Origin: an uncultured bacterium
GTDB taxonomy: Bacteria > Oederibacteriota > JAAXVQ01 > JAUVAV01
Direction of reading: 5' to 3'
Length of the DNA stretch: 64,000 bases
Assembly (NCBI GenBank): GCA_965371665.1
Contig: CBDUZI010000002.1
Location: 4,013 to 68,012, forward strand
Below are positions 1-64,000 of the stretch, piece by piece. Position numbers and translations under genes: made by a program. The notes under the pieces are model-generated. The model saw nothing but the letters and a program-made list of their open reading frames with translations. It had not been told where the DNA came from and did no database searches. How positions within the stretch are numbered: the first letter of the stretch is position 1; every line of letters starts with the position of its first letter.

Positions 1-3000
1 GGTGAGATTAAGGTAACGCCCGGGGTAGTATGCCGGACCCGGGCAATTTCTTCGCTCACCTTATGTCCGGGCAACTGGCCGCCCTCGCCCGGTTTGGCGC
101 CCTGGGCCATTTTAATCTGGAGTTCATCCGCATGGGATAGATATTCAGAGGTTACGCCGAAACGTCCGGAAGCCACCTGCTTAATGCGTGAACACTTACT
201 GTCTCCATTGGGCAGGGGAATAAACCGGGCCGGATCTTCCCCTCCCTCTCCGGAATTACTCCGGCCGCCAATCCGGTTCAAGGCCACTGCCATATCCTCA
301 TGCGCCTCTTTGCTGATGGAGCCATACGACATAGCGGCTGTCACAAACCGGCGGGTTATGGCTTCCACTGGTTCCACTTCTTTCAGAGGCACCGGTGTGC
401 CGGGTTTAAACGCTAAGAAACTGCGTAAAGTCACCCGTTCCCGGGCCTGGTCATCAATCAGCCGGGTATATTCTTTAAAGCAGTTATAATCATTATTCCG
501 GGCAGCTCGCTGAAGATTGGCAATGGTCTCCGGAACCCAGAGATGCTTCTCTTCCCCCAGGCGTACCCGGTAATCACCGCCTATTTTCAAACCCGGCTCA
601 GCCTCACCTCTGGGCGGATACCCGCAATTATAACGCATAATAGTTTCCCTGGCGATTTCCTCCAGGCCGACGCCGGAAATACGCGAGACGGTATAAGTGA
701 AATATTTATCCACTAAATCCTTACTCAGTCCTACCGCCTCAAAAATTTGGGCCCCGAAGAAACTCCGCACTGTGGATATGCCCATACGGCTGAAGGTTTT
801 TAAGAGGCCTTTTTTAATGGCGGTTATATATGCATCCATGGCATCCGCCGGGCGAAGCGGCTTATCCAGCATACCGGTCTCGGCCAATTCCCGGATAGTG
901 GAAAAAGCCAGATGCGGACAGACGGCATTAGCCCCGAAACCTATCAATTGGGCAAAGTGGATCACTTCCCGGACTTCCCCGGTTTCCAGAATGATTCCGG
1001 CCTGAGTTCGCTTACCCTGGCGGATTAAATAATGATGCAGTCCTGACCCAGCCAGCAATACCGGGATGGGAACACGCTGGTGGTCCATATTCCGGTCGCT
1101 CAGCACCAAAATCGTGGCGCCCTCGTCTATCGCCTGCTCTGCCTGGCGGAACATTTCCTCCAGCGCCTTTTCCAAAGCCGGACCGTTGCCCTTGGCCGGG
1201 AAAAGCATATCAATATCCCGCACCTTTATATCCGGATGATGCGCCTTGCGAAGCTGCGTCATATCCTCCGGGGTCAGGACCGGATGACAGAGTTTCAGCA
1301 TGCGGGCATGTTCCGGCGTCTCTTCCAATAGATTGCGCTCCCTTCCGACCAGGCTCATCAGGGACATAACCAGTTCCTCGCGCAAAGGATCAATGGGCGG
1401 ATTGGTTACTTGCGCGAATAATTGCTTGAAATAATTAAACAGCAATTGCGGATGATTGGAGAGCACTGCCAAAGCGGCGTCATTACCCATGGAACCAATG
1501 GGTTCCTGACCATGAGAAGCCATGGGCGTGATAATCATTTTTAAATCCTCATCCGTATAACCAAAAGCCTGCTGTTTGCGGCGCAGGACATTTGAGTCCT
1601 CATTCGGCGCAGGAGCCGGCGCAAACAAGCCCCGCAATTCAATCTGATTACCCTGTACCCATTTGCGATAGTGCTGCTGCCTCGCAATCCTGGCTTTGAT
1701 TTCACGATCCGGAATAATCCGATGCTCCTGAATATCCACTAAAAACATCTTGCCGGGTTGCAGCCGGCCCCTGGTTTGGATGCGTTCCGGCGAAAATTCC
1801 AGCACTCCGGTCTCGGAACCCAGCACTACCAGGCCGTCATAAGTAACCGTGTACCGGCAAGGCCGCAAACCATTCCGGTCCAGGGTGCCTCCGATATAAC
1901 GCCCATCCGTAAAAACCAGGGCGGCCGGACCGTCCCAGGGCTCCATCAACGCGGCATGGTAAGCATAAAAAGCGCGCTTGTCCTGGCTCATGTGATACTT
2001 CACGCCAAACGCTTCCGGCACCATCATCATAATGGCGTGCGGCAGCGAACGCCCGGCTGCCACTAATAATTCCAGCGCATTGTCAAGCACAGCGGAATCA
2101 CTGCCGCTTTCTTGCAAGACGGGTTTAATTTTTTCCAGATCCTGGCCAAAGATTTCCGACTGCATCAGGGCTTCCCGGCTGCGCATGCGATTAATGTTGC
2201 CGCGCAAGGTATTGATCTCGCCGTTGTGCGCCAGATAGCGGAAAGGCTGGGCCAGACTCCAGGCCGGAAGGGTGTTGGTGCTGTAACGCTGGTGTGCCAG
2301 GGAAAAAGCCGCGGTAAAATCTTTATCCGTCAAATCAGGATAAAATTCTGCCAACTGGCTTCCGGTCAGCATGCCTTTATATGTAATAGTGCGGCTGGAT
2401 AAGCTGGTTATATAAAACTGGCTGTAATCCGAGTCCTGCCAGGTACTGATCTCTTTTTCCGCCAGACGGCGAATTATATAAAGCTTGCGTTCAAAATCCA
2501 CGGCTGGTAATCTTCCCATACTCAGAAAGCACTGGTAAATATCCGGCTGGGTCGCACGGCTGAATTCTCCCAGCTGGGCGTTTGATACCGGTACCTTTCG
2601 CCACCCCAGAAATTCACATCCCTCGGCCTGGATAATTCGTTCCAGAGCCTGGCGGCAACGATCAGCCAAAGCTTGCTCCGGCGGCAGGAAAATCATGCCT
2701 ACGCCGTATTGACCCTGCGCGGGCAGCTTGATTTTTCCGTCGGGGCAGACCTTCCGGAAAAAGGCCTCCGGAATTCCCAATAATAATCCAGCTCCATCGC
2801 CGGTGGCGTTGTCCCCGGCCAAAGCGCCGCGATGTTCGAGGTTGATTAATATCTTCACGGCATTTTCCACCAGGGAATGCCGGGGCTGACCGTCTAAATG
2901 GGCGATAAAGCCGATTCCACAGCTGTCGTGTTCGTAGGCCGGATCGTAAAGACCTTGCGTCGGCGGGAAACCCGCGGAGTTTAAGCCCTTAAAATTTGTG

Positions 3001-3026
3001 AATTTTGTAAAATCTCTTCCCAACAT
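1..3026 (-). CDS. gltB: glutamate synthase large subunit, N-terminal ~1008 aa (C-terminus beyond window start)
   Basis: Reverse-strand translation from ATG at 3026..3024 gives [14 protein letters not shown]...YEHDSCGIGFIAHLDGQPRHSL (Cys1 Ntn amidotransferase) and LPAWSLAQPFRYLAHNGEINTLRGN, hallmark GltB motifs. ORF is open to position 1. It is absent from the ORF track because its stop lies outside the window. Confidence 0.9.
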   Translation of the reverse strand, partial: MLGRDFTKFTNFKGLNSAGFPPTQGLYDPAYEHDSCGIGFIAHLDGQPRHSLVENAVKILINLEHRGALAGDNATGDGAGLLLGIPEAFFRKVCPDGKIKLPAQGQYGVGMIFLPPEQALADRCRQALERIIQAEGCEFLGWRKVPVSNAQLGEFSRATQPDIYQCFLSMGRLPAVDFERKLYIIRRLAEKEISTWQDSDYSQFYITSLSSRTITYKGMLTGSQLAEFYPDLTDKDFTAAFSLAHQRYSTNTLPAWSLAQPFRYLAHNGEINTLRGNINRMRSREALMQSEIFGQDLEKIKPVLQESGSDSAVLDNALELLVAAGRSLPHAIMMMVPEAFGVKYHMSQDKRAFYAYHAALMEPWDGPAALVFTDGRYIGGTLDRNGLRPCRYTVTYDGLVVLGSETGVLEFSPERIQTRGRLQPGKMFLVDIQEHRIIPDREIKARIARQQHYRKWVQGNQIELRGLFAPAPAPNEDSNVLRRKQQAFGYTDEDLKMIITPMASHGQEPIGSMGNDAALAVLSNHPQLLFNYFKQLFAQVTNPPIDPLREELVMSLMSLVGRERNLLEETPEHARMLKLCHPVLTPEDMTQLRKAHHPDIKVRDIDMLFPAKGNGPALEKALEEMFRQAEQAIDEGATILVLSDRNMDHQRVPIPVLLAGSGLHHYLIRQGKRTQAGIILETGEVREVIHFAQLIGFGANAVCPHLAFSTIRELAETGMLDKPLRPADAMDAYITAIKKGLLKTFSRMGISTVRSFFGAQIFEAVGLSKDLVDKYFTYTVSRISGVGLEEIARETIMRYNCGYPPRGEAEPGLKIGGDYRVRLGEEKHLWVPETIANLQRAARNNDYNCFKEYTRLIDDQARERVTLRSFLAFKPGTPVPLKEVEPVEAITRRFVTAAMSYGSISKEAHEDMAVALNRIGGRSNSGEGGEDPARFIPLPNGDSKCSRIKQVASGRFGVTSEYLSHADELQIKMAQGAKPGEGGQLPGHKVSEEIARVRHTTPGVTLIS

Positions 3027-6000
3027 TAGCTGACCACTTTTTTTCCGTACCACTCCTGCAAAGGCGAGACCGTTAAGGAGGCCGCTTGCCGGGCCTCAAT
3101 CCCGTTGACCGCGGCCTGGGCGCCCTGCAAGGTAGTAATACAAGGAACACCATGGGCCACGGCCGTGGTTCCAATGGGGCGGACATGCTCCCGGCCCTCA
3201 GGGCCAAAGGGCGTGTTAATAATCATCTGGATTTTTTTCTCCCGGATAAGATTTAAAACGCTCTCGGTCCCCCGGCCGATCTTATCCACCTTGTCAGCCA
3301 AAATGCTGTTGCTCCTGAGTACTTTGTGCGTTCCCGGGGTGGCCACCAGGTCAAAACCCATATCGCGGAGTTTCTTGGCAATAAAAACCACATCCCGTTT
3401 ATCATCATCCTTGACGCTCACAAACACCCGGCCGGAGAGCGGAAGCGTCTGCCCGGCCGCAGCCTGGGCTTTGATAAAGGCCATACCAAAAGAGGCATCT
3501 ATGCCCATGACCTCGCCCGTGGATTTCATTTCCGGCCCCAAATGGATATCCACGCCGGCAAAGCGCGAGAAAGGCAGCACGGATTCCTTGATGCAGAAGT
3601 GCTGAATGGATTCTGATTCCGTGCCACCGCTTTCATCCAGGGTTTGGCCGGCCATGATCCGGGCCGCGATTTTCGCCCAGGGCCGCCCGGTGGCTTTACT
3701 CACAAAAGGCACGGTCCGCGAGGCCCGGGGATTGACTTCCAGCACGTAAAGGTTTCCGCGCCGGACCGCAAACTGAATATTCAGCAGACCGCGAACCCCC
3801 AGGGCCAGGGCAATGCGCTCCGTGTATTTTTTTATCCGGTTCATTACTTCTTCGGACAAGGTATGCGGCGGCAGTACGCAGGCCGAATCACCGGAATGAA
3901 TACCGGCCTCCTCAATATGCTCCATGATTCCGGCCACTACGGTGCGGGTCCCGTCGCAAACCGCGTCCACATCCACCTCAATGGCATCTTCTAAAAATTT
4001 ATCGATCAAAACCGGCTGGCCTTCAGCCGCGTCAAAGGCTTCCTGGACAAAATCCATCAAAGTTTGGGGATCATATACAATCCGCATGGCCCGGCCGCCC
4101 AGCACAAAAGAGGGCCGCACCAGGACCGGAAAACCAATGGTATTGGCTTTTTCCAAAACCTCGTCCCAGGACCGGGCAATCCCGTTTTCCGGCTGCGCCA
4201 TATCCAAATCCAGCATTAGTTTGGCGAATTGCTCCCGGTCTTCCGCCCGCTCAATCGACTCCACCGGCGTGCCTAAAATCGGAGCCCCGGCATCCTGGAG
4301 CCGGCGGGCCAGGTTTAACGGCGTCTGCCCGCCAAACTGGACAATTACGCCCAGGGGTTTTTCCAAATCTATAATATTCATAATGTCTTCAAAGGTCAGC
4401 GGCTCAAAATAGAGTTTGTCCGAGGTATCATAATCCGTGGATACGGTCTCCGGGTTGGAGTTGACCATAATGGTTTCATACCCTAATTCCTGTAAGGCAA
4501 AAGACGCATGGCAGCAGCAATAATCAAATTCAATCCCCTGCCCAATCCGGTTGGGCCCGCTGCCCAGAATCATAATCTTGGGCCGTTCCGAAGCCTGATC
4601 CATCTCATTCTCTTCTTCATAAGTGGAATAACAGTAAGGGGTATAAGACTCAAATTCCGCCGCGCAGGTATCCACTAATTTGTAAGTCGGCAGCACCCCC
4701 AGGTTTTTGCGCTTTTCCCGGACCTCAAGCTCGGTCCGGCCCACCCAGCCCGCGATCTGCACATCACTAAAGCCCTCCTGCTTCATCTTTTTCAGCCAGG
4801 CGGGATCCATATCTTCCCAGGCATGTCCGGCTTCCTGTTGGTCCGTATCAATAATGGCTTTTAATTGGGACAGAAACCAGGGATCAATACCGGTGATGGC
4901 ATAAAGCTCCGGAATGGATATTCCTTGTTTAATGGCCTCCCGCATTGTAAAGAGCCGCTCCGCGTGCGGAATGGCCAGCCGGGCTTTGAGAATTTCCGGA
5001 GTAAGCTCCGTTCCGATTTTAGGATAGTCTTCATACCCGTTGCAATGAATTTCCAGGCTCCGCAGGCCCTTTTGCAAGGCTTCGCGGAAAGTCCGGCCAA
5101 TGGCCATGGTCTCGCCCACGGATTTCATGGATATGCCCAGTTCCGGATCAGCGCCGGGAAATTTCTCAAAAGCAAAGCGGGGGATTTTAACCACGCAATA
5201 ATCAATGGCCGGCTCAAAGCAGGCCATGGTCTGGCGCGTGATGTCATTGGGAATTTCATCCAGGGTGTACCCGACTGCCAGCAGAGCCGCGATCTTGGCG
5301 ATCGGAAACCCGGTGGCCTTGCTCGCCAGGGCCGAAGAACGGGATACTCGCGGATTCATCTCAATCACCACCAGGCGGCCGTCTTGGGGATTAATGGCAA
5401 ACTGGATATTTGAGCCTCCGGTCTCGACGCCAATGGCCCGGATTATGGCAATCCCGGCATTCCGCATCTTTTGATACTCTTTGTCGGTCAGGGTCTGGGC
5501 CGGCACTACGGTAATACTGTCGCCGGTATGGACGCCCATGGGATCAAAATTTTCAATCGAGCAGATAATCACTACATTGTCCCTGCGATCCCGCATGACT
5601 TCCAGTTCGAACTCTTTCCAGCCAATTACGGATTCTTCAATCAATATTTCATGGATTAAACTATTTTCCAACCCCAGCCGCGCGATCTTCCGAAACTCCT
5701 CCTCATTCCGGGCCACCCCGCCGCCGGTCCCGCCCAGAGTAAAAGCCGGCCGGATAATCACCGGGTAACCAATGGACTTGGCAACCGCGATAGCTTGCTC
5801 CAGACTGCGTCCTAACCCGCTTTTTGGCAGGTCAAGTCCCAAGCCCTGAATAACTGTTTTGAATTTCTCGCGATCCTCGCCCCGGTGAATAGCGTCTATA
5901 TTGAGCCCTATCATTTCCACCTTATATTTTTCAAAAACACCCTGGTTATAGGTCTCCACCGCTATATTCAGGCCGGTCTGCCCGCCCAAGGTAGGAAGTA

Positions 6001-6256
6001 CTGCCTGGGGACGCTCTTTTTCAATAATGCGTTCCATAACTTCCGGAGTAATGGGTTCAATATAGGTGCGATCCGCCATTTCCGGGTCAGTCATAATTGT
6101 AGCCGGATTGGAATTGACCAGAACAATTTCATAGCCTTCCGCCTTCAGCGCCTTACAGGCCTGGGTCCCGGAATAATCAAATTCACAGGCCTGGCCGATC
6201 ACGATCGGACCGGACCCGATAATTAATATTTTTTTAATATCCGTGCGCTTAGGCAT
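3026..6256 (-). CDS. carB: carbamoyl-phosphate synthase large subunit
   Basis: 1076 aa. N-term [59 protein letters not shown] is a classic CarB ATP-grasp duplication. Its stop TAA overlaps the gltB ATG by 1 nt (TAATG). Confidence 0.97.
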
Positions 6257-6309
6257 CAGAAAATTCCTTCACTATTTTTAAAACAGATTTAAAACCAGTC
6301 TCCGGGAAC

Positions 6310-6462
6310 TTGTCGGACTTTAGTCATTCTCCCCCTTTTGTAAAGGGGGCAGGGGGGATTTAATCAATAAAACACCCGCTTTTATATGCAAAATCCCCCT
6401 TAATCCCCCTTTTTCAAAGGGGGAATCTCAAAAAAAATGTCTTTGCCGTTAAGTCCGACAGG
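6310..6462. repeat. MITE-like element family C (CCCCCTTTT..AAAGGGGG hairpins, TIR TGTCGGACTT/AAGTCCGACA)
   Basis: Near-identical copies at 26405-26566, and inverted at 60355-60530. Bounded by the inverted repeat cttgtcggactttagtc...aagtccgacagg. Confidence 0.8.
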
Positions 6463-6481
6463 CTCCCAGATCGTGAATATA

Positions 6482-7588
6482 TTACCCGTGTTTTTTATGC
6501 TTCTCCATCATACTGGTAAAACGATCAAATAATCCGGCGGCATCATGGGGCCCGGGCGAGGCCTCGGGATGATACTGCACTGAAAAAACCGGCGCTTCCT
6601 TATGGCGCAGGCCTTCCACAGTATTATCGCTCATGTTCAGATGAGTAATCTCAATTTCCTGGGGCAGGCTTTCCGCCTCCACGCAGAATCCATGATTTTG
6701 AGAGGTAATACCCACCTGCCCGGTAGTCAGGTCCTTGACCGGATGATTTATTCCGCGATGGCCGAATTTCAGCTTAACCGTGCGGCCGCCCAAAGCCAAA
6801 CCTATAATCTGATGACCCAGACAGATACCGAATATCGGGATTTTCCCTATGAGTTTCCGTAATGTCTCCACAACATATGAAACCGGCGCCGGGTCACCCG
6901 GCCCATTAGAAACCATAATACCGTCAGGATGTCCGGACAATATTTCCCCGGCTGCGGTATGCGCCGGAACGACTCTCACGCTGCAATTGCGCAAGGTTAA
7001 TTCCCGGAAGATATTGCTTTTAGCGCCGCAGTCAATCACGGTTACCTTGAAAACCGTCGGACGGGCCGGCTGCTTCGGATCATTAAAATCGTAAGCTTGG
7101 GCACAGGTTACTTTTTTAACCAAATCCCGGCCTGCCATGTGCGGCGCGGCCTGGGCCTTTCTTTTTAAAGACTCAATAGACTCATCATTGGTAGAAAGCA
7201 CCCCGTTCATACTACCGGCTTCCCGGATATGCCGGGTCAAGGCCCGGGTATCCAGGCCTTCGATTCCGATAATCCCCTGCTTTTTCAACCATGCTTCCAA
7301 AGAACCCTGCGAGCGAAAATTTGAAGGCCAACGGCAAAGTTCCCGGACTATAAAACCAGCCACCTGGATGCGATCCGACTCCATATCCTCGTCATTGACG
7401 CCATAGTTACCGATCAAAGGATAGGTCATATTGACGATCTGTCCGCAATAAGACGGGTCGGTCAATAATTCCTGATAACCGGACATACCGGTATTGAATA
7501 CTACCTCAGCCGCTGCCTCGCCTTCCGCACCAAAAGCCCGGCCGCTGAACACTCTGCCATCTGCAAGTACTAATAAGGCTTTCACCAT
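6482..7588 (-). CDS. carA: carbamoyl-phosphate synthase small subunit (glutamine amidotransferase)
   Basis: Track ORF is 6482..7645. The CarA alignment begins at internal M20 (MVKALLVLADGRVF...), which has a GGAG RBS. The upstream 57 nt overlap a MITE terminal repeat (GTCAT/ATGAC). GATase motifs GICLGHQ and HPE are present. Confidence 0.9.
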   Translation of the reverse strand: MVKALLVLADGRVFSGRAFGAEGEAAAEVVFNTGMSGYQELLTDPSYCGQIVNMTYPLIGNYGVNDEDMESDRIQVAGFIVRELCRWPSNFRSQGSLEAWLKKQGIIGIEGLDTRALTRHIREAGSMNGVLSTNDESIESLKRKAQAAPHMAGRDLVKKVTCAQAYDFNDPKQPARPTVFKVTVIDCGAKSNIFRELTLRNCSVRVVPAHTAAGEILSGHPDGIMVSNGPGDPAPVSYVVETLRKLIGKIPIFGICLGHQIIGLALGGRTVKLKFGHRGINHPVKDLTTGQVGITSQNHGFCVEAESLPQEIEITHLNMSDNTVEGLRHKEAPVFSVQYHPEASPGPHDAAGLFDRFTSMMEKHKKHG

Positions 7589-7639
7589 CTGCTCCGTTTT
7601 AGATAGTATCGGTTGCGGAAAGACTGGTTCTGAAAAGGT

Positions 7640-7790
7640 TGTCATACCCGAAAGATCGTATCCCTGGACTAAACCATCCAGGACAGGCGGGTATCCCGTG
7701 CCTTTTAGGCCTCAGAAAATCAAAGCCGCTGGATTCCCGCTAAAGGCATGCGGGAATGACAACTTAAAAAATATCCTTTCCGCAACAGAC
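7640..7790. repeat. MITE-like element family B (GTCAT(A/T)CC...GGAATGAC with TTCCGCAACAGA tail)
   Basis: Terminal inverted GTCATACCCG...CGGGAATGAC with internal GGATTCC motifs. Related copies at 21718-21860, 27880-28016, 39800-39910, 42792-42925 and 7966-8055. Confidence 0.8.
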
Positions 7791-7883
7791 ACAAGATAGT
7801 TTTTTCCACAAAATTTTTAATAATATAACATATAAAATCTTAAAATCAAGAGAATTACTGTTCCAATCTCATGCCGCTCCATG

Positions 7884-8087
7884 CTAGTGTAGTGTAACAG
7901 TAACGGCTTTACAATGATTGACTTTGTTGTATCTCCAGCGTTTTTTAATATTTACTTTTTTTGGCGTCATTCCGGCATGATTGTAGCCGGAATCCAGGAA
8001 TTTGTTCTTTAAAAAGTTTTTTTCTGGACCCCGGCTACAATCACGCCGGGGTGACGTCTGTAAAGATATTACTGTTACACTACACTA
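7884..8087. repeat. perfect 20-bp inverted repeat (CTAGTGTAGTGTAACAGTAA / TTACTGTTACACTACACTAG) enclosing a family-B MITE (7966-8055)
   Basis: Read directly: 7884-7903 and 8068-8087 are exact reverse complements. The interior contains gtcattccggcatgattgtagccggaatcc...ccccggctacaatcacgccggggtgacg. Confidence 0.8.
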
Positions 8088-8117
8088 GGATATCCGGCAG
8101 GAGAGGAGGCCGCGGCC

Positions 8118-9605
8118 TTGCTGATTAAAACCGATCCGGCTGTCATAACCGGGTATTTGGAAGATGCCTCAGGTTTCACCCAGGGATATGGCGAACGCCT
8201 GGTAATTCCAGAGACCGAATCCGAGGTTGCTGAATATTTAAAGTCGGCCTCCCGAAAAAAAGAAAGCATCACCATAGTGGGAGGCCGTACCGGAGTAACC
8301 GCGGGATGCCTTGCCCAGGGAGGCACCCTGCTTTCCCTGGAACGCCTGGATACTCTCAACAATATTGAACTCACTGGAGAAGGCGGCTGGGTAACGCTTG
8401 GCCCGGCGGTCCGGCTGGAAACCCTGATATCCGCGGCTAGCCAGGCCGGCCTGCTCTACGGCCCGGATCCCACGGAGAAAACCGGCACGCTGGGCGGTAA
8501 CGCGGCGACTAATGCCAGCGGCGGACGGAGTTTTAAATACGGCGCCACCCGCAAGCATGTGCTGGCTTTAACCGCCGTGCTTTCCACGGGTGAAATCCTG
8601 CGTCTGGAACGCGGCCAATCCCGGGCTTTCCAAGACCTCCTGAAATTTCCGCTATCCTCCGGCCGAACGCTGGAATGCCAACGCCCTTTGCTTCCCTCCC
8701 GGGAAGTGACAAAAAATGCGGCCGGATACTTCTCTGCGCCGGATATGGACCCGATTGATCTGTTAATCGGCATGGACGGCACTCTGGCAGTAATTACCTC
8801 CCTGAAACTTAAATTGATAACCGCGCCGGCAGGCAGTTTCACGCTAGCCGTCTTTTTTCCGGATATGCCGAGCGCGGTTGATTGCGCCGCGATTATTCGC
8901 CGCCTGGCCCTAGATTCCGCCTTCCGGTCCGACCTTGCCCCGGCCTCGCTGGAATTTTTGGATCAGCAGGCTCTGGATTTACTCCGGCCGGAATTCTCCA
9001 ATATCCCTGATATCAGCCGGGCCGTATTATTGATGGAACAGGAGTATTCGCTCGGCAAGCAGGATGAGGCACTTTCACAATGGTCCCAATTCCTGGATCA
9101 AAGAGGCGTGCCGGAAAACATGATCTGGTATGCTGAAACCGAACCGGATGTCCGACGTTTACAGGAATTTCGCCATGCTCTGCCTGAAGCCGTGAACCGT
9201 CTGGTAAAACAAAGCAAGTTCCCCAAAGTGGGAACCGATATGGCAGTGCCGGAGAAAGCTTTTCCCGAAATGCTTAATATTTATTGCCGCGGCCTGGAGC
9301 GTCTGGGACTGCAATCTTTAATTTTCGGGCATATGGGAGAATGCCATTTGCATGTTAATATTCTGCCCCGCCAGGCCTCGGAATTCCAGGCTGCCAAGGA
9401 TCTCTATTTGCAGTTCGCCCGCGAAGCCGTGGCCCGCGGCGGCACGGTAAGCGCTGAGCACGGCATCGGTAAAATCAAGCACGCCTTTATGGAAATCATG
9501 GTAGGAGAGCCGGGATTGCGGGAAATGGCGCGGGTCAAAAGAATCTTCGACCCGGCCGGCATTCTAAACCGCGGAAACATTTTCCCGGAAAAATACTTGG
9601 AATAA
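8118..9605 (+). CDS. FAD-linked oxidase (GlcD / D-lactate dehydrogenase family)
   Basis: 495 aa, TTG start preceded by GGAGAGGAGG. FAD_binding_4-type region ITIVGGRTGVTAGCLAQGGTLLSLERLD. Length and C-terminal domain fit the glycolate oxidase/D-LDH family. Confidence 0.8.
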   Translation: MLIKTDPAVITGYLEDASGFTQGYGERLVIPETESEVAEYLKSASRKKESITIVGGRTGVTAGCLAQGGTLLSLERLDTLNNIELTGEGGWVTLGPAVRLETLISAASQAGLLYGPDPTEKTGTLGGNAATNASGGRSFKYGATRKHVLALTAVLSTGEILRLERGQSRAFQDLLKFPLSSGRTLECQRPLLPSREVTKNAAGYFSAPDMDPIDLLIGMDGTLAVITSLKLKLITAPAGSFTLAVFFPDMPSAVDCAAIIRRLALDSAFRSDLAPASLEFLDQQALDLLRPEFSNIPDISRAVLLMEQEYSLGKQDEALSQWSQFLDQRGVPENMIWYAETEPDVRRLQEFRHALPEAVNRLVKQSKFPKVGTDMAVPEKAFPEMLNIYCRGLERLGLQSLIFGHMGECHLHVNILPRQASEFQAAKDLYLQFAREAVARGGTVSAEHGIGKIKHAFMEIMVGEPGLREMARVKRIFDPAGILNRGNIFPEKYLE

Positions 9606-9629
9606 ACCCGGAAGACTTAGGAATACTAT

Positions 9630-10184
9630 ATGTGTCCTGATCAGGTGAAAAAACAAATCTTTGAAAACTATCCGGCCGGGATGGTGCTGGCGGCCAATTT
9701 GCTGTCCGCAATCATTTATAGCTTAGGTGCTGCGATCATATCGCAAATCAGTTTGTGGGCTATATTGTTATATCTGGCTTTTGGTTTGTTCCTGGAATTC
9801 AAGTTAATGGCCACCGGCTGTGTGGGTTGTCACTACTTTGGCAGGCTGTGCTTTTCCGGAAAAGGTGTTGTCAGTTCCTGGTTTTTCAAACCCGGGGACC
9901 CGAACAAATTCACCGCAAGAGAAATCAGCTGGCTGACTTTGCTGCCGGACATGCTGGTGGTATTCATTCCGGCTGCTATTGGCATTTTCTTCATGCTCCG
10001 GGAATTTAAGTGGAGCATGTTAATATTGGTGGTTGGGTTACTGATCGCGGCTTTTCCCGGACAAGGATTCATCCGGGGTGCTTTGGCCTGCTGCCACTGC
10101 CAACAGCGCAGGCTGGGCTGCCCGGCGGAAAAATTGTTTCAAAAATCGCAGGGGCAAACACATAACCCCTGTAAGGGAAGCTAA
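9630..10184 (+). CDS. hypothetical membrane protein with Cys-rich motifs
   Basis: 184 aa with several hydrophobic helices and CVGCHYFGRLC / CCHCQQRRLGC motifs. The 3' end overlaps a duplicated promoter/leader motif (10128-10200), so the C-terminus is uncertain. Confidence 0.45.
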   Translation: MCPDQVKKQIFENYPAGMVLAANLLSAIIYSLGAAIISQISLWAILLYLAFGLFLEFKLMATGCVGCHYFGRLCFSGKGVVSSWFFKPGDPNKFTAREISWLTLLPDMLVVFIPAAIGIFFMLREFKWSMLILVVGLLIAAFPGQGFIRGALACCHCQQRRLGCPAEKLFQKSQGQTHNPCKGS

Positions 10185-10200
10185 CTGTAACCAGAGGGAG
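10128..10200 (+). promoter_or_regulatory. second copy of the pncA promoter/leader motif (TTGTTT..N..ACATAACCCCTGTAAGGGAAGC..AGAGGGAG)
   Basis: About 70 nt align with 12552-12628 (TTGACT...ACATAAACCCTGTTAAGGGAAGCAAACCATAATCAAAGGAG). This copy is followed by a MITE rather than a gene. Confidence 0.5.
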
Positions 10201-10240
10201 TGTCACCAAAAGCCGTTTTTCAGAGAATTCCCCCGTTATT

Positions 10241-10358
10241 GTCATTCCGAGCGAAGCGAGGAATCTCCCGGAGCCCTGATAATTCAGGCGTTTTCTTGGA
10301 GATTCCTCGCTCCGCTCGGAATGACAAATCTAAGAAAACATGCTTCCGCAACAGATAC
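10241..10358. repeat. MITE family A (GTCATTCCGAGCGAAGCGAGGAATCTC ... GAGATTCCTCGCTCCGCTCGGAATGAC + TTCCGCAACAGATACTA tail)
   Basis: Long internal inverted repeat. Paralogs at 20790-20925, 29153-29296 (with intact TIR TCTGTTGCGGAAA/TTTCCGCAACAGA) and 52186-52272. Confidence 0.85.
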
Positions 10359-10524
10359 TAACTAAGCCTTGACTGACATGTTACAAATTTAGGTTTTAGG
10401 GTATTGACCCTGAATCCTAAGAAGAAAAGTATAAAGTCAATTTCAAGGTATAATTATCATAGTTTTCCAAGAAATGAGCTTTCACCCGAATGGTGAAAAA
10501 TGAATTGAGAAGTTAGAATATTTG

Positions 10525-10791
10525 CACCCCGAAGGGGTGAAACATACCAGCCCAGGGCAGCGCCCTGGGAATATGGGCACCCAGTATGTTTTAGCCCTGA
10601 AAGGGCGAAACATAGTTAATCATTTTTGAATATAATTGCCAGAGATATTGCTCATCATAATCAACGTTATATTTTTTAAGTAAATCAATGTGCTGACCTT
10701 AATATGTTTCGCCCTTTCAGGGCTTGATGGGGTGGTGGTGTCTATAACCCAGAGCGTTGCTCTGGGCTATTATGTGCCACCCCGTTGGGGT
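10525..10791. repeat. 267-bp palindromic element: three hairpins (h1-h2-h3), AT-rich core, then h3'-h2'-h1'
   Basis: h1 caccccgaaggggtg (10525-10539); h2 cccagggcagcgccctggg (10551-10569); h3 tatgttttagccctgaaagggcgaaacata (10585-10614). Mirrored by tatgtttcgccctttcagggct (10703-10724), cccagagcgttgctctggg (10748-10766), caccccgttggggtg (10777-10791). h2 versus h2' differ by paired compensatory changes. Confidence 0.7.
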
Positions 10792-10940
10792 GCCCTTTTT
10801 TAAGCCATCCAGCGCCGGAGGTTTCTCTAAGATGATACCAAATTACGGGAAACAGCATAATGATTTCTTATTTAGGAGTTGGGGTATTGACAACAAAGTA
10901 ATTTTAATCAATACTTTAAAGTAAGCATTAATTAAATGGA

Positions 10941-11126
10941 GTGAAAAAAATGATAAAGGTGAATGTAGTAAAAAGTATTTGTACAGGAGCATCTACGCTA
11001 TCAATATATCCTATTCACATAGTTAAGCGAGAAGAAATTAAATTAAATATGCCAAGTATTGAAAAAAGCTGGAAGCTAGTTGGAAAACATCTTAATCAAG
11101 CCATTACAACTCATAAACGCGATTAA
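10941..11126 (+). CDS. small hypothetical protein (61 aa) in AT-rich islet
   Basis: GGAGTG RBS 7 nt upstream of ATG. Convergent with the HTH-HEPN gene. No recognisable domain. Confidence 0.25.
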   Translation: MKKMIKVNVVKSICTGASTLSIYPIHIVKREEIKLNMPSIEKSWKLVGKHLNQAITTHKRD

Positions 11127-11182
11127 TGACTGAACCTCAAAAAAACAAACTGGGCTGTCCCCGATCACTATTTGTCATTTAA

Positions 11183-12061
11183 TTAAAATGCGCTTAATTT
11201 CTCAAGTTCTTCAAGCCCACATTCTGAAGAATATTTATCAAATGCGATAGCTTTTTTCAAGGCGTGTTTTAAGTCTTGGACATCCCCCTTCATTGATAGG
11301 CTAATTTCCCCTAACTCGTCACCGAAACAAGCTTTGTACATTATATTACACGCTTTCTCAATATCATCCAGAAACAACCTCTCCGCGTCCTTTTCAAACT
11401 GTCCCAACTCTTCCCCTGCCGAAAAGATTTCCTTATCATGGTGGGCTATTATTTTATTTCTTGCCAAAACCACTTTCTCTCTAAATTTCGATATCCCAGC
11501 ATTTAAATCCCCTAATTTTTTTTTATCTTCTTTCGACCAGATTATATTTAAAATAAGATTTTCAAATGTCATATTTTCTTTTCCCGCGCTCCCTGCAGGA
11601 TCTGTCATTGCGCAGAATTTTAATATAAGATACTCATGAATAATATGTCTAAGATCGTGGAAAAAATTAATGGCGACTTCTCTCATTAACTTCTCTGGAT
11701 TTTTATTTTCGTACAATTCTATAAATATATAGTGAACAGACTTAACCCAAATAAAATCATCCAGAAATCGCTTGACCATTTCTTTAGCTTTTTTGTCAGA
11801 AAAGATTGTTTTCGTAACATTGGGTATTTTATTTTGAAGCCTGTTGAGCGCGCCCTCCCGTGCATTTTTTTGCCATTGGCGCAGTGTTTTTGCCGTGACT
11901 CCCAGTTCGCGGGAGAGATTTTCCAGGCTATCGCCGCAGTTCAACCGCTGCACAGCTTTGAACTTTTGCCGAGCACTAAATTTCTCGTCGTCTGATTGCC
12001 CATCTTGAGGCTTAGCCAGTTCTGCCGGACTGTTTGTACGGCAATTCGCTTTCTTGCTCAT
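11183..12061 (-). CDS. HTH (IS3 OrfA-like HTH_Tnp_1) fused to C-terminal HEPN/Abi-like domain protein
   Basis: N-term FSARQKFKAVQRLNCGDSLENLSRELGVTAKTLRQWQKN resembles the IS911 OrfA HTH. C-term carries an Rx4-6H-type motif, LARNKIIAHHD. The gene sits in a low-GC islet (about 10.9-12.6 kb). Confidence 0.55.
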   Translation of the reverse strand: MSKKANCRTNSPAELAKPQDGQSDDEKFSARQKFKAVQRLNCGDSLENLSRELGVTAKTLRQWQKNAREGALNRLQNKIPNVTKTIFSDKKAKEMVKRFLDDFIWVKSVHYIFIELYENKNPEKLMREVAINFFHDLRHIIHEYLILKFCAMTDPAGSAGKENMTFENLILNIIWSKEDKKKLGDLNAGISKFREKVVLARNKIIAHHDKEIFSAGEELGQFEKDAERLFLDDIEKACNIMYKACFGDELGEISLSMKGDVQDLKHALKKAIAFDKYSSECGLEELEKLSAF

Positions 12062-12551
12062 CGGAAACCTCCTGGTTTATGTGGGTATTATACCCCTTCT
12101 GGAGTGCCCAGAGTAATTGTATCCCGCTGGAGGATCAGAATCCCGTCTTATTTTTTTGTTTAATGTTAATGTTTTAAGGGTCAGTTTCTTACAAAATACA
12201 GCTTCCGAGAATCCATGTCCTTAAAAAATAATCGTTTCACCATAATTTAGTATTTCCGATCTGTAAAAAGAGTATTTTTTTCCTTACTCAATAAAACTAA
12301 AATAATAATAACTTATTATTTTAGCGGACCCAACTTATTTAAGTAGTTTTAATATTCATGCTTTATTACTTGTCTGATATACGTCAAAAGATAAACATAG
12401 TGAGACCAGGACAAAGAGAAATATTTATTGCTCGCGGCAGGGTCAAATTTCGACGACAGTGTCGACGAAAAAAGAAGAGAAATATTCGTAACATTTTGAC
12501 ATGCGAGCACTGCTGAGCTAAGAAGCAAATTCCTACCTGGCATCCCGGCTT

Positions 12552-12628
12552 GACTTTCATTTCCAAAAGGCGGAAAATACATAAACCCTGTTAAGGGAAG
12601 CAAACCATAATCAAAGGAGATACCCGCC
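12552..12628 (+). promoter_or_regulatory. pncA promoter/leader: -35 TTGACT, small hairpin CCCTGTTAAGGG, RBS AAAGGAG
   Basis: Read from sequence. A second copy lies at 10128-10200. Confidence 0.5.
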
Positions 12629-13210
12629 ATGCCGCTCACGATTACTTCCTCAGATGCTTTGATTGTCGTAGATATGCAGAATGATTTTATGCCGGGCGGC
12701 ACGCTCGCGGTTTCCGGAGGGGATGAGGTTATCCCCCTGATTAATCGTCTGCTGGCCGTTTTTCCCACCCGGGTCTTTACGCGGGATTGGCACCCCTTAG
12801 ACCATACCAGCTTTGCGGTTTCCCCGGCTTTTAAGGATGGTTCCTGGCCGGCTCATTGCGTGCAGGAAACCCGGGGCGCGGAATTCCATCCGGACCTGGA
12901 AAGCGGTTCCGCCGATAAAATCGTCAGCAAGGCAGACAGGCCGGATAAGGAGGCCTACTCCGGATTTGTGGATACGGATTTGGCCCCGTGGCTTAAGCAG
13001 CGTAATATTCAGCGGGTTTTCGTTACCGGAGTGGCTATGGAGTACTGCGTGAAAGCTACTGCCCTGGATGCGCTGCGCGCCGGATTCGAGGTCTGGCTGA
13101 TTCAGGACGCGGTGCGCGGCGTGAATCAGCCTCCTGGCAGCGGAGAAAAAACCGTGCAGGCTATGCAGGCGGCCGGTGTAAACCTCACCTCCAGCCGGGA
13201 ACTGATTTAA
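12629..13210 (+). CDS. pncA: nicotinamidase (isochorismatase family)
   Basis: 193 aa. ALIVVDMQNDFMPGGTLAV is an isochorismatase-family signature. Co-oriented with pncB and separated from it by 2 nt. Confidence 0.85.
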   Translation: MPLTITSSDALIVVDMQNDFMPGGTLAVSGGDEVIPLINRLLAVFPTRVFTRDWHPLDHTSFAVSPAFKDGSWPAHCVQETRGAEFHPDLESGSADKIVSKADRPDKEAYSGFVDTDLAPWLKQRNIQRVFVTGVAMEYCVKATALDALRAGFEVWLIQDAVRGVNQPPGSGEKTVQAMQAAGVNLTSSRELI

Positions 13211-13212
13211 TC

Positions 13213-14664
13213 ATGCCTGCTTCTTCCACTTCGCAACATTGGCTGCACCGGCAAGACATGGCCTTGATGACGGATTTCTACCAGTTGACCATGCTGGCCG
13301 GTTATTTAAAACACGGTTTAGCCGAACACCGGGTATCTTTTGAATATTTCTTCCGCACCTTGCCTCCGCATACTGGTTTTGTACTGACCGCCGGACTGGA
13401 ACAATTTATGGATTACCTGGAAAATTTCCGTTTTTCACCCCCGGATCTGGAATACCTGGAAAGTCTCCGGATCTTTGACCAGGCCACTCTGGACTATCTG
13501 GCCAAGTTCCGGCCCGCGGTGGAAATCATGGCCTTGCCCGAGGGAACGCCGGTTTTTCCCCATGAACCCATTATCCGGGTTACCGGCCCGCTGGGGCACG
13601 CGCAATTAGTGGAAACCTTTCTGCTCAACGCTTTAAATTACCAATCCCTCATTGCGACCAAGACCGCCCGCATATGCCAGGCCGCCCAGGGCGACCCCGT
13701 ACTCGAATTCGGACTGCGCCGGGCCCAGGGACCGGATGGCGGGCTGACCGGCAGCCGGGCGGCTTATATCGGCGGAGCCGTGGCTACCAGTAATGTCCTG
13801 GCCGGACGGCTCTTCAATATTCCGGTCCGGGGCACGCATGCCCATTCCTGGGTCATGAGCTTCCCTAATGAAAAGGAGTCTTTTGAAGCCTTTGCCGATA
13901 CTTTCCCCCGCGGATGCGCTCTGCTGGTGGATACTTACGACACGCTGCGCAGCGGAGTGCCAAATGCCATAGAAGTATTCAAAGCCCGGCCGCATATTCC
14001 ACCGGCCATCCGGATTGACTCCGGAGACCTGGCAAAACTCTCCAAAGCCGCGCATAGTAAATTCTTAGAAGCCGGAATGCCGCAAGTGGCCATTATCGGG
14101 ACCAATGATCTGGATGAAGATTTGATTGCGGATCTAAAGCGCCAGGGCGCTAAAATCAACATGTGGGCTGTGGGCACTCATTTGATAACTTCCAAGGATC
14201 ATCCGGCCCTGGATGGCGTGTATAAACTAGTGGCCATTGAAAGAAACGGTTCCTGGAGTCCCCGCATCAAGCTGACCGGAAATCCCGAAAAAACCACGGA
14301 TCCGGGGCTGAAACGTCCCCTACGCTGCTATAATGAAAAGCATCAACCTTTGGGGGATGTTATGATTTTCGAGGAAGAACCCCTGCCGCAAGGGCCTGAG
14401 CTTTTGGCCGCGGACCGCCGGTACTTACATCAGAAGCGCACTATTACCGGAGTGGCTTACGTGGAGGATTTGCTGCAGCCTGTGATCCGGCCGGGAGAAA
14501 ATACTGCCTCCCGCCCCGCGCTATCGGATATCCGCAATTACGCCCGGCAAAAGCTGGCGGAATTCCCTGAAGAATACCTGCGCCTGCGAAATCCTGAAAT
14601 TTATTGGCTGGGACTCTCTCCGGAACTGGCGCGGATCAAGGAAAAGATGCTCTCCGGCCCCTAA
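13213..14664 (+). CDS. pncB: nicotinate phosphoribosyltransferase
   Basis: 483 aa. YQLTMLAGYLKHGLAEHRVSFEYFFRTLPPHTGFVLTAGLEQ is a NAPRTase family N-terminus. Confidence 0.9.
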   Translation: MPASSTSQHWLHRQDMALMTDFYQLTMLAGYLKHGLAEHRVSFEYFFRTLPPHTGFVLTAGLEQFMDYLENFRFSPPDLEYLESLRIFDQATLDYLAKFRPAVEIMALPEGTPVFPHEPIIRVTGPLGHAQLVETFLLNALNYQSLIATKTARICQAAQGDPVLEFGLRRAQGPDGGLTGSRAAYIGGAVATSNVLAGRLFNIPVRGTHAHSWVMSFPNEKESFEAFADTFPRGCALLVDTYDTLRSGVPNAIEVFKARPHIPPAIRIDSGDLAKLSKAAHSKFLEAGMPQVAIIGTNDLDEDLIADLKRQGAKINMWAVGTHLITSKDHPALDGVYKLVAIERNGSWSPRIKLTGNPEKTTDPGLKRPLRCYNEKHQPLGDVMIFEEEPLPQGPELLAADRRYLHQKRTITGVAYVEDLLQPVIRPGENTASRPALSDIRNYARQKLAEFPEEYLRLRNPEIYWLGLSPELARIKEKMLSGP

Positions 14665-14691
14665 GGGGACGCCGTACGGCAGCGGTCTTGC

Positions 14692-14720
14692 GTAGGGAAC
14701 GGTTTAAAACCGTTCCCTAC
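14692..14720. repeat. REP palindrome GTAGGGAACGGTTTAAAACCGTTCCCTAC
   Basis: Perfect 14-bp arms. A second copy lies at 15072-15100. The two flank the RAYT remnant. Confidence 0.85.
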
Positions 14721-14803
14721 AACATCGGCATTGAACCCCCGTCGACGCTCCGCCTCAGCGCGGACTATATATGTCCATCCAATATCCCGGGCGTATTTCC
14801 GCT

Positions 14804-15160
14804 TCATTCCGGCACAAAACGCGTATCAGGAAACGCTCGCGGATGTTCAATTTTAGTATCCGGATTTTCCTGATCCGTCTCCCAATTAACCGGGTTGTTA
14901 TTGATATATTCCCTAATCCGATTTAATTCACTATCATTACGGATTATGCGGTCGTGATAGGACTTCTGCCATTGAAACCGATTCACCGGATTGGATTGAT
15001 TGATATGCCGGGATGAAAATGTTTTAAATCCCCGGATTATTTCCGGCAATCCATGATATATATCCGCCGTTGTAGGGAACGGTTTAAAACCGTTCCCTAC
15101 AAAACCATCAATCCCACTAACAATATGCATTATTCCATGCACATGATTTGGCATAACCAC
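14804..15160 (-). mobile_element. REP-associated tyrosine transposase (RAYT/TnpA-REP, IS200/IS605-like HuH), N-terminally truncated remnant
   Basis: HuH motif MPNHVHGIMHI and catalytic-Tyr region WQKSYHDRIIRN. The N-terminal roughly 60 aa are missing, with an in-frame stop 15 nt upstream. A REP copy (15072-15100) lies inside the ORF (FVGNGFKPFPTT). Confidence 0.75.
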
Positions 15161-15169
15161 AAATTCATC

Positions 15170-15514
15170 TTAATGATTTTTCCGTACTGCATAGGTAAAA
15201 TGGGAAAAGTATTGCTTCCAGGAATCTGCCGTTGATTTGAACTGCCCCGCTTCTAAATAAAAATCCACCAGAGCTTCTCTTACCCGGGCCAGCTCTTTTA
15301 AATGAAAAGTGCTTTTAAAATTATCGATTGATAAATCCAATAACTCCAGCGCCCGGTCAAATGACTTTTGACAATAAACCTCATTTTTCTTCATTCGCCA
15401 ATTTATAAAGCGTTCAACTTCACTCCCGATATTCGCCATTTGTTCAATCAAGCTTAACTGCTGCCACCTTCCGGCTGCAAGCTCTTTATGCTGGCAATTC
15501 ATCCTTTCACACAC
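15170..15514 (-). CDS. hypothetical protein (114 aa)
   Basis: Overlaps the upstream ORF by 16 nt, so likely a co-translated pair. No domain recognised. Confidence 0.4.
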   Translation of the reverse strand: MCERMNCQHKELAAGRWQQLSLIEQMANIGSEVERFINWRMKKNEVYCQKSFDRALELLDLSIDNFKSTFHLKELARVREALVDFYLEAGQFKSTADSWKQYFSHFTYAVRKNH

Positions 15515-15840
15515 TCATCAACCACCGCCATGATTTCTTTCTGGATTTTTACATCCTCTACTCCGCGGCTCCGATTGCCCTGGGAAGGTTTCAGGTTGAT
15601 CATGGCATCAAACTCCACGAAATCATCCCCGGAAATTTCAGGATACAAATTGATTCCCCAGAGATTTTTTTGATTCGAACCATCTTCTAAAAGCAATGCT
15701 TCCAAATCAGAATGAAGTTCAGCATCTATTGCCATTACTTCCCGATCAATATCAACCACGGCTTTTACCATATTGCCGAACAGGGCCTGGGCTGCCTGGT
15801 TGAGTTCCTCTCGGGTTAAAGCATCTTTTATTATTTTCAT
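15499..15840 (-). CDS. hypothetical protein (113 aa)
   Basis: Acidic small protein (…LWGINLYPEISGDDFVEFDAMINLKP…). First gene of a two-gene overlapping pair. Confidence 0.4.
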   Translation of the reverse strand: MKIIKDALTREELNQAAQALFGNMVKAVVDIDREVMAIDAELHSDLEALLLEDGSNQKNLWGINLYPEISGDDFVEFDAMINLKPSQGNRSRGVEDVKIQKEIMAVVDECVKG

Positions 15841-15926
15841 TCAACTAATCCTTTCGCCCAAAATATTATTCCGCTGCGTCTTGGGCGGCAGTTTCTTTTC
15901 AGTTCATAGTCACAACAGGTCGCGGA

Positions 15927-16967
15927 TTACACCAGGCGGACGCCCTTAGGCCCTTTAACAATCTCTCCCACCGGATATGCCGTTTCCCGCAGAGTCTTTA
16001 CTACTTGTACGGCTTGATCCGCCTCTGAGCGGGAAATTACTATCACCATGCCAATACCCATATTAAAAGTCCGGTACATGGTAACTTCATCCAGCTGTCC
16101 GACATCTTGCAAATATTTAAAAATCGGAAGTATGGGCCAGCTGCCTTTCTCAACGAGCGCCTGGCAATCAGACGGAAGAATCCGCGGGATATTTTCCAAC
16201 CAGCCGCCGCCGGTGAGATGGGCCAGTCCTTTTATCCGAATTTTCTTCAACAGGGATTGAACAACTTTCAGATAGGAACGATGCACTTTCAGGAGCTCCT
16301 CTCCCAGACCCAGGGAAAGCTCCGGGATAACGGTCTTCAGGTTATATCCCGTTTTTCGGAATAAAATCCGGCGGACCAGAGAATATCCATTAGTATGCAG
16401 GCCGTTGGAAGGCAGGCCCAGCAGCACGTCTCCGGGCCGTATGCGCTGGCCGTCAATCACTGATTTCTTCTCCACGATACCAACTATAGTGCCGGCCAGA
16501 TCGAAATCTTCGGCGCGGTAAACTCCGGGCATCTCGGCGGTTTCTCCGCCTAAGAGCGCGCACTGATTTTCCCGGCAGGCCTTGGCTAATCCCCTGACGA
16601 TTTGCTCGGCTACCAGGGGATCTAATTTACCCGTGGCATAGTAGTCCATGAAAAAAAGCGGGCACGCTCCCTGTGCCAGAATATCATTCACGCTATGATT
16701 TACCAGGTCTTGCCCAACCGTATCATAGCGGTTCATCCCGGCGGCCACCACGACCTTGGTCCCGACTCCATCCGTAGAACTTACCAGCACCGGCTGACTA
16801 TAGCCCGTGGGAATCAGGAAAAGACCTCCAAAAGCCCCCAGGTCTCCCAGTACTCCCTTAGTCCGCGCGGTACGAACATGGTTCCGCATCCGGCGCACGG
16901 CTTCCTGACCGGCCTTAATGTCCACTCCGGCCGCGGCATAAGCGTCCTGAGAGATGTTTTTATTCAC
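15927..16967 (-). CDS. purM: phosphoribosylformylglycinamidine cyclo-ligase (AIR synthetase)
   Basis: 346 aa. AYAAAGVDIKAGQEAVRRM and the PurM N/C domains. Confidence 0.95.
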   Translation of the reverse strand: MNKNISQDAYAAAGVDIKAGQEAVRRMRNHVRTARTKGVLGDLGAFGGLFLIPTGYSQPVLVSSTDGVGTKVVVAAGMNRYDTVGQDLVNHSVNDILAQGACPLFFMDYYATGKLDPLVAEQIVRGLAKACRENQCALLGGETAEMPGVYRAEDFDLAGTIVGIVEKKSVIDGQRIRPGDVLLGLPSNGLHTNGYSLVRRILFRKTGYNLKTVIPELSLGLGEELLKVHRSYLKVVQSLLKKIRIKGLAHLTGGGWLENIPRILPSDCQALVEKGSWPILPIFKYLQDVGQLDEVTMYRTFNMGIGMVIVISRSEADQAVQVVKTLRETAYPVGEIVKGPKGVRLV

Positions 16968-16988
16968 TTCCAGCCCTCCCCCTGTTTT

Positions 16989-18425
16989 TTATAATTGGCT
17001 GATCCGTTTCCGGCTAACCTGCTTCTCTTTTACATTCCGCCCGCTAATCTCCTGCCGGTTTTTAAAATCCACGGGATAATCTCCGTTGAAACAAGCCTGG
17101 CAGAAATTCCGTTCGTGGTTCGGCACGGCCTTGAGCATACCCTCACGAGAAAGGTAGGCCAGGCTGTCCACTTGCAGAAATTTGACAATTTGCTCGTGAT
17201 CGTTATTAGCGGCAATTAACTCCCGGCTCGTGGGAAAATCCATTCCGTAGAAGCAGGGATACTTTACCGGCGGCGAGCTTAAGCGCATATGAATTTCCCT
17301 GGCCCCGGCCTGCCGGATCATGCTGACAATTTTTCGCGAAGTAGTGCCCCGGACCAGAGAGTCATCCACTACTATGACGCGTTTTCCCTTTACCGCTTCC
17401 CGGACACAATTGAATTTCAGCTTCACCCCGAAATCCCGAATGGATTGGGAAGGCTCAATAAATGTTCGGCCGACATAGTGGTTGCGAATCAGGGCCATGG
17501 CAAAAGGCAGCCGGGACTCCTCGGCAAAACCAATTGCCGCGCATACTCCGGAATCCGGAACCGGAACCACGATATCCGCGGCATGCTTATTTTCCCGAGC
17601 CAGCATAATACCCAGCCGGCGCCGGGCTTCCCAGCAGGAATGGCCGAAAATCCAGGAATCCGGGCGGGAAAAGTAAATGTTTTCAAAAATACACAGTGCC
17701 TCTTTGGCATTTTTTTCCGCAAAGCGCCGGGACCGCATCCCCTGCCGGTCGATTATCACAATCTCCCCGGGTTCTATGTCCCGGATATACTCGGCGCCGA
17801 TAAGATCAAAAGCACAGGTTTCGGAAGCGGCTACATAGGCGTCCTGAAGCTTGCCCAGGGCCAGCGGACGAAAACCCTGGGGATCGCGGACCGCAATCAG
17901 GGACTCGTCGTTCAATAGCACCATGGAATAGGCGCCTTTTAATTTTTTAAAACTGGCCGTCAGGGCGTCGAGAAAATCCTCTCCCGTACTCCGGGCGATT
18001 AAATGGATGAGAACCTCGGTGTCCGCCGTGGTCTGAAATATTGAACCGCACTCCTCCAGTTCGTGATGAATTTCATCAGCATTCACCAGGTTGCCATTAT
18101 GCGCCACGGCCAGGTTTCCGCGGATATACTCCACCATAATCGGCTGGGAATTTTTCTCCACTGAAGGCCCGGTAGTGGAATACCGGACATGGCCGACAGC
18201 CGAGGCGCCGGACATAGCGGAAAGATTATCAGAATTAAAAATATCCGCCACCAGGCCGGTACCCCTGATCGCATTAAAATCGCGGCCGTTTGCGACTACA
18301 ATTCCGGCGCCTTCCTGACCGCGATGCTGCATGGCATAAAGCATTAAATAAACCAGCTTGGAAGACTCGTCCGCGCCGTACACTCCGGCTACACCGCAGG
18401 CCTCCCGGGGTTTATCCTTAAACAT
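16989..18425 (-). CDS. purF: amidophosphoribosyltransferase
   Basis: The ORF extends to 18506 (GTG). The conserved catalytic Cys lies after a short propeptide ([17 protein letters not shown]), so the start at M28 (18425) avoids overlap with purL. The PRTase domain is present. Confidence 0.9.
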
Positions 18426-20724
18426 AAGTTTGTAATCCACTCTTCCAGGCTGAATACAGCTCCGTGATTTTTTGTTCCAGCAGGGGCCGGCTATGATAAT
18501 AGACACGCAGGAATTTCCCGCCGACCCGGCCCACTTCTGTCAGGTCCACTTCCCGGGTCCGGCATAAATCAACCAAGCGCAGAAAATCCGGAGGCGAAAC
18601 ACTAGCCAGCACCCGGGACTGGCTCTCTGAAAAAAGCAGGCTGGTATCTGAAAGTCCGGTGTCCAAATTCAATTCCGCTCCGATTAAGCCCTGGCCGGCG
18701 GTCCGGCCAAGGAAAGCACATTCCGCCGCGGCTACAGCCAGCCCCCCATCCGAGCAGTCCTGCGCCGACCTTAAAAGACCTAACCCCACGGCCTGGACCA
18801 TGACTTTTTGCAGCGCGGCTTCATGTTTAAGATTCAAGACCGGGGGTTTTCCCGCTTTGATTCCATGCAATTCATAGAGCCAGGATGACCCGCCTAATTC
18901 ATCATGGGTTTTGCCCAGCAAGACAATAACATCCCCTGAGGATTTAAACCACGGGGTAACCATCAGAGCCTGATCTTCCAGCAAGCCTACCACTCCCACA
19001 ATCGGGGTGGGATCCACGGCGCCGGCCGGACTTTCATTATAAAAACTGACGTTACCTCCGGTCACGGGAATGCTCAAGGCTTGGCAGGCTTCGGCTATTC
19101 CCTTTACCGCCTGCTTGAATTGCCAGAATATCTCGGGATCCATGGGATTGCCAAAATTCAGGCAGTCGGTCACGCCGATAGGCAGCGCCCCGGTGATAGC
19201 CACATTGCGGGCAGCTTCTGCCACGGCAATACGCCCGCCCATACGAGGATCAAGATAAGTATAGCGGCTGTTCCCGTCCATAGCCACGGCCACGGCTTTT
19301 TTAGTATGCTTGACCCGCAAAACCGCGGCGCCCGCGCCCGGCAGAATCAGGGTATTGGTCCGGACCATATGGTCATATTGCTGCCAGATATATCGTTTGG
19401 AACATAGATTCTGAGACCCTAGTAATTGTAAGAGCGCTTTTTCCGGATCAGGTCCACGGCTTTGAACCTCGGCGGGGAATGCTTTTACCTGGTCAAGATA
19501 AGCCGGACGCCGCGCCGGCCGGTGGTAAGTGGGATATCCCGGGAACTTGGTATCTGCCAAAGCGCCGGCCGGCATCTCGGCCACTATTTTCCCATGGTGT
19601 CTCACCCTTACCCGGCGGTCATTAGTAACGCGTCCGATATCCGCGGCATGGAGATGCCATTTCTTTAATATGCGCTTTACCGCCTGCTCATGCCCTTGCT
19701 TGGAGATCAACAGCATGCGTTCCTGGGACTCGGACAGCATGATTTCATAGGGCGTCATCCCGGATTCCCTCTGAGGTACGCGAGTTAGCTCAATATCAAT
19801 ACCAGTATGTCCCCGGGCCGCCATCTCGCTGGTCGAGCAGCTTAATCCGGCCGCCCCCATGTCCTGGATACCCACCAAGTGCCCGCCCCGGATCAATTCC
19901 AGGGTAGCTTCCAATAGCAGTTTTTCCATAAAAGGATCAGCTACCTGGACCGCGCTTCGCCGTTCCTGCGCTTTCTCAGATAACTCCTCGGACGCAAAAG
20001 TGGCTCCGTGAATACCATCCCTCCCGGTAGTAGCGCCGATATAAATAACCCGGTTGCCAACCCCGCGCGCCCGGCCCAGGGCCAGATGCTTATGCCGCAT
20101 GAATCCCACGGCCATAACGTTTACCAGGCAATTATCCAGGTAAGTATCATCAAACATCACTTCCCCGCCAATGGTCGGCACACCGATGCAATTGCCATAA
20201 CCGGCTATCCCGGCCACTACCCCGGTAAAATGACGGCGGGCCCGGACGTGATTGAGTTTTCCAAACCGCAGGGAATCAAGACAGGCCACGGGACGGGCTC
20301 CCATGGTAAAAATATCCCGCAGAATTCCGCCCACGCCGGTAGCCGCACCCTGGTACGGCTCAATAGCACTGGGATGATTATGCGATTCCACCTTGAAACA
20401 TACGGCCCGGCCTCCGCCGATATCCATTACTCCCGCATTCTCGCCCGGTCCTTGAATAACGCGGGGTCCCTGCGTGGGTAATTGTTGAAGTATGGGCCGG
20501 GAATTTTTATAAGAACAATGTTCCGACCACATCACGGAAAAAATGCCCAACTCGGTGTAGGTAGGTATGCGCCCGAGGATTTTCTTAATCGTGGCATACT
20601 CCCGTGGTGTTAAACCGTGCTCTTTTACCAACTTAAGCGTAATCTCCGGATCTTTCGGATCAGCTATTGGTAAAATCTTACCGCGCGTAAGCGATGCCTT
20701 TTTTATCGGGCTTTTCTTTTTCAA
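18418..20724 (-). CDS. purL: phosphoribosylformylglycinamidine synthase II (FGAM synthase large subunit)
   Basis: 768 aa. [18 protein letters not shown] and duplicated AIRS domains. Confidence 0.95.
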
Positions 20725-20789
20725 GTCTTATACTCTCCTGTTTTTATTGCTATTTCGTCCTGTTGCGAAAGCGTGTTTTTTTTAAGTTT

Positions 20790-20925
20790 GTCATTCCGAA
20801 CGTAGTGAGAAATCTCCACGGAAACGCCTGAACTATCAGGTCTCCGGGAGATTCTTCGCCTTCGGCTCAGAATGACAAAACGCGGGGAGTCCGCTAAAAA
20901 AATCTTTCTGCAAAAGATACTATTC
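20790..20925. repeat. MITE family A copy
   Basis: gtcattccgaacgtagtgagaaatctcc...ggagattcttcgccttcggctcagaatgac. Confidence 0.8.
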
Positions 20926-20928
20926 CGG

Positions 20929-21618
20929 TTACTTCCACCGCATTTCCAATAGCATCCCTAACGCCTTAATTCCATCCTTCCAGCAGGATTTCTTTCCTTG
21001 GGCACAAGTTCGTGGAGTATAGGCAATCGGTACTTCCAGAATCGGAATTCCCTTTTTAAGCAGCCGGGCGGTTATCTCCGCCGAAACCTCAAAACCTGCG
21101 GCCTGAAATTCCAGGTCCCGCAAACACGCCGTACGGAAAACCTTATATCCAGTATTAATGTCGGTTATCTTAGCACTATAAAGAACTGTGGTCAACCATG
21201 ATAGAAATCGTCCTCCCCAATACCTTTCCAGGCTGGGAAGGCCCGTGCTGCGTCCCGCGGCCGCCCCCAGTATCCGCGAACCATATACCACTTGAGCTTC
21301 CTCTTTTATTATGGACCGGAGCAATATCGGGTAATCGGTAGGATCATATTCCAGGTCGGCATCCTGGATTAAAATAATGTCTCCCCGGGCTTCCCGCAGT
21401 CCGGCTTGCAGAGCCGCGCCTTTACCCCGGGAAACCGGCAGGCTGATAACCGAGACTCCGGAAACAGAACCGGCCAGCTCGGCCGTGGCGTCATGCGAAC
21501 CGTCGTCAATCACAATAATCTCGCCGTCAAAATATTCAAATTCCATCTTGATACGGTGCAGGATTTCCGTAATTGTCTCCTGCTCATTGCGGGCCGGGAT
21601 TAAAACCGTGACTTTCAT
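20929..21618 (-). CDS. family 2 glycosyltransferase (polyprenyl-phosphate sugar synthase-like)
   Basis: 229 aa. VLIPARNE...IIVIDDGSHD (DxD) GT2 signature. Confidence 0.85.
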   Translation of the reverse strand: MKVTVLIPARNEQETITEILHRIKMEFEYFDGEIIVIDDGSHDATAELAGSVSGVSVISLPVSRGKGAALQAGLREARGDIILIQDADLEYDPTDYPILLRSIIKEEAQVVYGSRILGAAAGRSTGLPSLERYWGGRFLSWLTTVLYSAKITDINTGYKVFRTACLRDLEFQAAGFEVSAEITARLLKKGIPILEVPIAYTPRTCAQGKKSCWKDGIKALGMLLEMRWK

Positions 21619-21681
21619 TTAAAGAATAGACTCCTTATGCTTAAAATAAAAACATAGTTTTTTTATTTTGCTTCCCGACCG

Positions 21682-21950
21682 TCGCTATCTAGGAGCTTGA
21701 GCATTTAGTCGGTTTTTTAGGTTGTCATTCCCGAATGCTCTTATCCCTGGACTAAACCATCCAGGACCGGCGGGAATCCAGAAAAGCATTATTTTATAAG
21801 CATTGAAAAATCCCTGGATTCCGGCTTAAAGCATGCCGGAATGACAAAACGCACTAATTGCTCAAGCTCCTAGTTCCGGTTGCGGAAAGACAATTCTAGC
21901 GAACTGCCCGAATTTCGTCATTCCGCAACCCATACCATCTATCCTAAATC
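21682..21950. repeat. compound MITE: CTAGGAGCTTGAGCATTTAGTCGG-bounded element with a family-B core, plus a partial family-A copy
   Basis: ctaggagcttgagcatttagtcggtttttt at 21682-21712. Mirrored by cactaattgctcaagctcctag at 21852-21873. Confidence 0.7.
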
Positions 21951-22779
21951 ATATCGGCACATGCAGCAAACTAAAAAACCCTGTCATTTTCAAACCCATG
22001 TAAAACATGATAATTATAAATACCCACTTTAATTTTTTAGCCGGGAGCTTATGCGCGGCTTTCACTCCCAATTGCGCCATCGGTACGCTGGTCCCGGCCA
22101 ATATAATCCATTGTAAAAAATTTACATAACCTAAGGAATAGGCCGGCAAGCCGGAAACCCGTAACCCATTAACTATGTAAGATAAAATGGCTCCGAGGGA
22201 GGTAATTATCATTAAGGCGGAGGAGGTTCCCACAGCCTGATGGATTTTAAATCGCAGGGCATGAACCATGACCGGCACTATTAATACCCCGCCGCCTATC
22301 CCTAACATGCCGGATACCATTCCCAGAGGAAATCCCCAGAGCATAAAAATTGACACCTTATCTACTGGTTCTTTATCTGCTTTGAATGGTTTGGCCGCCA
22401 GCATTCTGAGCGCGCCGGCTAAAATTACCAGCCCGAATCCGACCTTCAGAAAATCGCCGGAAACATGGGTGGCGATAAATCCGCCGGTAAAGGCGCCGGC
22501 AAAACCGGTCAAACCCAGGATAATACCGGCTTTCCAATAAACAACATGTTTGCGGTGATGTCCTATAGCGCTGCTAATGGCAGTAGGCAAAACCACGGCC
22601 AGTCCGGTGCCAAAAGCAATTCTAATGGCCATAGTCGCATCAATGCCCAGCGAGGTTAATACCCAAAACTGGATCGGCACCATAATAAAGCACCCGCCTA
22701 CGCCTAAAAGACCGCCTGCAAATCCAACCCCCAGGCCGGTGATTAGCAGAATTATGATGTGGATAGTTTGCATTTCCAT
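21949..22779 (-). CDS. TauE/SafE (DUF81) family sulfite/anion exporter
   Basis: Multi-TM with the duplicated GxxGGxxG motif (GLGVGFAGGLLGVGGCF; GMLGIGGGVLIVP). The track ORF is extended to 22974, overlapping the upstream gene. The start is set at MEMQTIH. Confidence 0.8.
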   Translation of the reverse strand: MEMQTIHIIILLITGLGVGFAGGLLGVGGCFIMVPIQFWVLTSLGIDATMAIRIAFGTGLAVVLPTAISSAIGHHRKHVVYWKAGIILGLTGFAGAFTGGFIATHVSGDFLKVGFGLVILAGALRMLAAKPFKADKEPVDKVSIFMLWGFPLGMVSGMLGIGGGVLIVPVMVHALRFKIHQAVGTSSALMIITSLGAILSYIVNGLRVSGLPAYSLGYVNFLQWIILAGTSVPMAQLGVKAAHKLPAKKLKWVFIIIMFYMGLKMTGFFSLLHVPI

Positions 22780-22807
22780 ATTAGCGGCCTTTTTGAAATT
22801 GGCACGT

Positions 22808-25303
22808 TTAATGTTTCTTTTCAAGCAGATCCAGATTATCGCGCGCGGCTTGCAAATCCGGTGACTGCTCCAGGGCCAGGGTGAAGCATCTCCGGGCGTC
22901 GGCATAACGCGCGTGCTGCAGATACTGCACACCGAGATTATTATAGGCCGCCGGAGTAAGCCAGCCCAGTTCATCCGCCTGGCTATACATTTTGAACGCT
23001 TCTTCCGGGCGATTCATTTTGAGGTATAACCATCCCAGGTTTTCATAAGTATCTTTCCATTCCGGCGCTAATTCTATCATGCGCATCCATCCTGCCAGCG
23101 CGTCGTTTATCCGGCCCTGCCGGATAGCTATGCCGGCCTTTCTATAATGGCCAATCACTTTATCCACCACGTCAGGATCATAGGTAAAAAGCGGACGGCC
23201 GCGTTTAACCGGCCGGTCCATCCGGGGTTCTGAAACCACTGCATATAGCACCTGCTGTCCGTAGATCACGACCCGTTTAAGATAACGGCATGAAAGCTCG
23301 CGCCAGCGCTCCAGGGCGGCCTGATTCCAGCGAAAAGTTTCATAACCGCGGGTCCGCACCGCCTCCCCGGAGTGAATAAAAATATGGGTGTATCCCTGTT
23401 TATTCAGGCTCTGCCAGACCTCTTGGGCGCTGGAGGAGCCGGCTAATAGTTCTATAAGGGGATTATGATCAAAAACCGTAGACGCCGTAACCGGACGCTG
23501 GAAATAAAAAGAACGGGTTTCCCCCCAGGCCAGAATCCGCGCGTTCTGCGGTAAGCGGTTTATAGCCCGGGCCATAGGCGCATAGCTGTTCATTAGCTTC
23601 CGGTCAAGATAGGCGGCACGGCTTTCCAGCCCAAGTGCCGAACCGATCGGATCCCAGTTGGAAATACCTATAAACATGGTATTAGCCCATCCCCATCCCA
23701 GGAAAACCAGTATTGCCCAGCGGGAAATGATGGCCGGAACTTTATGCCATTGTTCCCAGCGGTCCAAAGCATATGTGCCGAGAATTGCCAGCAGGGGAAG
23801 GCTGGGAATATAAAAACGCGAAATCTGGGTTCGGTTGGCCCAGATCAAGGCCGAAAAAATCACGGTCAGGAGAACAGCCCCCAGCGCGGGAGGCCCTCGC
23901 CGCCAGTATCCAACCAGGAGTAAAATGCCGGGGAAAAGCATTAAAAAAACCGGGCCCACGTAAGAATAACTGGTGGGCATTCTAAAAGTCATATCCCACG
24001 GCAACCGGAAAAATTGCACCATTGTACGATGTCCATATTCGCGGATCTGTCCCATGGCCTGTTGCATTTTTTCCGGAACTACGTATTTGCTGGGAATATA
24101 ATTATATAGAAATGGATATATGGGATTATTGGTAAAAATAATATTTTTAATCACCCACGGCATCATCAGGATCGCGGCTCCCAGGCTGATCCGGACCAGG
24201 GCGCTGGTCAGGCTTTTCCACCCCTGCCGGCGCATCATGAACAAAACCACCAGCACCCCCGGCATTAGCATAAACGCCGTAGTATATTTCCCGGCCAGGG
24301 CGGCGCCGGTCAGCAACCCGGCCATTATCTGCTGGTTTTTACCCCCTTCCTGTTTTAAAGCATTGGCCAATATCGCGTGAAAAGCCAGGACTGCGAAAAA
24401 GGCTGAACCAACATCTACGCCGGCTTCCTGCATATTTATTATCACAATCGGGGTAGTCCAGAAAAGACCGGCCGCCCACAGACCGGTCCGGCGTCCGAAC
24501 CAGCGGCGGCCCAGGGAAAAAGTGGTTAATCCCGCCAATATGCCCAGCAAAGCATGCAGCATCCGGCAGAGCCGCTCATCACTCAGCATCAAAGCCCCGG
24601 TGTACAGCATATGGATTCCCATGGGCAGATTGGAATAAAAATTAGTCGGAATAGGATGGATACGGCCGGCCTGGATCCACTGCGACGGAACGGCCAAATG
24701 ATAAACCAGGGAGTCGAAAAATATTTCCGGCGTAATTATTGTCATGCCCACCAGCAGGAAGAATCCCACCACCAGGATTAATAATATTTTGTCGGACCAG
24801 GCCCCGGTTCCCAGCAGCCAGCCGGAACCGGGACGAAGCCGCGCCCGGCGCTTCCAGGTTATCCAGGTTCCGGCTCCGGTTAAAAAAGTAAATACTACGG
24901 CAAAAAGCGTGGGATTATATAATCCGGCAACGCCGAATAAAAAAACCAGGAGCGAGATAAGGGCTAACCCCAGTCCCAGGGAGTATAGCATCTCGTCCAG
25001 TCGCGTCCGCGCAGCGGGAAATATTTTTTCCAGCAGGATTCTTCCCCAGCCGTGCGCCGACAGCATGAAGGCGATAAGCAAAAGCAGGTTTTTTAAGGTT
25101 GAAAGCCAGTGCGGGAAAAAGACCTGCGGTTCAAAAGGGGCAAACCGATCCAGCTTGAACAGGAGCAGAAAAATTTCCGGAGACCATTTAAAGTGAATCA
25201 GGGTTTGCCAGGACAACAGGCTGAGCCAACCGGCCAAAATTATTACTGCCAGGCCGGCCTGCCAGGTTTTGGTTAATCCTGAGCCCGGAAGGTTGCGCGC
25301 CAC
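22808..25303 (-). CDS. large polytopic membrane protein with C-terminal TPR repeats (GT-C/ArnT-PMT-like putative glycosyltransferase)
   Basis: 831 aa. Roughly 12 predicted TM helices, then TPR-like NNLGVQYLQHARYADARRCFTLALEQSPDLQAARDNL. Adjacent to the GT2 gene. Confidence 0.6.
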   Translation of the reverse strand: MARNLPGSGLTKTWQAGLAVIILAGWLSLLSWQTLIHFKWSPEIFLLLFKLDRFAPFEPQVFFPHWLSTLKNLLLLIAFMLSAHGWGRILLEKIFPAARTRLDEMLYSLGLGLALISLLVFLFGVAGLYNPTLFAVVFTFLTGAGTWITWKRRARLRPGSGWLLGTGAWSDKILLILVVGFFLLVGMTIITPEIFFDSLVYHLAVPSQWIQAGRIHPIPTNFYSNLPMGIHMLYTGALMLSDERLCRMLHALLGILAGLTTFSLGRRWFGRRTGLWAAGLFWTTPIVIINMQEAGVDVGSAFFAVLAFHAILANALKQEGGKNQQIMAGLLTGAALAGKYTTAFMLMPGVLVVLFMMRRQGWKSLTSALVRISLGAAILMMPWVIKNIIFTNNPIYPFLYNYIPSKYVVPEKMQQAMGQIREYGHRTMVQFFRLPWDMTFRMPTSYSYVGPVFLMLFPGILLLVGYWRRGPPALGAVLLTVIFSALIWANRTQISRFYIPSLPLLAILGTYALDRWEQWHKVPAIISRWAILVFLGWGWANTMFIGISNWDPIGSALGLESRAAYLDRKLMNSYAPMARAINRLPQNARILAWGETRSFYFQRPVTASTVFDHNPLIELLAGSSSAQEVWQSLNKQGYTHIFIHSGEAVRTRGYETFRWNQAALERWRELSCRYLKRVVIYGQQVLYAVVSEPRMDRPVKRGRPLFTYDPDVVDKVIGHYRKAGIAIRQGRINDALAGWMRMIELAPEWKDTYENLGWLYLKMNRPEEAFKMYSQADELGWLTPAAYNNLGVQYLQHARYADARRCFTLALEQSPDLQAARDNLDLLEKKH

Positions 25304-25319
25304 CGGATCCTGCCTCGGC

Positions 25320-26024
25320 TTAAACGCTCAGCGCGGAACGGGCCGCAGACAGCAAGGAGAGAAATAATTCACACCCATCCGTAGATCCCATTCCCTGCTC
25401 CATGCAGCGTTCCGGATGAGGCATCATGCCCAGGACATTACCGCGGGCATTGCAAATTCCGGCAATGTTTTCCAGCGAACCATTGGGATTGGAATCCGGA
25501 GAAGTCTGACCCTGGGCAGTGCTATACCGGAAAACTATACGCTGCTCAGCTTTCAGCTGCGTCAGGGTCTGACGATCACAATAATAATTTCCCTCGCCAT
25601 GCGCGATGGGGATCCGTAATATTCGTCCCAGGGGTATGCGGCGTGTAAAAGGCGTGAGGTTGGAGTCCACCCGGAGATGGACATACTTGCAAATAAAAGT
25701 CAGGCCGCGATTCCGCCGCATGACGCCGGGGAGCAACCCAGCTTCCAGCAAAATCTGGAACCCGTTGCAAATGCCGATCACTGCTCCTCCGCGCTCCGCC
25801 TGCCGGCGCACCATGTCCATAACCGGAGAGAACCGGGCTATGGCCCCGGTCCGCAGATAATCACCGTAGGAAAATCCTCCGGGAAGAATCAAGCAGTCTA
25901 CCTTGGGAAACCTATCGGCAGCATACCAAATAAACTGAACCGGCTGCCGAAGAACTTTTTGGATAACGTGAAAGCAGTCATGGTCGCAATTGCTGCCTGG
26001 AAAAACTACCACCCCAAATTTCAT
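25320..26024 (-). CDS. purQ: phosphoribosylformylglycinamidine synthase I (glutaminase subunit)
   Basis: [19 protein letters not shown] and the GATase triad. Confidence 0.95.
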
Positions 26025-26053
26025 CCGGTCTCCTTCTCTTCCATATCTTGGTA

Positions 26054-26353
26054 TTATGCGCGACCGGATACTCGCCGGCTGCCCGGCTCCAGAGGAGCCT
26101 TGAAATGATAACGTTCAATCACCGGATTAGCCAGCAGCTTATCGCACATTTGTTTGACTTGTTTTTCCAATTGCGGACGTGTCAGCGATCCCTGAAAAGT
26201 CAACTGGAAGTACTTGCCTAAACGGACATCATTTAAGCTCTCATATCCCATGGAATTTAAGGCCTGCTGTACAGTGGACCCCTGCGGATCCAGCACGCTG
26301 GGTTTCAAAGTAATAAAAACTTCAACCATCCAATCCGGTTTTTTATCAGACAT
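26054..26353 (-). CDS. purS: phosphoribosylformylglycinamidine synthase subunit PurS
   Basis: [28 protein letters not shown]. Strong AAGGGAGG RBS before the ATG at 26353. Confidence 0.9.
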
Positions 26354-26404
26354 GAAATTCCTCCCTTAATCGGCCCAAGACATGGTTAGTTTTTGTTTTG
26401 CTGG

Positions 26405-26566
26405 AAGTCTGTCGAACTTTAGTCATCCCCCCCCTTTTGTAAAGGGGGCAGGGGGGATTTAATCAATAAAACGCCCGCTTTCATATACAAATCCCCCTCA
26501 ATCCCCCTTTTCCAAAGGGGGAAGCAGGCAAAACCGACTAAATGCTCAAGCTCCTAGACTAATCCC
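26405..26566. repeat. MITE family C copy
   Basis: Near-identical to 6310-6462. Right end accgactaaatgctcaagctcctag. Confidence 0.8.
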
Positions 26567-27850
26567 CAACCTGCGGTAAATCCCGTCAATATGCCGGGTA
26601 TGATATTTAAGGTCAAAACACTCCTTAATATCTTCCGCGGAAAATAAAACCTTCAGCTTAGCATCCTCACTTACCAGCTTTTTGAAATCCGTACGCTGCT
26701 CCCAGGCCCGCATGGCCAATTCCTGGACCTTCCGATAAGCCTGATCGCGGGACATCCCCTTTTTTACCAGAGTTAGCAAGACCTGCTGGGAATGGACTAA
26801 CCCGTAGGTCATATCCAGGTTACGTTTCATTTTTTCCGGGTAAACTACCAGGTTTTGGATCACTTGAACCGTCAGACTCAGCTGATACTCCACCGTGGCC
26901 GTAGCGTCCGGTAGAATTATACGCTCTACCGAGGAATGGGAAATATCTCTTTCATGCCACAAGGCCATGTTTTCCAGGGCCGCAGCAGCATAGCCCCGTA
27001 CCAGGCGCGCCAGGCCGCTAATTCTTTCGCAAAGTATCGGATTGCGTTTGTGAGGCATGGCCGATGAACCCTTTTGCCCCTTGGCAAAAAACTCTTCCAC
27101 TTCACGGACCTCGGTCCGGTGGAGGTGGCGGATCTCAACCGAGATATTTTCCAGAGTGCCCGCTATCTGGGCTAAGGCGCAAAGAAATTCCGCATGACGA
27201 TCCCGGCTGACGATTTGCGTAGCCGGCACTTCCGGAATCAGCTTTAACCCCCGGCAAACCCGGGTCTCTATACGGGGGTCCTGATTGGCATAGGTCCCGA
27301 CGGCGCCCGAAAGCTTGCCGACTTCCACGACGCTCCGCGCCCGGCTAAAGCGTTCCTGCTGACGGCGGAGTTCCATCAGGAAAACCGCCATTTTCAATCC
27401 CAGGGTAATAGGTTCAGCATGCACGCCGTGAGATCGTCCTGCCATAATGGTCTGGCGATGCCGTTTTGTCTGCCGCAGCAGGGCCTGATCAAGTTTTTTA
27501 AGCTGGGCTTGAATCAGATCCGAGGCTTCCCGCAAGCGCAGGGATTGGGCCGTGTCTACTACATCGGTAGAAGTCAAACCGAAATGAAGATAACGTCCCT
27601 CCGGGCCGATGGATTCAGCCGTAGAAGAAACAAAGGCAATTATATCATGATTGGTTTCCCGCTCTATTTCAGCGGCCCGGCCGGGATTCACGCGGACCCG
27701 GCTCTTGATTTTCTGATAAGCTGATTTAGGTATAATCCCCAGGGCGGCTTGCGCTTCGGCTACCGCCACTTCGACTCGCAGCCAGGTTTCCAGCTTATGC
27801 TTTTCCGACCAGATATATTGCATGGGCTTAGATGTATAGCGTTCAATCAT
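26546..27850 (-). CDS. purB: adenylosuccinate lyase
   Basis: 434 aa. MIERYTSKPMQYIWSEKHKLETWLRVEVAV is the PurB N-terminus. Fumarate lyase signature SSAMPHKRNP. Confidence 0.95.
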   Translation of the reverse strand: MIERYTSKPMQYIWSEKHKLETWLRVEVAVAEAQAALGIIPKSAYQKIKSRVRVNPGRAAEIERETNHDIIAFVSSTAESIGPEGRYLHFGLTSTDVVDTAQSLRLREASDLIQAQLKKLDQALLRQTKRHRQTIMAGRSHGVHAEPITLGLKMAVFLMELRRQQERFSRARSVVEVGKLSGAVGTYANQDPRIETRVCRGLKLIPEVPATQIVSRDRHAEFLCALAQIAGTLENISVEIRHLHRTEVREVEEFFAKGQKGSSAMPHKRNPILCERISGLARLVRGYAAAALENMALWHERDISHSSVERIILPDATATVEYQLSLTVQVIQNLVVYPEKMKRNLDMTYGLVHSQQVLLTLVKKGMSRDQAYRKVQELAMRAWEQRTDFKKLVSEDAKLKVLFSAEDIKECFDLKYHTRHIDGIYRRLGISLGA

Positions 27851-27879
27851 TATTCTATCAACTTCCTCTCAAATGAGCT

Positions 27880-28016
27880 GTCATTCCGGCGAAAGCCGGA
27901 ATCCAGGAAATCATTGTAATATAAGCAGTATGCGTCCTGGATCCCGGCCTGTCCTGGATGGTTTTGTCCAGGGATCAAGTCCGGGATGACAACCTTAAAA
28001 AGCTATTATGACACAG
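27880..28016. repeat. MITE family B copy
   Basis: gtcattccggcgaaagccggaatccagg ... ccgggatgac + AACCTTAAAAAGCTATTATGACACAG tail. Near-identical to 39800-39910. Confidence 0.85.
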
Positions 28017-28071
28017 ACTATTCCCAAAGAGAATTACCAGTCATTAATCTTTCCCTCTCAAAGCCGCCCTA

Positions 28072-29109
28072 CTATAACGAAAAACCCCCGCCCGGGTCAA
28101 GGTCTTTTCCTAGCTTCTTCCACCCCGGAGAGAGCCAAATTTTTCGCTCCCGATCCACGATGAGGCATTCACTACCGGGAATGGATAATACCAGGCTAAG
28201 GGCTTCTTCCGGCGGGAAATGCATAAGGACCGAGGCGGGTAAATCAATCTTGGTATCTTCCGGGAGCAATATGACAGCCGACATGCTGTAATTTTGCGGA
28301 CCGCCGGTCCGGGAATCCAAAATCGGATGGTACCGCCGGCCTTGCTTGATAAAATACCGCTGATAATCGCCGGCCTGCAAAATCTTCCCCTTCATCCAGG
28401 GAATCTTCCCCAGAAAACCTTTAGAATCGCGAGGATTCTGTATAGAAACCTGCCAGTACCCGCCTTCCGGCTTAAAACCGATTACCGCAACATTCCCTCC
28501 AATATCAACCCGGGCGGCTTGGATCTGGAATGTTTTTAAAAGCGCCCGCACCCGGTTTAAAGCATGGCTTATAAGCAGGTCATCCAGGTCGATTTGGACT
28601 CCTGACCGCTTAAACACTACTTTTTTCGCCTTTTGGTCAAGTGCTATGTATTTATAATTAACCACGGATTTGATCTGATCCAGGCGCAGGAAATTGGGAA
28701 CCCGGTAATCGCCTTGTCCGAAACCATATTGCCATTTAAAAGCGGCAATAGTAATATCATAAGCACCACGGGTTTTTTCCGATATCCTTTCTGACCATTG
28801 CAGTACCTCTATTGCCTCTTCGCTTACGGCTATTGGTTTTATAGCCGCGAACTGGTTGAGCTGATTTATTACGCTTCCCTGCCGGTAGGCGGAAAAAACA
28901 TTCTCGATCCGGTCTATTTCCGCAACTCCCGCCTGGATGGCCTTGGCACAGATCGTAACGTTCCGGGCCCAAACGGTCAGGCTTACGGTTGCTTCAAGTT
29001 TTTTCACTGTATGGGTAAGTTTTACCGGCTCAGCCGCTGGCGTCACAGCGCCCTGGGCAAATACCGGGCACCAAGCCCCTAATAATAAAATCAGTATGAG
29101 TCTTTTCAT
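28072..29109 (-). CDS. apbE: FAD:protein FMN transferase (ApbE family lipoprotein)
   Basis: Signal peptide MKRLILILLLGAWCPVFA. ApbE motifs GAYDITIAA, RVDIGGNVAVIG, HPILDSRTG. Confidence 0.85.
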   Translation of the reverse strand: MKRLILILLLGAWCPVFAQGAVTPAAEPVKLTHTVKKLEATVSLTVWARNVTICAKAIQAGVAEIDRIENVFSAYRQGSVINQLNQFAAIKPIAVSEEAIEVLQWSERISEKTRGAYDITIAAFKWQYGFGQGDYRVPNFLRLDQIKSVVNYKYIALDQKAKKVVFKRSGVQIDLDDLLISHALNRVRALLKTFQIQAARVDIGGNVAVIGFKPEGGYWQVSIQNPRDSKGFLGKIPWMKGKILQAGDYQRYFIKQGRRYHPILDSRTGGPQNYSMSAVILLPEDTKIDLPASVLMHFPPEEALSLVLSIPGSECLIVDRERKIWLSPGWKKLGKDLDPGGGFSL

Positions 29110-29152
29110 GCTTTATAAAATCTCCCTGTTGTGAATCTCAGATTAACTGGTT

Positions 29153-29296
29153 TCTGTTGCGGAAATGCGGTTTTAGTCTTTTGTCATTCCGAGGGAGCGC
29201 AGCGACCAAGGAATCTCCTTGAGAACTAGGGGTGTTAGTGATTCCTCGCTAACGCTTGGAATGACAAAGTGTGGTCTTTCCGCAACAGATACTATA
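29153..29296. repeat. MITE family A copy with intact terminal inverted repeats
   Basis: TCTGTTGCGGAAA ... gtcattccgagggagcgcagcgaccaaggaatctcc ... ggaatgac ... TTTCCGCAACAGATA. Confidence 0.85.
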
Positions 29297-29301
29297 TAAC
29301 A

Positions 29302-29332
29302 TAAAAAACCGTGGATAACATCCACAAATTTA
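29302..29332 (-). terminator. putative rho-independent terminator downstream of mcrC
   Basis: Minus-strand reading TTGTGGATGTTATCCACGGTTTTTT: a 6-bp stem followed by a T-tract. Confidence 0.35.
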
Positions 29333-29409
29333 AACTCTTTGACAGACGGGCAGTGGTATCGTTGCAGTTTTCATTAATTAGAGAATTTTAGTCAATTTAT
29401 TGTGGGAAC

Positions 29410-30606
29410 CTACAGAGGTACTCCATCGGTCCTGGGGGAAGGTACTGTGAAAATCTCAGCCAAGCAACTGCCCGCACTGGATTCATCGGAAAGCCTCACG
29501 ACTTTAATTAATTGCCTCCGAATCTCACTGGCTGTAGCCCCGAGATCAACGGTCGCAAACCGTATTTCATGCCCTTGAATCACCACAGACTCATCCATCA
29601 TCGCGTGTATCGATGGGTGCAAAAGAAGTCCCGCTGCATGAGCCGCAAGCGGATCGCCTTTACCTTCCTGAGATCGCAAGTAGGCATATATTTGATAAAC
29701 ATACCCGCTGCGTAATGATTCTTCTCTGTACCATCCCCGCGTAACGATCGAAGTAAACTTAGTGTCAATGACAATTCGCCGACCAGTACGCTGATGGTCA
29801 AGAACAACATCGGTACGCATTGACGGCAAAATTTTATCGATCCCAGATGTCTTATGTTCTATCAGCCAGCCGATCGCCTTCCCTGCATCGATACACCATC
29901 CAAAGTCCGATAGAACAACATCGTAAAAACCAGCAACAGCTTTTTCGTAAAGGCGTCTAACCCATGTAATTTCTCTGTCTGGCAGAGCAAGAAGTTTGGT
30001 GCCGGTTGTTTCTGTTGGAAGTGCCAAGTCAAAAGCAAGCTGCGCCGCTGCCACCATTTGTTGGTCATCGGCATCATGACGCCCAAAACGGTCAGCAGAC
30101 ACTTCAGCGCGGATGGGTTTTTCTCCTGTGACGCCCATCTGCTTTAAGCTACCGGCAAGAGCTCGGCATCGGTGTGCAAGGTCTAAACGTCCAACTATTT
30201 TGGCGATAACATCAAGCGCTGCTCGAACGAAGCGATTGCGTGATGTATTAACTGTGAGATCTTCAAATTGGCAAGCGACCATCCCTCGCGCAAGAAGCTG
30301 ATGACGCTCTGTTTTTAGAAAATCTATACGGCCACGGACCCGGCTAAGCACATTCCTTTTAGATTGGTATCCGAAACTCAAGTTGCGCTTCAGACGACGT
30401 TCGACTAATTGCACAAGAATCTCTGCTACTAAATCTGGAATGTCGTCGGGATTTTCCTCTACAGCGATTTTTTTTCGCCCAAGTTGTCGAAAGAGATCCG
30501 AAGCATAGAGCATCAAAAGCCATAGGTTGCGAACAGGTATCCGGCCGACATGACCACTCTCTAGAGGTGTTTCCAAGCTTATCGCGGATGCCTCTATAGT
30601 AGTCAC
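29410..30606 (-). CDS. mcrC: McrC-like PD-(D/E)xK endonuclease subunit of a McrBC-type (Type IV) restriction system
   Basis: 398 aa. Follows mcrB with a 2-nt gap. Nuclease core ...VVLD...RIVIDTKFTSI...YVYQIYAYL (D..(D/E)xK). Lower local GC. Confidence 0.8.
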   Translation of the reverse strand: MTTIEASAISLETPLESGHVGRIPVRNLWLLMLYASDLFRQLGRKKIAVEENPDDIPDLVAEILVQLVERRLKRNLSFGYQSKRNVLSRVRGRIDFLKTERHQLLARGMVACQFEDLTVNTSRNRFVRAALDVIAKIVGRLDLAHRCRALAGSLKQMGVTGEKPIRAEVSADRFGRHDADDQQMVAAAQLAFDLALPTETTGTKLLALPDREITWVRRLYEKAVAGFYDVVLSDFGWCIDAGKAIGWLIEHKTSGIDKILPSMRTDVVLDHQRTGRRIVIDTKFTSIVTRGWYREESLRSGYVYQIYAYLRSQEGKGDPLAAHAAGLLLHPSIHAMMDESVVIQGHEIRFATVDLGATASEIRRQLIKVVRLSDESSAGSCLAEIFTVPSPRTDGVPL

Positions 30607-30608
30607 TA

Positions 30609-33041
30609 TCAGAATCCTTCTGTTAACCGTTGTTGCGCTTTCTGAGCCTTGTCGCGAGCATCAAACCAATATTCATCGAGAAGTGGACCAATTTCAGTTT
30701 CAACAACTTGCCTAAACCATTCCCGCGCATCACTGATAGGTATCCTGAAAGGTGGTGTCACATAGCTGTGACCAATACGAAACTGACTGCCAAGACTCGT
30801 ATCTGCGGCGATCTCTTCGTTTAGCGACAGAATTCGCTTTTCAATTTCCGAAAGAATCTCCGAATCGATGCCACATTGCACATGGACCCAGTCATACCAT
30901 ATCTTTCCGAGTTTGGGCTCCAAGTTAACGAAAGCGAAGCGCCGCCTTAATGCCAGGTCAACAAGAGCAAGAGAACGGTCTGCGATGTTCATCGTGCCGA
31001 TGACATACAAATTGTCGGGGATAAAAACCCTCTCCCCTTCTGTTTGTCGATAGCAGAGCTCCAGCGCCTCCGCAGGTGTTCTTTTGTCTGCCTCGAGCAG
31101 CGTCAACATCTCACCGAATATCTGAGCGGGATTTCCTCGGTTAATCTCCTCAATAACAATGACGTGCCTAATCGTTGGTTCTTTGGATGCAGCCTTTACC
31201 ATTTCCATAAATGAACCATCGACCAGAGATAATTTCCCGTCTCCGGAAGGCCTCCACCCGCGCACAAAATCCTCATACGACAAATTTGGGTGAAACTGCA
31301 CAGCACGCACCTTGCTGTCGTTTCGCTCCCCCATCAGGGCAAAAGCTAAGCGTTTTGAAAGCCAGGTTTTACCGGTGCCCGGTGGTCCCTGGAGTATCAG
31401 GTTCTTTTTCGTCCTGAGACGTTCAAGAAGTCTTTCTAATTGTGAACGCTCTATAAAGCAGCCATCTTTCAAGATATCCTCTATTGAATAAGGTTCGATA
31501 GGAACTGAAATAATTTCTTCTGTTTCAAGATCATCATTTAAATTCTGGTCGGAGAATTCAAATTCCAGCCACTTGTACTTTCCCCTGGCGAGAAATCCAA
31601 TTTTTCCCTCGTCGCGCAGAACTTGAATCTGCTTATTAACTGAATATTCTATAGTATTGTTACTTGGGAATTCGTTTTTTAATTTCTGGAGATACTCTTC
31701 CTGAAACTCTTTTCCAGAAAATTCTGCTGACTGCTTTTTACGGCAGAGTTCGCGAATAAATGAATAAACCAGATTTCTCCAATTGCTGTTCTGTATCCTT
31801 TCTATATCCTCCGTATCTTGAAAACGCCATGCTTCCAGTGATAGCTCTGGGAAGGAATGAACCGGATAAGCCTCTTCCTGGAAACGCGCTTCTATTGTGT
31901 TAGTAACAGTGAGATAGTCATTTGCATTGCAACGGCTTTTGGGTCCATTAAGACCAATTTTAATTCCCAATTTTTTGTTGATATAGTGTTGGGACTGACC
32001 ATCAAGTGTTAGGTAATTCCAAGGACGAATCCAATAGAGTCCCATCGTGAGATTCCAGCCAACCCCCCACCTTCCTGTCGCGTTGTCATAGGCTTTTATA
32101 AATGCTGACCGGACGTTGGGATCTTCTGATTCAGCAGATTGTATCGCTTCCGCAAATATCTCCCAAAGCGCATCTATGTCGCCTGGCTGACGCTTATTCT
32201 CAAAGCCGAAAAACCAGGACCGCTGGTTGTTAAGAATAGGTATCCCTTCAAAGGACTCCGGCACCGGTTCATCTACACCCAGTAATTTCGCTAACTCTGC
32301 GGCAATTGTTTTCCGGTTGGCATCTGTAATGCCACGGGTGAAGATTCCCATTGTAGTAAATGGGCAGATGTCCTTCAATGGACCGGTTGAGCCGTCCGCA
32401 AATTGGTCCTGCAAATTCGAAAGCCCATCCACCCGTGCGGCTATGGCATGGATTCCAGCAACCAACTCGCCTCTCTTTTCACGGAAACCAACCAGTTTAT
32501 CCGCAACGGCCTCATAGAAACGTGTCCAATTGAATTGTCGCTTGTCAACTGCCCCATTACCGAATCGTCCCCTCCAATATGGCGCATTTCTAAACCGGTT
32601 CATATCCTGGGGTTTATCCTCAAAAGTAAAACTGATCAATGCGTCAGTCGTCCAATCCCCAGGCAAAACCCTCCAGATGGTACTCCTGGACGTATAGAAA
32701 TACCATTCGCGTGGTGTTTCAAGTCCGGTCCAATCAACCAGTACTTTGTGGCCATCGCCAGGATTTCCGGTTACCTTTCCAATGGCCTTAAGTGCCATAA
32801 CGGAAACTGTTTGCCCTCGGTTATCAAACGGCAAATCATGCTTGCGTGTATAGGAAGACTTGATTGCTATACGGTCACCTGGTTGGATCGACCTCACAGC
32901 ATCGAGATATCTGTCCTGATACCCATTTTCCCAGATTCCTTCCGCAAGAAATCTGGGCATTTGGTCATCAGTCCCACCGTAAGCGGCTCCAACAAACCAA
33001 CACACTCGAGCACCAGCTCCTTCTGGTTTTGCATTCATCAT
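30609..33041 (-). CDS. mcrB: McrB-like AAA+ GTPase with about 520-aa N-terminal extension
   Basis: 810 aa. Walker A LILQGPPGTGKTW. McrB signature YVIGTMNIADRSLALVDLALRRRFAFV in the C-terminal third. The N-terminal roughly 520 aa have no domain recognisable by eye. GGAGGA RBS. Confidence 0.85.
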   Translation of the reverse strand: MMNAKPEGAGARVCWFVGAAYGGTDDQMPRFLAEGIWENGYQDRYLDAVRSIQPGDRIAIKSSYTRKHDLPFDNRGQTVSVMALKAIGKVTGNPGDGHKVLVDWTGLETPREWYFYTSRSTIWRVLPGDWTTDALISFTFEDKPQDMNRFRNAPYWRGRFGNGAVDKRQFNWTRFYEAVADKLVGFREKRGELVAGIHAIAARVDGLSNLQDQFADGSTGPLKDICPFTTMGIFTRGITDANRKTIAAELAKLLGVDEPVPESFEGIPILNNQRSWFFGFENKRQPGDIDALWEIFAEAIQSAESEDPNVRSAFIKAYDNATGRWGVGWNLTMGLYWIRPWNYLTLDGQSQHYINKKLGIKIGLNGPKSRCNANDYLTVTNTIEARFQEEAYPVHSFPELSLEAWRFQDTEDIERIQNSNWRNLVYSFIRELCRKKQSAEFSGKEFQEEYLQKLKNEFPSNNTIEYSVNKQIQVLRDEGKIGFLARGKYKWLEFEFSDQNLNDDLETEEIISVPIEPYSIEDILKDGCFIERSQLERLLERLRTKKNLILQGPPGTGKTWLSKRLAFALMGERNDSKVRAVQFHPNLSYEDFVRGWRPSGDGKLSLVDGSFMEMVKAASKEPTIRHVIVIEEINRGNPAQIFGEMLTLLEADKRTPAEALELCYRQTEGERVFIPDNLYVIGTMNIADRSLALVDLALRRRFAFVNLEPKLGKIWYDWVHVQCGIDSEILSEIEKRILSLNEEIAADTSLGSQFRIGHSYVTPPFRIPISDAREWFRQVVETEIGPLLDEYWFDARDKAQKAQQRLTEGF

Positions 33042-33075
33042 TCATCCTCCCGGCGTTTTTTGAGACCTGACCTAT

Positions 33076-34617
33076 TCAATGCTTCTTACTTTGCTTTTTT
33101 ATGTACTCAGCGCCTTTCTTAGTAAGACGGTATTTTTGCAGACGGCTTTGTGGGCTGTCCGGGATGGTCCTTTCTATAAATCCCGCCTTTAGCGCGGGAA
33201 CCAGGTACAGTTTACGGAAATTTTCTTCGCTTTTAAGACCTAGGGCATCTTGAAACTGTTTGCGTTTCATCTCTCCCTTGCATATTTTAAGGAGTCGTCC
33301 GACTTCACCTGTGACTTCACCTGTGACTTCACCTGTGACTTCGGGGGTAGCTTGGGGGGTGACTTGCGGGGCTGTTCCTCCCACAGCCTCAAAAGCGCGC
33401 CCGGATTTCCGGCGAATCGTTATCACAAATCCGTCTGTTAGCCGGAACTCCGGTTCCTTGAGTCCTGCTTCGCGGCAGCGTTCAACCATATCGCTGATGC
33501 CGGTTCCCATGCGCTCAATATACTTTGTCAGATATAAAGGCTCGGCAATCAACGGATTGACAGGCACTGATCCATGCGGCTGGCGCAGCTTTTCCAATGT
33601 GAGCGGAGGCGGAAGAGTGCCGGGATTCCACACTTCCAGCCGGTCGGAAAAAAGCATGACCTGCACACTGCCATTGCTGGTATAGTCACGATGCGCCACG
33701 GCATTGACAATTGCTTCGGAAATCACTTCCGGGGGAATTTCATACGCCACCGGCGCCTGCGGTCCGCGAGCGCGCGTACCCACGGCTAAATCAATTTTTG
33801 AAAGAACAAAATTAACCGACTGGTTCACCAAGTCAAATAATGTACCCTTAAAGGTTTGATAGAAAGGAATGGGTTTTGAAACGCTTATGCCGTGAAAATG
33901 GGCGCATTTTACTTCAGACGAAATTAGAAAACGCTGCGGATTTTTCCCGAATAGAAGCATGGCCGCGTTGGTCGGGAGATCGTTTTTAAGCAAATTCAAA
34001 TGCGCCAGCACATCCCGCATTTTGGTGTCGTCCGTCAAGGGTAATCCGCGCGAGTGACGGGCAAGTTGAAGAAACCAGCTAATTTTCTCTTCAGATAGGT
34101 CTTCCAGTTTCGCATCACGGCACAACGCGGCGTCAAACGGCACGTCGCGAAGCAACTCATGCGCTGCTAAATAATCCACCAGCGCCGCGTAAACTCCTGC
34201 CATGAGCTCTGAAAATGTTGAAAACCTCCGGCGGATAAGCCGTGCGCCGGCGTGTTTCACGAGTGCGCGCATTTTCGGATGACGTTGGCTGTCATCCAGA
34301 CCTTTGACAAATATCAAACGATATTTTCCGCGCCTGGTTGCTTCATCAAACTCCTGATGCGTGGCCGAAAAACCATTCGCATCTTCAAGCCCGTATTGAT
34401 TCCCGAAAATGCCAATATAAACCTCACATCGCCCGATTTCGTTCATGTACAATGCCACCGCTGATTGATCCGCAGCAGCTTTGTCTTCAAACACAAACGG
34501 CTCAAAAAACCTCCGCAACATTGGATCAGCGCACAGATACTCGCGCAGGGCTGCGCGCGCCGCTTTAAACTCTTTTTGAACACTGCTAATGAATATTTTA
34601 TATTTCATTCGAGTCAT
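33076..34617 (-). CDS. DUF4062 (TIR/SLOG-like) - RecG-C-terminal-like (HATPase_c_4) - winged-HTH fusion protein
   Basis: 513 aa. N-term YKIFISSVQKEFKAARAALREYL...CEVYIGIFGNQYG matches the DUF4062 pattern (FISS...R.YG). Middle AAMLLFGKNPQRF...IVNAVAHRDYTSNGSVQVMLFSDRLEVWNPG matches the 'RecG C-terminal/HATPase_c_4' type of putative regulators. C-terminal wHTH ...SRLQKYRLTKKGAEYIKK. Stop lies 34 nt upstream of mcrB on the same strand. Confidence 0.7.
   Translation of the reverse strand: MTRMKYKIFISSVQKEFKAARAALREYLCADPMLRRFFEPFVFEDKAAADQSAVALYMNEIGRCEVYIGIFGNQYGLEDANGFSATHQEFDEATRRGKYRLIFVKGLDDSQRHPKMRALVKHAGARLIRRRFSTFSELMAGVYAALVDYLAAHELLRDVPFDAALCRDAKLEDLSEEKISWFLQLARHSRGLPLTDDTKMRDVLAHLNLLKNDLPTNAAMLLFGKNPQRFLISSEVKCAHFHGISVSKPIPFYQTFKGTLFDLVNQSVNFVLSKIDLAVGTRARGPQAPVAYEIPPEVISEAIVNAVAHRDYTSNGSVQVMLFSDRLEVWNPGTLPPPLTLEKLRQPHGSVPVNPLIAEPLYLTKYIERMGTGISDMVERCREAGLKEPEFRLTDGFVITIRRKSGRAFEAVGGTAPQVTPQATPEVTGEVTGEVTGEVGRLLKICKGEMKRKQFQDALGLKSEENFRKLYLVPALKAGFIERTIPDSPQSRLQKYRLTKKGAEYIKKQSKKH
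33301..33342. repeat. in-frame 12-bp tandem repeat (GACTTCACCTGT x3.5) encoding (EVTG)n linker
   Basis: Read directly. Translates to TPEVTGEVTGEVTGEV within the gene at 33076..34617. Confidence 0.9.
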
Positions 34618-34689
34618 TCCCTCTTAAACAAAGCCTTACCGCGAAAGTCTACATATCGGGAGAGATTTCTTCTCTTCATACCCCCAACT

Positions 34690-35210
34690 CCTCAAAATTC
34701 CTTTTAATGGTCGCTGCCAGTTGCACGGCCTCACTGACGTTTCTCGATAGCCTCAATATGCTCCAACTGCGCCATGATTATTCCTACCCTCTAATAGTAT
34801 TAGGGGAAGATCAGACCGTCCCCTATCCCCATGGATTCAATCCATGCATAATTGTCAATGGGCGGGCACACCCTTCGGCTTCGCTCAGGACAAGGAGGCC
34901 CGCGCCCCTGCAAATTCTTTCATGCCTCCGCAGGGGCCGGCTTCTTTATCCTGCCTGTCCTGAGCATAGCGAAGGGAGCCTGCCGAAGGGCATGCCGGCC
35001 CAGGGTTTCAATTCATGCGTGATCATTAATGAGCGGGCCCCTGCCTGCTCTTCATTGTATCTTGCCCGGACCGGACCGGTCAAGCTCGTCGGCCCACCAC
35101 ATAATTAAAGCGTCTTCCTGATTATCGTTATAGTAAGCCCGCCTGATCGCATCAGGTTAAAGCCGTGCTTCTCGTAAAGCCGGATGCACGGCTAAATTGA
35201 TAATATGCCT
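34690..35210. repeat. segmental duplicate of the rimI-proximal region (R) plus a rimI 3' fragment
   Basis: 34690-35100 aligns with 38225-38550 (shared hairpin-rich sequence: cttcggcttcgctcaggacaaggaggcc, gtcctgcctgtcctgagcatagcgaagggag, ccctgcaaattctttcatgc). 35100-35210 is a copy of the rimI 3' coding end (38590-38700 joined to 38800-38830, with an internal deletion). The junction lies directly at the mltA stop. Confidence 0.8.
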
Positions 35211-35212
35211 GA

Positions 35213-36090
35213 TCACTCCCCCTGCTTCTTTTTCACCAGCAGATAGAGCTTACCGTTATTTTTGAGATGTCCGGCGACATATTCATTTTGTCTGCCGGAT
35301 CCACAAAATAAATCTATCCGGTGCGGCCCGCGTATCGCTCCTCCCGTATCCTGGAACAATACAAAACGGCTGATTTGTTCTTCCCGGATTTGATTTCCCT
35401 GTTCATCAAACACTGGAACATTTACTTCAATATACCCCAATCCCCCAGATTATCCACCCAGCACAGTTCCCGGCTTTTTCCGGTCAGGGTATTTCCAAAA
35501 TCAATTTCCGACCGCGTATAATAAGGCACGACCTTATTTTCATCAGTCAAACGGCCCCTTATTTTATTGGGTTTTATGTCGGAATCTGTAATGACGGGGA
35601 AATCCTTCAGTCTCAAGCTTACCAGATCATCCGGTAATTTATACAGCGGATAACAATAGCGGTTGCTCCTTTCAAAGGATCCCCGCAAAGTCGGCATGCA
35701 ATATGCCGTAAAAAACACTTGGGCGTCGTAGGGAATATAACTATTGAAATTTCTATGGAGATAATCGTAAAATTGGGTGTTTAGTCCGTTCTGCTGGAGC
35801 ATGGCTTTGATTTCGATTAATGCGGATTTCATCTCCGGAACCGTGAAGGTGTCCTGGCCCACATGGATGAGATCTGTCTCGGCTTTAGTCGCATAATACT
35901 GCAGGCTCATGTCCAGGGCGTGATAAAGAGCTGGTAAATCGTCCGGATCGTCGATAAATTTGATATTCGTAATTGGTGTTGGTCGAAATGCATTTTGAGG
36001 TGTCCAATCCGCAGGCTTAAACCAGGTGGCGCAGCTGTTTAGTATCAATAAAAAAAGTGGAAATAAGAGAAGTTTTGCTAAATTCTTCAT
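35213..36090 (-). pseudogene. mltA: membrane-bound lytic murein transglycosylase A, frameshifted at a C5/G5 homopolymer (about 35444-35448)
   Basis: Two overlapping ORFs (35422..36090 lipoprotein N-terminal MltA domain; 35213..35440 3D domain with QDTGGAIRG). Adding one G in the GGGGG run restores ...WVDNLGGLGYIEVNVPV.... Either an authentic pseudogene or a homopolymer sequencing error. Confidence 0.7.
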
Positions 36091-36689
36091 TCCGCCTCCA
36101 TCTCAGGTCTGAACTGCTGCTTTCCGCCTATGCTGCTTTACCGGCCCTGCTCCGGCAGCTTAAAAAATCCGGGATTTTTTTTGAGCCTGAAAAGGCGCAG
36201 TTGCCTTATATTCATCTGAACACTATTTTTATCCCTGAAATGATTCCTCCCCACGAACTCCGCCGCCGCACTCAAGCCGAGATGGCGCTTAAAAATAAAA
36301 CCCTTCAGAAAATTGAAGAGCTTAACCCGGAAGCAAAAATAACCGCCGCTAATATTCTTGAGCAAACCTTACAAGACCTGCGTTTAAAACACCGGATTCA
36401 GGATGCCAAAATCAATCAAGCCCTTTTAAATCGAATTCCTTCCGGCGCTATAGTTAATCTTGTCCGCCCGAACTGGTTTCCGGAATCCCTGGGCACCCCT
36501 ATCCTGGTATCGCATATGGGCTTTGCCATATGGAAAAACAACCGTCTCTATTTTCGCCATGCCACTTCATCCGGCGCTAAGTGCGTAACTGATGTTTTGC
36601 TTACCGAATATCTTCAAAAATATTTACTAAGTCCCACCCTGAAAGGTATCAATCTCCTGAAAATCCAATCTCCGCTTGAGACTGAGTGA
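36057..36689 (+). CDS. hypothetical protein (possible DUF1460-like), start uncertain
   Basis: The GTG ORF start overlaps the divergent mltA N-terminus. A more likely start is the internal ATG near 36249 (MIPPHEL...). C-terminal region NWFPESLGTPILVSHMGFAIWKNNRLYFRHATS. Confidence 0.35.
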   Translation: MEIREVLLNSSFRLHLRSELLLSAYAALPALLRQLKKSGIFFEPEKAQLPYIHLNTIFIPEMIPPHELRRRTQAEMALKNKTLQKIEELNPEAKITAANILEQTLQDLRLKHRIQDAKINQALLNRIPSGAIVNLVRPNWFPESLGTPILVSHMGFAIWKNNRLYFRHATSSGAKCVTDVLLTEYLQKYLLSPTLKGINLLKIQSPLETE

Positions 36690-36829
36690 ATGTATTAGGA
36701 AGACGGTCTTTGCCTGCCACCCATTTTTGTTTTTCCGATTAGAACCGGATAACCTCCCCCAGGATATTTATCCCACCTGCCATCCTTATCCGATTATCTG
36801 AAGAACGTCCCCGGTTCACTCTGCTCTAT

Positions 36830-37225
36830 TCAATGCTTCTTACTTTGCTTTTTTATGTACTCAGCGCCTTTCTTAGTAAGACGGTATTTTTGCAAACGGC
36901 TGTTGGGCTTATCCGCGATAGTTCGTTCAACAAGTTTTTCAGATAAAATATCCTGAACCAATCTTTTCAGAGACCCTGTAACCTGTTTTCTGCCAACTTT
37001 CACAGATTTTTCAGACATGGAAAGTGGCTTATTTGTTAATGCCATTACACTTGACTCAAACCCTGACTGGGCTCTTGACTGGACCCTGGTGGCTTGCGCA
37101 ATCTCTTTTTGTGACCAGGCCGCAGCAAAAGCACCAGTTTCATCACTTGATGTTGAGGTCTCTAACTCGCTATAGAAATTCAGCAAATCGTTATTCTTCA
37201 TTCTCCAGTAATTTTGCGATTTCAT
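36830..37225 (-). CDS. small wHTH protein; probable 3' remnant of a paralog of the 33076..34617 gene
   Basis: C-terminal 27 aa (…SRLQKYRLTKKGAEYIKKQSKKH) and about 95 nt of DNA (36826-36920) are near-identical to the 3' end of gene 33076..34617 (33072-33165). The N-terminal half has no homology. Overlaps the YhcG stop by 35 nt. Confidence 0.4.
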   Translation of the reverse strand: MKSQNYWRMKNNDLLNFYSELETSTSSDETGAFAAAWSQKEIAQATRVQSRAQSGFESSVMALTNKPLSMSEKSVKVGRKQVTGSLKRLVQDILSEKLVERTIADKPNSRLQKYRLTKKGAEYIKKQSKKH

Positions 37226-38219
37226 CCGGCGACGGCAACTGGCCTTTCAGCTCTTTGGGCAGTCGTTTGACAATGCGATAGGTTGCCACCCCAATCGGCT
37301 TGCGCGCATCACGCAGGGCATACTCAACAACAGTACGTTTTTTCTCCTTGCACAGGATAATTCCGATGGCGGGTTTTTCACCCTTCTCACGCACCTGTTG
37401 GTCCAACGCTGCCAGATAAAACTGCATCTTGCCAACAAATTCGGGCTTAAATTCACCGATCTTCAGTTCAATCGCAACGAGACATTTCATACGGCGGTGG
37501 TACAACAACAAATCAATGAAATACTCCTTATCTTCCACCTCCAGCCGGAATTGGCTGCCGAGAAAGGCAAACAGACCTCCCATAGTCCGCAGAAAATCCT
37601 CGATCCGCGCAATAAGGGCGTGCTCCAGTTCCCGTTCGGAATGGTCATCGCCCAGTTCAAGAAAACCAAAGGTATATTCATCCTTCACGGCCAATTTAGC
37701 CTGAGATCGCTGTCTTGGCGTCAATGCGCAGTCGAAATTGGTCTGACCCAACAGGGTTTTTTCATAGCTTTGGTTTTCGATCTGATGGACAAGGACATTT
37801 TTGGACCAGCCGTATTTCTTCGCCATGCGAATATAGAACTCGCGTTCCAGAGGATCGTTGCAACGCTGTAAAACAATTATATTATGGGTCCAACCGATTT
37901 GTGCAACCAATGGTTGCACTTTCGTGATATCCCGGTAAGCATGATAGAATTCCCGCATGTAGTAAACATTCCTGCGGGAAAAGCCGCTTATGCCAGGAAA
38001 TTCACGTTGTAAATCAATTGCCAATTGTTTTACGATTGCATCACCGTGCTTACTATCCACTTGCCGCTCGGTAATCAGCCTGCCGATATCCCAATACAGG
38101 CCAATCAGTTCCTTATTTACCGCCTTAAGGGCCGTATATTGAGCGACACGAATACGCTCTTTGACCTCAAGCAGCAGGTCGATGTAAGACCTGGATAACT
38201 TGCTTTGAACCTTACTCAT
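37191..38219 (-). CDS. YhcG-family (DUF1016 + PD-(D/E)xK) putative nuclease
   Basis: 342 aa. N-term SKVQSKLSRSYIDLLLEVKERIRVAQYTALKAVNKELIGLYWDIGRLI is typical of DUF1016. C-terminal core FIDLLLYHRRMKCLVAIELKIGEF (D...ELK). Confidence 0.8.
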   Translation of the reverse strand: MSKVQSKLSRSYIDLLLEVKERIRVAQYTALKAVNKELIGLYWDIGRLITERQVDSKHGDAIVKQLAIDLQREFPGISGFSRRNVYYMREFYHAYRDITKVQPLVAQIGWTHNIIVLQRCNDPLEREFYIRMAKKYGWSKNVLVHQIENQSYEKTLLGQTNFDCALTPRQRSQAKLAVKDEYTFGFLELGDDHSERELEHALIARIEDFLRTMGGLFAFLGSQFRLEVEDKEYFIDLLLYHRRMKCLVAIELKIGEFKPEFVGKMQFYLAALDQQVREKGEKPAIGIILCKEKKRTVVEYALRDARKPIGVATYRIVKRLPKELKGQLPSPDEIAKLLENEE

Positions 38220-38553
38220 ATCCCCAACTCCTCAAATTTCCTTTTGATGGCCGCGGCCAGTTGCACGTAAGAATAATCATCCACCTGCTATCCTTATCCG
38301 AAGAACGTCCCCTGTCCCTGTAATCGTCAAGGGGCGGACTCGCCCTTCGACTTCGCTCAGAACAAGGAGGCCCACCCCTACAAATTCTTTCATGCAGCCC
38401 AGGGTTTCAATTCATGCGTATTCGTCAACGGTCAGGCCCACTTGTCCTGCCTGTCCTGAGCATAGCCGAAGGGAGCATGTCGAAGGGCGTGCCCGCCCAG
38501 GAATTTCGCAGCCCACTGATGGGCAACCACTGGGGGTTGCCCCTACAAATTCT

Positions 38554-39045
38554 TTACGGCGTCATGCCCGGACCGAACTGGTCAAGCTCGTCGGCCCACA
38601 TAATTAAAGCATCTTCCTTATTGTCGTTGTAGTAAGCCCGCCGGATCGCGATCAGCTTGAAACCGTGCTTCTCGTAAAGCCGGATGGCCGGCCGGTTGCT
38701 GGCCCGCACTTCCAAAGTGGCCCGCCGTGCGCCCAGTCGCATGGCCCATTTCATGGTGGCCAGCAATAGCCGTTCAGCTATTTGCCGCCGCCGGAAAGCC
38801 GGATGCACGGCTAAATTGGTAATATGGGCCTCATCCTGTACCAGCCAAAAACCCATGTATCCGATTACATGATTTTGCTGCCGCGCTATCAGGTAATGGC
38901 AGAGTTCCTGGTTTTTAACCTCTTCTTCGAACATGGCACGCGTCCAGGGCGAAGAGAAAGAGCTTTCCTCCACCCAGAGAATCTCATCCACATCTTCGGG
39001 ACGGACGGGCGTGATTTCAATGCCCGGCTCTTGCAATCTGGTCAT
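38554..39045 (-). CDS. rimI: ribosomal-protein-alanine N-acetyltransferase (GNAT)
   Basis: 163 aa. GNAT motif HITNLAVHPAFRRRQIAERLL. Overlaps tsaB by 4 nt. Confidence 0.85.
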   Translation of the reverse strand: MTRLQEPGIEITPVRPEDVDEILWVEESSFSSPWTRAMFEEEVKNQELCHYLIARQQNHVIGYMGFWLVQDEAHITNLAVHPAFRRRQIAERLLLATMKWAMRLGARRATLEVRASNRPAIRLYEKHGFKLIAIRRAYYNDNKEDALIMWADELDQFGPGMTP

Positions 39046-39740
39046 ATTTCACCCTGTTCGGCTTTACGCCGGGCGCGCACCTCTTCGGCCTGAGTCCTTC
39101 TAAGATAAATGGGTGTGATATCCTCCCAGGACATCCCGCCGGCCAGTATCTTCTTTTCGCCTAATGGCGCCAGTTCTCCCGCCTCGGGCCAATGTCTCTC
39201 CGGCGGAAGTAAATGCAATTCTCCGCCCCGCGCCCGGAATAACGCTTCAAAAAACTCCTGGGCGCCCGGTCCGGTCACATTAACCGCCGTGGCAGGCAGC
39301 TGCTTTACCAGATCAGGAATGGATATTAGAGTTTCAGGCATGACCGTTTCCCATCCATACTCTTTTTTCCGGTAAAAAGCGGCATAGAGCATGTTTTGCC
39401 GGGCGTCCGCGATAACCAAGGCAGTGTTGCTCCGGCTTCCGGCTGCCACTGCCAAAAAACTGGAAACCCCGGCCACTGGGATGCCCAGAGACTGTCCCAG
39501 GCCCTGGGCCGTGCTAATCCCCACTCTTACACCGGTAAATGATCCCGGACCCAATCCCACCACTATTCCGCTTAGATCGCGGGGCGCGCGATTTATTTTA
39601 AGCAACAGGGATTCCAGGGCCGGAAGAATAATTTCATTGTGGCGGCGGTCGGAAGAACATGCGTGTTCTTCAAGCATGCGCCCCTTCTCCCAAAGCGCCA
39701 ACGAAAGCCGGGCGGATGAAGTGTCTAAACCCAGGATCAT
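39042..39740 (-). CDS. tsaB: tRNA t6A biosynthesis protein TsaB (YeaZ)
   Basis: MILGLDTSSARLSLALWEKG...GLGPGSFTGVRVGISTAQGL. Confidence 0.9.
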   Translation of the reverse strand: MILGLDTSSARLSLALWEKGRMLEEHACSSDRRHNEIILPALESLLLKINRAPRDLSGIVVGLGPGSFTGVRVGISTAQGLGQSLGIPVAGVSSFLAVAAGSRSNTALVIADARQNMLYAAFYRKKEYGWETVMPETLISIPDLVKQLPATAVNVTGPGAQEFFEALFRARGGELHLLPPERHWPEAGELAPLGEKKILAGGMSWEDITPIYLRRTQAEEVRARRKAEQGEI

Positions 39741-39799
39741 ATTACATCCTCTTTTCCGGCCAAGGGATATCCGATTACTTACCGCTTTTACACTTCTTC

Positions 39800-39910
39800 G
39801 TCATTCCGGCGAAGGCCGGAATCCAGAAAAGCATTGTAATATAACCGTATGCGTCCTGGATTCCGGCTTTCGCCGGAATGACAATCTTAAAAAACTATTA
39901 TGACACAGCC
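39800..39910. repeat. MITE family B copy
   Basis: gtcattccggcgaaggccggaatccag...cgccggaatgac + AATCTTAAAAAACTATTATGACACAG. Confidence 0.85.
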
Positions 39911-39955
39911 CCTCAAGGGAGGGAAATATTAATATAAATCGATTTTTACAGCTTT

Positions 39956-40387
39956 TCAGTAATCAGTTCCGGCCGGCGGAATAATTGTTATTGTACGCGT
40001 TTTTTTTCCGTTGATCTCAAACTTTATTTTCCAATGCCCGGTGGGCAGCAGAATCCCCGCTTTTTCCGCCCACTCTATGATACAAACACCGGGTCCGATA
40101 ATATACTCCTCAAATCCCAAATCCTCCACCTCTATCGGCGTTTCGATACGATACAAATCAAAATGATATAATGGCAGACGCCCGGGATACTCATTTACAA
40201 TGGTAAAAGTAGGACTGGACACGGTCCCGGTTACTTTCATCCCCCGGGCCAAACCCCGTACCAGGCAGGTTTTACCCGCTCCTAATTCCCCATAAAGTCC
40301 GACCACGTCCCCGGACCTTAAAGCCCCGGCCAGTTTCTCCCCAACAGTCTCGGTATCTTCCGGATTAGAGGTTTTTATCTTTTTCAC
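39956..40387 (-). CDS. tsaE: tRNA t6A biosynthesis ATPase TsaE (YjeE)
   Basis: P-loop GELGAGKTCLVRGLARG. About 143 aa. Confidence 0.9.
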   Translation of the reverse strand: MKKIKTSNPEDTETVGEKLAGALRSGDVVGLYGELGAGKTCLVRGLARGMKVTGTVSSPTFTIVNEYPGRLPLYHFDLYRIETPIEVEDLGFEEYIIGPGVCIIEWAEKAGILLPTGHWKIKFEINGKKTRTITIIPPAGTDY

Positions 40388-41549
40388 GGTAATACTGCTT
40401 AAGGCCTTTAAAAATTCCTTGGGCCAGCTTGCGGCAAAAAGTCCGGCTCCGAAGTTTAGACTCTTCCCCGTGATTACTGATAAATGCGGTTTCCACTAAA
40501 ATGGACGGCATATACGATTTAGCCAGCACGAAAAAAGGCGCCCGCTCAATGCGCCGGACTTCCAGGCCGCCGATTTTTTCGTATTCCTGGCTGACTAATC
40601 CGGCGGCATTGATGCTGGCGCTCTCATGCACGGATTGGCGGAGATCGTCTTTGATGATCTCCAGGTAATTGGCATCCTGGTTTTCCAGGCGGGCCGTTTC
40701 CGCGGCCTTACGCGATGATGCTTCCCGGTTGTAAATAAAAACCTGGCTGCCGCAGGCTTTGCGGTTTCGCGAGGCATTGGCATGGATGGAAACAAACAAG
40801 TCCGCCTGGGCGCGATTGGCAATATCCGCCCGTTCCTTCAGGGAAATATACCTGTCATCCTTACGCGTCATAATAACTTTCAAACCGTGCTGCCGGAGAA
40901 AATAGGCCAGCTGCTTGGCAACTTCCAGAGTAACGGTTTTTTCTTTCAATTTCGACGGCCCGACAGCTCCGGGATCCTTACCGCCGTGCCCGGCATCCAC
41001 TACGACCAAGCCTTTTACTGCGGCCCGCTTGGTCACCGGCGCCGGTTGCTTTTCTTCGAGCCCCGGGGAAGCGGAAACCTTCTCGATTTTAAATGTCCGG
41101 GCAACCGAATCATAAAGCGGAATTCGGTTATCCAACTGTTGCCAAATTACTACCAATGCTTCCAGTGAAACCAACACCCGTCCTTTACGCATGCAGGGGC
41201 AATGCGGCAGGCGGACAAACCTGTTTCTTTCTACCACCGCTTTTGGATATCCCAGACTGATAACCACCTGGTGGCCGGAAGGCCCTGTAATCACTGCTTT
41301 GTGCGTGACGGCATGCCAGGCCGTATTACCACCCAGATATTCTACCGCAGCTTGGAGTGAAATCCAAAGTGTCCCTCGGGATCCCCAGGCCGGAATAATC
41401 TGTGATTGGGCCTGCCGAAAAGTTTCAAATTTTATGCCCACCGGCTCTGCAAGGCCGACTTGACCGGCCGTCGGTGCCTGGCTGGCCGCACTTATCCCGA
41501 GGACAAGAACTATCATCAGCCCCGCAAATAAACCTGCCTTACGCAACAT
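40365..41549 (-). CDS. N-acetylmuramoyl-L-alanine amidase (Amidase_3, AmiC-like, with N-terminal AMIN-like region)
   Basis: VVVDAGHGGKDPGAVG...DLFVSIHANAS. The ORF is extended to 41669. The start is set at MLRKAGLFAGLMIVLVLG (signal peptide). Confidence 0.85.
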   Translation of the reverse strand: MLRKAGLFAGLMIVLVLGISAASQAPTAGQVGLAEPVGIKFETFRQAQSQIIPAWGSRGTLWISLQAAVEYLGGNTAWHAVTHKAVITGPSGHQVVISLGYPKAVVERNRFVRLPHCPCMRKGRVLVSLEALVVIWQQLDNRIPLYDSVARTFKIEKVSASPGLEEKQPAPVTKRAAVKGLVVVDAGHGGKDPGAVGPSKLKEKTVTLEVAKQLAYFLRQHGLKVIMTRKDDRYISLKERADIANRAQADLFVSIHANASRNRKACGSQVFIYNREASSRKAAETARLENQDANYLEIIKDDLRQSVHESASINAAGLVSQEYEKIGGLEVRRIERAPFFVLAKSYMPSILVETAFISNHGEESKLRSRTFCRKLAQGIFKGLKQYYREKDKNL

Positions 41550-41583
41550 ACTCAAACTACCTCCCAAAGGCATCCTTCCTCCT

Positions 41584-42735
41584 TCAACGCACCTCCACTT
41601 TTCGCCGCAGAAAAGTAGGAATTTCCAGATCGGACTCGGTAAATACCGGCTGCAGGGACAGTTTTTCACTGCTGGTTATCCGGCGCTGAGATTCGCGATT
41701 TTTTAAAAATGTATTAAGATCCAGGGTTTTCTGGGCACGATATTTCACGGTATCGTTTTCTGGTGACTTCTGGCGGCTGTCAAAACCCGTAGCAATCACG
41801 GTAATTTTTACCTCGTCGTTTAAACTATCATCAATCACGGTGCCAAAAATGACATTGGCATCCTTGCCGGCAACCTCAAAAACCGCACTGGAGGCTTCAC
41901 TGGCTTCATGCAGGGTCAGGGTCTTCCCGCCCGTAATGTTGATTAGCAATCCCTTGGCACCCCCAATATTTACATCCTCCAGCAAGGGACTGGTAATAGC
42001 TTGCCGGGCGGCTTTTAAAGCCCGCTGCTCCCCGGTGCCGGTGCCGGTGCCCATCAAGGCTCCGCCCATTTCCGCCATCACGGTTTTAATATCCGCGAAA
42101 TCAAGGTTGATAATACCGGGAACGGTTATCAATTCCGCAATACTTTGGACGGCCTGACGTAAAACATCATCCGCATACTTAAAGGCATCCACCAGGGATG
42201 TCTCACGGTTGACAACCTGGAGGAGTCTTTCATTGGGAACCGTAATCACAGTATCCACCACATCTTTCAAGGCCTGATAACCGATCTCGGCCTGTTCTTT
42301 ACGGGTCCGTCCCTCGAAGTTAAAAGGCCGCGTAACTACGGCCACGGTAAGTGATCCCTGCTTGCGCGCCAGCCCGGCAATCACCGGCGCGGAACCGGTC
42401 CCAGTCCCTCCCCCCAGCCCGGCGGTAATAAAAACCATGTGCGCGCCGACAATAGCAGCAGAAAGCTCTTCCTGACTTTCCAGCGCAGCTTTCCGTCCCA
42501 CTTCCGGGTCAGCGCCCGCACCCAGGCCGCTGGTAAGCTGACGCCCGATTTGCAAACGCATCGGCGCCTGGGCGGAAAGCAGATCCTGGGAATCAGTATT
42601 AACCGTAATGTATTCCACGCCCCTGATTCCACTGTCAATCATTCTATTCACGGCATTGTTTCCGGCCCCGCCTACTCCGACGACCTTAATATTAGCTACA
42701 TTTTTCGAGGGCTTGTCTTCCATTTCAAATTTCAT
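41584..42735 (-). CDS. ftsZ: cell division GTPase FtsZ
   Basis: Tubulin signature [16 protein letters not shown]; GGGTGTG. Confidence 0.97.
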
Positions 42736-42791
42736 ATCTCTTACCTCCTTTTTTGTAATATCTTAGCCAGCCAGAGCAATTAGTTGATTTT

Positions 42792-42925
42792 GTCATACCC
42801 GCATGTAGTAAGCGGGTATCCAGTGACTTTTAATTCCTTTAAAATCAAAGCCTCTGGATTCCCGATAAAAGCATTCGGGAATGACAACCTAAAAACCGAC
42901 TAAATGCTCAGGCTCCTGGTACTTT
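42792..42925. repeat. MITE family B/C compound copy
   Basis: gtcatacccgcatgtagtaagcgggtatcc...cattcgggaatgacaacctaaaaaccgactaaatgctcaggctcctgg. Confidence 0.8.
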
Positions 42926-42935
42926 ATCCTTTTTT

Positions 42936-44183
42936 TTAAAAATAATCCGAGAACCATTCCTTCATGCGTTCTAAAGTCCGACTAAAAAGATTTCGTTCAT
43001 TAGTAAATCTCGGATGCCTACCCGAAGCCAGACCCTTGGCGCCGAAGCATACCAATCCCACCCCGGTCGCAAATTTCGGTGAATTCACAATGTCAACCAT
43101 GCCTACGATATTTCGGGGCGTGCCTACCCGGATCGGCACCTGGAGGATCTCCTCCGCCAATTCCTCGATTCCATCCAGCAATGATGATCCTCCGGTTAAA
43201 ACCACGCCCGCAGCGGCTTTCTCTTCAAATCCGTTTTTTTTGATTTCCATATCTATCAATTCCAATATTTCTTCCGTCCGGGGCTGGATGATCTGCGCCA
43301 GTTCCCGGCGCAGCAGGGTTCGCGACGGCCGCCCGCCCACTCCCGGCACCGTTATTTCCTCGCTTTCTCCCACCATGGAAACCTTGGCGCAGCCGTACTT
43401 TCGCTTGATTTCTTCCGCCTCGTGATTCGGAGTACGCAGCCCGATAGCAATGTCCGAGGTCAGCTGATTTCCCCCGATGGAAATTACGCTGGAATGCCAA
43501 AGCGAACCATCCACGAAAACCGCCATATCCGTTGTTCCTCCTCCGATATCCACCAGCACTACTCCGAGCTCCCGCTCATCCGGGCTGAGTACCGCCTCTG
43601 CGCTGGCCAGCGGTTGCAGAATAATATCGTCCACCGCATACCCGGCCCGTTCCACACTCTTAATAATATTCTGAACACTGGTTACCGCACCGGTAACAAT
43701 ATGCACCTCAGCTTCCAGACGCACGCCGGACATGCCAACCGGCTCCTTGATTCCATCTTGATTATCAATAATAAATTCCTGGGGTATGATATGGATTACT
43801 TCACGGTCCACCGGCAGGGCTACGGCCTTGGCAGCATCTATGACTCGTTCCACGTCCTCCCGGGTAATCTCCTTGTCCTTGCGGGAAACCGCAATCACTC
43901 CATGGGAGTTTAAGCCCTTGATATGCCCGCCGGCAATCCCGGCAAAGACCGACCCCGTGTGCACTCCGGCCATGCGCTCGGCTTCTAATACTGCGATCCT
44001 TACGGATTCTATGGTGTTTTCGATATTGACTACCACTCCCTTACGCAGTCCCCGGGAAGGCTTCTCTCCTACCCCGATGACATTAATCTGACCCCCGGGC
44101 AGAGCTTCGGCAATTATCACGCAAATTTTCGTGGTTCCCAAGTCCAGGCCTACCAGAATATTTTCATTAGTATCTTTGGACAC
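42936..44183 (-). CDS. ftsA: cell division protein FtsA
   Basis: Actin-like ILVGLDLGTTKICVII... Confidence 0.95.
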   Translation of the reverse strand: MSKDTNENILVGLDLGTTKICVIIAEALPGGQINVIGVGEKPSRGLRKGVVVNIENTIESVRIAVLEAERMAGVHTGSVFAGIAGGHIKGLNSHGVIAVSRKDKEITREDVERVIDAAKAVALPVDREVIHIIPQEFIIDNQDGIKEPVGMSGVRLEAEVHIVTGAVTSVQNIIKSVERAGYAVDDIILQPLASAEAVLSPDERELGVVLVDIGGGTTDMAVFVDGSLWHSSVISIGGNQLTSDIAIGLRTPNHEAEEIKRKYGCAKVSMVGESEEITVPGVGGRPSRTLLRRELAQIIQPRTEEILELIDMEIKKNGFEEKAAAGVVLTGGSSLLDGIEELAEEILQVPIRVGTPRNIVGMVDIVNSPKFATGVGLVCFGAKGLASGRHPRFTNERNLFSRTLERMKEWFSDYF

Positions 44184-44187
44184 ATCC

Positions 44188-44973
44188 TCACCTCCCTTTC
44201 TTCGGACGCACTACTACTTGCTGATCATAACGGAGATCGATCAAGGCCATTTGCTTTTTTTTTGCCCGGATATCTTCCAAAACCGCTCCCAAGCGGAACA
44301 TGTCCCGCTTCCGGTTCCGGTTCTGGTTCCGGCGGTTAAGCATTCGCACCTTGATGGCATCCCGCGTAAATAGAATTACCTCTTGATCTTCACTAAAATG
44401 AATCTCTGAAAGCTGATCCGCAAAGGGACTGGTTAATATTTCACGAATAAAATCCATCCCGAGTTCAGCTTTTAAATCCACGCCCATAACACCGGGCTCT
44501 TCCCAAATCCGGATCCCGGTTATTACCGGAAGACCCGTGGATAAAATTTCGGCGGTGACCCCGGGCCTGATCCTCCCCTCAACATCCAGGCTGAATAATC
44601 CCTGATCTGATATTAAGGCCCAGGGTTTGATCCGGCAGGTTTCCGACCCCGCCAAAGAATACACCTTGGTTTGGCCAGCCCCCTTTATTCCCTGCCACCA
44701 AGCCGCGACCCGGCCCGTAACTTCGGCTTGTAAAACCTCCTGGCCTGTGACCAGCAGGGTCAGGGTGATTAAAATCCCGGCTGCCAGAAGGCGTCCGGTC
44801 CGGCCGAAAATCCGGCCTGCTTTCGGCATGAGCGCGCGTGAAATCAGGCTAAGAATGCCGCCTTCCGCCTTAGAGGGCTTATGGTAATAATTCAGCCTGG
44901 TCCTCCGCTGCTGCTTATGCTTGTTGGCAGCGGTTAATTGACCGGCATATGTCCATCCGTAGTAGCTGCTCAC
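44188..44973 (-). CDS. ftsQ: cell division protein FtsQ/DivIB (POTRA)
   Basis: Single TM then POTRA-like domain. Position between ddl and ftsA. Confidence 0.8.
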   Translation of the reverse strand: MSSYYGWTYAGQLTAANKHKQQRRTRLNYYHKPSKAEGGILSLISRALMPKAGRIFGRTGRLLAAGILITLTLLVTGQEVLQAEVTGRVAAWWQGIKGAGQTKVYSLAGSETCRIKPWALISDQGLFSLDVEGRIRPGVTAEILSTGLPVITGIRIWEEPGVMGVDLKAELGMDFIREILTSPFADQLSEIHFSEDQEVILFTRDAIKVRMLNRRNQNRNRKRDMFRLGAVLEDIRAKKKQMALIDLRYDQQVVVRPKKGR

Positions 44974-45953
44974 ACTTCTCCCCCCACAGCTTCCAGGATC
45001 AAACCCATCAGCAGGCTCCCGAATGAAATCCCGGCATGACGCGCTGCTTCGGGCAGCAGGCTGGTGGCGGTCATTCCAGGACTGGTATTTACTTCCATGA
45101 TATTAATTTCTCCCCGCGATCCCATTATCATATCAACCCGCGTGGCGCCCCGGCATCCTAAAGCCCGGTGAGCTGACAGCGCCAATTGCTGAGCTCTCTC
45201 TCTCTGGCCGGGCTTGATTCGGGCCGGAATAATATGTTCCGACATACCGGTTACGTACTTGGCTTCATAATCGTAAAAATCTTTTTTCGGCACAATCTCG
45301 ATAACCGGTAAAACCTGGTGCGGAAGCACTCCCACCGAGAGTTCTGTTCCCCGGCAATATTTTTCCAGCATTACTTCACAGCCATAGGTCCGCGCCTGCT
45401 GCCAGGCCGCGGGTAAATCCGCCCAACGCTTGATTATAGAGACGCCAATGGCCGATCCCTGCTGATTGGGTTTTACCACCAGCGGCAGCTTCAACTTTAT
45501 GCTTCCGCGCCCCGGTATCCGCTTGCTCTCTCCCCCAGGTAGCGAGGCACTGGAAAGGCACTCCCATTCCGATGTCAACAGTCCGGCCGACTGAAAAATC
45601 TGTTTGGCGCGGGATTTATTCATGGCCAGGGCGGAAGCCAATACTCCGGAACCGGTATATGGGATACGCATCCATTCCAATACTCCCTGCACTGATCCGT
45701 CTTCGCCGCCCGGCCCATGCAAACAGATAAACGCCGCTTCCGTACCCCGCCGGGCCAGTTTTGGCAAGTCTTGCCAACTTTTAATATCCACTCCGCGGAC
45801 ATTGAGTTTATAACTCTGCAAGGCGTTTAACACCGCCCGGCCGCTGAGCAGCGATATCTCCCGTTCCGCTGAATCCCCGCCCATCAGCACCATAATTTTA
45901 CGCCGGCCGATACGGGAAATCATTTTCTTTAAGCGTGCGCCGCCTGGCCTCAT
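44970..45953 (-). CDS. ddl: D-alanine--D-alanine ligase
   Basis: ATP-grasp. VLMGGDSAEREISLLSGRAV. Confidence 0.93.
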   Translation of the reverse strand: MRPGGARLKKMISRIGRRKIMVLMGGDSAEREISLLSGRAVLNALQSYKLNVRGVDIKSWQDLPKLARRGTEAAFICLHGPGGEDGSVQGVLEWMRIPYTGSGVLASALAMNKSRAKQIFQSAGLLTSEWECLSSASLPGGESKRIPGRGSIKLKLPLVVKPNQQGSAIGVSIIKRWADLPAAWQQARTYGCEVMLEKYCRGTELSVGVLPHQVLPVIEIVPKKDFYDYEAKYVTGMSEHIIPARIKPGQRERAQQLALSAHRALGCRGATRVDMIMGSRGEINIMEVNTSPGMTATSLLPEAARHAGISFGSLLMGLILEAVGGEV

Positions 45954-47377
45954 TGGTTAGAGAATTCTCCCGGTTTTGGCGTTTTTTTAATCCGCTTTCG
46001 GCCTTTTACTCCGCCGGGCCGGGCCGTTAGTTGCACTCCTAATTTCCACACGTCTCCGGCTCCCATGGTAATAAATAAATCACCGGGTTTCAGTTCCCGC
46101 CTGACTTTAGGTAAAAGCCGCGCCAGAGAGAGGGGGCCGACATACACCGGTGATCCTTCAATCCGCATTTGGTCCGCGATTAGCTGGCTGGTCACTCCGG
46201 GAATCGGACGTTCCCGCGCCGGATAAATATCCGCTAAAAAGATTATATCCGCCAGCAGCAACGCCCGGGCGAATTCGCGGTAAAGCCGCCGGGTCCGGGA
46301 AAATAAATGCGGCTGAAATGCCACGATCAAACGCCCCGGGTTCAGAGAGCGCGCGGCTTTCAGGGTTTCCGCCACCTCGGTGGGATGATGGGCGTAGTCG
46401 TCCAGGACTTGGGCCTGGTTAAATTGGCCTTTCTGTTCCTGGCGGCGTTTTACGCCCGTAAAACTTTTCAGTGCCTGGGCAATGGTATTAAAAGCCACGC
46501 CCAGCTCCAGCGCCAGTCCCACAGCGGCCAGGGCGTTAAAAACATTAAATCCTCCGGGCAACTGCAGCTGAATCCGGCCCAAGCGTTTATTCCGGCGCAA
46601 CACCATGAAACTTTGGGCAAATTTCGCGGCTACTAAGCCTTCGGCCCGCAGTTCCGCCTCGGGTTCGAGACCGTAGGTAAGCACCCGGCACATCACCCGC
46701 GGCATTATGGTGCGCAAACCCGGATCAGCGTGATTTAAAACCGCGACTCCCCAAAAGGGAACACGATTTATAAAATCAATAAATGCTTCGTCCAGCGCCG
46801 CCCGCGAGCCATAATTCTCGAGATGGTCGTCATCGATATTCGTGACCGCCACGGCAGCGGGAAACAGGTGCAGAAACGCGGAGTAAGCCTCACAGGCTTC
46901 CACCACAAAAAATTCGCCCTGCCCCATGCGGGCGCCCCGCTGGATATTATTAAGTACTCCTCCGATCACCAGGGTTGGATCCAAGCCAGCCTGGGCCAAT
47001 ATCCAGGCCAGCATGGAAGCGGTGGTGGTTTTACCATGAGTTCCGGCGACCGCTATGCCTTGTTTCAGCCGCATGATATCATTAAGCATCCGGGTCCGGG
47101 GAATGACCGGTATTTTTTTCTCCCGGGCCGCGCGAATCTCGGGATTGGTATCCGGCACAGCGTTCGACACGACTACCAGGTTCAGCGCTTCGGGAAGATA
47201 TTCACTCCGGTGGCCGATATGTATATGCGCGCCTAATCGTTTCAAACGATGGGTGATTTCGGAAGCCTTCAGATCAGAGCCCGAAATACGGTGCCCAAGA
47301 TTTAAAAGCACTTCGGCAATCCCGCTCATACCGGCGCCCCCAATGCCTACAAAATGAATTTTCTGGCGATGCTGCAT
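45950..47377 (-). CDS. murC: UDP-N-acetylmuramate--L-alanine ligase
   Basis: IHFVGIGGAGMSGIAEVL. The ORF is extended to 47455. An internal Met start avoids overlap with murG. Confidence 0.93.
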   Translation of the reverse strand: MQHRQKIHFVGIGGAGMSGIAEVLLNLGHRISGSDLKASEITHRLKRLGAHIHIGHRSEYLPEALNLVVVSNAVPDTNPEIRAAREKKIPVIPRTRMLNDIMRLKQGIAVAGTHGKTTTASMLAWILAQAGLDPTLVIGGVLNNIQRGARMGQGEFFVVEACEAYSAFLHLFPAAVAVTNIDDDHLENYGSRAALDEAFIDFINRVPFWGVAVLNHADPGLRTIMPRVMCRVLTYGLEPEAELRAEGLVAAKFAQSFMVLRRNKRLGRIQLQLPGGFNVFNALAAVGLALELGVAFNTIAQALKSFTGVKRRQEQKGQFNQAQVLDDYAHHPTEVAETLKAARSLNPGRLIVAFQPHLFSRTRRLYREFARALLLADIIFLADIYPARERPIPGVTSQLIADQMRIEGSPVYVGPLSLARLLPKVRRELKPGDLFITMGAGDVWKLGVQLTARPGGVKGRKRIKKTPKPGEFSNQ

Positions 47378-47388
47378 ACTGGGAGTCC

Positions 47389-48525
47389 TCACGCTTGATT
47401 TCCCGCCATGGTTATCATCCAGCGGGCTATTTCCTGATCTGCATTCATGGGGCAATCCTTTTTTACGTCCGCGGCCCGGCTGATCATAATATTGAGCCGC
47501 TTCAATACCTTGATGATTTTCTCCATGAGTTCCGGCCCGGTCAGATCCCTATCCGGCATTACTTCGGCCGCTCCCTGCTTCTGAAGCAAAGCAGCATTGT
47601 GCGCCTGGTGTTGTGCCGTGGCATAGGGATAGGGAATCAAGAGCGCCGGCTTGCCGGTGGCCGCAAGTTCGGCCACGGTTCCTGCTCCGGCCCGGGCCAA
47701 AACCAAGTCAGCCGCCGCATACGCTTCCGGCACCTGATCTATAAACGAATGTATCGACATCCGGGAACCCAAGCTCTCGCCCGCCCGGCGAGCCAGGGCC
47801 AGATCGGCCTCGCCCGTCATCCAGAGAAACTGTAAATCCGGAACCCGCTTGGCCAGCCGGGGAAGCATTTCCGCCATGGCGGAATTTATTTTTCTGGCCG
47901 CCTGGCTCCCGGGAAATATCAAGAGCACGCGCTGCTTGGGATCAAGCTTAAAAGCCATGCAGCCCTGCCCCCGGCTGGGTTCATTCAAACGTTCCCGCAG
48001 CGGATATCCGGTAACTACGGTTTTTCCCGCCGGGAAATACTTGGCGGTTTCCGCGCAGCTCACCGCCACCCGCCTGACAAATCGTCCCAGGAAGCGGTTG
48101 GTCAGTCCGGGTAAACAGTTGCTTTCATGTACCATGCTGGGAAGACCCAGGCTTATGGCCGCTAAAACCACCGGACCTCCAACATATCCTCCGGTACCCA
48201 TAACCGCACCTATCTTTAATTCCTTTAATAATCCGCGCGCCTGCTGGAAGCCGGCGGTCGCTTTCCATATACTTCGCCAATTATTCCGGATAAAAATCCC
48301 GGCCGGCCGCCTATGGGCCCGTGAAAAACCCGCCAATTCCAGGCCGCAAAAAGGAATCTTCCGGCCGGCCGCCAAGTCCCTTTCCATGCCGTCCGCTTTC
48401 CCAAAATAAAATACCGGCCTCTCCGGCGCCAGGCGCCGCACGGCCTCCCCTACGGCTAAGGCCGGGAAAATATGCCCTCCGGTCCCGCCGCCGCAAACCG
48501 CTACTCCCGGGGGTTTAGTAATCAT
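47389..48525 (-). CDS. murG: UDP-GlcNAc:undecaprenyl-PP-MurNAc-pentapeptide GlcNAc transferase
   Basis: VAVCGGGTGGHIFPALAV. Confidence 0.95.
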   Translation of the reverse strand: MITKPPGVAVCGGGTGGHIFPALAVGEAVRRLAPERPVFYFGKADGMERDLAAGRKIPFCGLELAGFSRAHRRPAGIFIRNNWRSIWKATAGFQQARGLLKELKIGAVMGTGGYVGGPVVLAAISLGLPSMVHESNCLPGLTNRFLGRFVRRVAVSCAETAKYFPAGKTVVTGYPLRERLNEPSRGQGCMAFKLDPKQRVLLIFPGSQAARKINSAMAEMLPRLAKRVPDLQFLWMTGEADLALARRAGESLGSRMSIHSFIDQVPEAYAAADLVLARAGAGTVAELAATGKPALLIPYPYATAQHQAHNAALLQKQGAAEVMPDRDLTGPELMEKIIKVLKRLNIMISRAADVKKDCPMNADQEIARWMITMAGNQA

Positions 48526-49640
48526 CGTTTCGCTCTGGGCAAAGAGCGGGAAACCGAGAGCAGAATCCCGATTGCCACTAAAGAAAAAAAGAGCGAAGAT
48601 CCGCCCGCGCTGATAAAAGGCAGAGTCATTCCCTTGGTCGGTACCAGGCCGGTGGTTACACCGATATTAATCACCGCCTGCACGCCCAGCAGCAGCGTAA
48701 TTCCGCTCGCGAGCAATTTTCCAAAGGTCTCCGGACAGTGGCGGGCAATGCTAAATCCCCTCCAGATTACCAGGCCGAAAAGCAGAGTAATAATAAAGGT
48801 TCCCACAAATCCCAGTTCCTCGCCGAGGATACTGAAAATAAAATCAGTATGAGGAGCGGGAAGATAAAAAAATTTCTGTTGGCTTTCGCATAAGCCCCTT
48901 CCCCACAACCCTCCGCTGCCCAGGGCCAAATATGATTGGACGATCTGAAAGCCGCTGCCCAGGGGTTCCTGCCAGGGATCCAAATAAGCCTCCAGCCGGC
49001 GGCGCCGGTAAGGAACCCGGTAGATCAGTACAAAAATCACGGGTAAGGCTGCCAGGCCCAAACTCAGCAAATGCGAGAAGCGGGCGCCCGCTAAATAAAG
49101 CATGCCGCAGCCTACTAAAATCAAAATCACGGCCGTGCCTAAATCCGGCTGCAGCACTAATAAAGCGGCGGCTCCGCCTAATACGGCCAGGCGCGGCAAT
49201 AAACCTTGTACCAGAGAGGTCAGGACTTCCCGCTTGCGGGCTAAAATATCGGCTAAATAAATTACCATTACTACTTTAACCAATTCGGCGGGCTGAAATG
49301 AAATCGGTCCCAGCATCAGCCAGCGCCTGGCACCGCCCACGGTTTTGCCGATGGATAATACTAAAACGGCTATCAGCAGGCCGAAGCAAAGCAGCAGACC
49401 GGGCTTCACCCACTTTTGCCAATTCCTGTAAGGATAGCGGGCCGCCAGCATTAGGGCTAAGGATCCCAACGCCATCCATATCATCTGGCGCTTAATAAAA
49501 AAATAAGAATCCCCGAAAATATTCATGGCTAAAATAGTAGATGAAGAATACACCATGATCACTCCGGTCCCTACTAAAACCGCGCTAACCGCCAGTAGGA
49601 CTATATCCACATTTCCCGGCTGTTCTTCCCTGGTTTTCAT
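48522..49640 (-). CDS. ftsW: peptidoglycan glycosyltransferase FtsW (SEDS family)
   Basis: 10-TM SEDS protein between murG and murD. Confidence 0.9.
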   Translation of the reverse strand: MKTREEQPGNVDIVLLAVSAVLVGTGVIMVYSSSTILAMNIFGDSYFFIKRQMIWMALGSLALMLAARYPYRNWQKWVKPGLLLCFGLLIAVLVLSIGKTVGGARRWLMLGPISFQPAELVKVVMVIYLADILARKREVLTSLVQGLLPRLAVLGGAAALLVLQPDLGTAVILILVGCGMLYLAGARFSHLLSLGLAALPVIFVLIYRVPYRRRRLEAYLDPWQEPLGSGFQIVQSYLALGSGGLWGRGLCESQQKFFYLPAPHTDFIFSILGEELGFVGTFIITLLFGLVIWRGFSIARHCPETFGKLLASGITLLLGVQAVINIGVTTGLVPTKGMTLPFISAGGSSLFFSLVAIGILLSVSRSLPRAKR

Positions 49641-51028
49641 ACCACCTTTTTACTCGCTTCCTCGGATAATTTTTTCACTTCGGCGCAAAAAGCCGCTCCC
49701 CGTTCCTCAAAATTACTAAATTGATCAAAGCTGGCGCATCCGGGAGAAAAAAGCACCACATCTCCCTCCTGGGCTATTTTAGCCGCGGAACGAACCGCGG
49801 CCGGAAGTTCATTTTCCCGGATAACCTGTACCGCATCCTTTATCTGATGGCTGATGGTTTCAGCGGCCTCGCCCATCACTACTACCGCCCGCGCGCGGGC
49901 AGCCAGCAGTTCCCGCAAACTGGTAAATTCGCCCTGCTTATCCCGTCCGCCCAGAATCAGTACGATCGGGGCGTCATAACTTTGCAGGGCCTTGATGACG
50001 GCATTCACATTAGTTCCCTTGGAATCATTGACGAACCGTATCCCATCCAGCAGGGCAACGGTTTCCAAACGATGAGGAACGCCCCGGAACTGGTGTAATG
50101 TCCGCGGCATGCTTTTGATCGGAATACCCAGCGCCAGGCCAAGGGCAATTACTGCCAGGGCATTTTCCAGGTTATGCGAACCGGGTATGAGAAGTTCATC
50201 GGCCGACATCAAATCCCCCTGCCCTAATCCGAAGAAACGGTACTTGATCTTTCCTTTCTCAACCCAGACCCCCTCAATTTCCGGTGGCTGCTCACGGGAA
50301 AAGGTCAAAACCCGGCCCGGCGCCTGGGTGGAAAGCAAGGGGGAAAATTTATCCTCGGCATTCAGCACCAGGATATCTTTGGAGGTCTGCTTCCGCATGA
50401 TTCCGGCCTTGGCTTCAACATACGCCTGCATGCCGGTGTAACGATCAAGGTGGTCCGGCGTAATATTCAGGATGGCCGCAACCTGGGGCCGGAAACTTTT
50501 CACAGTTTCCAACTGGAAGCTGGAAACCTCCAATATAGTCACGCCTTTTTCCGGAATGCTTTCCGCTACCGCGGTAAAAGGCATCCCCATATTGCCAGCC
50601 ATAACATAAGTTAAACCGGCATCTTGTATCATGCGCGCCAAAAGATGGACCGTGGTGGTTTTCCCATTGGTCCCGGTAACGGCTATGATCCGGCCCCGGC
50701 AGAACCAGTAACCCAATTCCAATTCGGAAATAATCATTACGCCGCGTGCTTTAACCTCGGCCAAAACCGGTTGCTCCACGGGTACTCCGGGAGAAAGCAC
50801 GATGAGCTCAGCCGATTTCAGCGTATCCGGATGGTGTCCATTGGTCTCGATTTTAACTCCGAGCGCGGACAACCCCTCCACGGCCGCACTCAACTCCTCG
50901 GCTTTTTTCACATCCGTGACCGTAACCCGGGCGCCCTGTCTGACCAGCAGAGCAGCGGCCGCACAGCCGCTGCGGGCCATACCCATTACCAGCACGTTAC
51001 GATCTTTAAGTTCCATCAGGGGTTTCAT
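49637..51028 (-). CDS. murD: UDP-N-acetylmuramoylalanine--D-glutamate ligase
   Basis: VLVMGMARSGCAAAALL ... GTNGKTTT. Confidence 0.93.
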   Translation of the reverse strand: MKPLMELKDRNVLVMGMARSGCAAAALLVRQGARVTVTDVKKAEELSAAVEGLSALGVKIETNGHHPDTLKSAELIVLSPGVPVEQPVLAEVKARGVMIISELELGYWFCRGRIIAVTGTNGKTTTVHLLARMIQDAGLTYVMAGNMGMPFTAVAESIPEKGVTILEVSSFQLETVKSFRPQVAAILNITPDHLDRYTGMQAYVEAKAGIMRKQTSKDILVLNAEDKFSPLLSTQAPGRVLTFSREQPPEIEGVWVEKGKIKYRFFGLGQGDLMSADELLIPGSHNLENALAVIALGLALGIPIKSMPRTLHQFRGVPHRLETVALLDGIRFVNDSKGTNVNAVIKALQSYDAPIVLILGGRDKQGEFTSLRELLAARARAVVVMGEAAETISHQIKDAVQVIRENELPAAVRSAAKIAQEGDVVLFSPGCASFDQFSNFEERGAAFCAEVKKLSEEASKKVV

Positions 51029-51031
51029 TTT

Positions 51032-52123
51032 CTACCTCAATTTCAAAGTGCTCAAAGTAATAACCGCCAGCATAATCGCCACAATCCAGAAGCGAATAAT
51101 GATTTTTGGTTCCGACCATCCCTTGATTTCAAAATGGTGATGCAAAGGCGCCATGAGAAATATCCGCTTCCCGGTCAGCTTGAATCCCACCACCTGTAAA
51201 ATCACGGAGCATACTTCGGCCACAAAAACACCTCCGACCACGAGCAGCAAGAGTTCCTGTTTAATCAGGACGGCCGTGGTCCCGAGAACCCCGCCCAAGG
51301 CCAGCGAACCGGTGTCCCCCATAAAAACCTCTGCCGGATGAGCGTTAAACCATAAAAATCCCAGGGCCGCGCCGGCCATGGCGCTGCAGACTACGGTCAT
51401 TTCTCCTCCGCCCGGAATAAAAATTATCTTCAAGTAGTTGGCAAATTTCACATTGGCTACTATATAACTCATAACCACAAAGGTCCCGGCCACCAGAGCT
51501 AAAGACCCGATGGCCAGCCCGTCTAAGCCATCCGTTATATTGACCGCATTGCTGGCGCCTACGATTACTATCATGCCCAAGATAAAATAAAGCCAGGCCG
51601 GCAGGCAGATCGCCTGTTTGACAAACGGCACATTCAAGCAGGCAGCATATTTCCAATCTCCGGCCCAGTAAAGAATCGCCCCCATGACAACCGCACTTCC
51701 CAGTATCTGGGCCGCCAACTTGTTCCGGACTATCAAACCCTGGGATTGATTTTTAACCACCTTGAGATAATCATCCCAAAAGCCGACCAGGCCGAACCAG
51801 ATCAGGGCAAAAGTCATCACGCCCACTGTATAATATTCCCAGCGGGCCCATAAGCCTATGCTCACCAGCATTGACCCCAGGATAATCAATCCCCCCATAG
51901 TGGGCGTTCCGGCTTTTTTCAAATGCCGGTCCGGCCCGTCCTCCCGGATATTCTGGCCTATCCCCCGGCTTTTCAAACTGCGAATAATGGGGGGAGCTAA
52001 AAACAGACATAGCAAAAAAGCTGTCAAGGCCGCATAAACCGAACGAAAGGTGATGTATCGAAATACATTGAAAGCCGACCACACCTCTGCCAGCGGAAAA
52101 AGCAGATAATACAGCAAACGCAA
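51032..52123 (-). CDS. mraY: phospho-N-acetylmuramoyl-pentapeptide transferase
   Basis: Polytopic protein with MraY family motifs (…GLDGLAIG…). Confidence 0.95.
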   Translation of the reverse strand: MRLLYYLLFPLAEVWSAFNVFRYITFRSVYAALTAFLLCLFLAPPIIRSLKSRGIGQNIREDGPDRHLKKAGTPTMGGLIILGSMLVSIGLWARWEYYTVGVMTFALIWFGLVGFWDDYLKVVKNQSQGLIVRNKLAAQILGSAVVMGAILYWAGDWKYAACLNVPFVKQAICLPAWLYFILGMIVIVGASNAVNITDGLDGLAIGSLALVAGTFVVMSYIVANVKFANYLKIIFIPGGGEMTVVCSAMAGAALGFLWFNAHPAEVFMGDTGSLALGGVLGTTAVLIKQELLLLVVGGVFVAEVCSVILQVVGFKLTGKRIFLMAPLHHHFEIKGWSEPKIIIRFWIVAIMLAVITLSTLKLR

Positions 52124-52185
52124 CCTCCCAGAGTACGGATAAGAACTGTCGCCAATAAGCGTTTTCGTATTATTTCACCCCGTAT

Positions 52186-52272
52186 GTCATTCCGAGGCTC
52201 TGCCGAGGAATCTCATAGAGCACTTGTTAAGCAAGCGTTTGCTTGGAGATCCCTCGTTTCACTCGGGATGAC
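52186..52272. repeat. MITE family A copy
   Basis: gtcattccgaggctctgccgaggaatctc...gagatccctcgtttcactcgggatgac. Confidence 0.8.
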
Positions 52273-52328
52273 AAACTCACGGAATTTGTCTGAAAATACC
52301 TTTTGTCGACACTCCCTGATATATTAAC

Positions 52329-52472
52329 CGTTGAATGTTGAATGGCACGCGATGCGGAGGCCGGCGAGAAGAAGTGGGTATCGAACTGCCAGGTAAAAAT
52401 CGGGTCGTTGTCGTAGTCGGAATCAATATAGCCGGCCGATTTGCCTAAGTATGGTTTATTCAACATTCAACG
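52329..52472. repeat. inverted repeat element CCGTTGAATGTTGAATGG ... TTATTCAACATTCAACG
   Basis: 17-bp arms about 110 bp apart, between mraY and murF. The right arm abuts the murF stop. Confidence 0.6.
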
Positions 52473-52473
52473 C

Positions 52474-53862
52474 TCAATACATCATGCCGATTTCCTTACG
52501 TTTTTTTATCGCAGCAATAAATCTTTCCAAACCAATGGCACGCGATCCTTTCACTAAAATTAAATCCGCCGCCGGTGCCGATGGAATCCGGGATAAATAG
52601 ACCGCTGTCACTTCATCCGCCGAATCAAGCTGTCTTATCCATTTCATCCCGGCCCGGCGGGCGCCCGCGGCAATGCCGCGCGCTTCTTCTCCCACTGTAA
52701 TCAGCTTACTCACCCCGGCCGCAACGGTTTGGCGGCCCAGCTCCAGATGCGCCCGCTTGGTGAAGCTTCCTAACTCCAGCATGCTGCCCGCGATGAATAT
52801 TTTATCTCCGCGGGTGGAGAGCCGGCCCAGCAGTTTCAAGGCGGCCGCCGCGGATTGCGGACTGCTGTTATAAGCATCGTTAATAATCCGCAGGGATCCC
52901 AGGCGTAACATTTCCATTCGCATGGAAGTCCGGGAGTAATAGCCGTCCAGCGCCCGGCAAGCCGTCACAAAATTAATCCCCATGGCCATGGCCCCGCCAA
53001 CGGCGGCGGCCGCGTTCCAGGCCTGATGACTTCCCAAACATTTTACTCCCACGGTCTCGGTCCGGCCGCGGAATTCCAGCCGAACGCGCGTGCCCTGATC
53101 ACTCACTCTGACATCAACCACCTTAATATCCGCTTTCGCGGCCATGCCGAAAGTAAATCCCGGATAACGCGAAGCCAGCCGGGCCAGGAAAGGATCATCC
53201 GCATTCAGGATCGCAGATCCCTCCGGTAAAAGTTCGGGCAGGAGTTCGGCCTTGGCCTTAGCCAAGGCCTGCCGGTTTTTAAAGCAGCCCAGGTGAGCAT
53301 CTCCGATATTTGTGATGATTCCCACCTGCGGGCCGGCCATGCGGGCCAATCCCCGGATCTCACCGGGAGCATTCATGCCCATTTCCAGAACTGCCCGCCG
53401 TTGCCGGGAATTCATCCGGAGCAAGGTAAGGGGAAGTCCAATATCATTATTGAAATTACCCTGGCTTTCCAATACTCTTTCCCGGCTCGCGAGAATAGTG
53501 GCCAGCATTTCCTTAGTCGCGGTTTTCCCGTTGCTGCCGGTCACGGCGGCTACGGTTATTTTGGGAAAACGCCGCCGGTAAACCGTGGCCAGATCTCCCA
53601 GGGCTTTTCGCGGATTATTAACCTTAATCGCCGGAAGACCCCGGGGGGCGCGCCGGCAAAGTCCGGCCGCCGCTCCCGCGGCTATCGCGCCTTTAAGATA
53701 CCGGTGACCGTCCGCATGTTCTCCGGCCAGCGCAACAAAAAGTTCTTGTGAACGAATCCGGCGGGAATCAATCGAGACTCCGCTTACCTTCCGGTCCGGA
53801 GACGCATTCGCCAATTTCCCCTTTACCGCCTCGGTTATATTACCTAAATTCATACCTTGCAT
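52474..53862 (-). CDS. murF: UDP-MurNAc-tripeptide--D-Ala-D-Ala ligase
   Basis: Mur ligase domains. AVTGSNGKTATKEM. Confidence 0.93.
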   Translation of the reverse strand: MQGMNLGNITEAVKGKLANASPDRKVSGVSIDSRRIRSQELFVALAGEHADGHRYLKGAIAAGAAAGLCRRAPRGLPAIKVNNPRKALGDLATVYRRRFPKITVAAVTGSNGKTATKEMLATILASRERVLESQGNFNNDIGLPLTLLRMNSRQRRAVLEMGMNAPGEIRGLARMAGPQVGIITNIGDAHLGCFKNRQALAKAKAELLPELLPEGSAILNADDPFLARLASRYPGFTFGMAAKADIKVVDVRVSDQGTRVRLEFRGRTETVGVKCLGSHQAWNAAAAVGGAMAMGINFVTACRALDGYYSRTSMRMEMLRLGSLRIINDAYNSSPQSAAAALKLLGRLSTRGDKIFIAGSMLELGSFTKRAHLELGRQTVAAGVSKLITVGEEARGIAAGARRAGMKWIRQLDSADEVTAVYLSRIPSAPAADLILVKGSRAIGLERFIAAIKKRKEIGMMY

Positions 53863-55403
53863 TTCCCTCTCCGATTCAGACGCGCCAATTCTTGGCGCAC
53901 GATCCGGCGATCGTCAAAGGGTATGGTTTGGTGAGCCAAAATCTGATAATTCTCATGCCCTTTACCGGCAATCAGGACCGTATCCTCCCGGCCGGCCAAA
54001 CGCAGGGCTGCCCTAATGGCCCGCGTCCGGTCAATTTCTATCAGGATATTATTCTCCGGTATACTTCGTTTACTGCGCCCCCTTGGCTTGCTCTTCCCGG
54101 CACCGGCAACAATATCCCGGATGATCTTTTCCGGATCCTCGCTCCTGGGATTATCCGAGGTAATGACAACTACATCAGCCAATTCGGCCGCTATTTCGCC
54201 CATGGCCGGCCGCTTGGATGTATCTCTATCTCCGCCGCAACCAAAAATCACTATAATTTTCCGGGAAGTAAATTTCCGGGCGGCTTGCAGCACTTGGGAC
54301 AAGCCATCCGGAGTATGCGCATAATCAACAATCACATTAAATGAACCGGACCCCGAAATATTCTCCATTCTTCCGGGCACCCCGGAAACCGCTTCCAGGC
54401 CTTTTTGAATCCCCGGGAGCGAGACGCCCAAACATTGGGCCGTTGCCGCCGCAGCCAGGGCATTAAGCACATTATGCTGTCCGGCCAGCTTCAATTGGAC
54501 TCTAATCCGGCCTTGCGGCGTAATCAGGCGGAAAGCGCTGCCCGAGGCCTTGATTTGCATTTGCTGCGCCGTAAACTCCGCCGCTTTCTGCAAACCGTAG
54601 GTTTTAATCCGCGCCCGGCCGGCGGCACGCATCATGCCGCGGCTTTGGGGATCATCCCTATTTATGACAGCATACTTCGGCCCGGACTTATATCCTTGCT
54701 CTGCCAATTGCGTGAAAAGCCGGCGCTTGGCCGCCGCATAATTTTCCAGCGTGCCATGAAAATCCAAGTGCTCCGGGGTCAGGTTGGTAAATACGGCCAC
54801 ATCAAATTCACAGCCCGCTACCCGTTCCTCGGCCAGGGCATGGGAGGAAACCTCCATAAGTGCGACATCGCATTGCTTGGCAGCCATTTTAAAGAGCAGA
54901 CTCTGCAGTTCCCAGGCCATAGGCGTAGTATTTAAAGCCGCAACCGAATATCCCGGTAATTCATGCCGGATGGTACCTATCAAACCCACACGCTGCGGCG
55001 GCCGGCCGGATTCCAGAATTGATCTTAAAAAATAGTTTACCGTGGTTTTTCCATTGGTTCCGGTTATTCCCACAACCTTAAATTTTAATGATGGCAGATT
55101 GTAAAAATGAGGAGCTATTTTTTTTAAGGCACGGGAAACCCGGGGAACCTTAATAATTCCGATTTTCAAAGTATCCAGCCCGGGAATATGCTTTTCCAGC
55201 ATAACCGCAGCCGCGCCCTGCCGCACAGCGTGGGCCGCGAATTTATGGCCATCCTGATGTCTCCCGCGTATACAGGCAAAAACATCTCCGGGCCGGACAT
55301 GGCGGGAGTCAGCGGTAATACGCTGTACCAGCACATCCGGCCGGCCGGATAAACCGGCGCGCGGAATACTCTCCGCCAGGATCGAGAGCGGGATATTAAT
55401 CAT
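53850..55403 (-). CDS. murE: UDP-MurNAc-L-Ala-D-Glu--2,6-diaminopimelate ligase
   Basis: VVGITGTNGKTTV. Overlaps murF by 13 nt. Confidence 0.93.
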   Translation of the reverse strand: MINIPLSILAESIPRAGLSGRPDVLVQRITADSRHVRPGDVFACIRGRHQDGHKFAAHAVRQGAAAVMLEKHIPGLDTLKIGIIKVPRVSRALKKIAPHFYNLPSLKFKVVGITGTNGKTTVNYFLRSILESGRPPQRVGLIGTIRHELPGYSVAALNTTPMAWELQSLLFKMAAKQCDVALMEVSSHALAEERVAGCEFDVAVFTNLTPEHLDFHGTLENYAAAKRRLFTQLAEQGYKSGPKYAVINRDDPQSRGMMRAAGRARIKTYGLQKAAEFTAQQMQIKASGSAFRLITPQGRIRVQLKLAGQHNVLNALAAAATAQCLGVSLPGIQKGLEAVSGVPGRMENISGSGSFNVIVDYAHTPDGLSQVLQAARKFTSRKIIVIFGCGGDRDTSKRPAMGEIAAELADVVVITSDNPRSEDPEKIIRDIVAGAGKSKPRGRSKRSIPENNILIEIDRTRAIRAALRLAGREDTVLIAGKGHENYQILAHQTIPFDDRRIVRQELARLNRRGKCKV

Positions 55404-57538
55404 GGTTGGTTCTCCGGATCAACGCAATTAATCATACAGGTCTGTCCTACCTTAGCTAAAGTATTAGGACTCGGCTTCTGCCGGTTAACCACGCCGCTGC
55501 CCGAGATGCGGGCCTGAAGACCGTAATCTCCCAAAATCTGCAGGGCGTTACGCAGCGTTTGCCCCGCCACATTCGGGACCAATATCTGTTCCTGCTTCGG
55601 CAGCGTGATCTTATCCGCAGCCGAAGCACCCAGATAAAGCACTACCCGGGAAGCGGCATTAATCAGCCGGCCTTCGGCGGGTCGTTGTTCTAAAACTATT
55701 TTCCCTTTTCCCAGGCAGGCGGCTTGTAATCCTAACTGTTTAAGCCGGCGTCGGGATTCATCGATGGACAGGCCTTTTAAACCGGGCACTTGATGCATGT
55801 GACTTTTTAAATCAAACCCCTTCCCGGCTTCGGCCTTGGCAAAAGCATATACTTTCCGGGGACTGGGCGGAATTCCCAAATACGCCACCAGGTGGCGGCT
55901 GATTTCCTTGAAAACCGGCCCGGCCACTAACCCGCCCCATTGCAGGCCGCGAGGCTCGTCAATCATAACCGCAATTAACAATTTCGGCTTATCTGCCGGA
56001 AAAAAACCCACAAAGGAAGCCACATGCCGAAAGGCATCATATCCGCCGTGGGGGCGTATTTTCTGAGCGGTTCCGGTTTTACCCGCCACCGTATAATTAG
56101 AAACCTGGGCCCAGGTGCCGGTTCCCTTTTCAACCACATCCTTTAATATGCTTCTCATCTGTTCCGCGGTGCGCGCGGAGATCACTTGTCCGCGTATTTC
56201 CGGTTGCGTCGCTCTGACTATGACACCATCCGGACGCTTCTGTTCCCTGACAATATACGGCCGGAGAAGCCGGCCCTGGTTAGCCACAGCCGCATAAGCC
56301 GCGGCTATTTGCAGGGTAGTCACGGCCACCCCCTGGCCGAAGGGCACGGAAGTCATTGTGCAATTTTTCCATTGCGTATGGGGTTTAAGCATGCCTACGC
56401 GTTCACCGGGCAGTTCAATCCCGGTCGGTCTTCCGAAACCAAAATCCCGGGCATAACGGGTTAATTTTTCCGCGCCTAAACGAATACCGATTTTCACGGC
56501 TCCAACATTACTGGATAAAATTATCACGTCCCGGAAAGAGAGCCGCCCTTTAGGCTCGTGATCCCGGACCACTCTTCCGTCAAACACTCCCCGTCCATTT
56601 TCACAATGAATGATATCTTCTTCCCGGAAAACGCCTTCCTCCAGCGCAGCGGCGGCCGTGACTAATTTGAAGGTTGACCCGGGTTCGTAAATATCATTTA
56701 TGACCCGGTTCCGCTGGTTTGCGACCGGAAACCGGTTGTAGTGGTTGGGATCAAAATCAGGCAGGTTGGCCAGGGCCAGTATTTCTCCGGTATTGGGATT
56801 CATAACCACGATTGATCCCGCCAGAGCCCGGGACTTTTTCATGCCGCGGGCCAATTCCCGCTCGGCTATATGCTGAACCACCTTATCAATAGTTAAATAT
56901 ATATCCTGACCGGGTTCGGGACGCTTAAAAACCCGGGTGGAGGCGGGAAGCCTCTGTCCTTTGGCGTCACGCGCGATTCTCAACAGTCCGCTCCGGCCGC
57001 AAATGGCCCGGTCAAACTGAAGCTCCACGCCGCTCAGCCCTTGATTGTCCAAACCCACAAATCCCAAAACATGACAGGCCAGACGGCCTTCCGGATAAAC
57101 CCGGATGGATTCGGAGAGTTCGTGCACACCGGTTAATTTCAGAGCGCGGATTTTTTCGGCGCCGGCATCCGAAACCTTGCGTTTAATCCAGACAAAATCC
57201 CGACGGCTTTTAAAACGTTCCTTCAAGCGCACGGCGGAAACACCGATCGCCTGATAAAGCCGGCGCGCCGCCTGGGACGGATTTTTTATTTCCGAAGGAA
57301 CGGCGTAAAACGAGGCCGCCTGCCGGTTAAGCGCCAGCGGCCGCCCCCGGCGGTCAAATATTTTTCCGCGTTGCGGCTGAATTTTAATCGTACGTTCCTG
57401 CTGCCGCAGGGCCAGTTGCGAAAACTGCCGGTGCTGAATAATCTGAATATAAAAAAGACGCCAGGTTATAATGGCCAGCAGTACGCCAAAACCGACCGTA
57501 AAGACTTTTATCCGCTTGTCGATGGCCTCTTTTCGCAA
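55400..57538 (-). CDS. ftsI: penicillin-binding protein 2/FtsI-type transpeptidase with two C-terminal PASTA domains
   Basis: STFK, SSN, KTGT motifs. Two C-terminal PASTA-like repeats (…GLSIDESRRRLKQLGLQ…, …VAGQTLRNALQILGDYGLQ…). Confidence 0.9.
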   Translation of the reverse strand: MRKEAIDKRIKVFTVGFGVLLAIITWRLFYIQIIQHRQFSQLALRQQERTIKIQPQRGKIFDRRGRPLALNRQAASFYAVPSEIKNPSQAARRLYQAIGVSAVRLKERFKSRRDFVWIKRKVSDAGAEKIRALKLTGVHELSESIRVYPEGRLACHVLGFVGLDNQGLSGVELQFDRAICGRSGLLRIARDAKGQRLPASTRVFKRPEPGQDIYLTIDKVVQHIAERELARGMKKSRALAGSIVVMNPNTGEILALANLPDFDPNHYNRFPVANQRNRVINDIYEPGSTFKLVTAAAALEEGVFREEDIIHCENGRGVFDGRVVRDHEPKGRLSFRDVIILSSNVGAVKIGIRLGAEKLTRYARDFGFGRPTGIELPGERVGMLKPHTQWKNCTMTSVPFGQGVAVTTLQIAAAYAAVANQGRLLRPYIVREQKRPDGVIVRATQPEIRGQVISARTAEQMRSILKDVVEKGTGTWAQVSNYTVAGKTGTAQKIRPHGGYDAFRHVASFVGFFPADKPKLLIAVMIDEPRGLQWGGLVAGPVFKEISRHLVAYLGIPPSPRKVYAFAKAEAGKGFDLKSHMHQVPGLKGLSIDESRRRLKQLGLQAACLGKGKIVLEQRPAEGRLINAASRVVLYLGASAADKITLPKQEQILVPNVAGQTLRNALQILGDYGLQARISGSGVVNRQKPSPNTLAKVGQTCMINCVDPENQP

Positions 57539-57550
57539 GACCTTTCTCCC

Positions 57551-58009
57551 TTATTCAGTCTTTTTCTCCGGGCCCCGGATTGCGAACTTGAAACTTTCCG
57601 CCTGCTTGATCCATCGGTTAAAACATCCCCGCCATCCCTCACTCCGGATTGCCGGATCGACCAGAAAAACCAGTTGGTCTTTCCGGGGCGTATCCAAGCC
57701 TAATTTATTCCGGGCCACTTTTTCGATCCGTTCCAGATTGGCCAGAGAATTTCGCCGGCTGAGCAGAATCCGCTGTTGATCCAGCAGAGTGTCGTATTCC
57801 CCGCGAAGTTGCGTTATTTTGTACCCCAGCTTGACCACCTGCATTTCCTGCCAAACTCTTAAGAAAACCACACCGAAAAGAACCAGGATAACTCCCATTA
57901 TCAGGGATATACGCCGGACCGCGATTTTATTTTTACCGCCGGTTTCCTGCATAAAATAAATTGTGACAAACTCACGGTCCAGTCCGCTATGCAGAACGCG
58001 TCCGCTCAT
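57551..58009 (-). CDS. ftsL: cell division protein FtsL (septum formation initiator)
   Basis: Single TM plus coiled-coil. Positioned between rsmH and ftsI. The track ORF is extended to 58102, overlapping rsmH. Confidence 0.7.
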   Translation of the reverse strand: MSGRVLHSGLDREFVTIYFMQETGGKNKIAVRRISLIMGVILVLFGVVFLRVWQEMQVVKLGYKITQLRGEYDTLLDQQRILLSRRNSLANLERIEKVARNKLGLDTPRKDQLVFLVDPAIRSEGWRGCFNRWIKQAESFKFAIRGPEKKTE

Positions 58010-58010
58010 C

Positions 58011-58880
58011 CTAATTACTCCGCTGCCGGACTGCCGCTCGCAGCTTGGCGCTGCGGGCCCGGGGATTGGCACGAATTTCTTCCCGGGTAGGCCGAACCAC
58101 ATGTTTAGTTAAATTTTCCCACCTGGCCTTGTCACGCAGTTGATATTTAACTATTCTATCTTCGAGTGAATGGAAGCTGATCACTACAATCCGGCCCTGA
58201 TCCGCTAAAGTCCCGGCCACGGCATTCAGGCCGCGTTCCAGGCTGGCGAGTTCATCATTAACCGCAATCCGCAAAGCCTGAAAAATTCGGGTGGCCGGAT
58301 GCAGACGCCCATAAAAACCAACGGCTTGGCAGATCAGGCTGACCAGGGAAGCCGTATCGGTTAGGGGGCGGTGGCGCACAATGATTTTGGCCAAACGCCG
58401 GGAATGACGTTCCTCGCCCCACTGGTAAAAGACCTCCGCCAGTTCTTTCTCACTGGTGTGATTAATAAATTCCGCCGCGGTCAAGGACTGGCTCCGGTCC
58501 ATGCGCATATCCAAAGGCCCCGGCTTAAGAAACGAAAACCCGCGTTCCGGATCATCAATCTGAAAAGACGAAAATCCCAGGTCCATGAGAACTCCAGATA
58601 AAGCCGTGATTTTTTGCTCTTGCGCTACCGCTGCCAGATCCTGAAAATTCCCTTGCACCAGAACCAGGCGATCCCCATAGACTGCCAGACGCTTACGCGC
58701 CAGAGCCAGAATTTCACCATCGCGATCCATACCCAGTACCCGGCCGGCGGGCTCCGTGGCTTTCAAGATCGCCTCAGTATGTCCGCCCGCTCCCACGGTT
58801 AAATCGGCCCACCAGCCCCCGGATACCGGGGCCAGCTTCTCCAGGACTTCGCTTACCATGACCGGACAATGTATCATCAA
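58011..58880 (-). CDS. rsmH: 16S rRNA (cytosine1402-N4)-methyltransferase
   Basis: MraW family. HCPVMVSEVLEKLAP...DLTVGAGGHTEAIL. Confidence 0.95.
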   Translation of the reverse strand: MMIHCPVMVSEVLEKLAPVSGGWWADLTVGAGGHTEAILKATEPAGRVLGMDRDGEILALARKRLAVYGDRLVLVQGNFQDLAAVAQEQKITALSGVLMDLGFSSFQIDDPERGFSFLKPGPLDMRMDRSQSLTAAEFINHTSEKELAEVFYQWGEERHSRRLAKIIVRHRPLTDTASLVSLICQAVGFYGRLHPATRIFQALRIAVNDELASLERGLNAVAGTLADQGRIVVISFHSLEDRIVKYQLRDKARWENLTKHVVRPTREEIRANPRARSAKLRAAVRQRSN

Positions 58881-59344
58881 GCGGCAACGCGGTTCAAATG
58901 TTTATAGCTGGCAACTGCGGCCTGCTGATGCTTAAAGATGCGGAAGATTTTTAATACCCCGGTTAATTCCAGTGCGTGGTGTAACTGCATATTTAAATTG
59001 GATATCCGTAAATCACCGTTTAAATCCCGCAACTTGCGAAGACTTTCCACCAAAATACCAATTCCTGTCATGTTGATATGCTGCACACAAGTGAAATCCA
59101 GCACAAACTGATAGCACCCTCCCTCTACACTGGAAGCTATCGCATTGCGGATACTGACAACCTCTTCCATGTCAATATCCACCAAAAGATGGATAACTGC
59201 AACTTCGTCCTGGCGCACAATTTTTAAGGACACCTCGGGTTCACCTCCTTTCGGTTTTTGGAATATCCCAGCCCTTCGCTTTTCCGCATAAGAATATTTC
59301 ACGCTATTTTTTCCATTCCTCGAAAGTTGAAATCGGCCACCCAC
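58877..59344 (-). CDS. STAS-domain protein (anti-sigma-factor antagonist-like)
   Basis: The C-terminal roughly 110 aa (SLKIVRQDEVAVIHL...ISNLNMQLHHALELTGVLKIFRIF) have the SpoIIAA/STAS pattern. Located between mraZ and rsmH. Confidence 0.6.
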   Translation of the reverse strand: MGGRFQLSRNGKNSVKYSYAEKRRAGIFQKPKGGEPEVSLKIVRQDEVAVIHLLVDIDMEEVVSIRNAIASSVEGGCYQFVLDFTCVQHINMTGIGILVESLRKLRDLNGDLRISNLNMQLHHALELTGVLKIFRIFKHQQAAVASYKHLNRVAA

Positions 59345-59357
59345 TACAACCTATTCC

Positions 59358-59813
59358 CTAGAAATCCGGAATCTGCTCAGCAATATCTTCCAGCGATTTA
59401 CCGTTTTCCAAATACTGTTTCCAGCGTTCCGGGGCCCAAATTTCAATCCGGCTGGAAACTCCTACGATAACCGCCTCGCGATTTAACCCGGCATACTGAC
59501 GCAGGGCCAAGGGCAGCATTATCCGTCCCTGCTTATCCAATTGGCAATCCACTGCACCGGCAAATAAACGCCGAATAAAATAGCGGTCATCACCTTTGTT
59601 CATGGGGCGGGAGATAATTTTCTTTTCAAAATTTTTCCATTCATCCAGGGAATAACCAAAAAGACATGCGTCCAAACCCTGCGTAATAACCAGCCTCTCG
59701 GGAAGCTGGTTTTCCGATAAAACGTCCCGGAAACGCGAAGGAATTGACAAGCGTCCTTTATCATCCAGAGTATGTTCGAAAGTTCCAAGAAATCTCAAAA
59801 GCCTCTTCCCCAT
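59358..59813 (-). CDS. mraZ: transcriptional regulator MraZ
   Basis: MGKRLLRFLGTFEHTLDDKGRLSIPSRFR. Duplicated MraZ domains; 151 aa. Confidence 0.93.
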   Translation of the reverse strand: MGKRLLRFLGTFEHTLDDKGRLSIPSRFRDVLSENQLPERLVITQGLDACLFGYSLDEWKNFEKKIISRPMNKGDDRYFIRRLFAGAVDCQLDKQGRIMLPLALRQYAGLNREAVIVGVSSRIEIWAPERWKQYLENGKSLEDIAEQIPDF

Positions 59814-59845
59814 TTCATGGGATTTTTCCCCACTTCATGGGATAA
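59810..59845 (-). promoter_or_regulatory. tandem 20-bp direct repeats upstream of mraZ (AAATCCCATGAARTGGGGAA x2): putative MraZ operator
   Basis: Plus strand ccccatttcatgggat / ccccacttcatgggat immediately 5' of the mraZ ATG. Each contains a CCCAT..TGGG inverted motif. Confidence 0.45.
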
Positions 59846-60051
59846 TTTACCCCCCTTTCCCCATTTTGTCAATATTTAAATCTCAGTTCCGTTAATTCAT
59901 CACTTAAGGTACTAAAATCGCATTGTGGTAAAGTAAGCGTTGAGAATAGAAAATTAAAACGTATGGGAAAACAAATCCCATTGACGCCCAAACCCTGGTT
60001 TTGTTATTATTTGTAAATATTGCAAGTTATATCTTTTTTAAAAGGTGCCGC

Positions 60052-60354
60052 ATGGAGAATTATTTTAAAATTGAATGTCCGAAATGCCGGGTGACTATCC
60101 TGATCGACCGGATAACCGGTGAAATCATTGAGACGCGGGAACCCCTTATTCAGGAAAGCACGGGCGATCGGTTTAAAGACGCCTTAAAAAAAATCCAGGC
60201 CAGCCCCCGGGAATCCGAGGAAAAATTTAACCAGTCCCGGGAAGATGAAAAGAACAAACAAAAAAATCTCGATGATTTATTCCGAAAATCTATGGAGCAG
60301 GTAAAAAAAGAGGGGCCGGTTAAAAAGCAGATCAGGAATATTGATCTGGATTAG
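60052..60354 (+). CDS. small zinc-ribbon protein (CPKC...), hypothetical
   Basis: MENYFKIECPKCRVTILIDRITGEI..., then a charged low-complexity tail. The track ORF starts earlier (60001). Confidence 0.4.
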   Translation: MENYFKIECPKCRVTILIDRITGEIIETREPLIQESTGDRFKDALKKIQASPRESEEKFNQSREDEKNKQKNLDDLFRKSMEQVKKEGPVKKQIRNIDLD

Positions 60355-60530
60355 GGGCCTGAGCATTTAGTCGGTTTTTTTTAATTTCTGAGCAATAGAA
60401 CAATAGAAAATAGACCGCAATTGAGTTTTTTATTGCTCTATTGTTCTATTGTCAATTGCTCTGGAGTTTGAGCACTCTTCCCCCTTTGAAAAAGGGGGAG
60501 AATGACTAAAGTCCGACAGACTCCTAGGGG
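60355..60530. repeat. MITE family C copy (inverted) with internal perfect palindrome CAATAGAACAATAG / CTATTGTTCTATTG
   Basis: Ends ggggcctgagcatttagtcggtttt and gaatgactaaagtccgacagactcctagg. Confidence 0.8.
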
Positions 60531-60543
60531 AACTCTATAAGGA

Positions 60544-61476
60544 TTATTTCCCCACTAACTGAACAAACATATTTCTCACATCATTTTCTTTACTTTTGTG
60601 AAAACGTCCTGGCAATAATTGAGGATCGATTGGCTTGTGCATCTTTTTCCTTTTGGCCAGGCTGACAGGATTATAAGGCCTTAATTCATAAGCAGAACAT
60701 TTTGCCTGCTTAAGCACTAAGGCGATGGCTTGCATGTTTTCCGTGGGCGTAGTTATATTAGGTATAAGCGGACTGGTAGCAATCATCTTTTCAGGAGCCA
60801 TTTTGCATAATTCGTTGAAATTTTTAAGAATTTTAGTATTATCTTGCTTGGTATACTGTTTGTGTTTTTCATTATTAATTATCTTAAGATCAAAATAAAC
60901 CACATCTATAAATGGAAGCAGCGTCAAACGGAATTTATCCAGATCAAACATCCCGCATGTTTGCAGGGCAATATGGATCTTATTTTGCTTAAGTATGGCC
61001 GCAACCTTGGAAAGATATTCCAGGTAAAACGTCGGTTCGCCGCCGGATAAAGTAATTCCGCCGCCGGATGTTTCATAAAATACCTTATCGCGAAGCAATT
61101 CAGTAATCAGATGATCAATCGTGTAATATTTACCTATCGTTTCCAATGATACGGTAGGACAGTGTTCGACGCACGCGCCGCAAAGAGTGCATACCTTATG
61201 GTTTACTATTTCGGGTTCAGCTAAATTGATTGCCTTGGCTTCACATACTTTTTTACAGGTTTCACAGCGTATACAGCTTTCCGGGGAAAAAACAATTTCC
61301 GGTTCAGGCGATATGGTTTCAGGATTATGGCACCATACGCAATTGAGCGGACATCCTTTAAAGAACACGGTTGTGCGAATGCCCGGACCGTCATCCAGCG
61401 CAAAGCGCTTAATATTGCTGATACATGCCTGATTACTCATGTTGGCAGTGCCGTCTCCTGCATGATTTTTTTTCAT
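60544..61476 (-). CDS. glycyl-radical-enzyme-activating-like radical SAM protein with two ferredoxin-type 4Fe-4S inserts
   Basis: FALDDGPGIRTTVFFKGCPLNCVWCHNPE (CxxxCxxC). Extra clusters CIRCETCKKVCEAKAI and CTLCGACVEHCP. No glycyl-radical enzyme is encoded in the window. Confidence 0.8.
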   Translation of the reverse strand: MKKNHAGDGTANMSNQACISNIKRFALDDGPGIRTTVFFKGCPLNCVWCHNPETISPEPEIVFSPESCIRCETCKKVCEAKAINLAEPEIVNHKVCTLCGACVEHCPTVSLETIGKYYTIDHLITELLRDKVFYETSGGGITLSGGEPTFYLEYLSKVAAILKQNKIHIALQTCGMFDLDKFRLTLLPFIDVVYFDLKIINNEKHKQYTKQDNTKILKNFNELCKMAPEKMIATSPLIPNITTPTENMQAIALVLKQAKCSAYELRPYNPVSLAKRKKMHKPIDPQLLPGRFHKSKENDVRNMFVQLVGK

Positions 61477-61499
61477 TCCTTTTTTAACACCACCCGCGC

Positions 61500-63878
61500 T
61501 CAGCGGGTGTATAAAAGCTCTAATCGTTTCATAAGGTAGGCCATTTTAAATAAATAATTCAGATTGCCGTCAAAGATAATATGCTGTTTTAATAGCGCGC
61601 TAAGTATATCGGGCTTTTCTGAAAGCACATATTTAAGCAGATTATTGATATCGGTTATTTTAATGGTTAAATCAGGTTTGTCAATACTCTTCCGAACAAC
61701 ATCCATTACGCCATTTTTAAATATTACACTTATGGGTTTTTCCAGACCATCAAGCTCAATCATGTATTGGGCATTAAAAGCATCTACCTGCTTGCGTAAA
61801 TCAGCATTAAGGAATAGATGAATTTTAACTATTTGTAACGCGTATTCAATAAGCAACCCGGCAGTATTCGGCGAAATCCCTCCGGTTATACGCGCGGTAA
61901 AACCGGCTAGTAAAAGCTTCTTTAGTACCGGCACAATATCTTCCCGGCCGTTAAAATCAACCGCATACGGCAATCCCCGGTGCAGGATTCCCACCAATGA
62001 TTTTTGGAATTTATCAAATTCATTGGGATAAATAATAATTTCTTCCGGAAGAGAAATATCCGTGCCGGTTTTTATATTCGTGCCGTGATAAGCCTGCAGA
62101 AATTTGTCCATGGTTCGTGAAAAATAGCCTGAATATGCATCTGACAAAAGCGCTGCTTGGACCGCGGGCATAAAATCAGCATTTAGCACCCGTCCCGGAA
62201 GCGGGGACGCGAATTGCTGCCGTATAAAAATAGTAATTTCCGTAGACTCAGCTCCTTTTTCCTCAAACCTGATTAAACCGTCATCATAATAGGCGGATTG
62301 GTTTTCACTAGCAACCATCCGCCAGTAAATTTCCTGATACTTTTTTCCATATCCGATATATTCGATTTTAGTGCTGTCGCTAGGCTCCGCGTCTAACCAG
62401 CATAACCAATTTGGCTGCGGCAGGACAATGGTACGCTCCACCCGTTGGATTACCCGTTTTTGCTTATCCCGGGCGATAACTTTTGAAGCGCCGCCAATAT
62501 TATCGCCCATCATCTTGACCGCGCCGCTTATAGCAACCCGCGCTTTAAATGCTTTATATGGCAGGGAGAGTATTTTTTTAAATTGCCATAACCGCGAGTT
62601 GTCTATCTTCCGATATTGCAGACCATGGTTATCGCCGGGAGTATCATCCATAAGCTCGATTAACGGCCGCAGATAATCGGCAATCGCGCGGTAATCGCCG
62701 GCGTTGTACCGGTGGGACGCAAATCCCAGCCGGCATACTTGACGCTTTACTTTTTGTTTGTCATGCAGCACGCGTTGCGAATTAACCATGGCATTAACCC
62801 GGCCGAACAATATATTTATTCCCAAAAGTCCCGGGAAGGTAAAATAACCGATACCCGGTATAAACAGCTTCCTTTGTACCGCCCGGTTTATTTGGCTATC
62901 CCAGGGATATTTAAAGGGGAATAACGCGGTATTAACTTGTTGCAGCCAGGGACGCACCATGCGGTTAACCGCTATCGATTTGTTTCGCTGCCGGGTTGCT
63001 TCCGCATAGATCGGAGAAACATTTTTCCATCCGGAATACGGCGCCGTAGCGCCGGAAATTTCATATTGCTTAGGAAGGCCGAACACCTTTAAAAGCGAGC
63101 GGTTCAAGGGCGAGATGTACGGATCGAGCCCCATTTTTAACGCGCCGACCCAATCCGCCAGAATAATATCATTACTTGCGATTAGGGTATTTGTTCTTAG
63201 GGGCTGGTTTTGCAGCGCACCCCATGTTCCATGATTGCTCACTATCGCGTCAATCACGCAAAAATCAACCGGGGTATGAGAAATAATTTCTGCCAGGACT
63301 TCGCCGGCCGGCAATCGGTATTGATATTGGTATTCTTTATCCCGCAAAGGAAGTATTCCCAGCAGAGTGTAGGCGCATAACGCGAATGAGTATTCTTCAT
63401 GGGTTTTGTTTTTACCCACACATATTCTAAAATCGGCCTGCAGCCATTGCTCGTTCATACGCGTGTCTTTGAGAATACTCTCTTTTCCGAAATGCGCATT
63501 AACCGTGTTGCGGCACACATTAATAATTTTATAATTATGGCCATCCCCGGTTTTGTATCGATAACCGGCCAAATCAGCCAACACCAAGGGATCGCGATTT
63601 TCCAGCCAAATATCATCGCTGCCAACCGACGCTCCCACAACTATGTTTGCATATCCATGCCGATGCAACAAATCAATTATCTGTTCAACCAGGCCGGGAT
63701 CGGTTCCGGTAGAGCTAAAGGCGTCATAATGTTCAAAGTCGGGCAGTATAAATATGCGTAATTCGCCGGCCGGTTTAGAGCCGGCTTGGCTTCGCTTATG
63801 AATATTTTCCCAAAATCGCGTTTTATTTAAAGCTGACTCAATATGTTTATTGGTTTCATCATTGATGACCGTTTCCAC
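61500..63878 (-). CDS. large DUF362-domain protein (about 790 aa), start uncertain (frame open to window end)
   Basis: The N-terminal third shows a DUF362-like pattern (…ICVGKNKTHEEYSFALCAYTLLG… ~ lPKlKtH..T.alKNl.G). No glycyl-radical motif. Reading frame has no stop through position 64000. Confidence 0.6.
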   Translation of the reverse strand: METVINDETNKHIESALNKTRFWENIHKRSQAGSKPAGELRIFILPDFEHYDAFSSTGTDPGLVEQIIDLLHRHGYANIVVGASVGSDDIWLENRDPLVLADLAGYRYKTGDGHNYKIINVCRNTVNAHFGKESILKDTRMNEQWLQADFRICVGKNKTHEEYSFALCAYTLLGILPLRDKEYQYQYRLPAGEVLAEIISHTPVDFCVIDAIVSNHGTWGALQNQPLRTNTLIASNDIILADWVGALKMGLDPYISPLNRSLLKVFGLPKQYEISGATAPYSGWKNVSPIYAEATRQRNKSIAVNRMVRPWLQQVNTALFPFKYPWDSQINRAVQRKLFIPGIGYFTFPGLLGINILFGRVNAMVNSQRVLHDKQKVKRQVCRLGFASHRYNAGDYRAIADYLRPLIELMDDTPGDNHGLQYRKIDNSRLWQFKKILSLPYKAFKARVAISGAVKMMGDNIGGASKVIARDKQKRVIQRVERTIVLPQPNWLCWLDAEPSDSTKIEYIGYGKKYQEIYWRMVASENQSAYYDDGLIRFEEKGAESTEITIFIRQQFASPLPGRVLNADFMPAVQAALLSDAYSGYFSRTMDKFLQAYHGTNIKTGTDISLPEEIIIYPNEFDKFQKSLVGILHRGLPYAVDFNGREDIVPVLKKLLLAGFTARITGGISPNTAGLLIEYALQIVKIHLFLNADLRKQVDAFNAQYMIELDGLEKPISVIFKNGVMDVVRKSIDKPDLTIKITDINNLLKYVLSEKPDILSALLKQHIIFDGNLNYLFKMAYLMKRLELLYTR

Positions 63879-64000
63879 TGTCGCCCGGGCCTTGGTGGTT
63901 TCGCGTTTTGCCCTATAGGGACCAGGGCTTTTATCTGAAATCGGCCGGATAAATGCGCTTGCCGGTTTATGCGGAAATTGCCGATTAATAAATATATTTG

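Follow-up and report, generated by a model that had tools for sequence, protein, structure and literature searches.

The DUF4062 domain has been described as a TIR-like NADase effector of abortive infection in the systems Swarozyc, Avs2, Vulcan, Vesta and Evangelion (bioRxiv 10.64898/2026.05.01.722283, 2026.06.25.731849, 2026.09.04.749371). Swarozyc (the KpSwz type) is a protein of ~330 aa that comprises DUF4062, a helical stalk and only an HTH/winged AUX region, and it senses the phage portal. The GHKL ATPase domain PF13749 drives effector oligomerisation in the SLFN-pAgo RzAgo (bioRxiv 10.64898/2026.05.29.728809). This domain recurs in Schlatpase (COG2865), in which SLFN_AlbA_2 is joined to a GHKL HATPase_c_4 domain and, optionally, an HTH; DIP2311 (PDB 3lmm) and the N-terminal module of RzAgo are examples.

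PrrC, an anticodon nuclease, is encoded within the Type Ic hsd operon of the EcoprrI locus. For the McrBC enzymes a census is available (PMC11090510), and pairs of the NTD-wH-NTPase plus McrC type have already been noted (PMC11037411); the McrBC pair typically clusters with Type I R-M, Mrr and BREX.

The window analysed here, a stretch of 64,000 nt, contains three genes (Table 1) which the sequence-only reading had presented as a three-gene defense operon, the first gene looking like a sensor or regulator coupled to the McrBC pair that follows. The layout itself was confirmed by the ORF coordinates and the GC values: all three genes lie on the minus strand, separated by 34 nt (gene A to McrB) and 2 nt (McrB to McrC), in a block of lower GC (0.43-0.51 over 29-38 kb, against 0.52-0.56 in the flanks). 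Their defence character is likewise upheld. The ATG of McrB is preceded by the ribosome-binding site GGAGGA, and a scan of the spacer between gene A and McrB found neither a terminator-like nor a promoter-like site; promoter-like sites, among them the best one 5' of gene A, were in number not above shuffled expectation. From these features the three genes are probably co-transcribed as a single unit, so that the operon claim is plausible as far as transcription goes; as a claim of a single functional system it was not supported.

Table 1. Features of the defence cluster and its surroundings, in window positions (a dot in the strand column marks the unstranded island).
Feature	Position	Strand	Basis or remark
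Terminator-like hairpin + T-run 3' of McrC	29309-29327	-	consensus match only
Strain-variable island, ~9 kb	29136-38322	.	synteny break vs related strain; GC dip
McrC nuclease subunit, 398 aa	29410-30606	-	NCBIfam equivalog, Pfam McrBC, PDB 6hz4_M
McrB-like GTPase, 810 aa	30609-33041	-	order: DUF8425, DpnI-like winged helix, AAA+ GTPase, McrB lid
DpnI_C-type winged helix insert of McrB, residues 438-490	31572-31730	-	Pfam; DpnI 4esj E 3e-4
Gene A-McrB spacer, 34 nt	33042-33075	-	contains module junction and McrB ribosome-binding site (read directly)
Gene A (DUF4062(NIR)-GHKL ATPase-winged helix), 513 aa	33076-34617	-	putative single-gene abortive-infection module
C-terminal Fic-like_C winged helix of gene A, residues 438-499	33121-33306	-	PF21247; PDB 4rgl E 5e-18
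GHKL-type ATPase domain (HATPase_c_4) of gene A, residues ~297-400	33418-33729	-	PF13749; invariant alignment columns
DUF4062/NIR TIR-like domain of gene A, residues 7-135	34213-34599	-	PF13271; family profile vs KpSwz
R1, diverged duplicate (GNAT 3' end, intergenic region, YhcG start)	34676-35207	-	just upstream of gene A
Best promoter-like site 5' of gene A, TTGACC-18-TACAAT, 10/12	35054-35083	-	consensus match only
Repeat D1, second copy	36821-36933	-	matches gene A 3' end, 33067-33179
131-aa winged-helix ORF	36830-37225	-	3' end = second D1 copy; Fic-like_C match
YhcG/DUF1016 PD-(D/E)xK nuclease gene	37191-38219	-	Pfam; gene typical of Type I R-M loci
R2, other copy of R1	38216-38826

HMM searches bore out all of the domain assignments proposed from the letters (DUF4062, HATPase_c_4, AAA_5 and McrC). 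In the gene A protein, Pfam places DUF4062 (PF13271) at residues 7-93 (E 7e-19, 68 bits against a cut-off of 24.7), HATPase_c_4 (PF13749) at residues 317-398 (E 2e-21) and the Fic-like_C winged helix (PF21247) with E 1e-23, the last preceded by a (TGEV)n linker that is encoded by a 12-nt tandem repeat (D7, 33301-33348); no SLFN_AlbA_2 match was returned by Pfam at E <= 0.1. The AF2 model of the protein (pLDDT 74) has Foldseek matches to DIP2311 (3lmm), a Fic C-terminal domain (4rgl), CMP N-glycosidase, NDT and TIR. PADLOC matches the middle of the protein to SIR2-effector pAgo partners and holds no dedicated model for gene A or for the McrC, and no NCBIfam model was found for gene A.

By homology, the N-terminal domain would be an effector (NADase) and not a regulator module. 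The gene A family profile matches KpSwz (10wc_A, E 7e-6), and HMMER aligns the KpSwz segment SFTEKAF to SATHQEF of gene A (S84-A-T86-H87-Q-E89-F90), which sets the catalytic E97 against His87. The KpSwz-type catalytic Glu (S-x-T-E motif) was thus not found in gene A in this alignment, and the Q/W/E motif is absent. Glu89, two residues past His87, is invariant in the family, as are F9, S11, S12, Y75, S84 and T86, and the domain is equally conserved in carriers of H/Q and of E at site 87. In the GHKL domain the N-box (E301xxxN305) and G371-T372-G373 are invariant in the family alignment. It is possible that the DUF4062 domain of gene A is an NAD+-hydrolysing effector; the activity is not assured, since the position of the catalytic Glu is occupied by H, Q, E or A among close homologues.

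Gene A belongs to a widespread family. Its homologues form more than 6,000 clusters at 60-68% identity across many phyla, and a search of the representative library with the DUF4062 domain returned mainly the gene A family itself and fragments; the domain fusion, which had been considered unusual, defines a family of thousands of proteins. Relatives with other combinations were also seen: gene A paralogues in related loci consist of SLFN_AlbA_2, HATPase_c_4 and Fic-like_C, and one locus (L002) has a shorter DUF4062 plus Fic-like_C protein.

Gene neighbourhoods were compared at 80 genome loci listed for the gene A family, using a crude longest-ORF calling. The expected conservation of gene A next to McrBC was not seen: McrBC lies near a gene A homologue in 2/80 loci, whereas hsdM/S/R genes are found no more than four ORFs away in 38/80 and on the same strand in 36/80. 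In 15 of the 80, hsd genes flank the homologue on both sides; the homologue and its neighbouring hsd gene are a median of 1 nt apart, with twelve overlaps of 4 nt. About half of the loci listed have no restriction genes within four ORFs. The McrBC pairs of the two exceptions are from McrB subfamilies other than that of the window; they share one same-strand cluster with the gene A homologue without adjoining it. Their divergent McrCs (L026 and L074) were overlooked by tblastn with the McrC of the window and recovered by Pfam.

The McrB and McrC proteins are, on the evidence of their sequences, a classical McrBC Type IV enzyme, with a McrB of the already noted NTD-wH-NTPase type. In McrB, Pfam finds AAA_5 at residues 547-702 (E 5e-28) and DpnI_C (E 3e-10), the GTPase half scores 246 bits with NCBIfam, and the motifs GPPGTGKT at 552, IEEINR at 630 and MNIADR at 684 correspond to Walker A, Walker B and NxxD. 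Structures of the E. coli McrB AAA+ part match McrB with E 2e-84, and that of E. coli McrC matches McrC with E 2e-15. The first ~430 residues of McrB are DUF8425, and their fold is uninterpretable in the model (pLDDT 59), for which the Foldseek match (40-42% identity) is confined to the AAA+ part. The winged helix insert sits in a variable segment of the McrB family (~31503-31816) that shows no nucleotide similarity to 735-aa McrB relatives, and relatives of ~80% identity without the insert exist. McrC is an NCBIfam equivalog (419 bits against a cut-off of 338; Pfam McrBC E 3e-19) with a PD-(D/E)xK-type motif, TD...IVIDTK, the DTK being at residue 281. Neither gene A nor the McrB cluster of 100% identity (P0121) had a record under its exact sequence, and a megablast of the locus against E. 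coli genomes gave no match.

The association was also examined from the McrBC side. Among 68 loci listed for this McrBC family, 49 distinct ones that extend 1.6 kb or more upstream were counted (again with crude longest-ORF calling), and none of these has gene A upstream of McrB, which is an outcome that the sequence-only reading had itself named as counting against it and which speaks against the trio as a distinct McrBC architecture. The genes found upstream vary and include Mrr-like genes, HsdR, BrxL and helicases. In four of the McrBC relatives, though, remnants of a Fic-like_C winged helix lie immediately 5' of McrB, and in one a GHKL-wHTH gene without DUF4062 is present, so that some recurrent adjacency between wHTH genes and this McrBC family exists.

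The boundary between the two parts could be placed closely. Nucleotide identity to the nearest McrBC loci (84-85%) is confined to 29475-33049, similarity to other McrBC loci begins at 33038-33051, no more than 10 nt from the McrB start codon, and repeat D1, which marks the end of the gene A cassette, ends at 33067, 26 nt before that codon; the limit of McrBC similarity and the end of D1 together put the module junction inside the 34-nt spacer. The two D1 copies are 87% identical over 113 nt, with ~75 nt identical. On the other side of gene A, a fragment with 96% identity to it (L158) loses similarity at 34685. The plus-strand ORF at 34707-35108, which falls within the duplicated segment R1 and matches no family, was not accepted as a gene.

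The whole cluster lies in an island that varies between strains. A related strain (L157), whose PurB is 95% identical and whose DNA is 85-91% identical to the window, aligns to it up to 29135, and 55 nt of that strain, adjoining apbE on its upstream side, match window positions 38323-38377. Scans of the window for tRNA genes and Rfam families found nothing marking an integration site. Remnants of hsd genes, as of a decayed Type I locus, were sought in the window and none were found, YhcG being the only gene of this kind; its homologues occur in four hsd loci (L017, L033, L058 and L119).

We read the cluster as two defence modules, each self-sufficient and mobile on its own, that form a mosaic in a strain-variable island of an uncultured bacterium related to candidate division FCPU426, and not as one co-evolved system (probability about 0.72). 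The first module would be gene A, a single-protein system with effector, switch and sensor parts, in which the GHKL ATPase, by homology, may act as an ATP-driven oligomerisation switch and the C-terminal winged helix is presumed to serve as a trigger or as a sensor of nucleic acids. In the likeliest mechanism, the C-terminal half would sense a cue of infection, which would lead to GHKL-mediated assembly, and assembly would turn on the N-terminal enzyme, so that NAD+ is depleted and the infection aborted. In the second module, McrB hexamers would read modified DNA through DUF8425 and the DpnI-like winged helix, which may confer a preference for 6mA, and McrB would hydrolyse GTP and activate the PD-(D/E)xK nuclease McrC. 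The two modules, probably co-transcribed, would give a layered defence, and there could be functional interplay between them through co-transcription. Since the claimed McrBC architecture is a juxtaposition within a defence island, the trio does not merit an entry of its own in catalogues of such systems.

A dedicated three-gene system, in which gene A senses or regulates and McrBC executes, would agree with the shared strand, with the 34-nt gap that holds a ribosome-binding site and lacks a terminator- or promoter-like site, and with the two other genomes in which both occur in one same-strand cluster. We nevertheless hold it very unlikely, given that gene A is missing from all 49 McrBC relatives listed, that McrBC appears at only two of the 80 gene A loci listed, there as non-adjacent members of other subfamilies, that the recombination junction falls in the spacer, and that McrBC of the same family works in many contexts without gene A; the effector-type N-terminus further argues against gene A as a dedicated sensor or regulator of McrBC. 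Little credence, likewise, is due to the proposal that gene A is a DNA-binding transcription factor with a catalytically dead DUF4062 domain that controls the downstream restriction genes. The C-terminal winged helix, the replacement of the canonical catalytic Glu by His87 and the JGI name "predicted HTH transcriptional regulator" found among the homologues all point that way, but the equal conservation of DUF4062 in H/Q and E carriers, with Glu89 and the other residues invariant, would not be expected of it, nor would the invariant GHKL ATPase motifs; moreover, the winged HTH of Swarozyc senses a phage protein and not DNA, and the Schlatpase relatives are effectors.

The frequent placement of the family among hsd genes would also be compatible with a different role, that of a PrrC-like guard which monitors restriction complexes, mostly Type I and here McrBC, and fires its effector once the enzyme has been disabled by an anti-restriction protein of a phage. 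Consistent with this are the overlaps of the translational-coupling kind in hsd operons of many genomes, a position in these operons that is that of prrC in the EcoprrI locus, and the place of gene A in the window, directly before another restriction enzyme. However, around half of the loci listed lack nearby restriction genes, the hsd partners vary in position and order, and many unrelated hitch-hikers (such as YhcG, AAA_15/21 and Schlatpase) are embedded in the same way, so that we regard a guard function as unlikely. Its extended form is at similarly long odds: DUF4062(NIR)-GHKL-winged-helix proteins would be widespread "restriction guards" of Type I hsd operons, here before McrBC, that detect when a phage interferes with the restriction complex and answer via the TIR-like domain, and the toggling of E/Q/H beside an invariant Glu would reflect tuned or changed chemistry.

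Under the two-module reading, the interest of the locus lies with gene A. Its family, which is very large and shows high conservation and horizontal mobility, pairs the newly recognised DUF4062/NIR domain with a putative GHKL ATPase switch. The family raises the possibility of GHKL-driven NIR effectors, of Glu89 replacing the canonical Glu, and of NAD-depleting back-up modules in restriction operons.

Compared with the known systems, the McrB/McrC pair is like E. coli K-12 McrBC and the NTD-wH-NTPase/McrC class in its AAA+ GTPase with NxxD and in the McrC equivalog immediately 3', but unlike E. coli McrB its putative N-terminal reader consists of DUF8425 and a DpnI-like winged helix, and not of the McrB-N domain. 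The gene A family is like PrrC in that an abortive-infection-type effector gene is nested among hsd genes (15-36 of the 80 loci listed), whereas fold and effector chemistry are unrelated to those of PrrC and the window has zero hsd genes. With the DUF4062/NIR proteins KpSwz, Eva01, Vulcan, Vesta and Avs2-NIR, gene A shares an N-terminal DUF4062 domain with a helical stalk behind it and a sensing region at the C-terminus, as well as the single-gene architecture, the location in a defence island and the horizontal spread. It differs from them in its auxiliary region, which combines a GHKL ATPase with a Fic-like_C winged helix, an architecture with no mention in the main text of bioRxiv 10.64898/2026.05.01.722283, 2026.06.25.731849 and 2026.09.04.749371, and in its typical context, a Type I hsd operon; compared with Swarozyc in particular, a 240-residue middle region and the GHKL ATPase stand between stalk and winged helix. 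With Schlatpase, gene A has in common its middle region, the GHKL domain and the winged helix at the C-terminus, and its best Foldseek and HMM matches are to the Schlatpase DIP2311 (3lmm). Schlatpase, too, occurs in Type I R-M operons, and the difference is that gene A has DUF4062 in place of the Schlafen nuclease domain. Gene A thus looks like a Schlatpase-like protein in which the Schlafen nuclease was swapped for DUF4062, and its family like an effector-swapped cousin of the Schlafen-ATPase proteins that, at nearly half of the loci listed, resides in a Type I restriction operon.

The three ORFs are arranged as the sequence-only reading had described them: gene A, encoding a DUF4062-GHKL ATPase-winged helix protein, precedes the McrB-like GTPase and McrC genes on the same strand, with gaps of 34 nt and 2 nt, in a block of lower GC content (0.43-0.51 across 29-38 kb vs 0.52-0.56 in the surroundings), and Pfam recovered all the domains that it had named in the three proteins. 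The ribosome-binding site GGAGGA lies in the spacer between gene A and McrB, where neither a terminator-like nor a promoter-like site was seen, and a hairpin with a T-run lies 3' of McrC; a single transcription unit is therefore plausible and probable.

Features of the locus and its surroundings (window positions; domains from Pfam)
Feature	Position	Strand	Description
Gene A	33076-34617	minus	ORF, 513 aa; DUF4062 (residues 7-93), HATPase_c_4 (317-398), Fic-like_C winged helix (438-499)
McrB-like gene	30609-33041	minus	ORF, 810 aa; AAA_5, DpnI_C winged helix (residues 438-490)
McrC gene	29410-30606	minus	ORF, 398 aa; McrBC family
DpnI_C segment	31503-31816		Sole part of McrB without nucleotide similarity to 735-aa relatives
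Tandem repeat	33301-33348		12-nt unit (GACTTCACCTGT, ~4 copies) encoding a (TGEV)n linker from GHKL domain to winged helix
His87 site	34351-34359		Codons 87-89 of gene A
3' repeat, first copy	33067-33179		113 nt in all: 3' end of gene A with stop codon and 9 more bases
3' repeat, second copy	36821-36933		3' end of a 131-aa winged-helix ORF adjoining the YhcG nuclease gene
R1	34676-35207		The 530 nt upstream of gene A; diverged copy of R2
R2	38216-38826		GNAT-YhcG junction region
ORFs between repeat units	35422-36689		Truncated MltA ORF (insert domain only) and overlapping opposite-strand AmiA-like ORF
Dispersed ~120-nt element	6305-6425, 26399-26524, 60480-60527
PurB	26546-27850

The question of whether homologous McrBC pairs keep this upstream gene was addressed from both sides. 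Gene A homologues are absent from the five distinct places holding the closest McrB relatives (72-82% identity) and from 68 metagenome McrBC loci; of the 49 loci that remain once duplicates are removed and 1.6 kb or more of upstream sequence is required, none has gene A upstream of McrBC. Mrr-like, HsdR, BrxL, large helicase and other genes are found there instead, in agreement with a published census in which the E. coli-type McrBC branch often adjoins Type I R-M (PMC11090510). Two hints suggest that winged-helix genes and this McrBC family recurrently lie side by side in a looser association: Fic-like_C winged-helix remnants immediately upstream of McrB in four relatives, and a DUF4062-less GHKL-wHTH gene at that position in one. 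A further compared locus has the order HsdS-YhcG-HsdR-Mrr(HARE-HTH)-McrB-McrC (L119, 116-9326), its YhcG sharing 75% nucleotide identity with that of the window; a cluster of this "immigration control" type may have given rise to the window island.

Homologues of gene A form more than 6,000 clusters, the best 120 of which have the identical set of three Pfam domains at 58-68% identity yet are scattered over many phyla, indicating that the family has spread horizontally. For 80 genome loci with 10-kb flanks, ORFs were called and neighbours clustered; HsdM, HsdS, HsdR and a YgjP-like peptidase recur. Genes of hsd type lie within four ORFs of the homologue at 38 of the 80 loci, on the same strand at 36 and on both sides at 15; the hsd gene adjoining the homologue is separated from it by a median of 1 nt (with twelve 4-nt overlaps). 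A McrB-type GTPase is present within 10 kb at just two loci, both true McrBC pairs by Pfam, from other McrB subfamilies and not adjoining the homologue. One strand of a Bacteroidetes locus (L026, 2629-11584) carries genes for EVE-McrB, McrC and an ADP-ribosylglycohydrolase, followed by two small ORFs and a gene A homologue, placing an ADPR-processing enzyme near a putative NADase. A full-length homologue within the hsd operon of an archaeon (Methanosarcinales) is adjoined by a DUF4062 + Fic-like_C protein of 342 aa that lacks the GHKL domain (L002, 9302-10330); this protein is a short form similar to Swarozyc, and has its winged helix in common with the gene A family.

These distributions bear on how the trio should be read. 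That it comprises defence genes, probably on one transcript, still stands; that it forms one system, with an upstream sensor or regulator coupled to McrBC, is not supported, since the homologous McrBC loci compared lack gene A, an outcome that the sequence-only reading had itself named as refuting it. The deep embedding of the gene A family in hsd operons keeps a PrrC-like guard role for it under consideration, as an unlikely alternative. The best explanation, to which we assign a probability of about 0.7, is juxtaposition: the gene A and McrBC modules would be two independent defence modules placed side by side.

The module boundaries could be placed with some precision. The nearest McrBC loci are 84-85% identical in nucleotides over 29475-33049, similarity ending less than 10 nt from the McrB ATG (33041); the 3' end of gene A is repeated, with ~75 nt identical, beside YhcG; and the similarity of a 96%-identical gene A fragment, taken from a different metagenome, ends at 34685. 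Together these limits show gene A with a short leader to be one cassette and McrBC another, joined within the 34-nt spacer. Synteny with a related strain, whose PurB is 95% identical, is lost at 29135, and the 55 nt preceding apbE in that strain match window positions 38323-38377, which delimits a variable island of ~9.2 kb. Gene A and the YhcG + small-wHTH pair are framed by two direct repeats, as though each were an alternative to the other between common flanks, the two now standing in tandem. Cassette exchange in restriction loci could use the common winged-helix coding end as a recombination hook. The MltA and AmiA-like ORFs are probably rearrangement debris. The dispersed element, also found in the related strain's contig (L157, 4520-4646, 88-93% identity), could represent a family of small repeats or MITE-like elements of this genome. 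The window PurB shares 95% identity with one JGI metagenome contig and 70-72% with MAGs of candidate division FCPU426, which places the host, an uncultured bacterium, in this lineage or close to it.

Three preprints (bioRxiv 10.64898/2026.05.01.722283, 2026.06.25.731849, 2026.09.04.749371) show TIR-like DUF4062 to be an NADase effector; according to them, the phage portal activates Swarozyc via a winged HTH auxiliary domain, the catalytic residue of Swarozyc is E97, the DUF4062 (NIR) domain is found in Avs2, Vulcan and Vesta, and another defence family with DUF4062 is Evangelion. The gene A family profile matches the structure sequence of the Swarozyc protein KpSwz (E 7e-6). In the AF2 model (pLDDT 74), the N-terminus matches CMP N-glycosidase, nucleoside deoxyribosyltransferases and TIR domains, and the remainder DIP2311 (3lmm) and the Fic C-terminal domain. 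The (TGEV)n linker is probably flexible (pLDDT <50) and, being encoded by a tandem repeat, possibly variable in length.

HMMER aligns S-F-T-E-K-A-F of KpSwz with S84-A-T-H87-Q-E89-F of gene A, for single sequences and family profile alike, so that the validated catalytic Glu corresponds to His87. At this site H occurs in 55 of 119 close homologues, Q in 32, E in 27, A in 4 and D in 1, the states being mixed even inside 70-75%-identity clusters; the E-x-E form predominates among representatives clustered at 50% identity (118 of 150), and Glu89 is present in all ungapped sequences. Mean pairwise identity of the domain is 0.66-0.72 in H/Q carriers vs 0.68 in E carriers, and this equal conservation points to selection on it. 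The domain may be an NADase that uses Glu89 or may have another activity; we infer the mechanism of gene A by homology, with His87 as a caveat.

The McrBC assignments are consistent throughout. The third protein scores 419 bits as a McrC equivalog (cut-off 338) and the second matches E. coli McrB over its C-terminal 290 residues (both NCBIfam); comparison with the solved structures of E. coli McrBC, by profile and by fold, leads to the same assignments. McrB has intact Walker A, Walker B and NxxD motifs, and McrC an intact nuclease motif (D...DTK). The pair is a canonical GTPase-nuclease of the E. coli branch. The window McrB belongs to a very abundant family, in which one subfamily (~805 aa) carries the DpnI_C insert and a 735-aa subfamily without it is 77-86% identical to the window protein (best local alignment, about half of the query); DUF8425 and McrB_lid are other parts of these relatives (precomputed Pfam matches). 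The putative reader domain behaves like an exchangeable insert in an otherwise ~80%-identical family. The putative DNA-reading end comprises DUF8425 and the DpnI-like winged helix; fold matches of the McrB model (pLDDT 59) are confined to the AAA+ part and do not extend to the N-terminal 430 residues, and a preference for 6mA is suggested by analogy with DpnI only.

The McrBC pair belongs to the "NTD-wH-NTPase paired with McrC" class noted, without characterisation, in PMC11037411. The architecture of gene A is not mentioned in the main text of the three DUF4062 preprints. PF13749 is a GHKL ATPase, and its binding of ATP in SLFN-pAgo drives the Schlafen nuclease fused to it to oligomerise; the "Schlatpase" module (SLFN + GHKL) is widespread, often has a C-terminal HTH and is present in Type I R-M operons (10.64898/2026.05.29.728809). 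Gene A keeps the invariant GHKL N-box (E301, N305) and G-box (G371-T-G373) columns, Pfam found no AlbA_2 domain in it, paralogues in its family's loci are SLFN_AlbA_2 + HATPase_c_4 + Fic-like_C proteins, and its middle was aligned by PADLOC with SIR2-effector partners of pAgo. From these features gene A is best described as a Schlatpase-type protein, with the same GHKL-type half but with a NIR domain in place of the nuclease effector.

Follow-up and report, generated by a model that had tools for sequence, protein, structure and literature searches.

Scars of type I restriction-modification operons probably account for a mosaic defense locus between rimI and apbE in an uncultured bacterium

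We analyzed a 64-kb stretch of DNA (the window) and found that the 9.4-kb variable block between rimI and apbE is, with a probability of about 0.85, a decayed defense island of type I restriction-modification (R-M) plus McrBC in which type I accessory genes have been kept. According to this reading, the block would hold the remnants of two type I R-M operons and an intact McrBC system, the R-M core having been lost by deletion and the accessory genes retained (Table 1). Unit A consists of the hsdM 5' untranslated region and first 13 codons, a deletion, the last 18 codons, a 21-codon upstream ORF (uORF), an intact DUF4062-HATPase_c_4-wHTH gene, and McrBC. Unit B consists of the last 16 hsdM codons, YhcG, and the 3' stump of an SLFN/HATPase_c_4-wHTH gene. 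An apparent mosaic of modules would become a readable history: type I operons gutted by deletion, with YhcG/PDC-S02 and the DUF4062-HATPase_c_4 gene kept next to McrBC. We concluded that the locus is real and unusually legible, yet essentially an ordinary decaying defense island, and that it is not a dedicated cassette system.

Table 1. Features of the rimI-apbE locus, in window positions
Feature	Positions	Strand	Basis or remarks
rimI, intact, 163 aa; left border of variable region	38554..39045	-	Pfam Acetyltransf_1, 1.8e-24
REP/MITE-like hairpin block B, native to rimI 3' flank	38321..38553	-	inverted/direct repeats
segb, ~35 nt, after REPs	38281..38315	-	repeated at 36773-36815 (families D18, D20)
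hsdM tail relic B, last 16 codons (VQLAAAIKRKFEELGI, stop)	38216..38266	-	Shine-Dalgarno (SD) GAGGAG; ATGA starts YhcG
YhcG/DUF1016 PD-(D/E)XK nuclease, intact, 342 aa	37191..38219	-	Pfam DUF1016_N + YhcG_C
SLFN/HATPase_c_4-wHTH 3' stump, ~110 codons (called ORF 36830..37225)	36830..37159	-	tblastn, Pfam
69-nt patch	36826..36894	-	100% identical to 33072-33140
segb', second segb copy, 8-nt internal tandem insertion	36773..36815	-	self-alignment
AmiA-like amidase fragment, N-terminally truncated	36201..36689	+	Pfam AmiA-like, positions 100-198 of 202
mltA pseudogene, split into overlapping ORFs of 222 and 75 aa	35213..36090	-	Pfam, PDB alignment
rimI', decayed copy of rimI nt ~210-492	35051..35214	-	self-alignment
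REP/MITE-like hairpin block A; second, diverged copy of the block B hairpins	34827..35050	-	self-alignment
hsdM head relic, ATG + first 13 codons (MAQLEHIEAIEKR)	34737..34775	-	identical to intact HsdM N termini
4-nt filler between hsdM head and tail relics	34733-34736		
hsdM tail relic A, last 18 codons (EAVQLAATIKRNFEELGV, stop)	34676..34732	-	SD + ATGA; best match L170, 94.7%
21-codon uORF, initiating at the ATGA of the tail	34614..34679	-	stop overlaps first ATG of DUF4062 ORF (ATGA)
DUF4062-HATPase_c_4-Fic-like_C (wHTH) accessory gene, intact, 513 aa	33076..34617	-	Pfam
69-nt patch, other copy	33072..33140	-	100% identical to 36826-36894
McrB-like GTPase (DpnI_C-like reader + AAA_5)	30609..33041	-	Pfam
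McrC	29410..30606	-	Pfam McrBC (PF10117), 3.2e-19
apbE; right border of variable region	28072..29109	-	PF02424

The two units share a leader, put at about 50 nt by the first-pass annotation. Formal self-alignment of a 14-kb sub-region recovered it as 52 nt at 90.4% identity (34676-34727 versus 38216-38267; E = 3e-11), and its last 11 codons, written as a degenerate pattern, occurred at only these two sites in the window and never in 100 shuffles. Every other repeat claimed at the outset was likewise present, far beyond chance, with some coordinates and identities corrected. The 11-codon pattern also matched 108 metagenome contigs. It formed the C terminus of a long ORF in 96 of 111 matches (~705 to 790 aa where complete), and a representative ~705-aa ORF (L113) carried HsdM_N and N6_Mtase. 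Both leaders matched about 100 hsdM tails, stop codon included, at 82 to 96% nucleotide identity, which for the unit B copy were the 3' ends of intact ~705-aa HsdM genes at about 100 metagenome loci. At the protein level, the matches covered HsdM residues 687 to 705 and, for tail relic B (tblastn), 690 to 705; the HsdM family concerned ends in LNAEAVQLAATIKRNFEELG[IV] and stop. Judged by these matches, the leader is the last ~50 bases of a deleted type I methylase gene, hsdM. Scanning of viral contigs with the leader pattern gave no matches.

The leader holds the SD GAGGAG and an ATGA stop/start overlap, and the TGA of hsdM overlapping the ATG of the next gene would couple their translation. 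At the ATGA after the tail we found HsdS-like genes in 66 cases, YhcG in 13, Y1/RAYT in 6, SLFN-HATPase_c_4-Fic-like_C in 4, and RhuM in 3; the gene after hsdM would usually be hsdS and often YhcG, SLFN-/DUF4062-HATPase_c_4-wHTH, RhuM, or RAYT. Among 84 distinct intact hsdM genes, the third-codon positions of the tail's last five codons (GAG GAG YTG GGG RTA TGA) were nearly invariant, and the codons upstream of them varied freely. This pattern suggests that the hsdM tail works as a translation initiation region. Since the leader is the 3' end of hsdM, the sequence common to both units is an hsdM scar that would still be the translation initiation region of YhcG. Consistently with the original proposal that the leader supplies the ribosome-binding site and ATG of YhcG, GAGGAG and the ATGA overlap lie at the YhcG start. 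We also considered the leader as an intrinsic part of YhcG. YhcG homologues occur on plasmids, the Anabaena copy inside a type I-D CRISPR-Cas locus, and no leader-like sequence was found upstream of the Anabaena and Ralstonia copies; thus, the leader is not intrinsic to YhcG. Deleted hsdM genes precede YhcG elsewhere too, with an N-terminal part in two loci (L107 and L142) and C-terminal remnants only in others (L093 and L125/127).

In unit A, the head relic is joined through the filler to the tail relic. The head matched HsdM residues 2 to 14 (tblastn) and was 84% identical in nucleotides to the hsdM 5' end of L122. Because the unit keeps the first 13 and last 18 codons of hsdM, about 2 kb has been deleted from within the gene. 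Upstream of the DUF4062 gene, the leader had been said to provide only a 21-codon ORF, and we found this ORF, read from 34679 to 34614. As a relic of the hsdS 5' end it was rejected: a hidden Markov model (HMM) of 31 HsdS N termini scored it no better than 500 shuffles. The 513-aa DUF4062 protein has a full-length three-domain architecture, with 97 to 100% coverage against >100 homologues that carry the same Pfam set, and homologues with identical architecture number in the thousands. In the three closest homologues examined (65 to 67% identical), the order was hsdM-[ATGA]-gene-110 aa-hsdS, and one of these homologue loci (L198) has hsdR downstream as well. Accessory genes of the YhcG and HATPase_c_4 types appear to belong in type I operons. 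The DUF4062 gene lies 58 nt from tail relic A, and its three closest homologues sit after HsdMs with other C termini; it may therefore not be the original neighbor of the unit A hsdM.

Unit B is without an hsdM head. Its YhcG is full length and matched the PADLOC candidate PDC-S02 (4e-147; profile positions 3 to 340 of 346). The protein is 72 to 75% identical to YhcG encoded directly after hsdM tails in five loci (L142, L125, L127, L132, and L112), in all of which the nucleotide alignment ran unbroken from tail to YhcG and YhcG started at the ATGA, as it does here. The stump matched residues 408 to 505 of an SLFN_AlbA_2-HATPase_c_4-Fic-like_C protein (L129; tblastn E = 6e-13) and carried Pfam Fic-like_C (3.8e-8). 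The wHTH ORF of unit B is thus what truncation has left of a separate SLFN/HATPase_c_4 gene; it does not form the end of a YhcG unit. The segb pair flanks the block of tail relic B, YhcG, and stump on both sides. This repeat had been placed at 36758-36806 and 38268-38308; it is genuine (local score of 28.5 versus a maximum of 22 in 100 shuffles), but 36773-36815 and 38281-38315 describe it better, as two blocks at 91 to 95% with an 8-nt indel between them. Neither segb nor the unit A 5' untranslated region matched the hsdM upstream regions of other loci.

The first-pass annotation took leader and wHTH tail for conserved handles at the 5' and 3' ends, with in situ exchange of the gene bodies in between, so that units A and B would be occupants of one duplicated cassette site. 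We consider this unlikely. Both copies of the 3' module do encode a wHTH tail ending in RLQKYRLTKKGAEYIKKQSKKH and stop, as does ORF 36830..37225. The repeat is real, but the ~98% identity given for it fell to 93.7% in an alignment of 95 columns with two gap openings (33072-33165 versus 36826-36919), though a 69-nt core is 100% identical. This core comprises the final base of the preceding codon, the last 21 sense codons, the stop, and 4 nt. It is a footprint of recombination or gene conversion; a recent gene conversion or crossover between the two wHTH tails would have produced it, and recent exchange between these tails would suit the swapping of gene bodies. Upstream of the patch, however, ~40 nt more align at ~78% and the wHTH regions do not align beyond that, so they are not two ends of one duplicated module. 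The common 3' module is instead the wHTH at the C terminus of two distinct alleles of one accessory-gene type.

Evidence from other loci also bears on exchange between handles. There, hsdM tails are recombination junctions: in a filled/empty pair (L128 versus L133), a RAYT+REP insert lies between duplicate copies of a 63-nt tail, and identity rises from 85% upstream to 98% downstream, and two tail copies surround an inserted gene in 11 loci. The 3' flank of such a cassette is, however, a second hsdM tail and not a wHTH. Within the window, the leaders have unlike 5' truncation points (16 versus 18 codons), foreign hsdM tails in unrelated metagenome contigs resemble each of them more closely (up to 96% and 95%) than the leaders resemble one another (90%), the start of hsdM (ATG and first 13 codons) survives in unit A, and the unit B wHTH belongs to the stump of a second gene. 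Units swapped between common handles were therefore not upheld.

The decayed-island reading also has to accommodate the duplicated rimI region. The intact RimI is 95% identical to that of an FCPU426 metagenome-assembled genome (L002), in which related hairpins follow rimI. Hairpin block B contains nested inverted repeats (I7) and direct families D2, D4, and D9 and matched no Rfam family. As first described, the rimI 3' part and hairpins are duplicated: 34849-35192 and 38321-38692 aligned at 73% over 379 columns (E = 1e-60), and 35173-35214 and 38792-38835 aligned at 88.6%. The fragment rimI' has lost 119 nt between two CATCCGGCTTT repeats and 1 nt elsewhere, and it has gained 3 nt. The mltA stop codon adjoins its upstream edge to within about 5 nt, whereas an exact junction had been stated. 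mltA is frameshifted and lacks about 110 internal residues: Pfam MltA (1-83 of 163) lies in one frame and the 3D domain in another, and the alignment to PDB 2g5d leaps from chain residue 232 to 343. mltA, the AmiA-like gene (called as 162 aa in public assemblies), and rimI' are pseudogene debris.

The two rimI/REP copies are 8% diverged in rimI and 20 to 27% in the REPs. Each relic operon would lie behind its own copy of the junction of rimI 3' end and REP hairpins, and what each copy holds of type I origin would have arrived independently. One non-homologous join, between the mltA stop and rimI nt ~210, could have made the second copy. The event behind it would be either a segmental duplication of long ago or a transfer of this locus from a relative, the latter with a homology anchor on one side only. 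In small counts over 145 sites, rimI' differed from resident rimI at 12 and from L002 at 17, and the three-way comparison assigned 6 synonymous changes to the branch of resident rimI but not one to that of the fragment, an odd asymmetry.

An integrative mobile element in the rimI 3' end, with the rimI'/REP repeats as attL and attR, is improbable. Direct repeats with the 3' part of a housekeeping gene do surround a ~3.5-kb segment, and such elements often carry defense islands. However, all ORFs of 29.4-39.0 kb were assigned and none is an integrase or recombinase, the repeats are >500 nt and 8 to 27% diverged, start within the gene, and have decayed through indels, whereas att repeats are short and near-identical, and the segment between them is mainly pseudogene debris. 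Least probable is an assembly artifact, a collapse or misjoin of two strain haplotypes downstream of rimI: the data are metagenomic, the 69-nt exact repeat and REP elements are present, and a Logan contig (SRR21487743; L192) departs from the window's path inside a REP and runs into secF/secD, but contigs from three metagenome assemblies of different samples (ERZ25073602 [L001/L196], ERZ25748748 [L193], and ERZ23498918 [L194]) reproduce the structure base for base, 100% identical over both units and all junctions, L192 too spans the unique mltA/rimI' junction (at 99.75%), and simple misjoining cannot yield two direct repeat copies in a linear path (x-R-y-R-z).

McrB scored 5e-28 for AAA_5, with DUF8425 and McrB_lid also recorded; mcrB and mcrC lie 2 nt apart and form a predicted McrBC type IV system. 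In a distant relative (L003), an apbE orthologue lies about 420 nt after rimI with only a 70-aa cold-shock-like ORF between; in the closer relative L002, other content follows rimI, and the contig ends 1.2 kb past it in a repetitive gene. The locus thus appears to be a defense locus at a variable chromosomal position, shaped by repeated recombination. The variable rimI-apbE position and the 69-nt patch bear out the earlier view of repeated recombination at a defense hotspot; in situ cassette replacement, the other half of that view, does not stand.

We found no hsdS or hsdR remnant at the locus, so the term "operon" is drawn solely from the hsdM scars and accessory genes. HsdS similarity with E below 0.25 and, with a 705-aa HsdM in tblastn, hsdM similarity beyond the head and tail relics were both lacking in the 64-kb window, and the ORFs annotated in 29-42 kb included none of HsdR type. 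With no intact hsdM (HsdM_N + N6_Mtase) or hsdS (Methylase_S) in the window and no hsdR in 29-42 kb, there is no functional type I system, and YhcG, the DUF4062 protein, and McrBC are presumably stand-alone defense genes at present. Promoter and terminator counts equaled the shuffled expectation. An Rfam scan of 32.9-39.2 kb gave only a sub-threshold chance match, which ruled out the leader and hairpins as known RNAs.

Short leaders common to unrelated defense genes can be scars of lost genes and not regulatory or recombination elements, and orphan YhcG-type genes may get their ribosome-binding site from hsdM scars. The hsdM tails that flank exchangeable accessory genes elsewhere are a more interesting lead than the locus in the window. 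Related loci carry YhcG, SLFN/HATPase_c_4, RAYT, or even a bare REP element between two tail copies. Our 108-locus metagenome survey points to the hsdM/hsdS junction as a place where defense genes insert repeatedly and are flanked by tails; if so, it would offer a simple sequence signature for mining accessory defense genes and a testable model of their movement without a dedicated recombinase. More speculatively, and with the odds against it, the last ~50 to 90 nt of hsdM (SD and ATGA) might be a portable junction module of a widespread type I R-M family. Each insert would then keep hsdS translationally coupled, homologous recombination between tails would move, remove, or swap inserts, and after decay of the R-M core the tail would remain as the expression signal of an orphan gene, as in the window; this would amount to an integrase-free, homology-driven cassette system for defense genes. 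No description of such a module was found in the literature searched.

Homology-facilitated illegitimate recombination is known in naturally transformable bacteria. Homologous anchoring on one side combined with a non-homologous join would, there too, duplicate and displace part of the anchor gene (here rimI'); in the window such an event would only be inferred, and in situ segmental duplication gives the same footprint. Loci related to the window resemble integron cassettes in having promoterless genes at a fixed junction with a short repeated flank. Unlike integron cassettes, they have no IntI integrase and no attC-like imperfect palindrome, and the flank repeated in them is a coding gene tail whose 5' end point varies (16 to 32 codons), which argues for homologous or illegitimate recombination plus selection and not site-specific recombination. 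No recombinase ORF of an integron or other site-specific cassette system was found in 29-42 kb, and the Rfam scan showed no structured element.

The "immigration control region" of Escherichia coli K-12 is hsdRMS-mrr-mcrBC. In the window, too, type I R-M and McrBC share a variable island of the chromosome, but the host belongs to candidate division FCPU426, the type I part is degraded, and the flanks are rimI and apbE. In EcoKI, hsdM and hsdS overlap with translational coupling (PMC3510504). Here, too, the hsdM stop overlaps the next start (ATGA), and the SD lies inside the hsdM coding tail, with synonymous positions almost frozen. Unlike in EcoKI, the HsdM family is ~705 aa long and ends in NFEELG[IV] and stop, coupling is read from sequence alone, and the tail persists without hsdM, apparently driving YhcG or the 21-codon uORF. 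DUF1016 and RhuM are associated with type I systems (PMC9881135), and toxins are embedded in R-M operons (PMC3710099). Most like the window are type I operons with embedded accessory defense genes, such as PrrC in the prrI hsd locus. The window differs from them in having hsdM scars in place of an R-M core and orphaned accessory genes; it agrees with them in that YhcG and HATPase_c_4-wHTH genes come directly after hsdM and start at its stop codon.

Self-alignment recovered every repeat pair claimed in the first-pass annotation, and the repeats are real. The wHTH module pair, put there at about 98% identity, stood as a pair, but its identity over the coordinates first assigned to it is 93.7%. 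The gene identities were also borne out, with McrC, McrB, a 513-aa DUF4062+HATPase_c_4+Fic-like_C protein, MltA, an AmiA-like protein, a 131-aa Fic-like_C ORF, YhcG, RimI, and TsaB encoded at the locus. We found that unit A (an hsdM head and tail relic, a 21-codon uORF, and the 513-aa gene) and unit B (an hsdM tail, yhcG, and a wHTH stump) were 100% identical to the window in contigs from three different samples (L001/L196, ERZ25073602; L193, ERZ25748748; L194, ERZ23498918). A fourth contig (L192, Logan SRR21487743) spans 38605-34929 at 99.75% identity. Because three samples match throughout both units and the fourth contig covers this span, the locus structure is no assembly accident. Within the REP block after rimI', a decayed rimI fragment between the units, L192 departs from the window path into convergent secF-secD (L192 positions 3636-6088). 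These genes are missing from the window. The switch of path is either a rearrangement mediated by the REP or a chimeric assembly.

Repeats and relics in the window (window coordinates)
Feature	Position	Detail
Leader pair	34676-34727 / 38216-38267	52 nt, 90% identity
hsdM tail relic, unit A	34676-34732	18 codons
hsdM head, unit A	34775-34737	
hsdM remnant, unit B	38216-38266	16 codons only
wHTH pair	33067-33179 / 36821-36933	88.6% identity
Patch within wHTH pair	33072-33140 / 36826-36894	69 nt, perfectly identical
rimI-plus-hairpin pair	34849-35192 / 38321-38692	73%, 379 columns, E 1e-60
Second rimI segment of same duplication	35173-35214 / 38792-38835	
Short pair (segb)	near 36773-36815 / 38281-38315	~35 nt; one copy either side of tail-YhcG-stump block
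Repeat in 513-aa gene	33301-33348	12-nt unit GACTTCACCTGT, four in a row, last copy imperfect
RAYT-like ORF	14804-15160 (-)	118 aa
Inverted repeats flanking RAYT-like ORF	14692-14722 / 15069-15102	29-33 nt, near-perfect
Dispersed repeat family	6305-6425 / 26403-26523 / 60477-60522	
Dispersed repeat family	10216-10354 / 20760-20901 / 52147-52275	
Dispersed repeat family	7636-7770 / 21691-21779 / 42812-42917 / 27937-28001	
Dispersed repeat family	27880-27948 / 39800-39882	

On the coding (minus) strand, the leader ends in VQLAAAIKRKFEELGI plus a stop in unit B and in EAVQLAATIKRNFEELGV plus a stop in unit A, and its TGA overlaps an ATG in both units. A degenerate pattern built on the last 11 codons had no further match in the window beyond the two leaders; the same pattern matched in 108 metagenome contigs. 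In 96 of 111 matches it closed a long ORF whose C terminus was FDFEEALREIHVELEDLNAEAVQLAATIKRNFEELG followed by I or V and the stop. Complete ORFs ending in the pattern are ~705 to 790 aa long, and one representative carries HsdM_N and N6_Mtase. A 75%-identical tail lies in an annotated hsdM-hsdS-recQ-dprA-hsdR operon on an E. coli IncF plasmid. We concluded from these sequence comparisons that both leaders are hsdM scars. The gene starting at the ATGA was HsdS-like in 66 cases, YhcG in 13, Y1/RAYT transposase-like in 6, SLFN_AlbA_2-HATPase_c_4-Fic-like_C in 4, and RhuM in 3. Across 84 distinct intact hsdM genes, third positions of the last five codons (GAG GAG YTG GGG RTA TGA) were almost invariant, and the codons upstream showed normal variation. 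Such frozen third positions are the pattern that a Shine-Dalgarno sequence and the coupled start of the next gene would be expected to impose. EcoKI has the same kind of hsdM/hsdS overlap, with translational coupling (PMC3510504). The 5' end points of the two leaders differ, and their best foreign hsdM tail matches reach 96% (L121/L176) and 94.7% (L170), compared with only 90% for leader versus leader. The leaders need not derive from one another by copying.

From the tail of unit B across the ATGA as far as the yhcG 3' end, the window aligns unbroken with five contigs (L142, L127, L125, L132, and L112; 70 to 72% nucleotide identity), whose YhcG proteins are 72 to 75% identical to that of the window. 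By this continuous alignment, tail-ATGA-YhcG is an inherited type I arrangement. YhcG is PADLOC candidate PDC-S02. About 30 nt past its stop begins homology to residues 408 to 505 of an SLFN-HATPase_c_4-wHTH protein (E 6e-13). What is left of this kind of gene is its 3' stump, the 131-aa ORF. The opening ~20 codons of the ORF, before the SLFN homology, partly overlap the yhcG 3' end out of frame. In unrelated metagenomes, L107 and L142 have an hsdM N-terminal part joined to the tail ahead of YhcG, and L093 and L125/L127/L178 have just 62 to 88 codons of the hsdM 3' end there. Orphan "delta-hsdM-YhcG" modules seem to be common. A 64%-identical YhcG homologue on Anabaena sp. 90 plasmid pANA02 (L082) lies between cas3' and cas10d in a type I-D CRISPR-Cas operon and adjoins a HepT-like RNase gene.

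The hsdM head in unit A, ATG GCG CAG TTG GAG CAT ATT GAG GCT ATC GAG AAA CGT, encodes MAQLEHIEAIEKR. This is the N terminus of intact HsdMs (M, then A, P, or S, then QLEHIEAIEKRLW), and it was also matched by tblastn and by nucleotide alignment to the 5' end of L122 hsdM. Only a 4-nt filler separates head from tail. Since both ends are kept, about 2 kb has been lost from within this hsdM. The tail ATGA opens the 21-codon uORF (spacer, 58 nt), whose stop overlaps the first ATG of the 513-aa gene, again as ATGA. The family to which this gene belongs is very large. The gene's three closest homologues examined share the order hsdM-[ATGA]-gene-110 aa-hsdS; in L198, hsdR lies further downstream. The HsdMs ahead of these homologues differ at their C termini from leader-type HsdM. 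We found no other hsdM or hsdS similarity in the window beyond the relics of the two units. The 12-nt repeat codes for an (EVTG)n linker in the 513-aa product, a position at which homologues have other short-repeat linkers, e.g., QVTA and ESRL repeats.

The identical wHTH patch starts on the last base of a codon, runs through 21 sense codons and the stop, and extends 4 nt past it. Identity is ~78% over the next 40 nt or so, and beyond that the wHTH regions gave no alignment at the nucleotide or protein level. The C-terminal extension KKGAEYIKKQSKKH was not found in family members elsewhere. Because all other duplicated sequence at the locus is only 73 to 91% identical, the patch most plausibly marks recent gene conversion, or a crossover, involving two different alleles.

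The fragment rimI' corresponds to rimI nucleotides ~210 to 492. It has lost 119 nt between two CATCCGGCTTT repeats, as well as a single nucleotide, and carries an insertion of 3 nt. We compared it with the resident rimI and the orthologue in L002, a closer FCPU426 relative (about 88% nucleotide identity), at 145 comparable sites. Seven changes were specific to the resident rimI (six synonymous), five to rimI' (all non-synonymous), and 12 to L002. By these proportions, the resident rimI is under purifying selection and rimI' is decaying. Their split is old (8%), yet younger than the split from L002. Since REP-like hairpins also lie 3' of rimI in L002, "rimI 3' end + REPs" is native sequence, present in two copies in the window. 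Of the neighboring genes, mltA is frameshifted and is missing about 110 residues from its interior, and the AmiA-like ORF has lost its N-terminal half. Dispersed intergenic repeats of at least four families (REP/MITE-like, often palindromic) occur across the 64 kb; one of the families is the palindrome GTCATTCCGGCGAAGGCCGGAATCCAG between tsaB and tsaE. In the distant relative L003, rimI is followed by a cold-shock-like ORF, then by apbE and the window's next gene (RimI, 61% identical; apbE, 41%). In L002, a convergent repetitive gene comes after rimI and its REPs. The 9.4 kb separating rimI from apbE is thus a variable region.

Outside the window, two tail copies surrounded an inserted gene or REP at 11 of 108 loci, and HsdS genes after an insert were still preceded by a 17- to 32-codon tail relic. 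The L128/L133 comparison pairs a filled with an empty site: a 63-nt stretch of tail is duplicated, and identity switches at the tail. We found no description of tail-flanked insertion at hsdM in the literature searched, coverage of which was incomplete. In L104, L160, L162, and L165, a RAYT ORF continues in frame into an hsdM tail relic at a common junction (RENP, then E, D, or N, then A, then V or L); the fusions end in the hsdM C-terminal peptide and keep ATGA coupling to hsdS. L123 has a gene-less REP-like element between two hsdM tail copies (376-646) and a 71-aa ORF that starts in REP sequence and runs into the duplicated tail. L113 (3363-10341) has two complete, identical hsdM-rhuM units 3.9 kb apart, either duplicated in tandem or produced by an assembly loop. 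The window's own RAYT-like ORF (IS200/Y1, HUH motif) is apparently N-terminally short and is 38% identical to RAYTs after hsdM in metagenome loci.

Full-length genes remain for YhcG, the 513-aa protein, McrB, and McrC, and the remainder of the locus is debris. YhcG would be translated from the Shine-Dalgarno/ATGA of its hsdM scar, and the 513-aa gene through the uORF chain or from its own Shine-Dalgarno sequence. YhcG, the 513-aa gene, and McrBC may act independently as three defence systems. The duplication probably goes back to one non-homologous join, located at the mltA stop and made in situ or by import from a relative. An integron-like or integrase-borne element was ruled out, as the locus has no recombinase and its relic boundaries are variable. 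Nor does the locus qualify as a functional type I R-M system. DUF1016 and RhuM genes associate with type I systems, and second-line defence genes are embedded in R-M operons (PMC9881135, PMC3710099). The locus most likely derives from type I R-M operons that carry accessory genes within them beside McrBC, and most likely works as they do. Accessory genes inside R-M operons are known; the tail-flanked inserts outside the window are the more novel lead.
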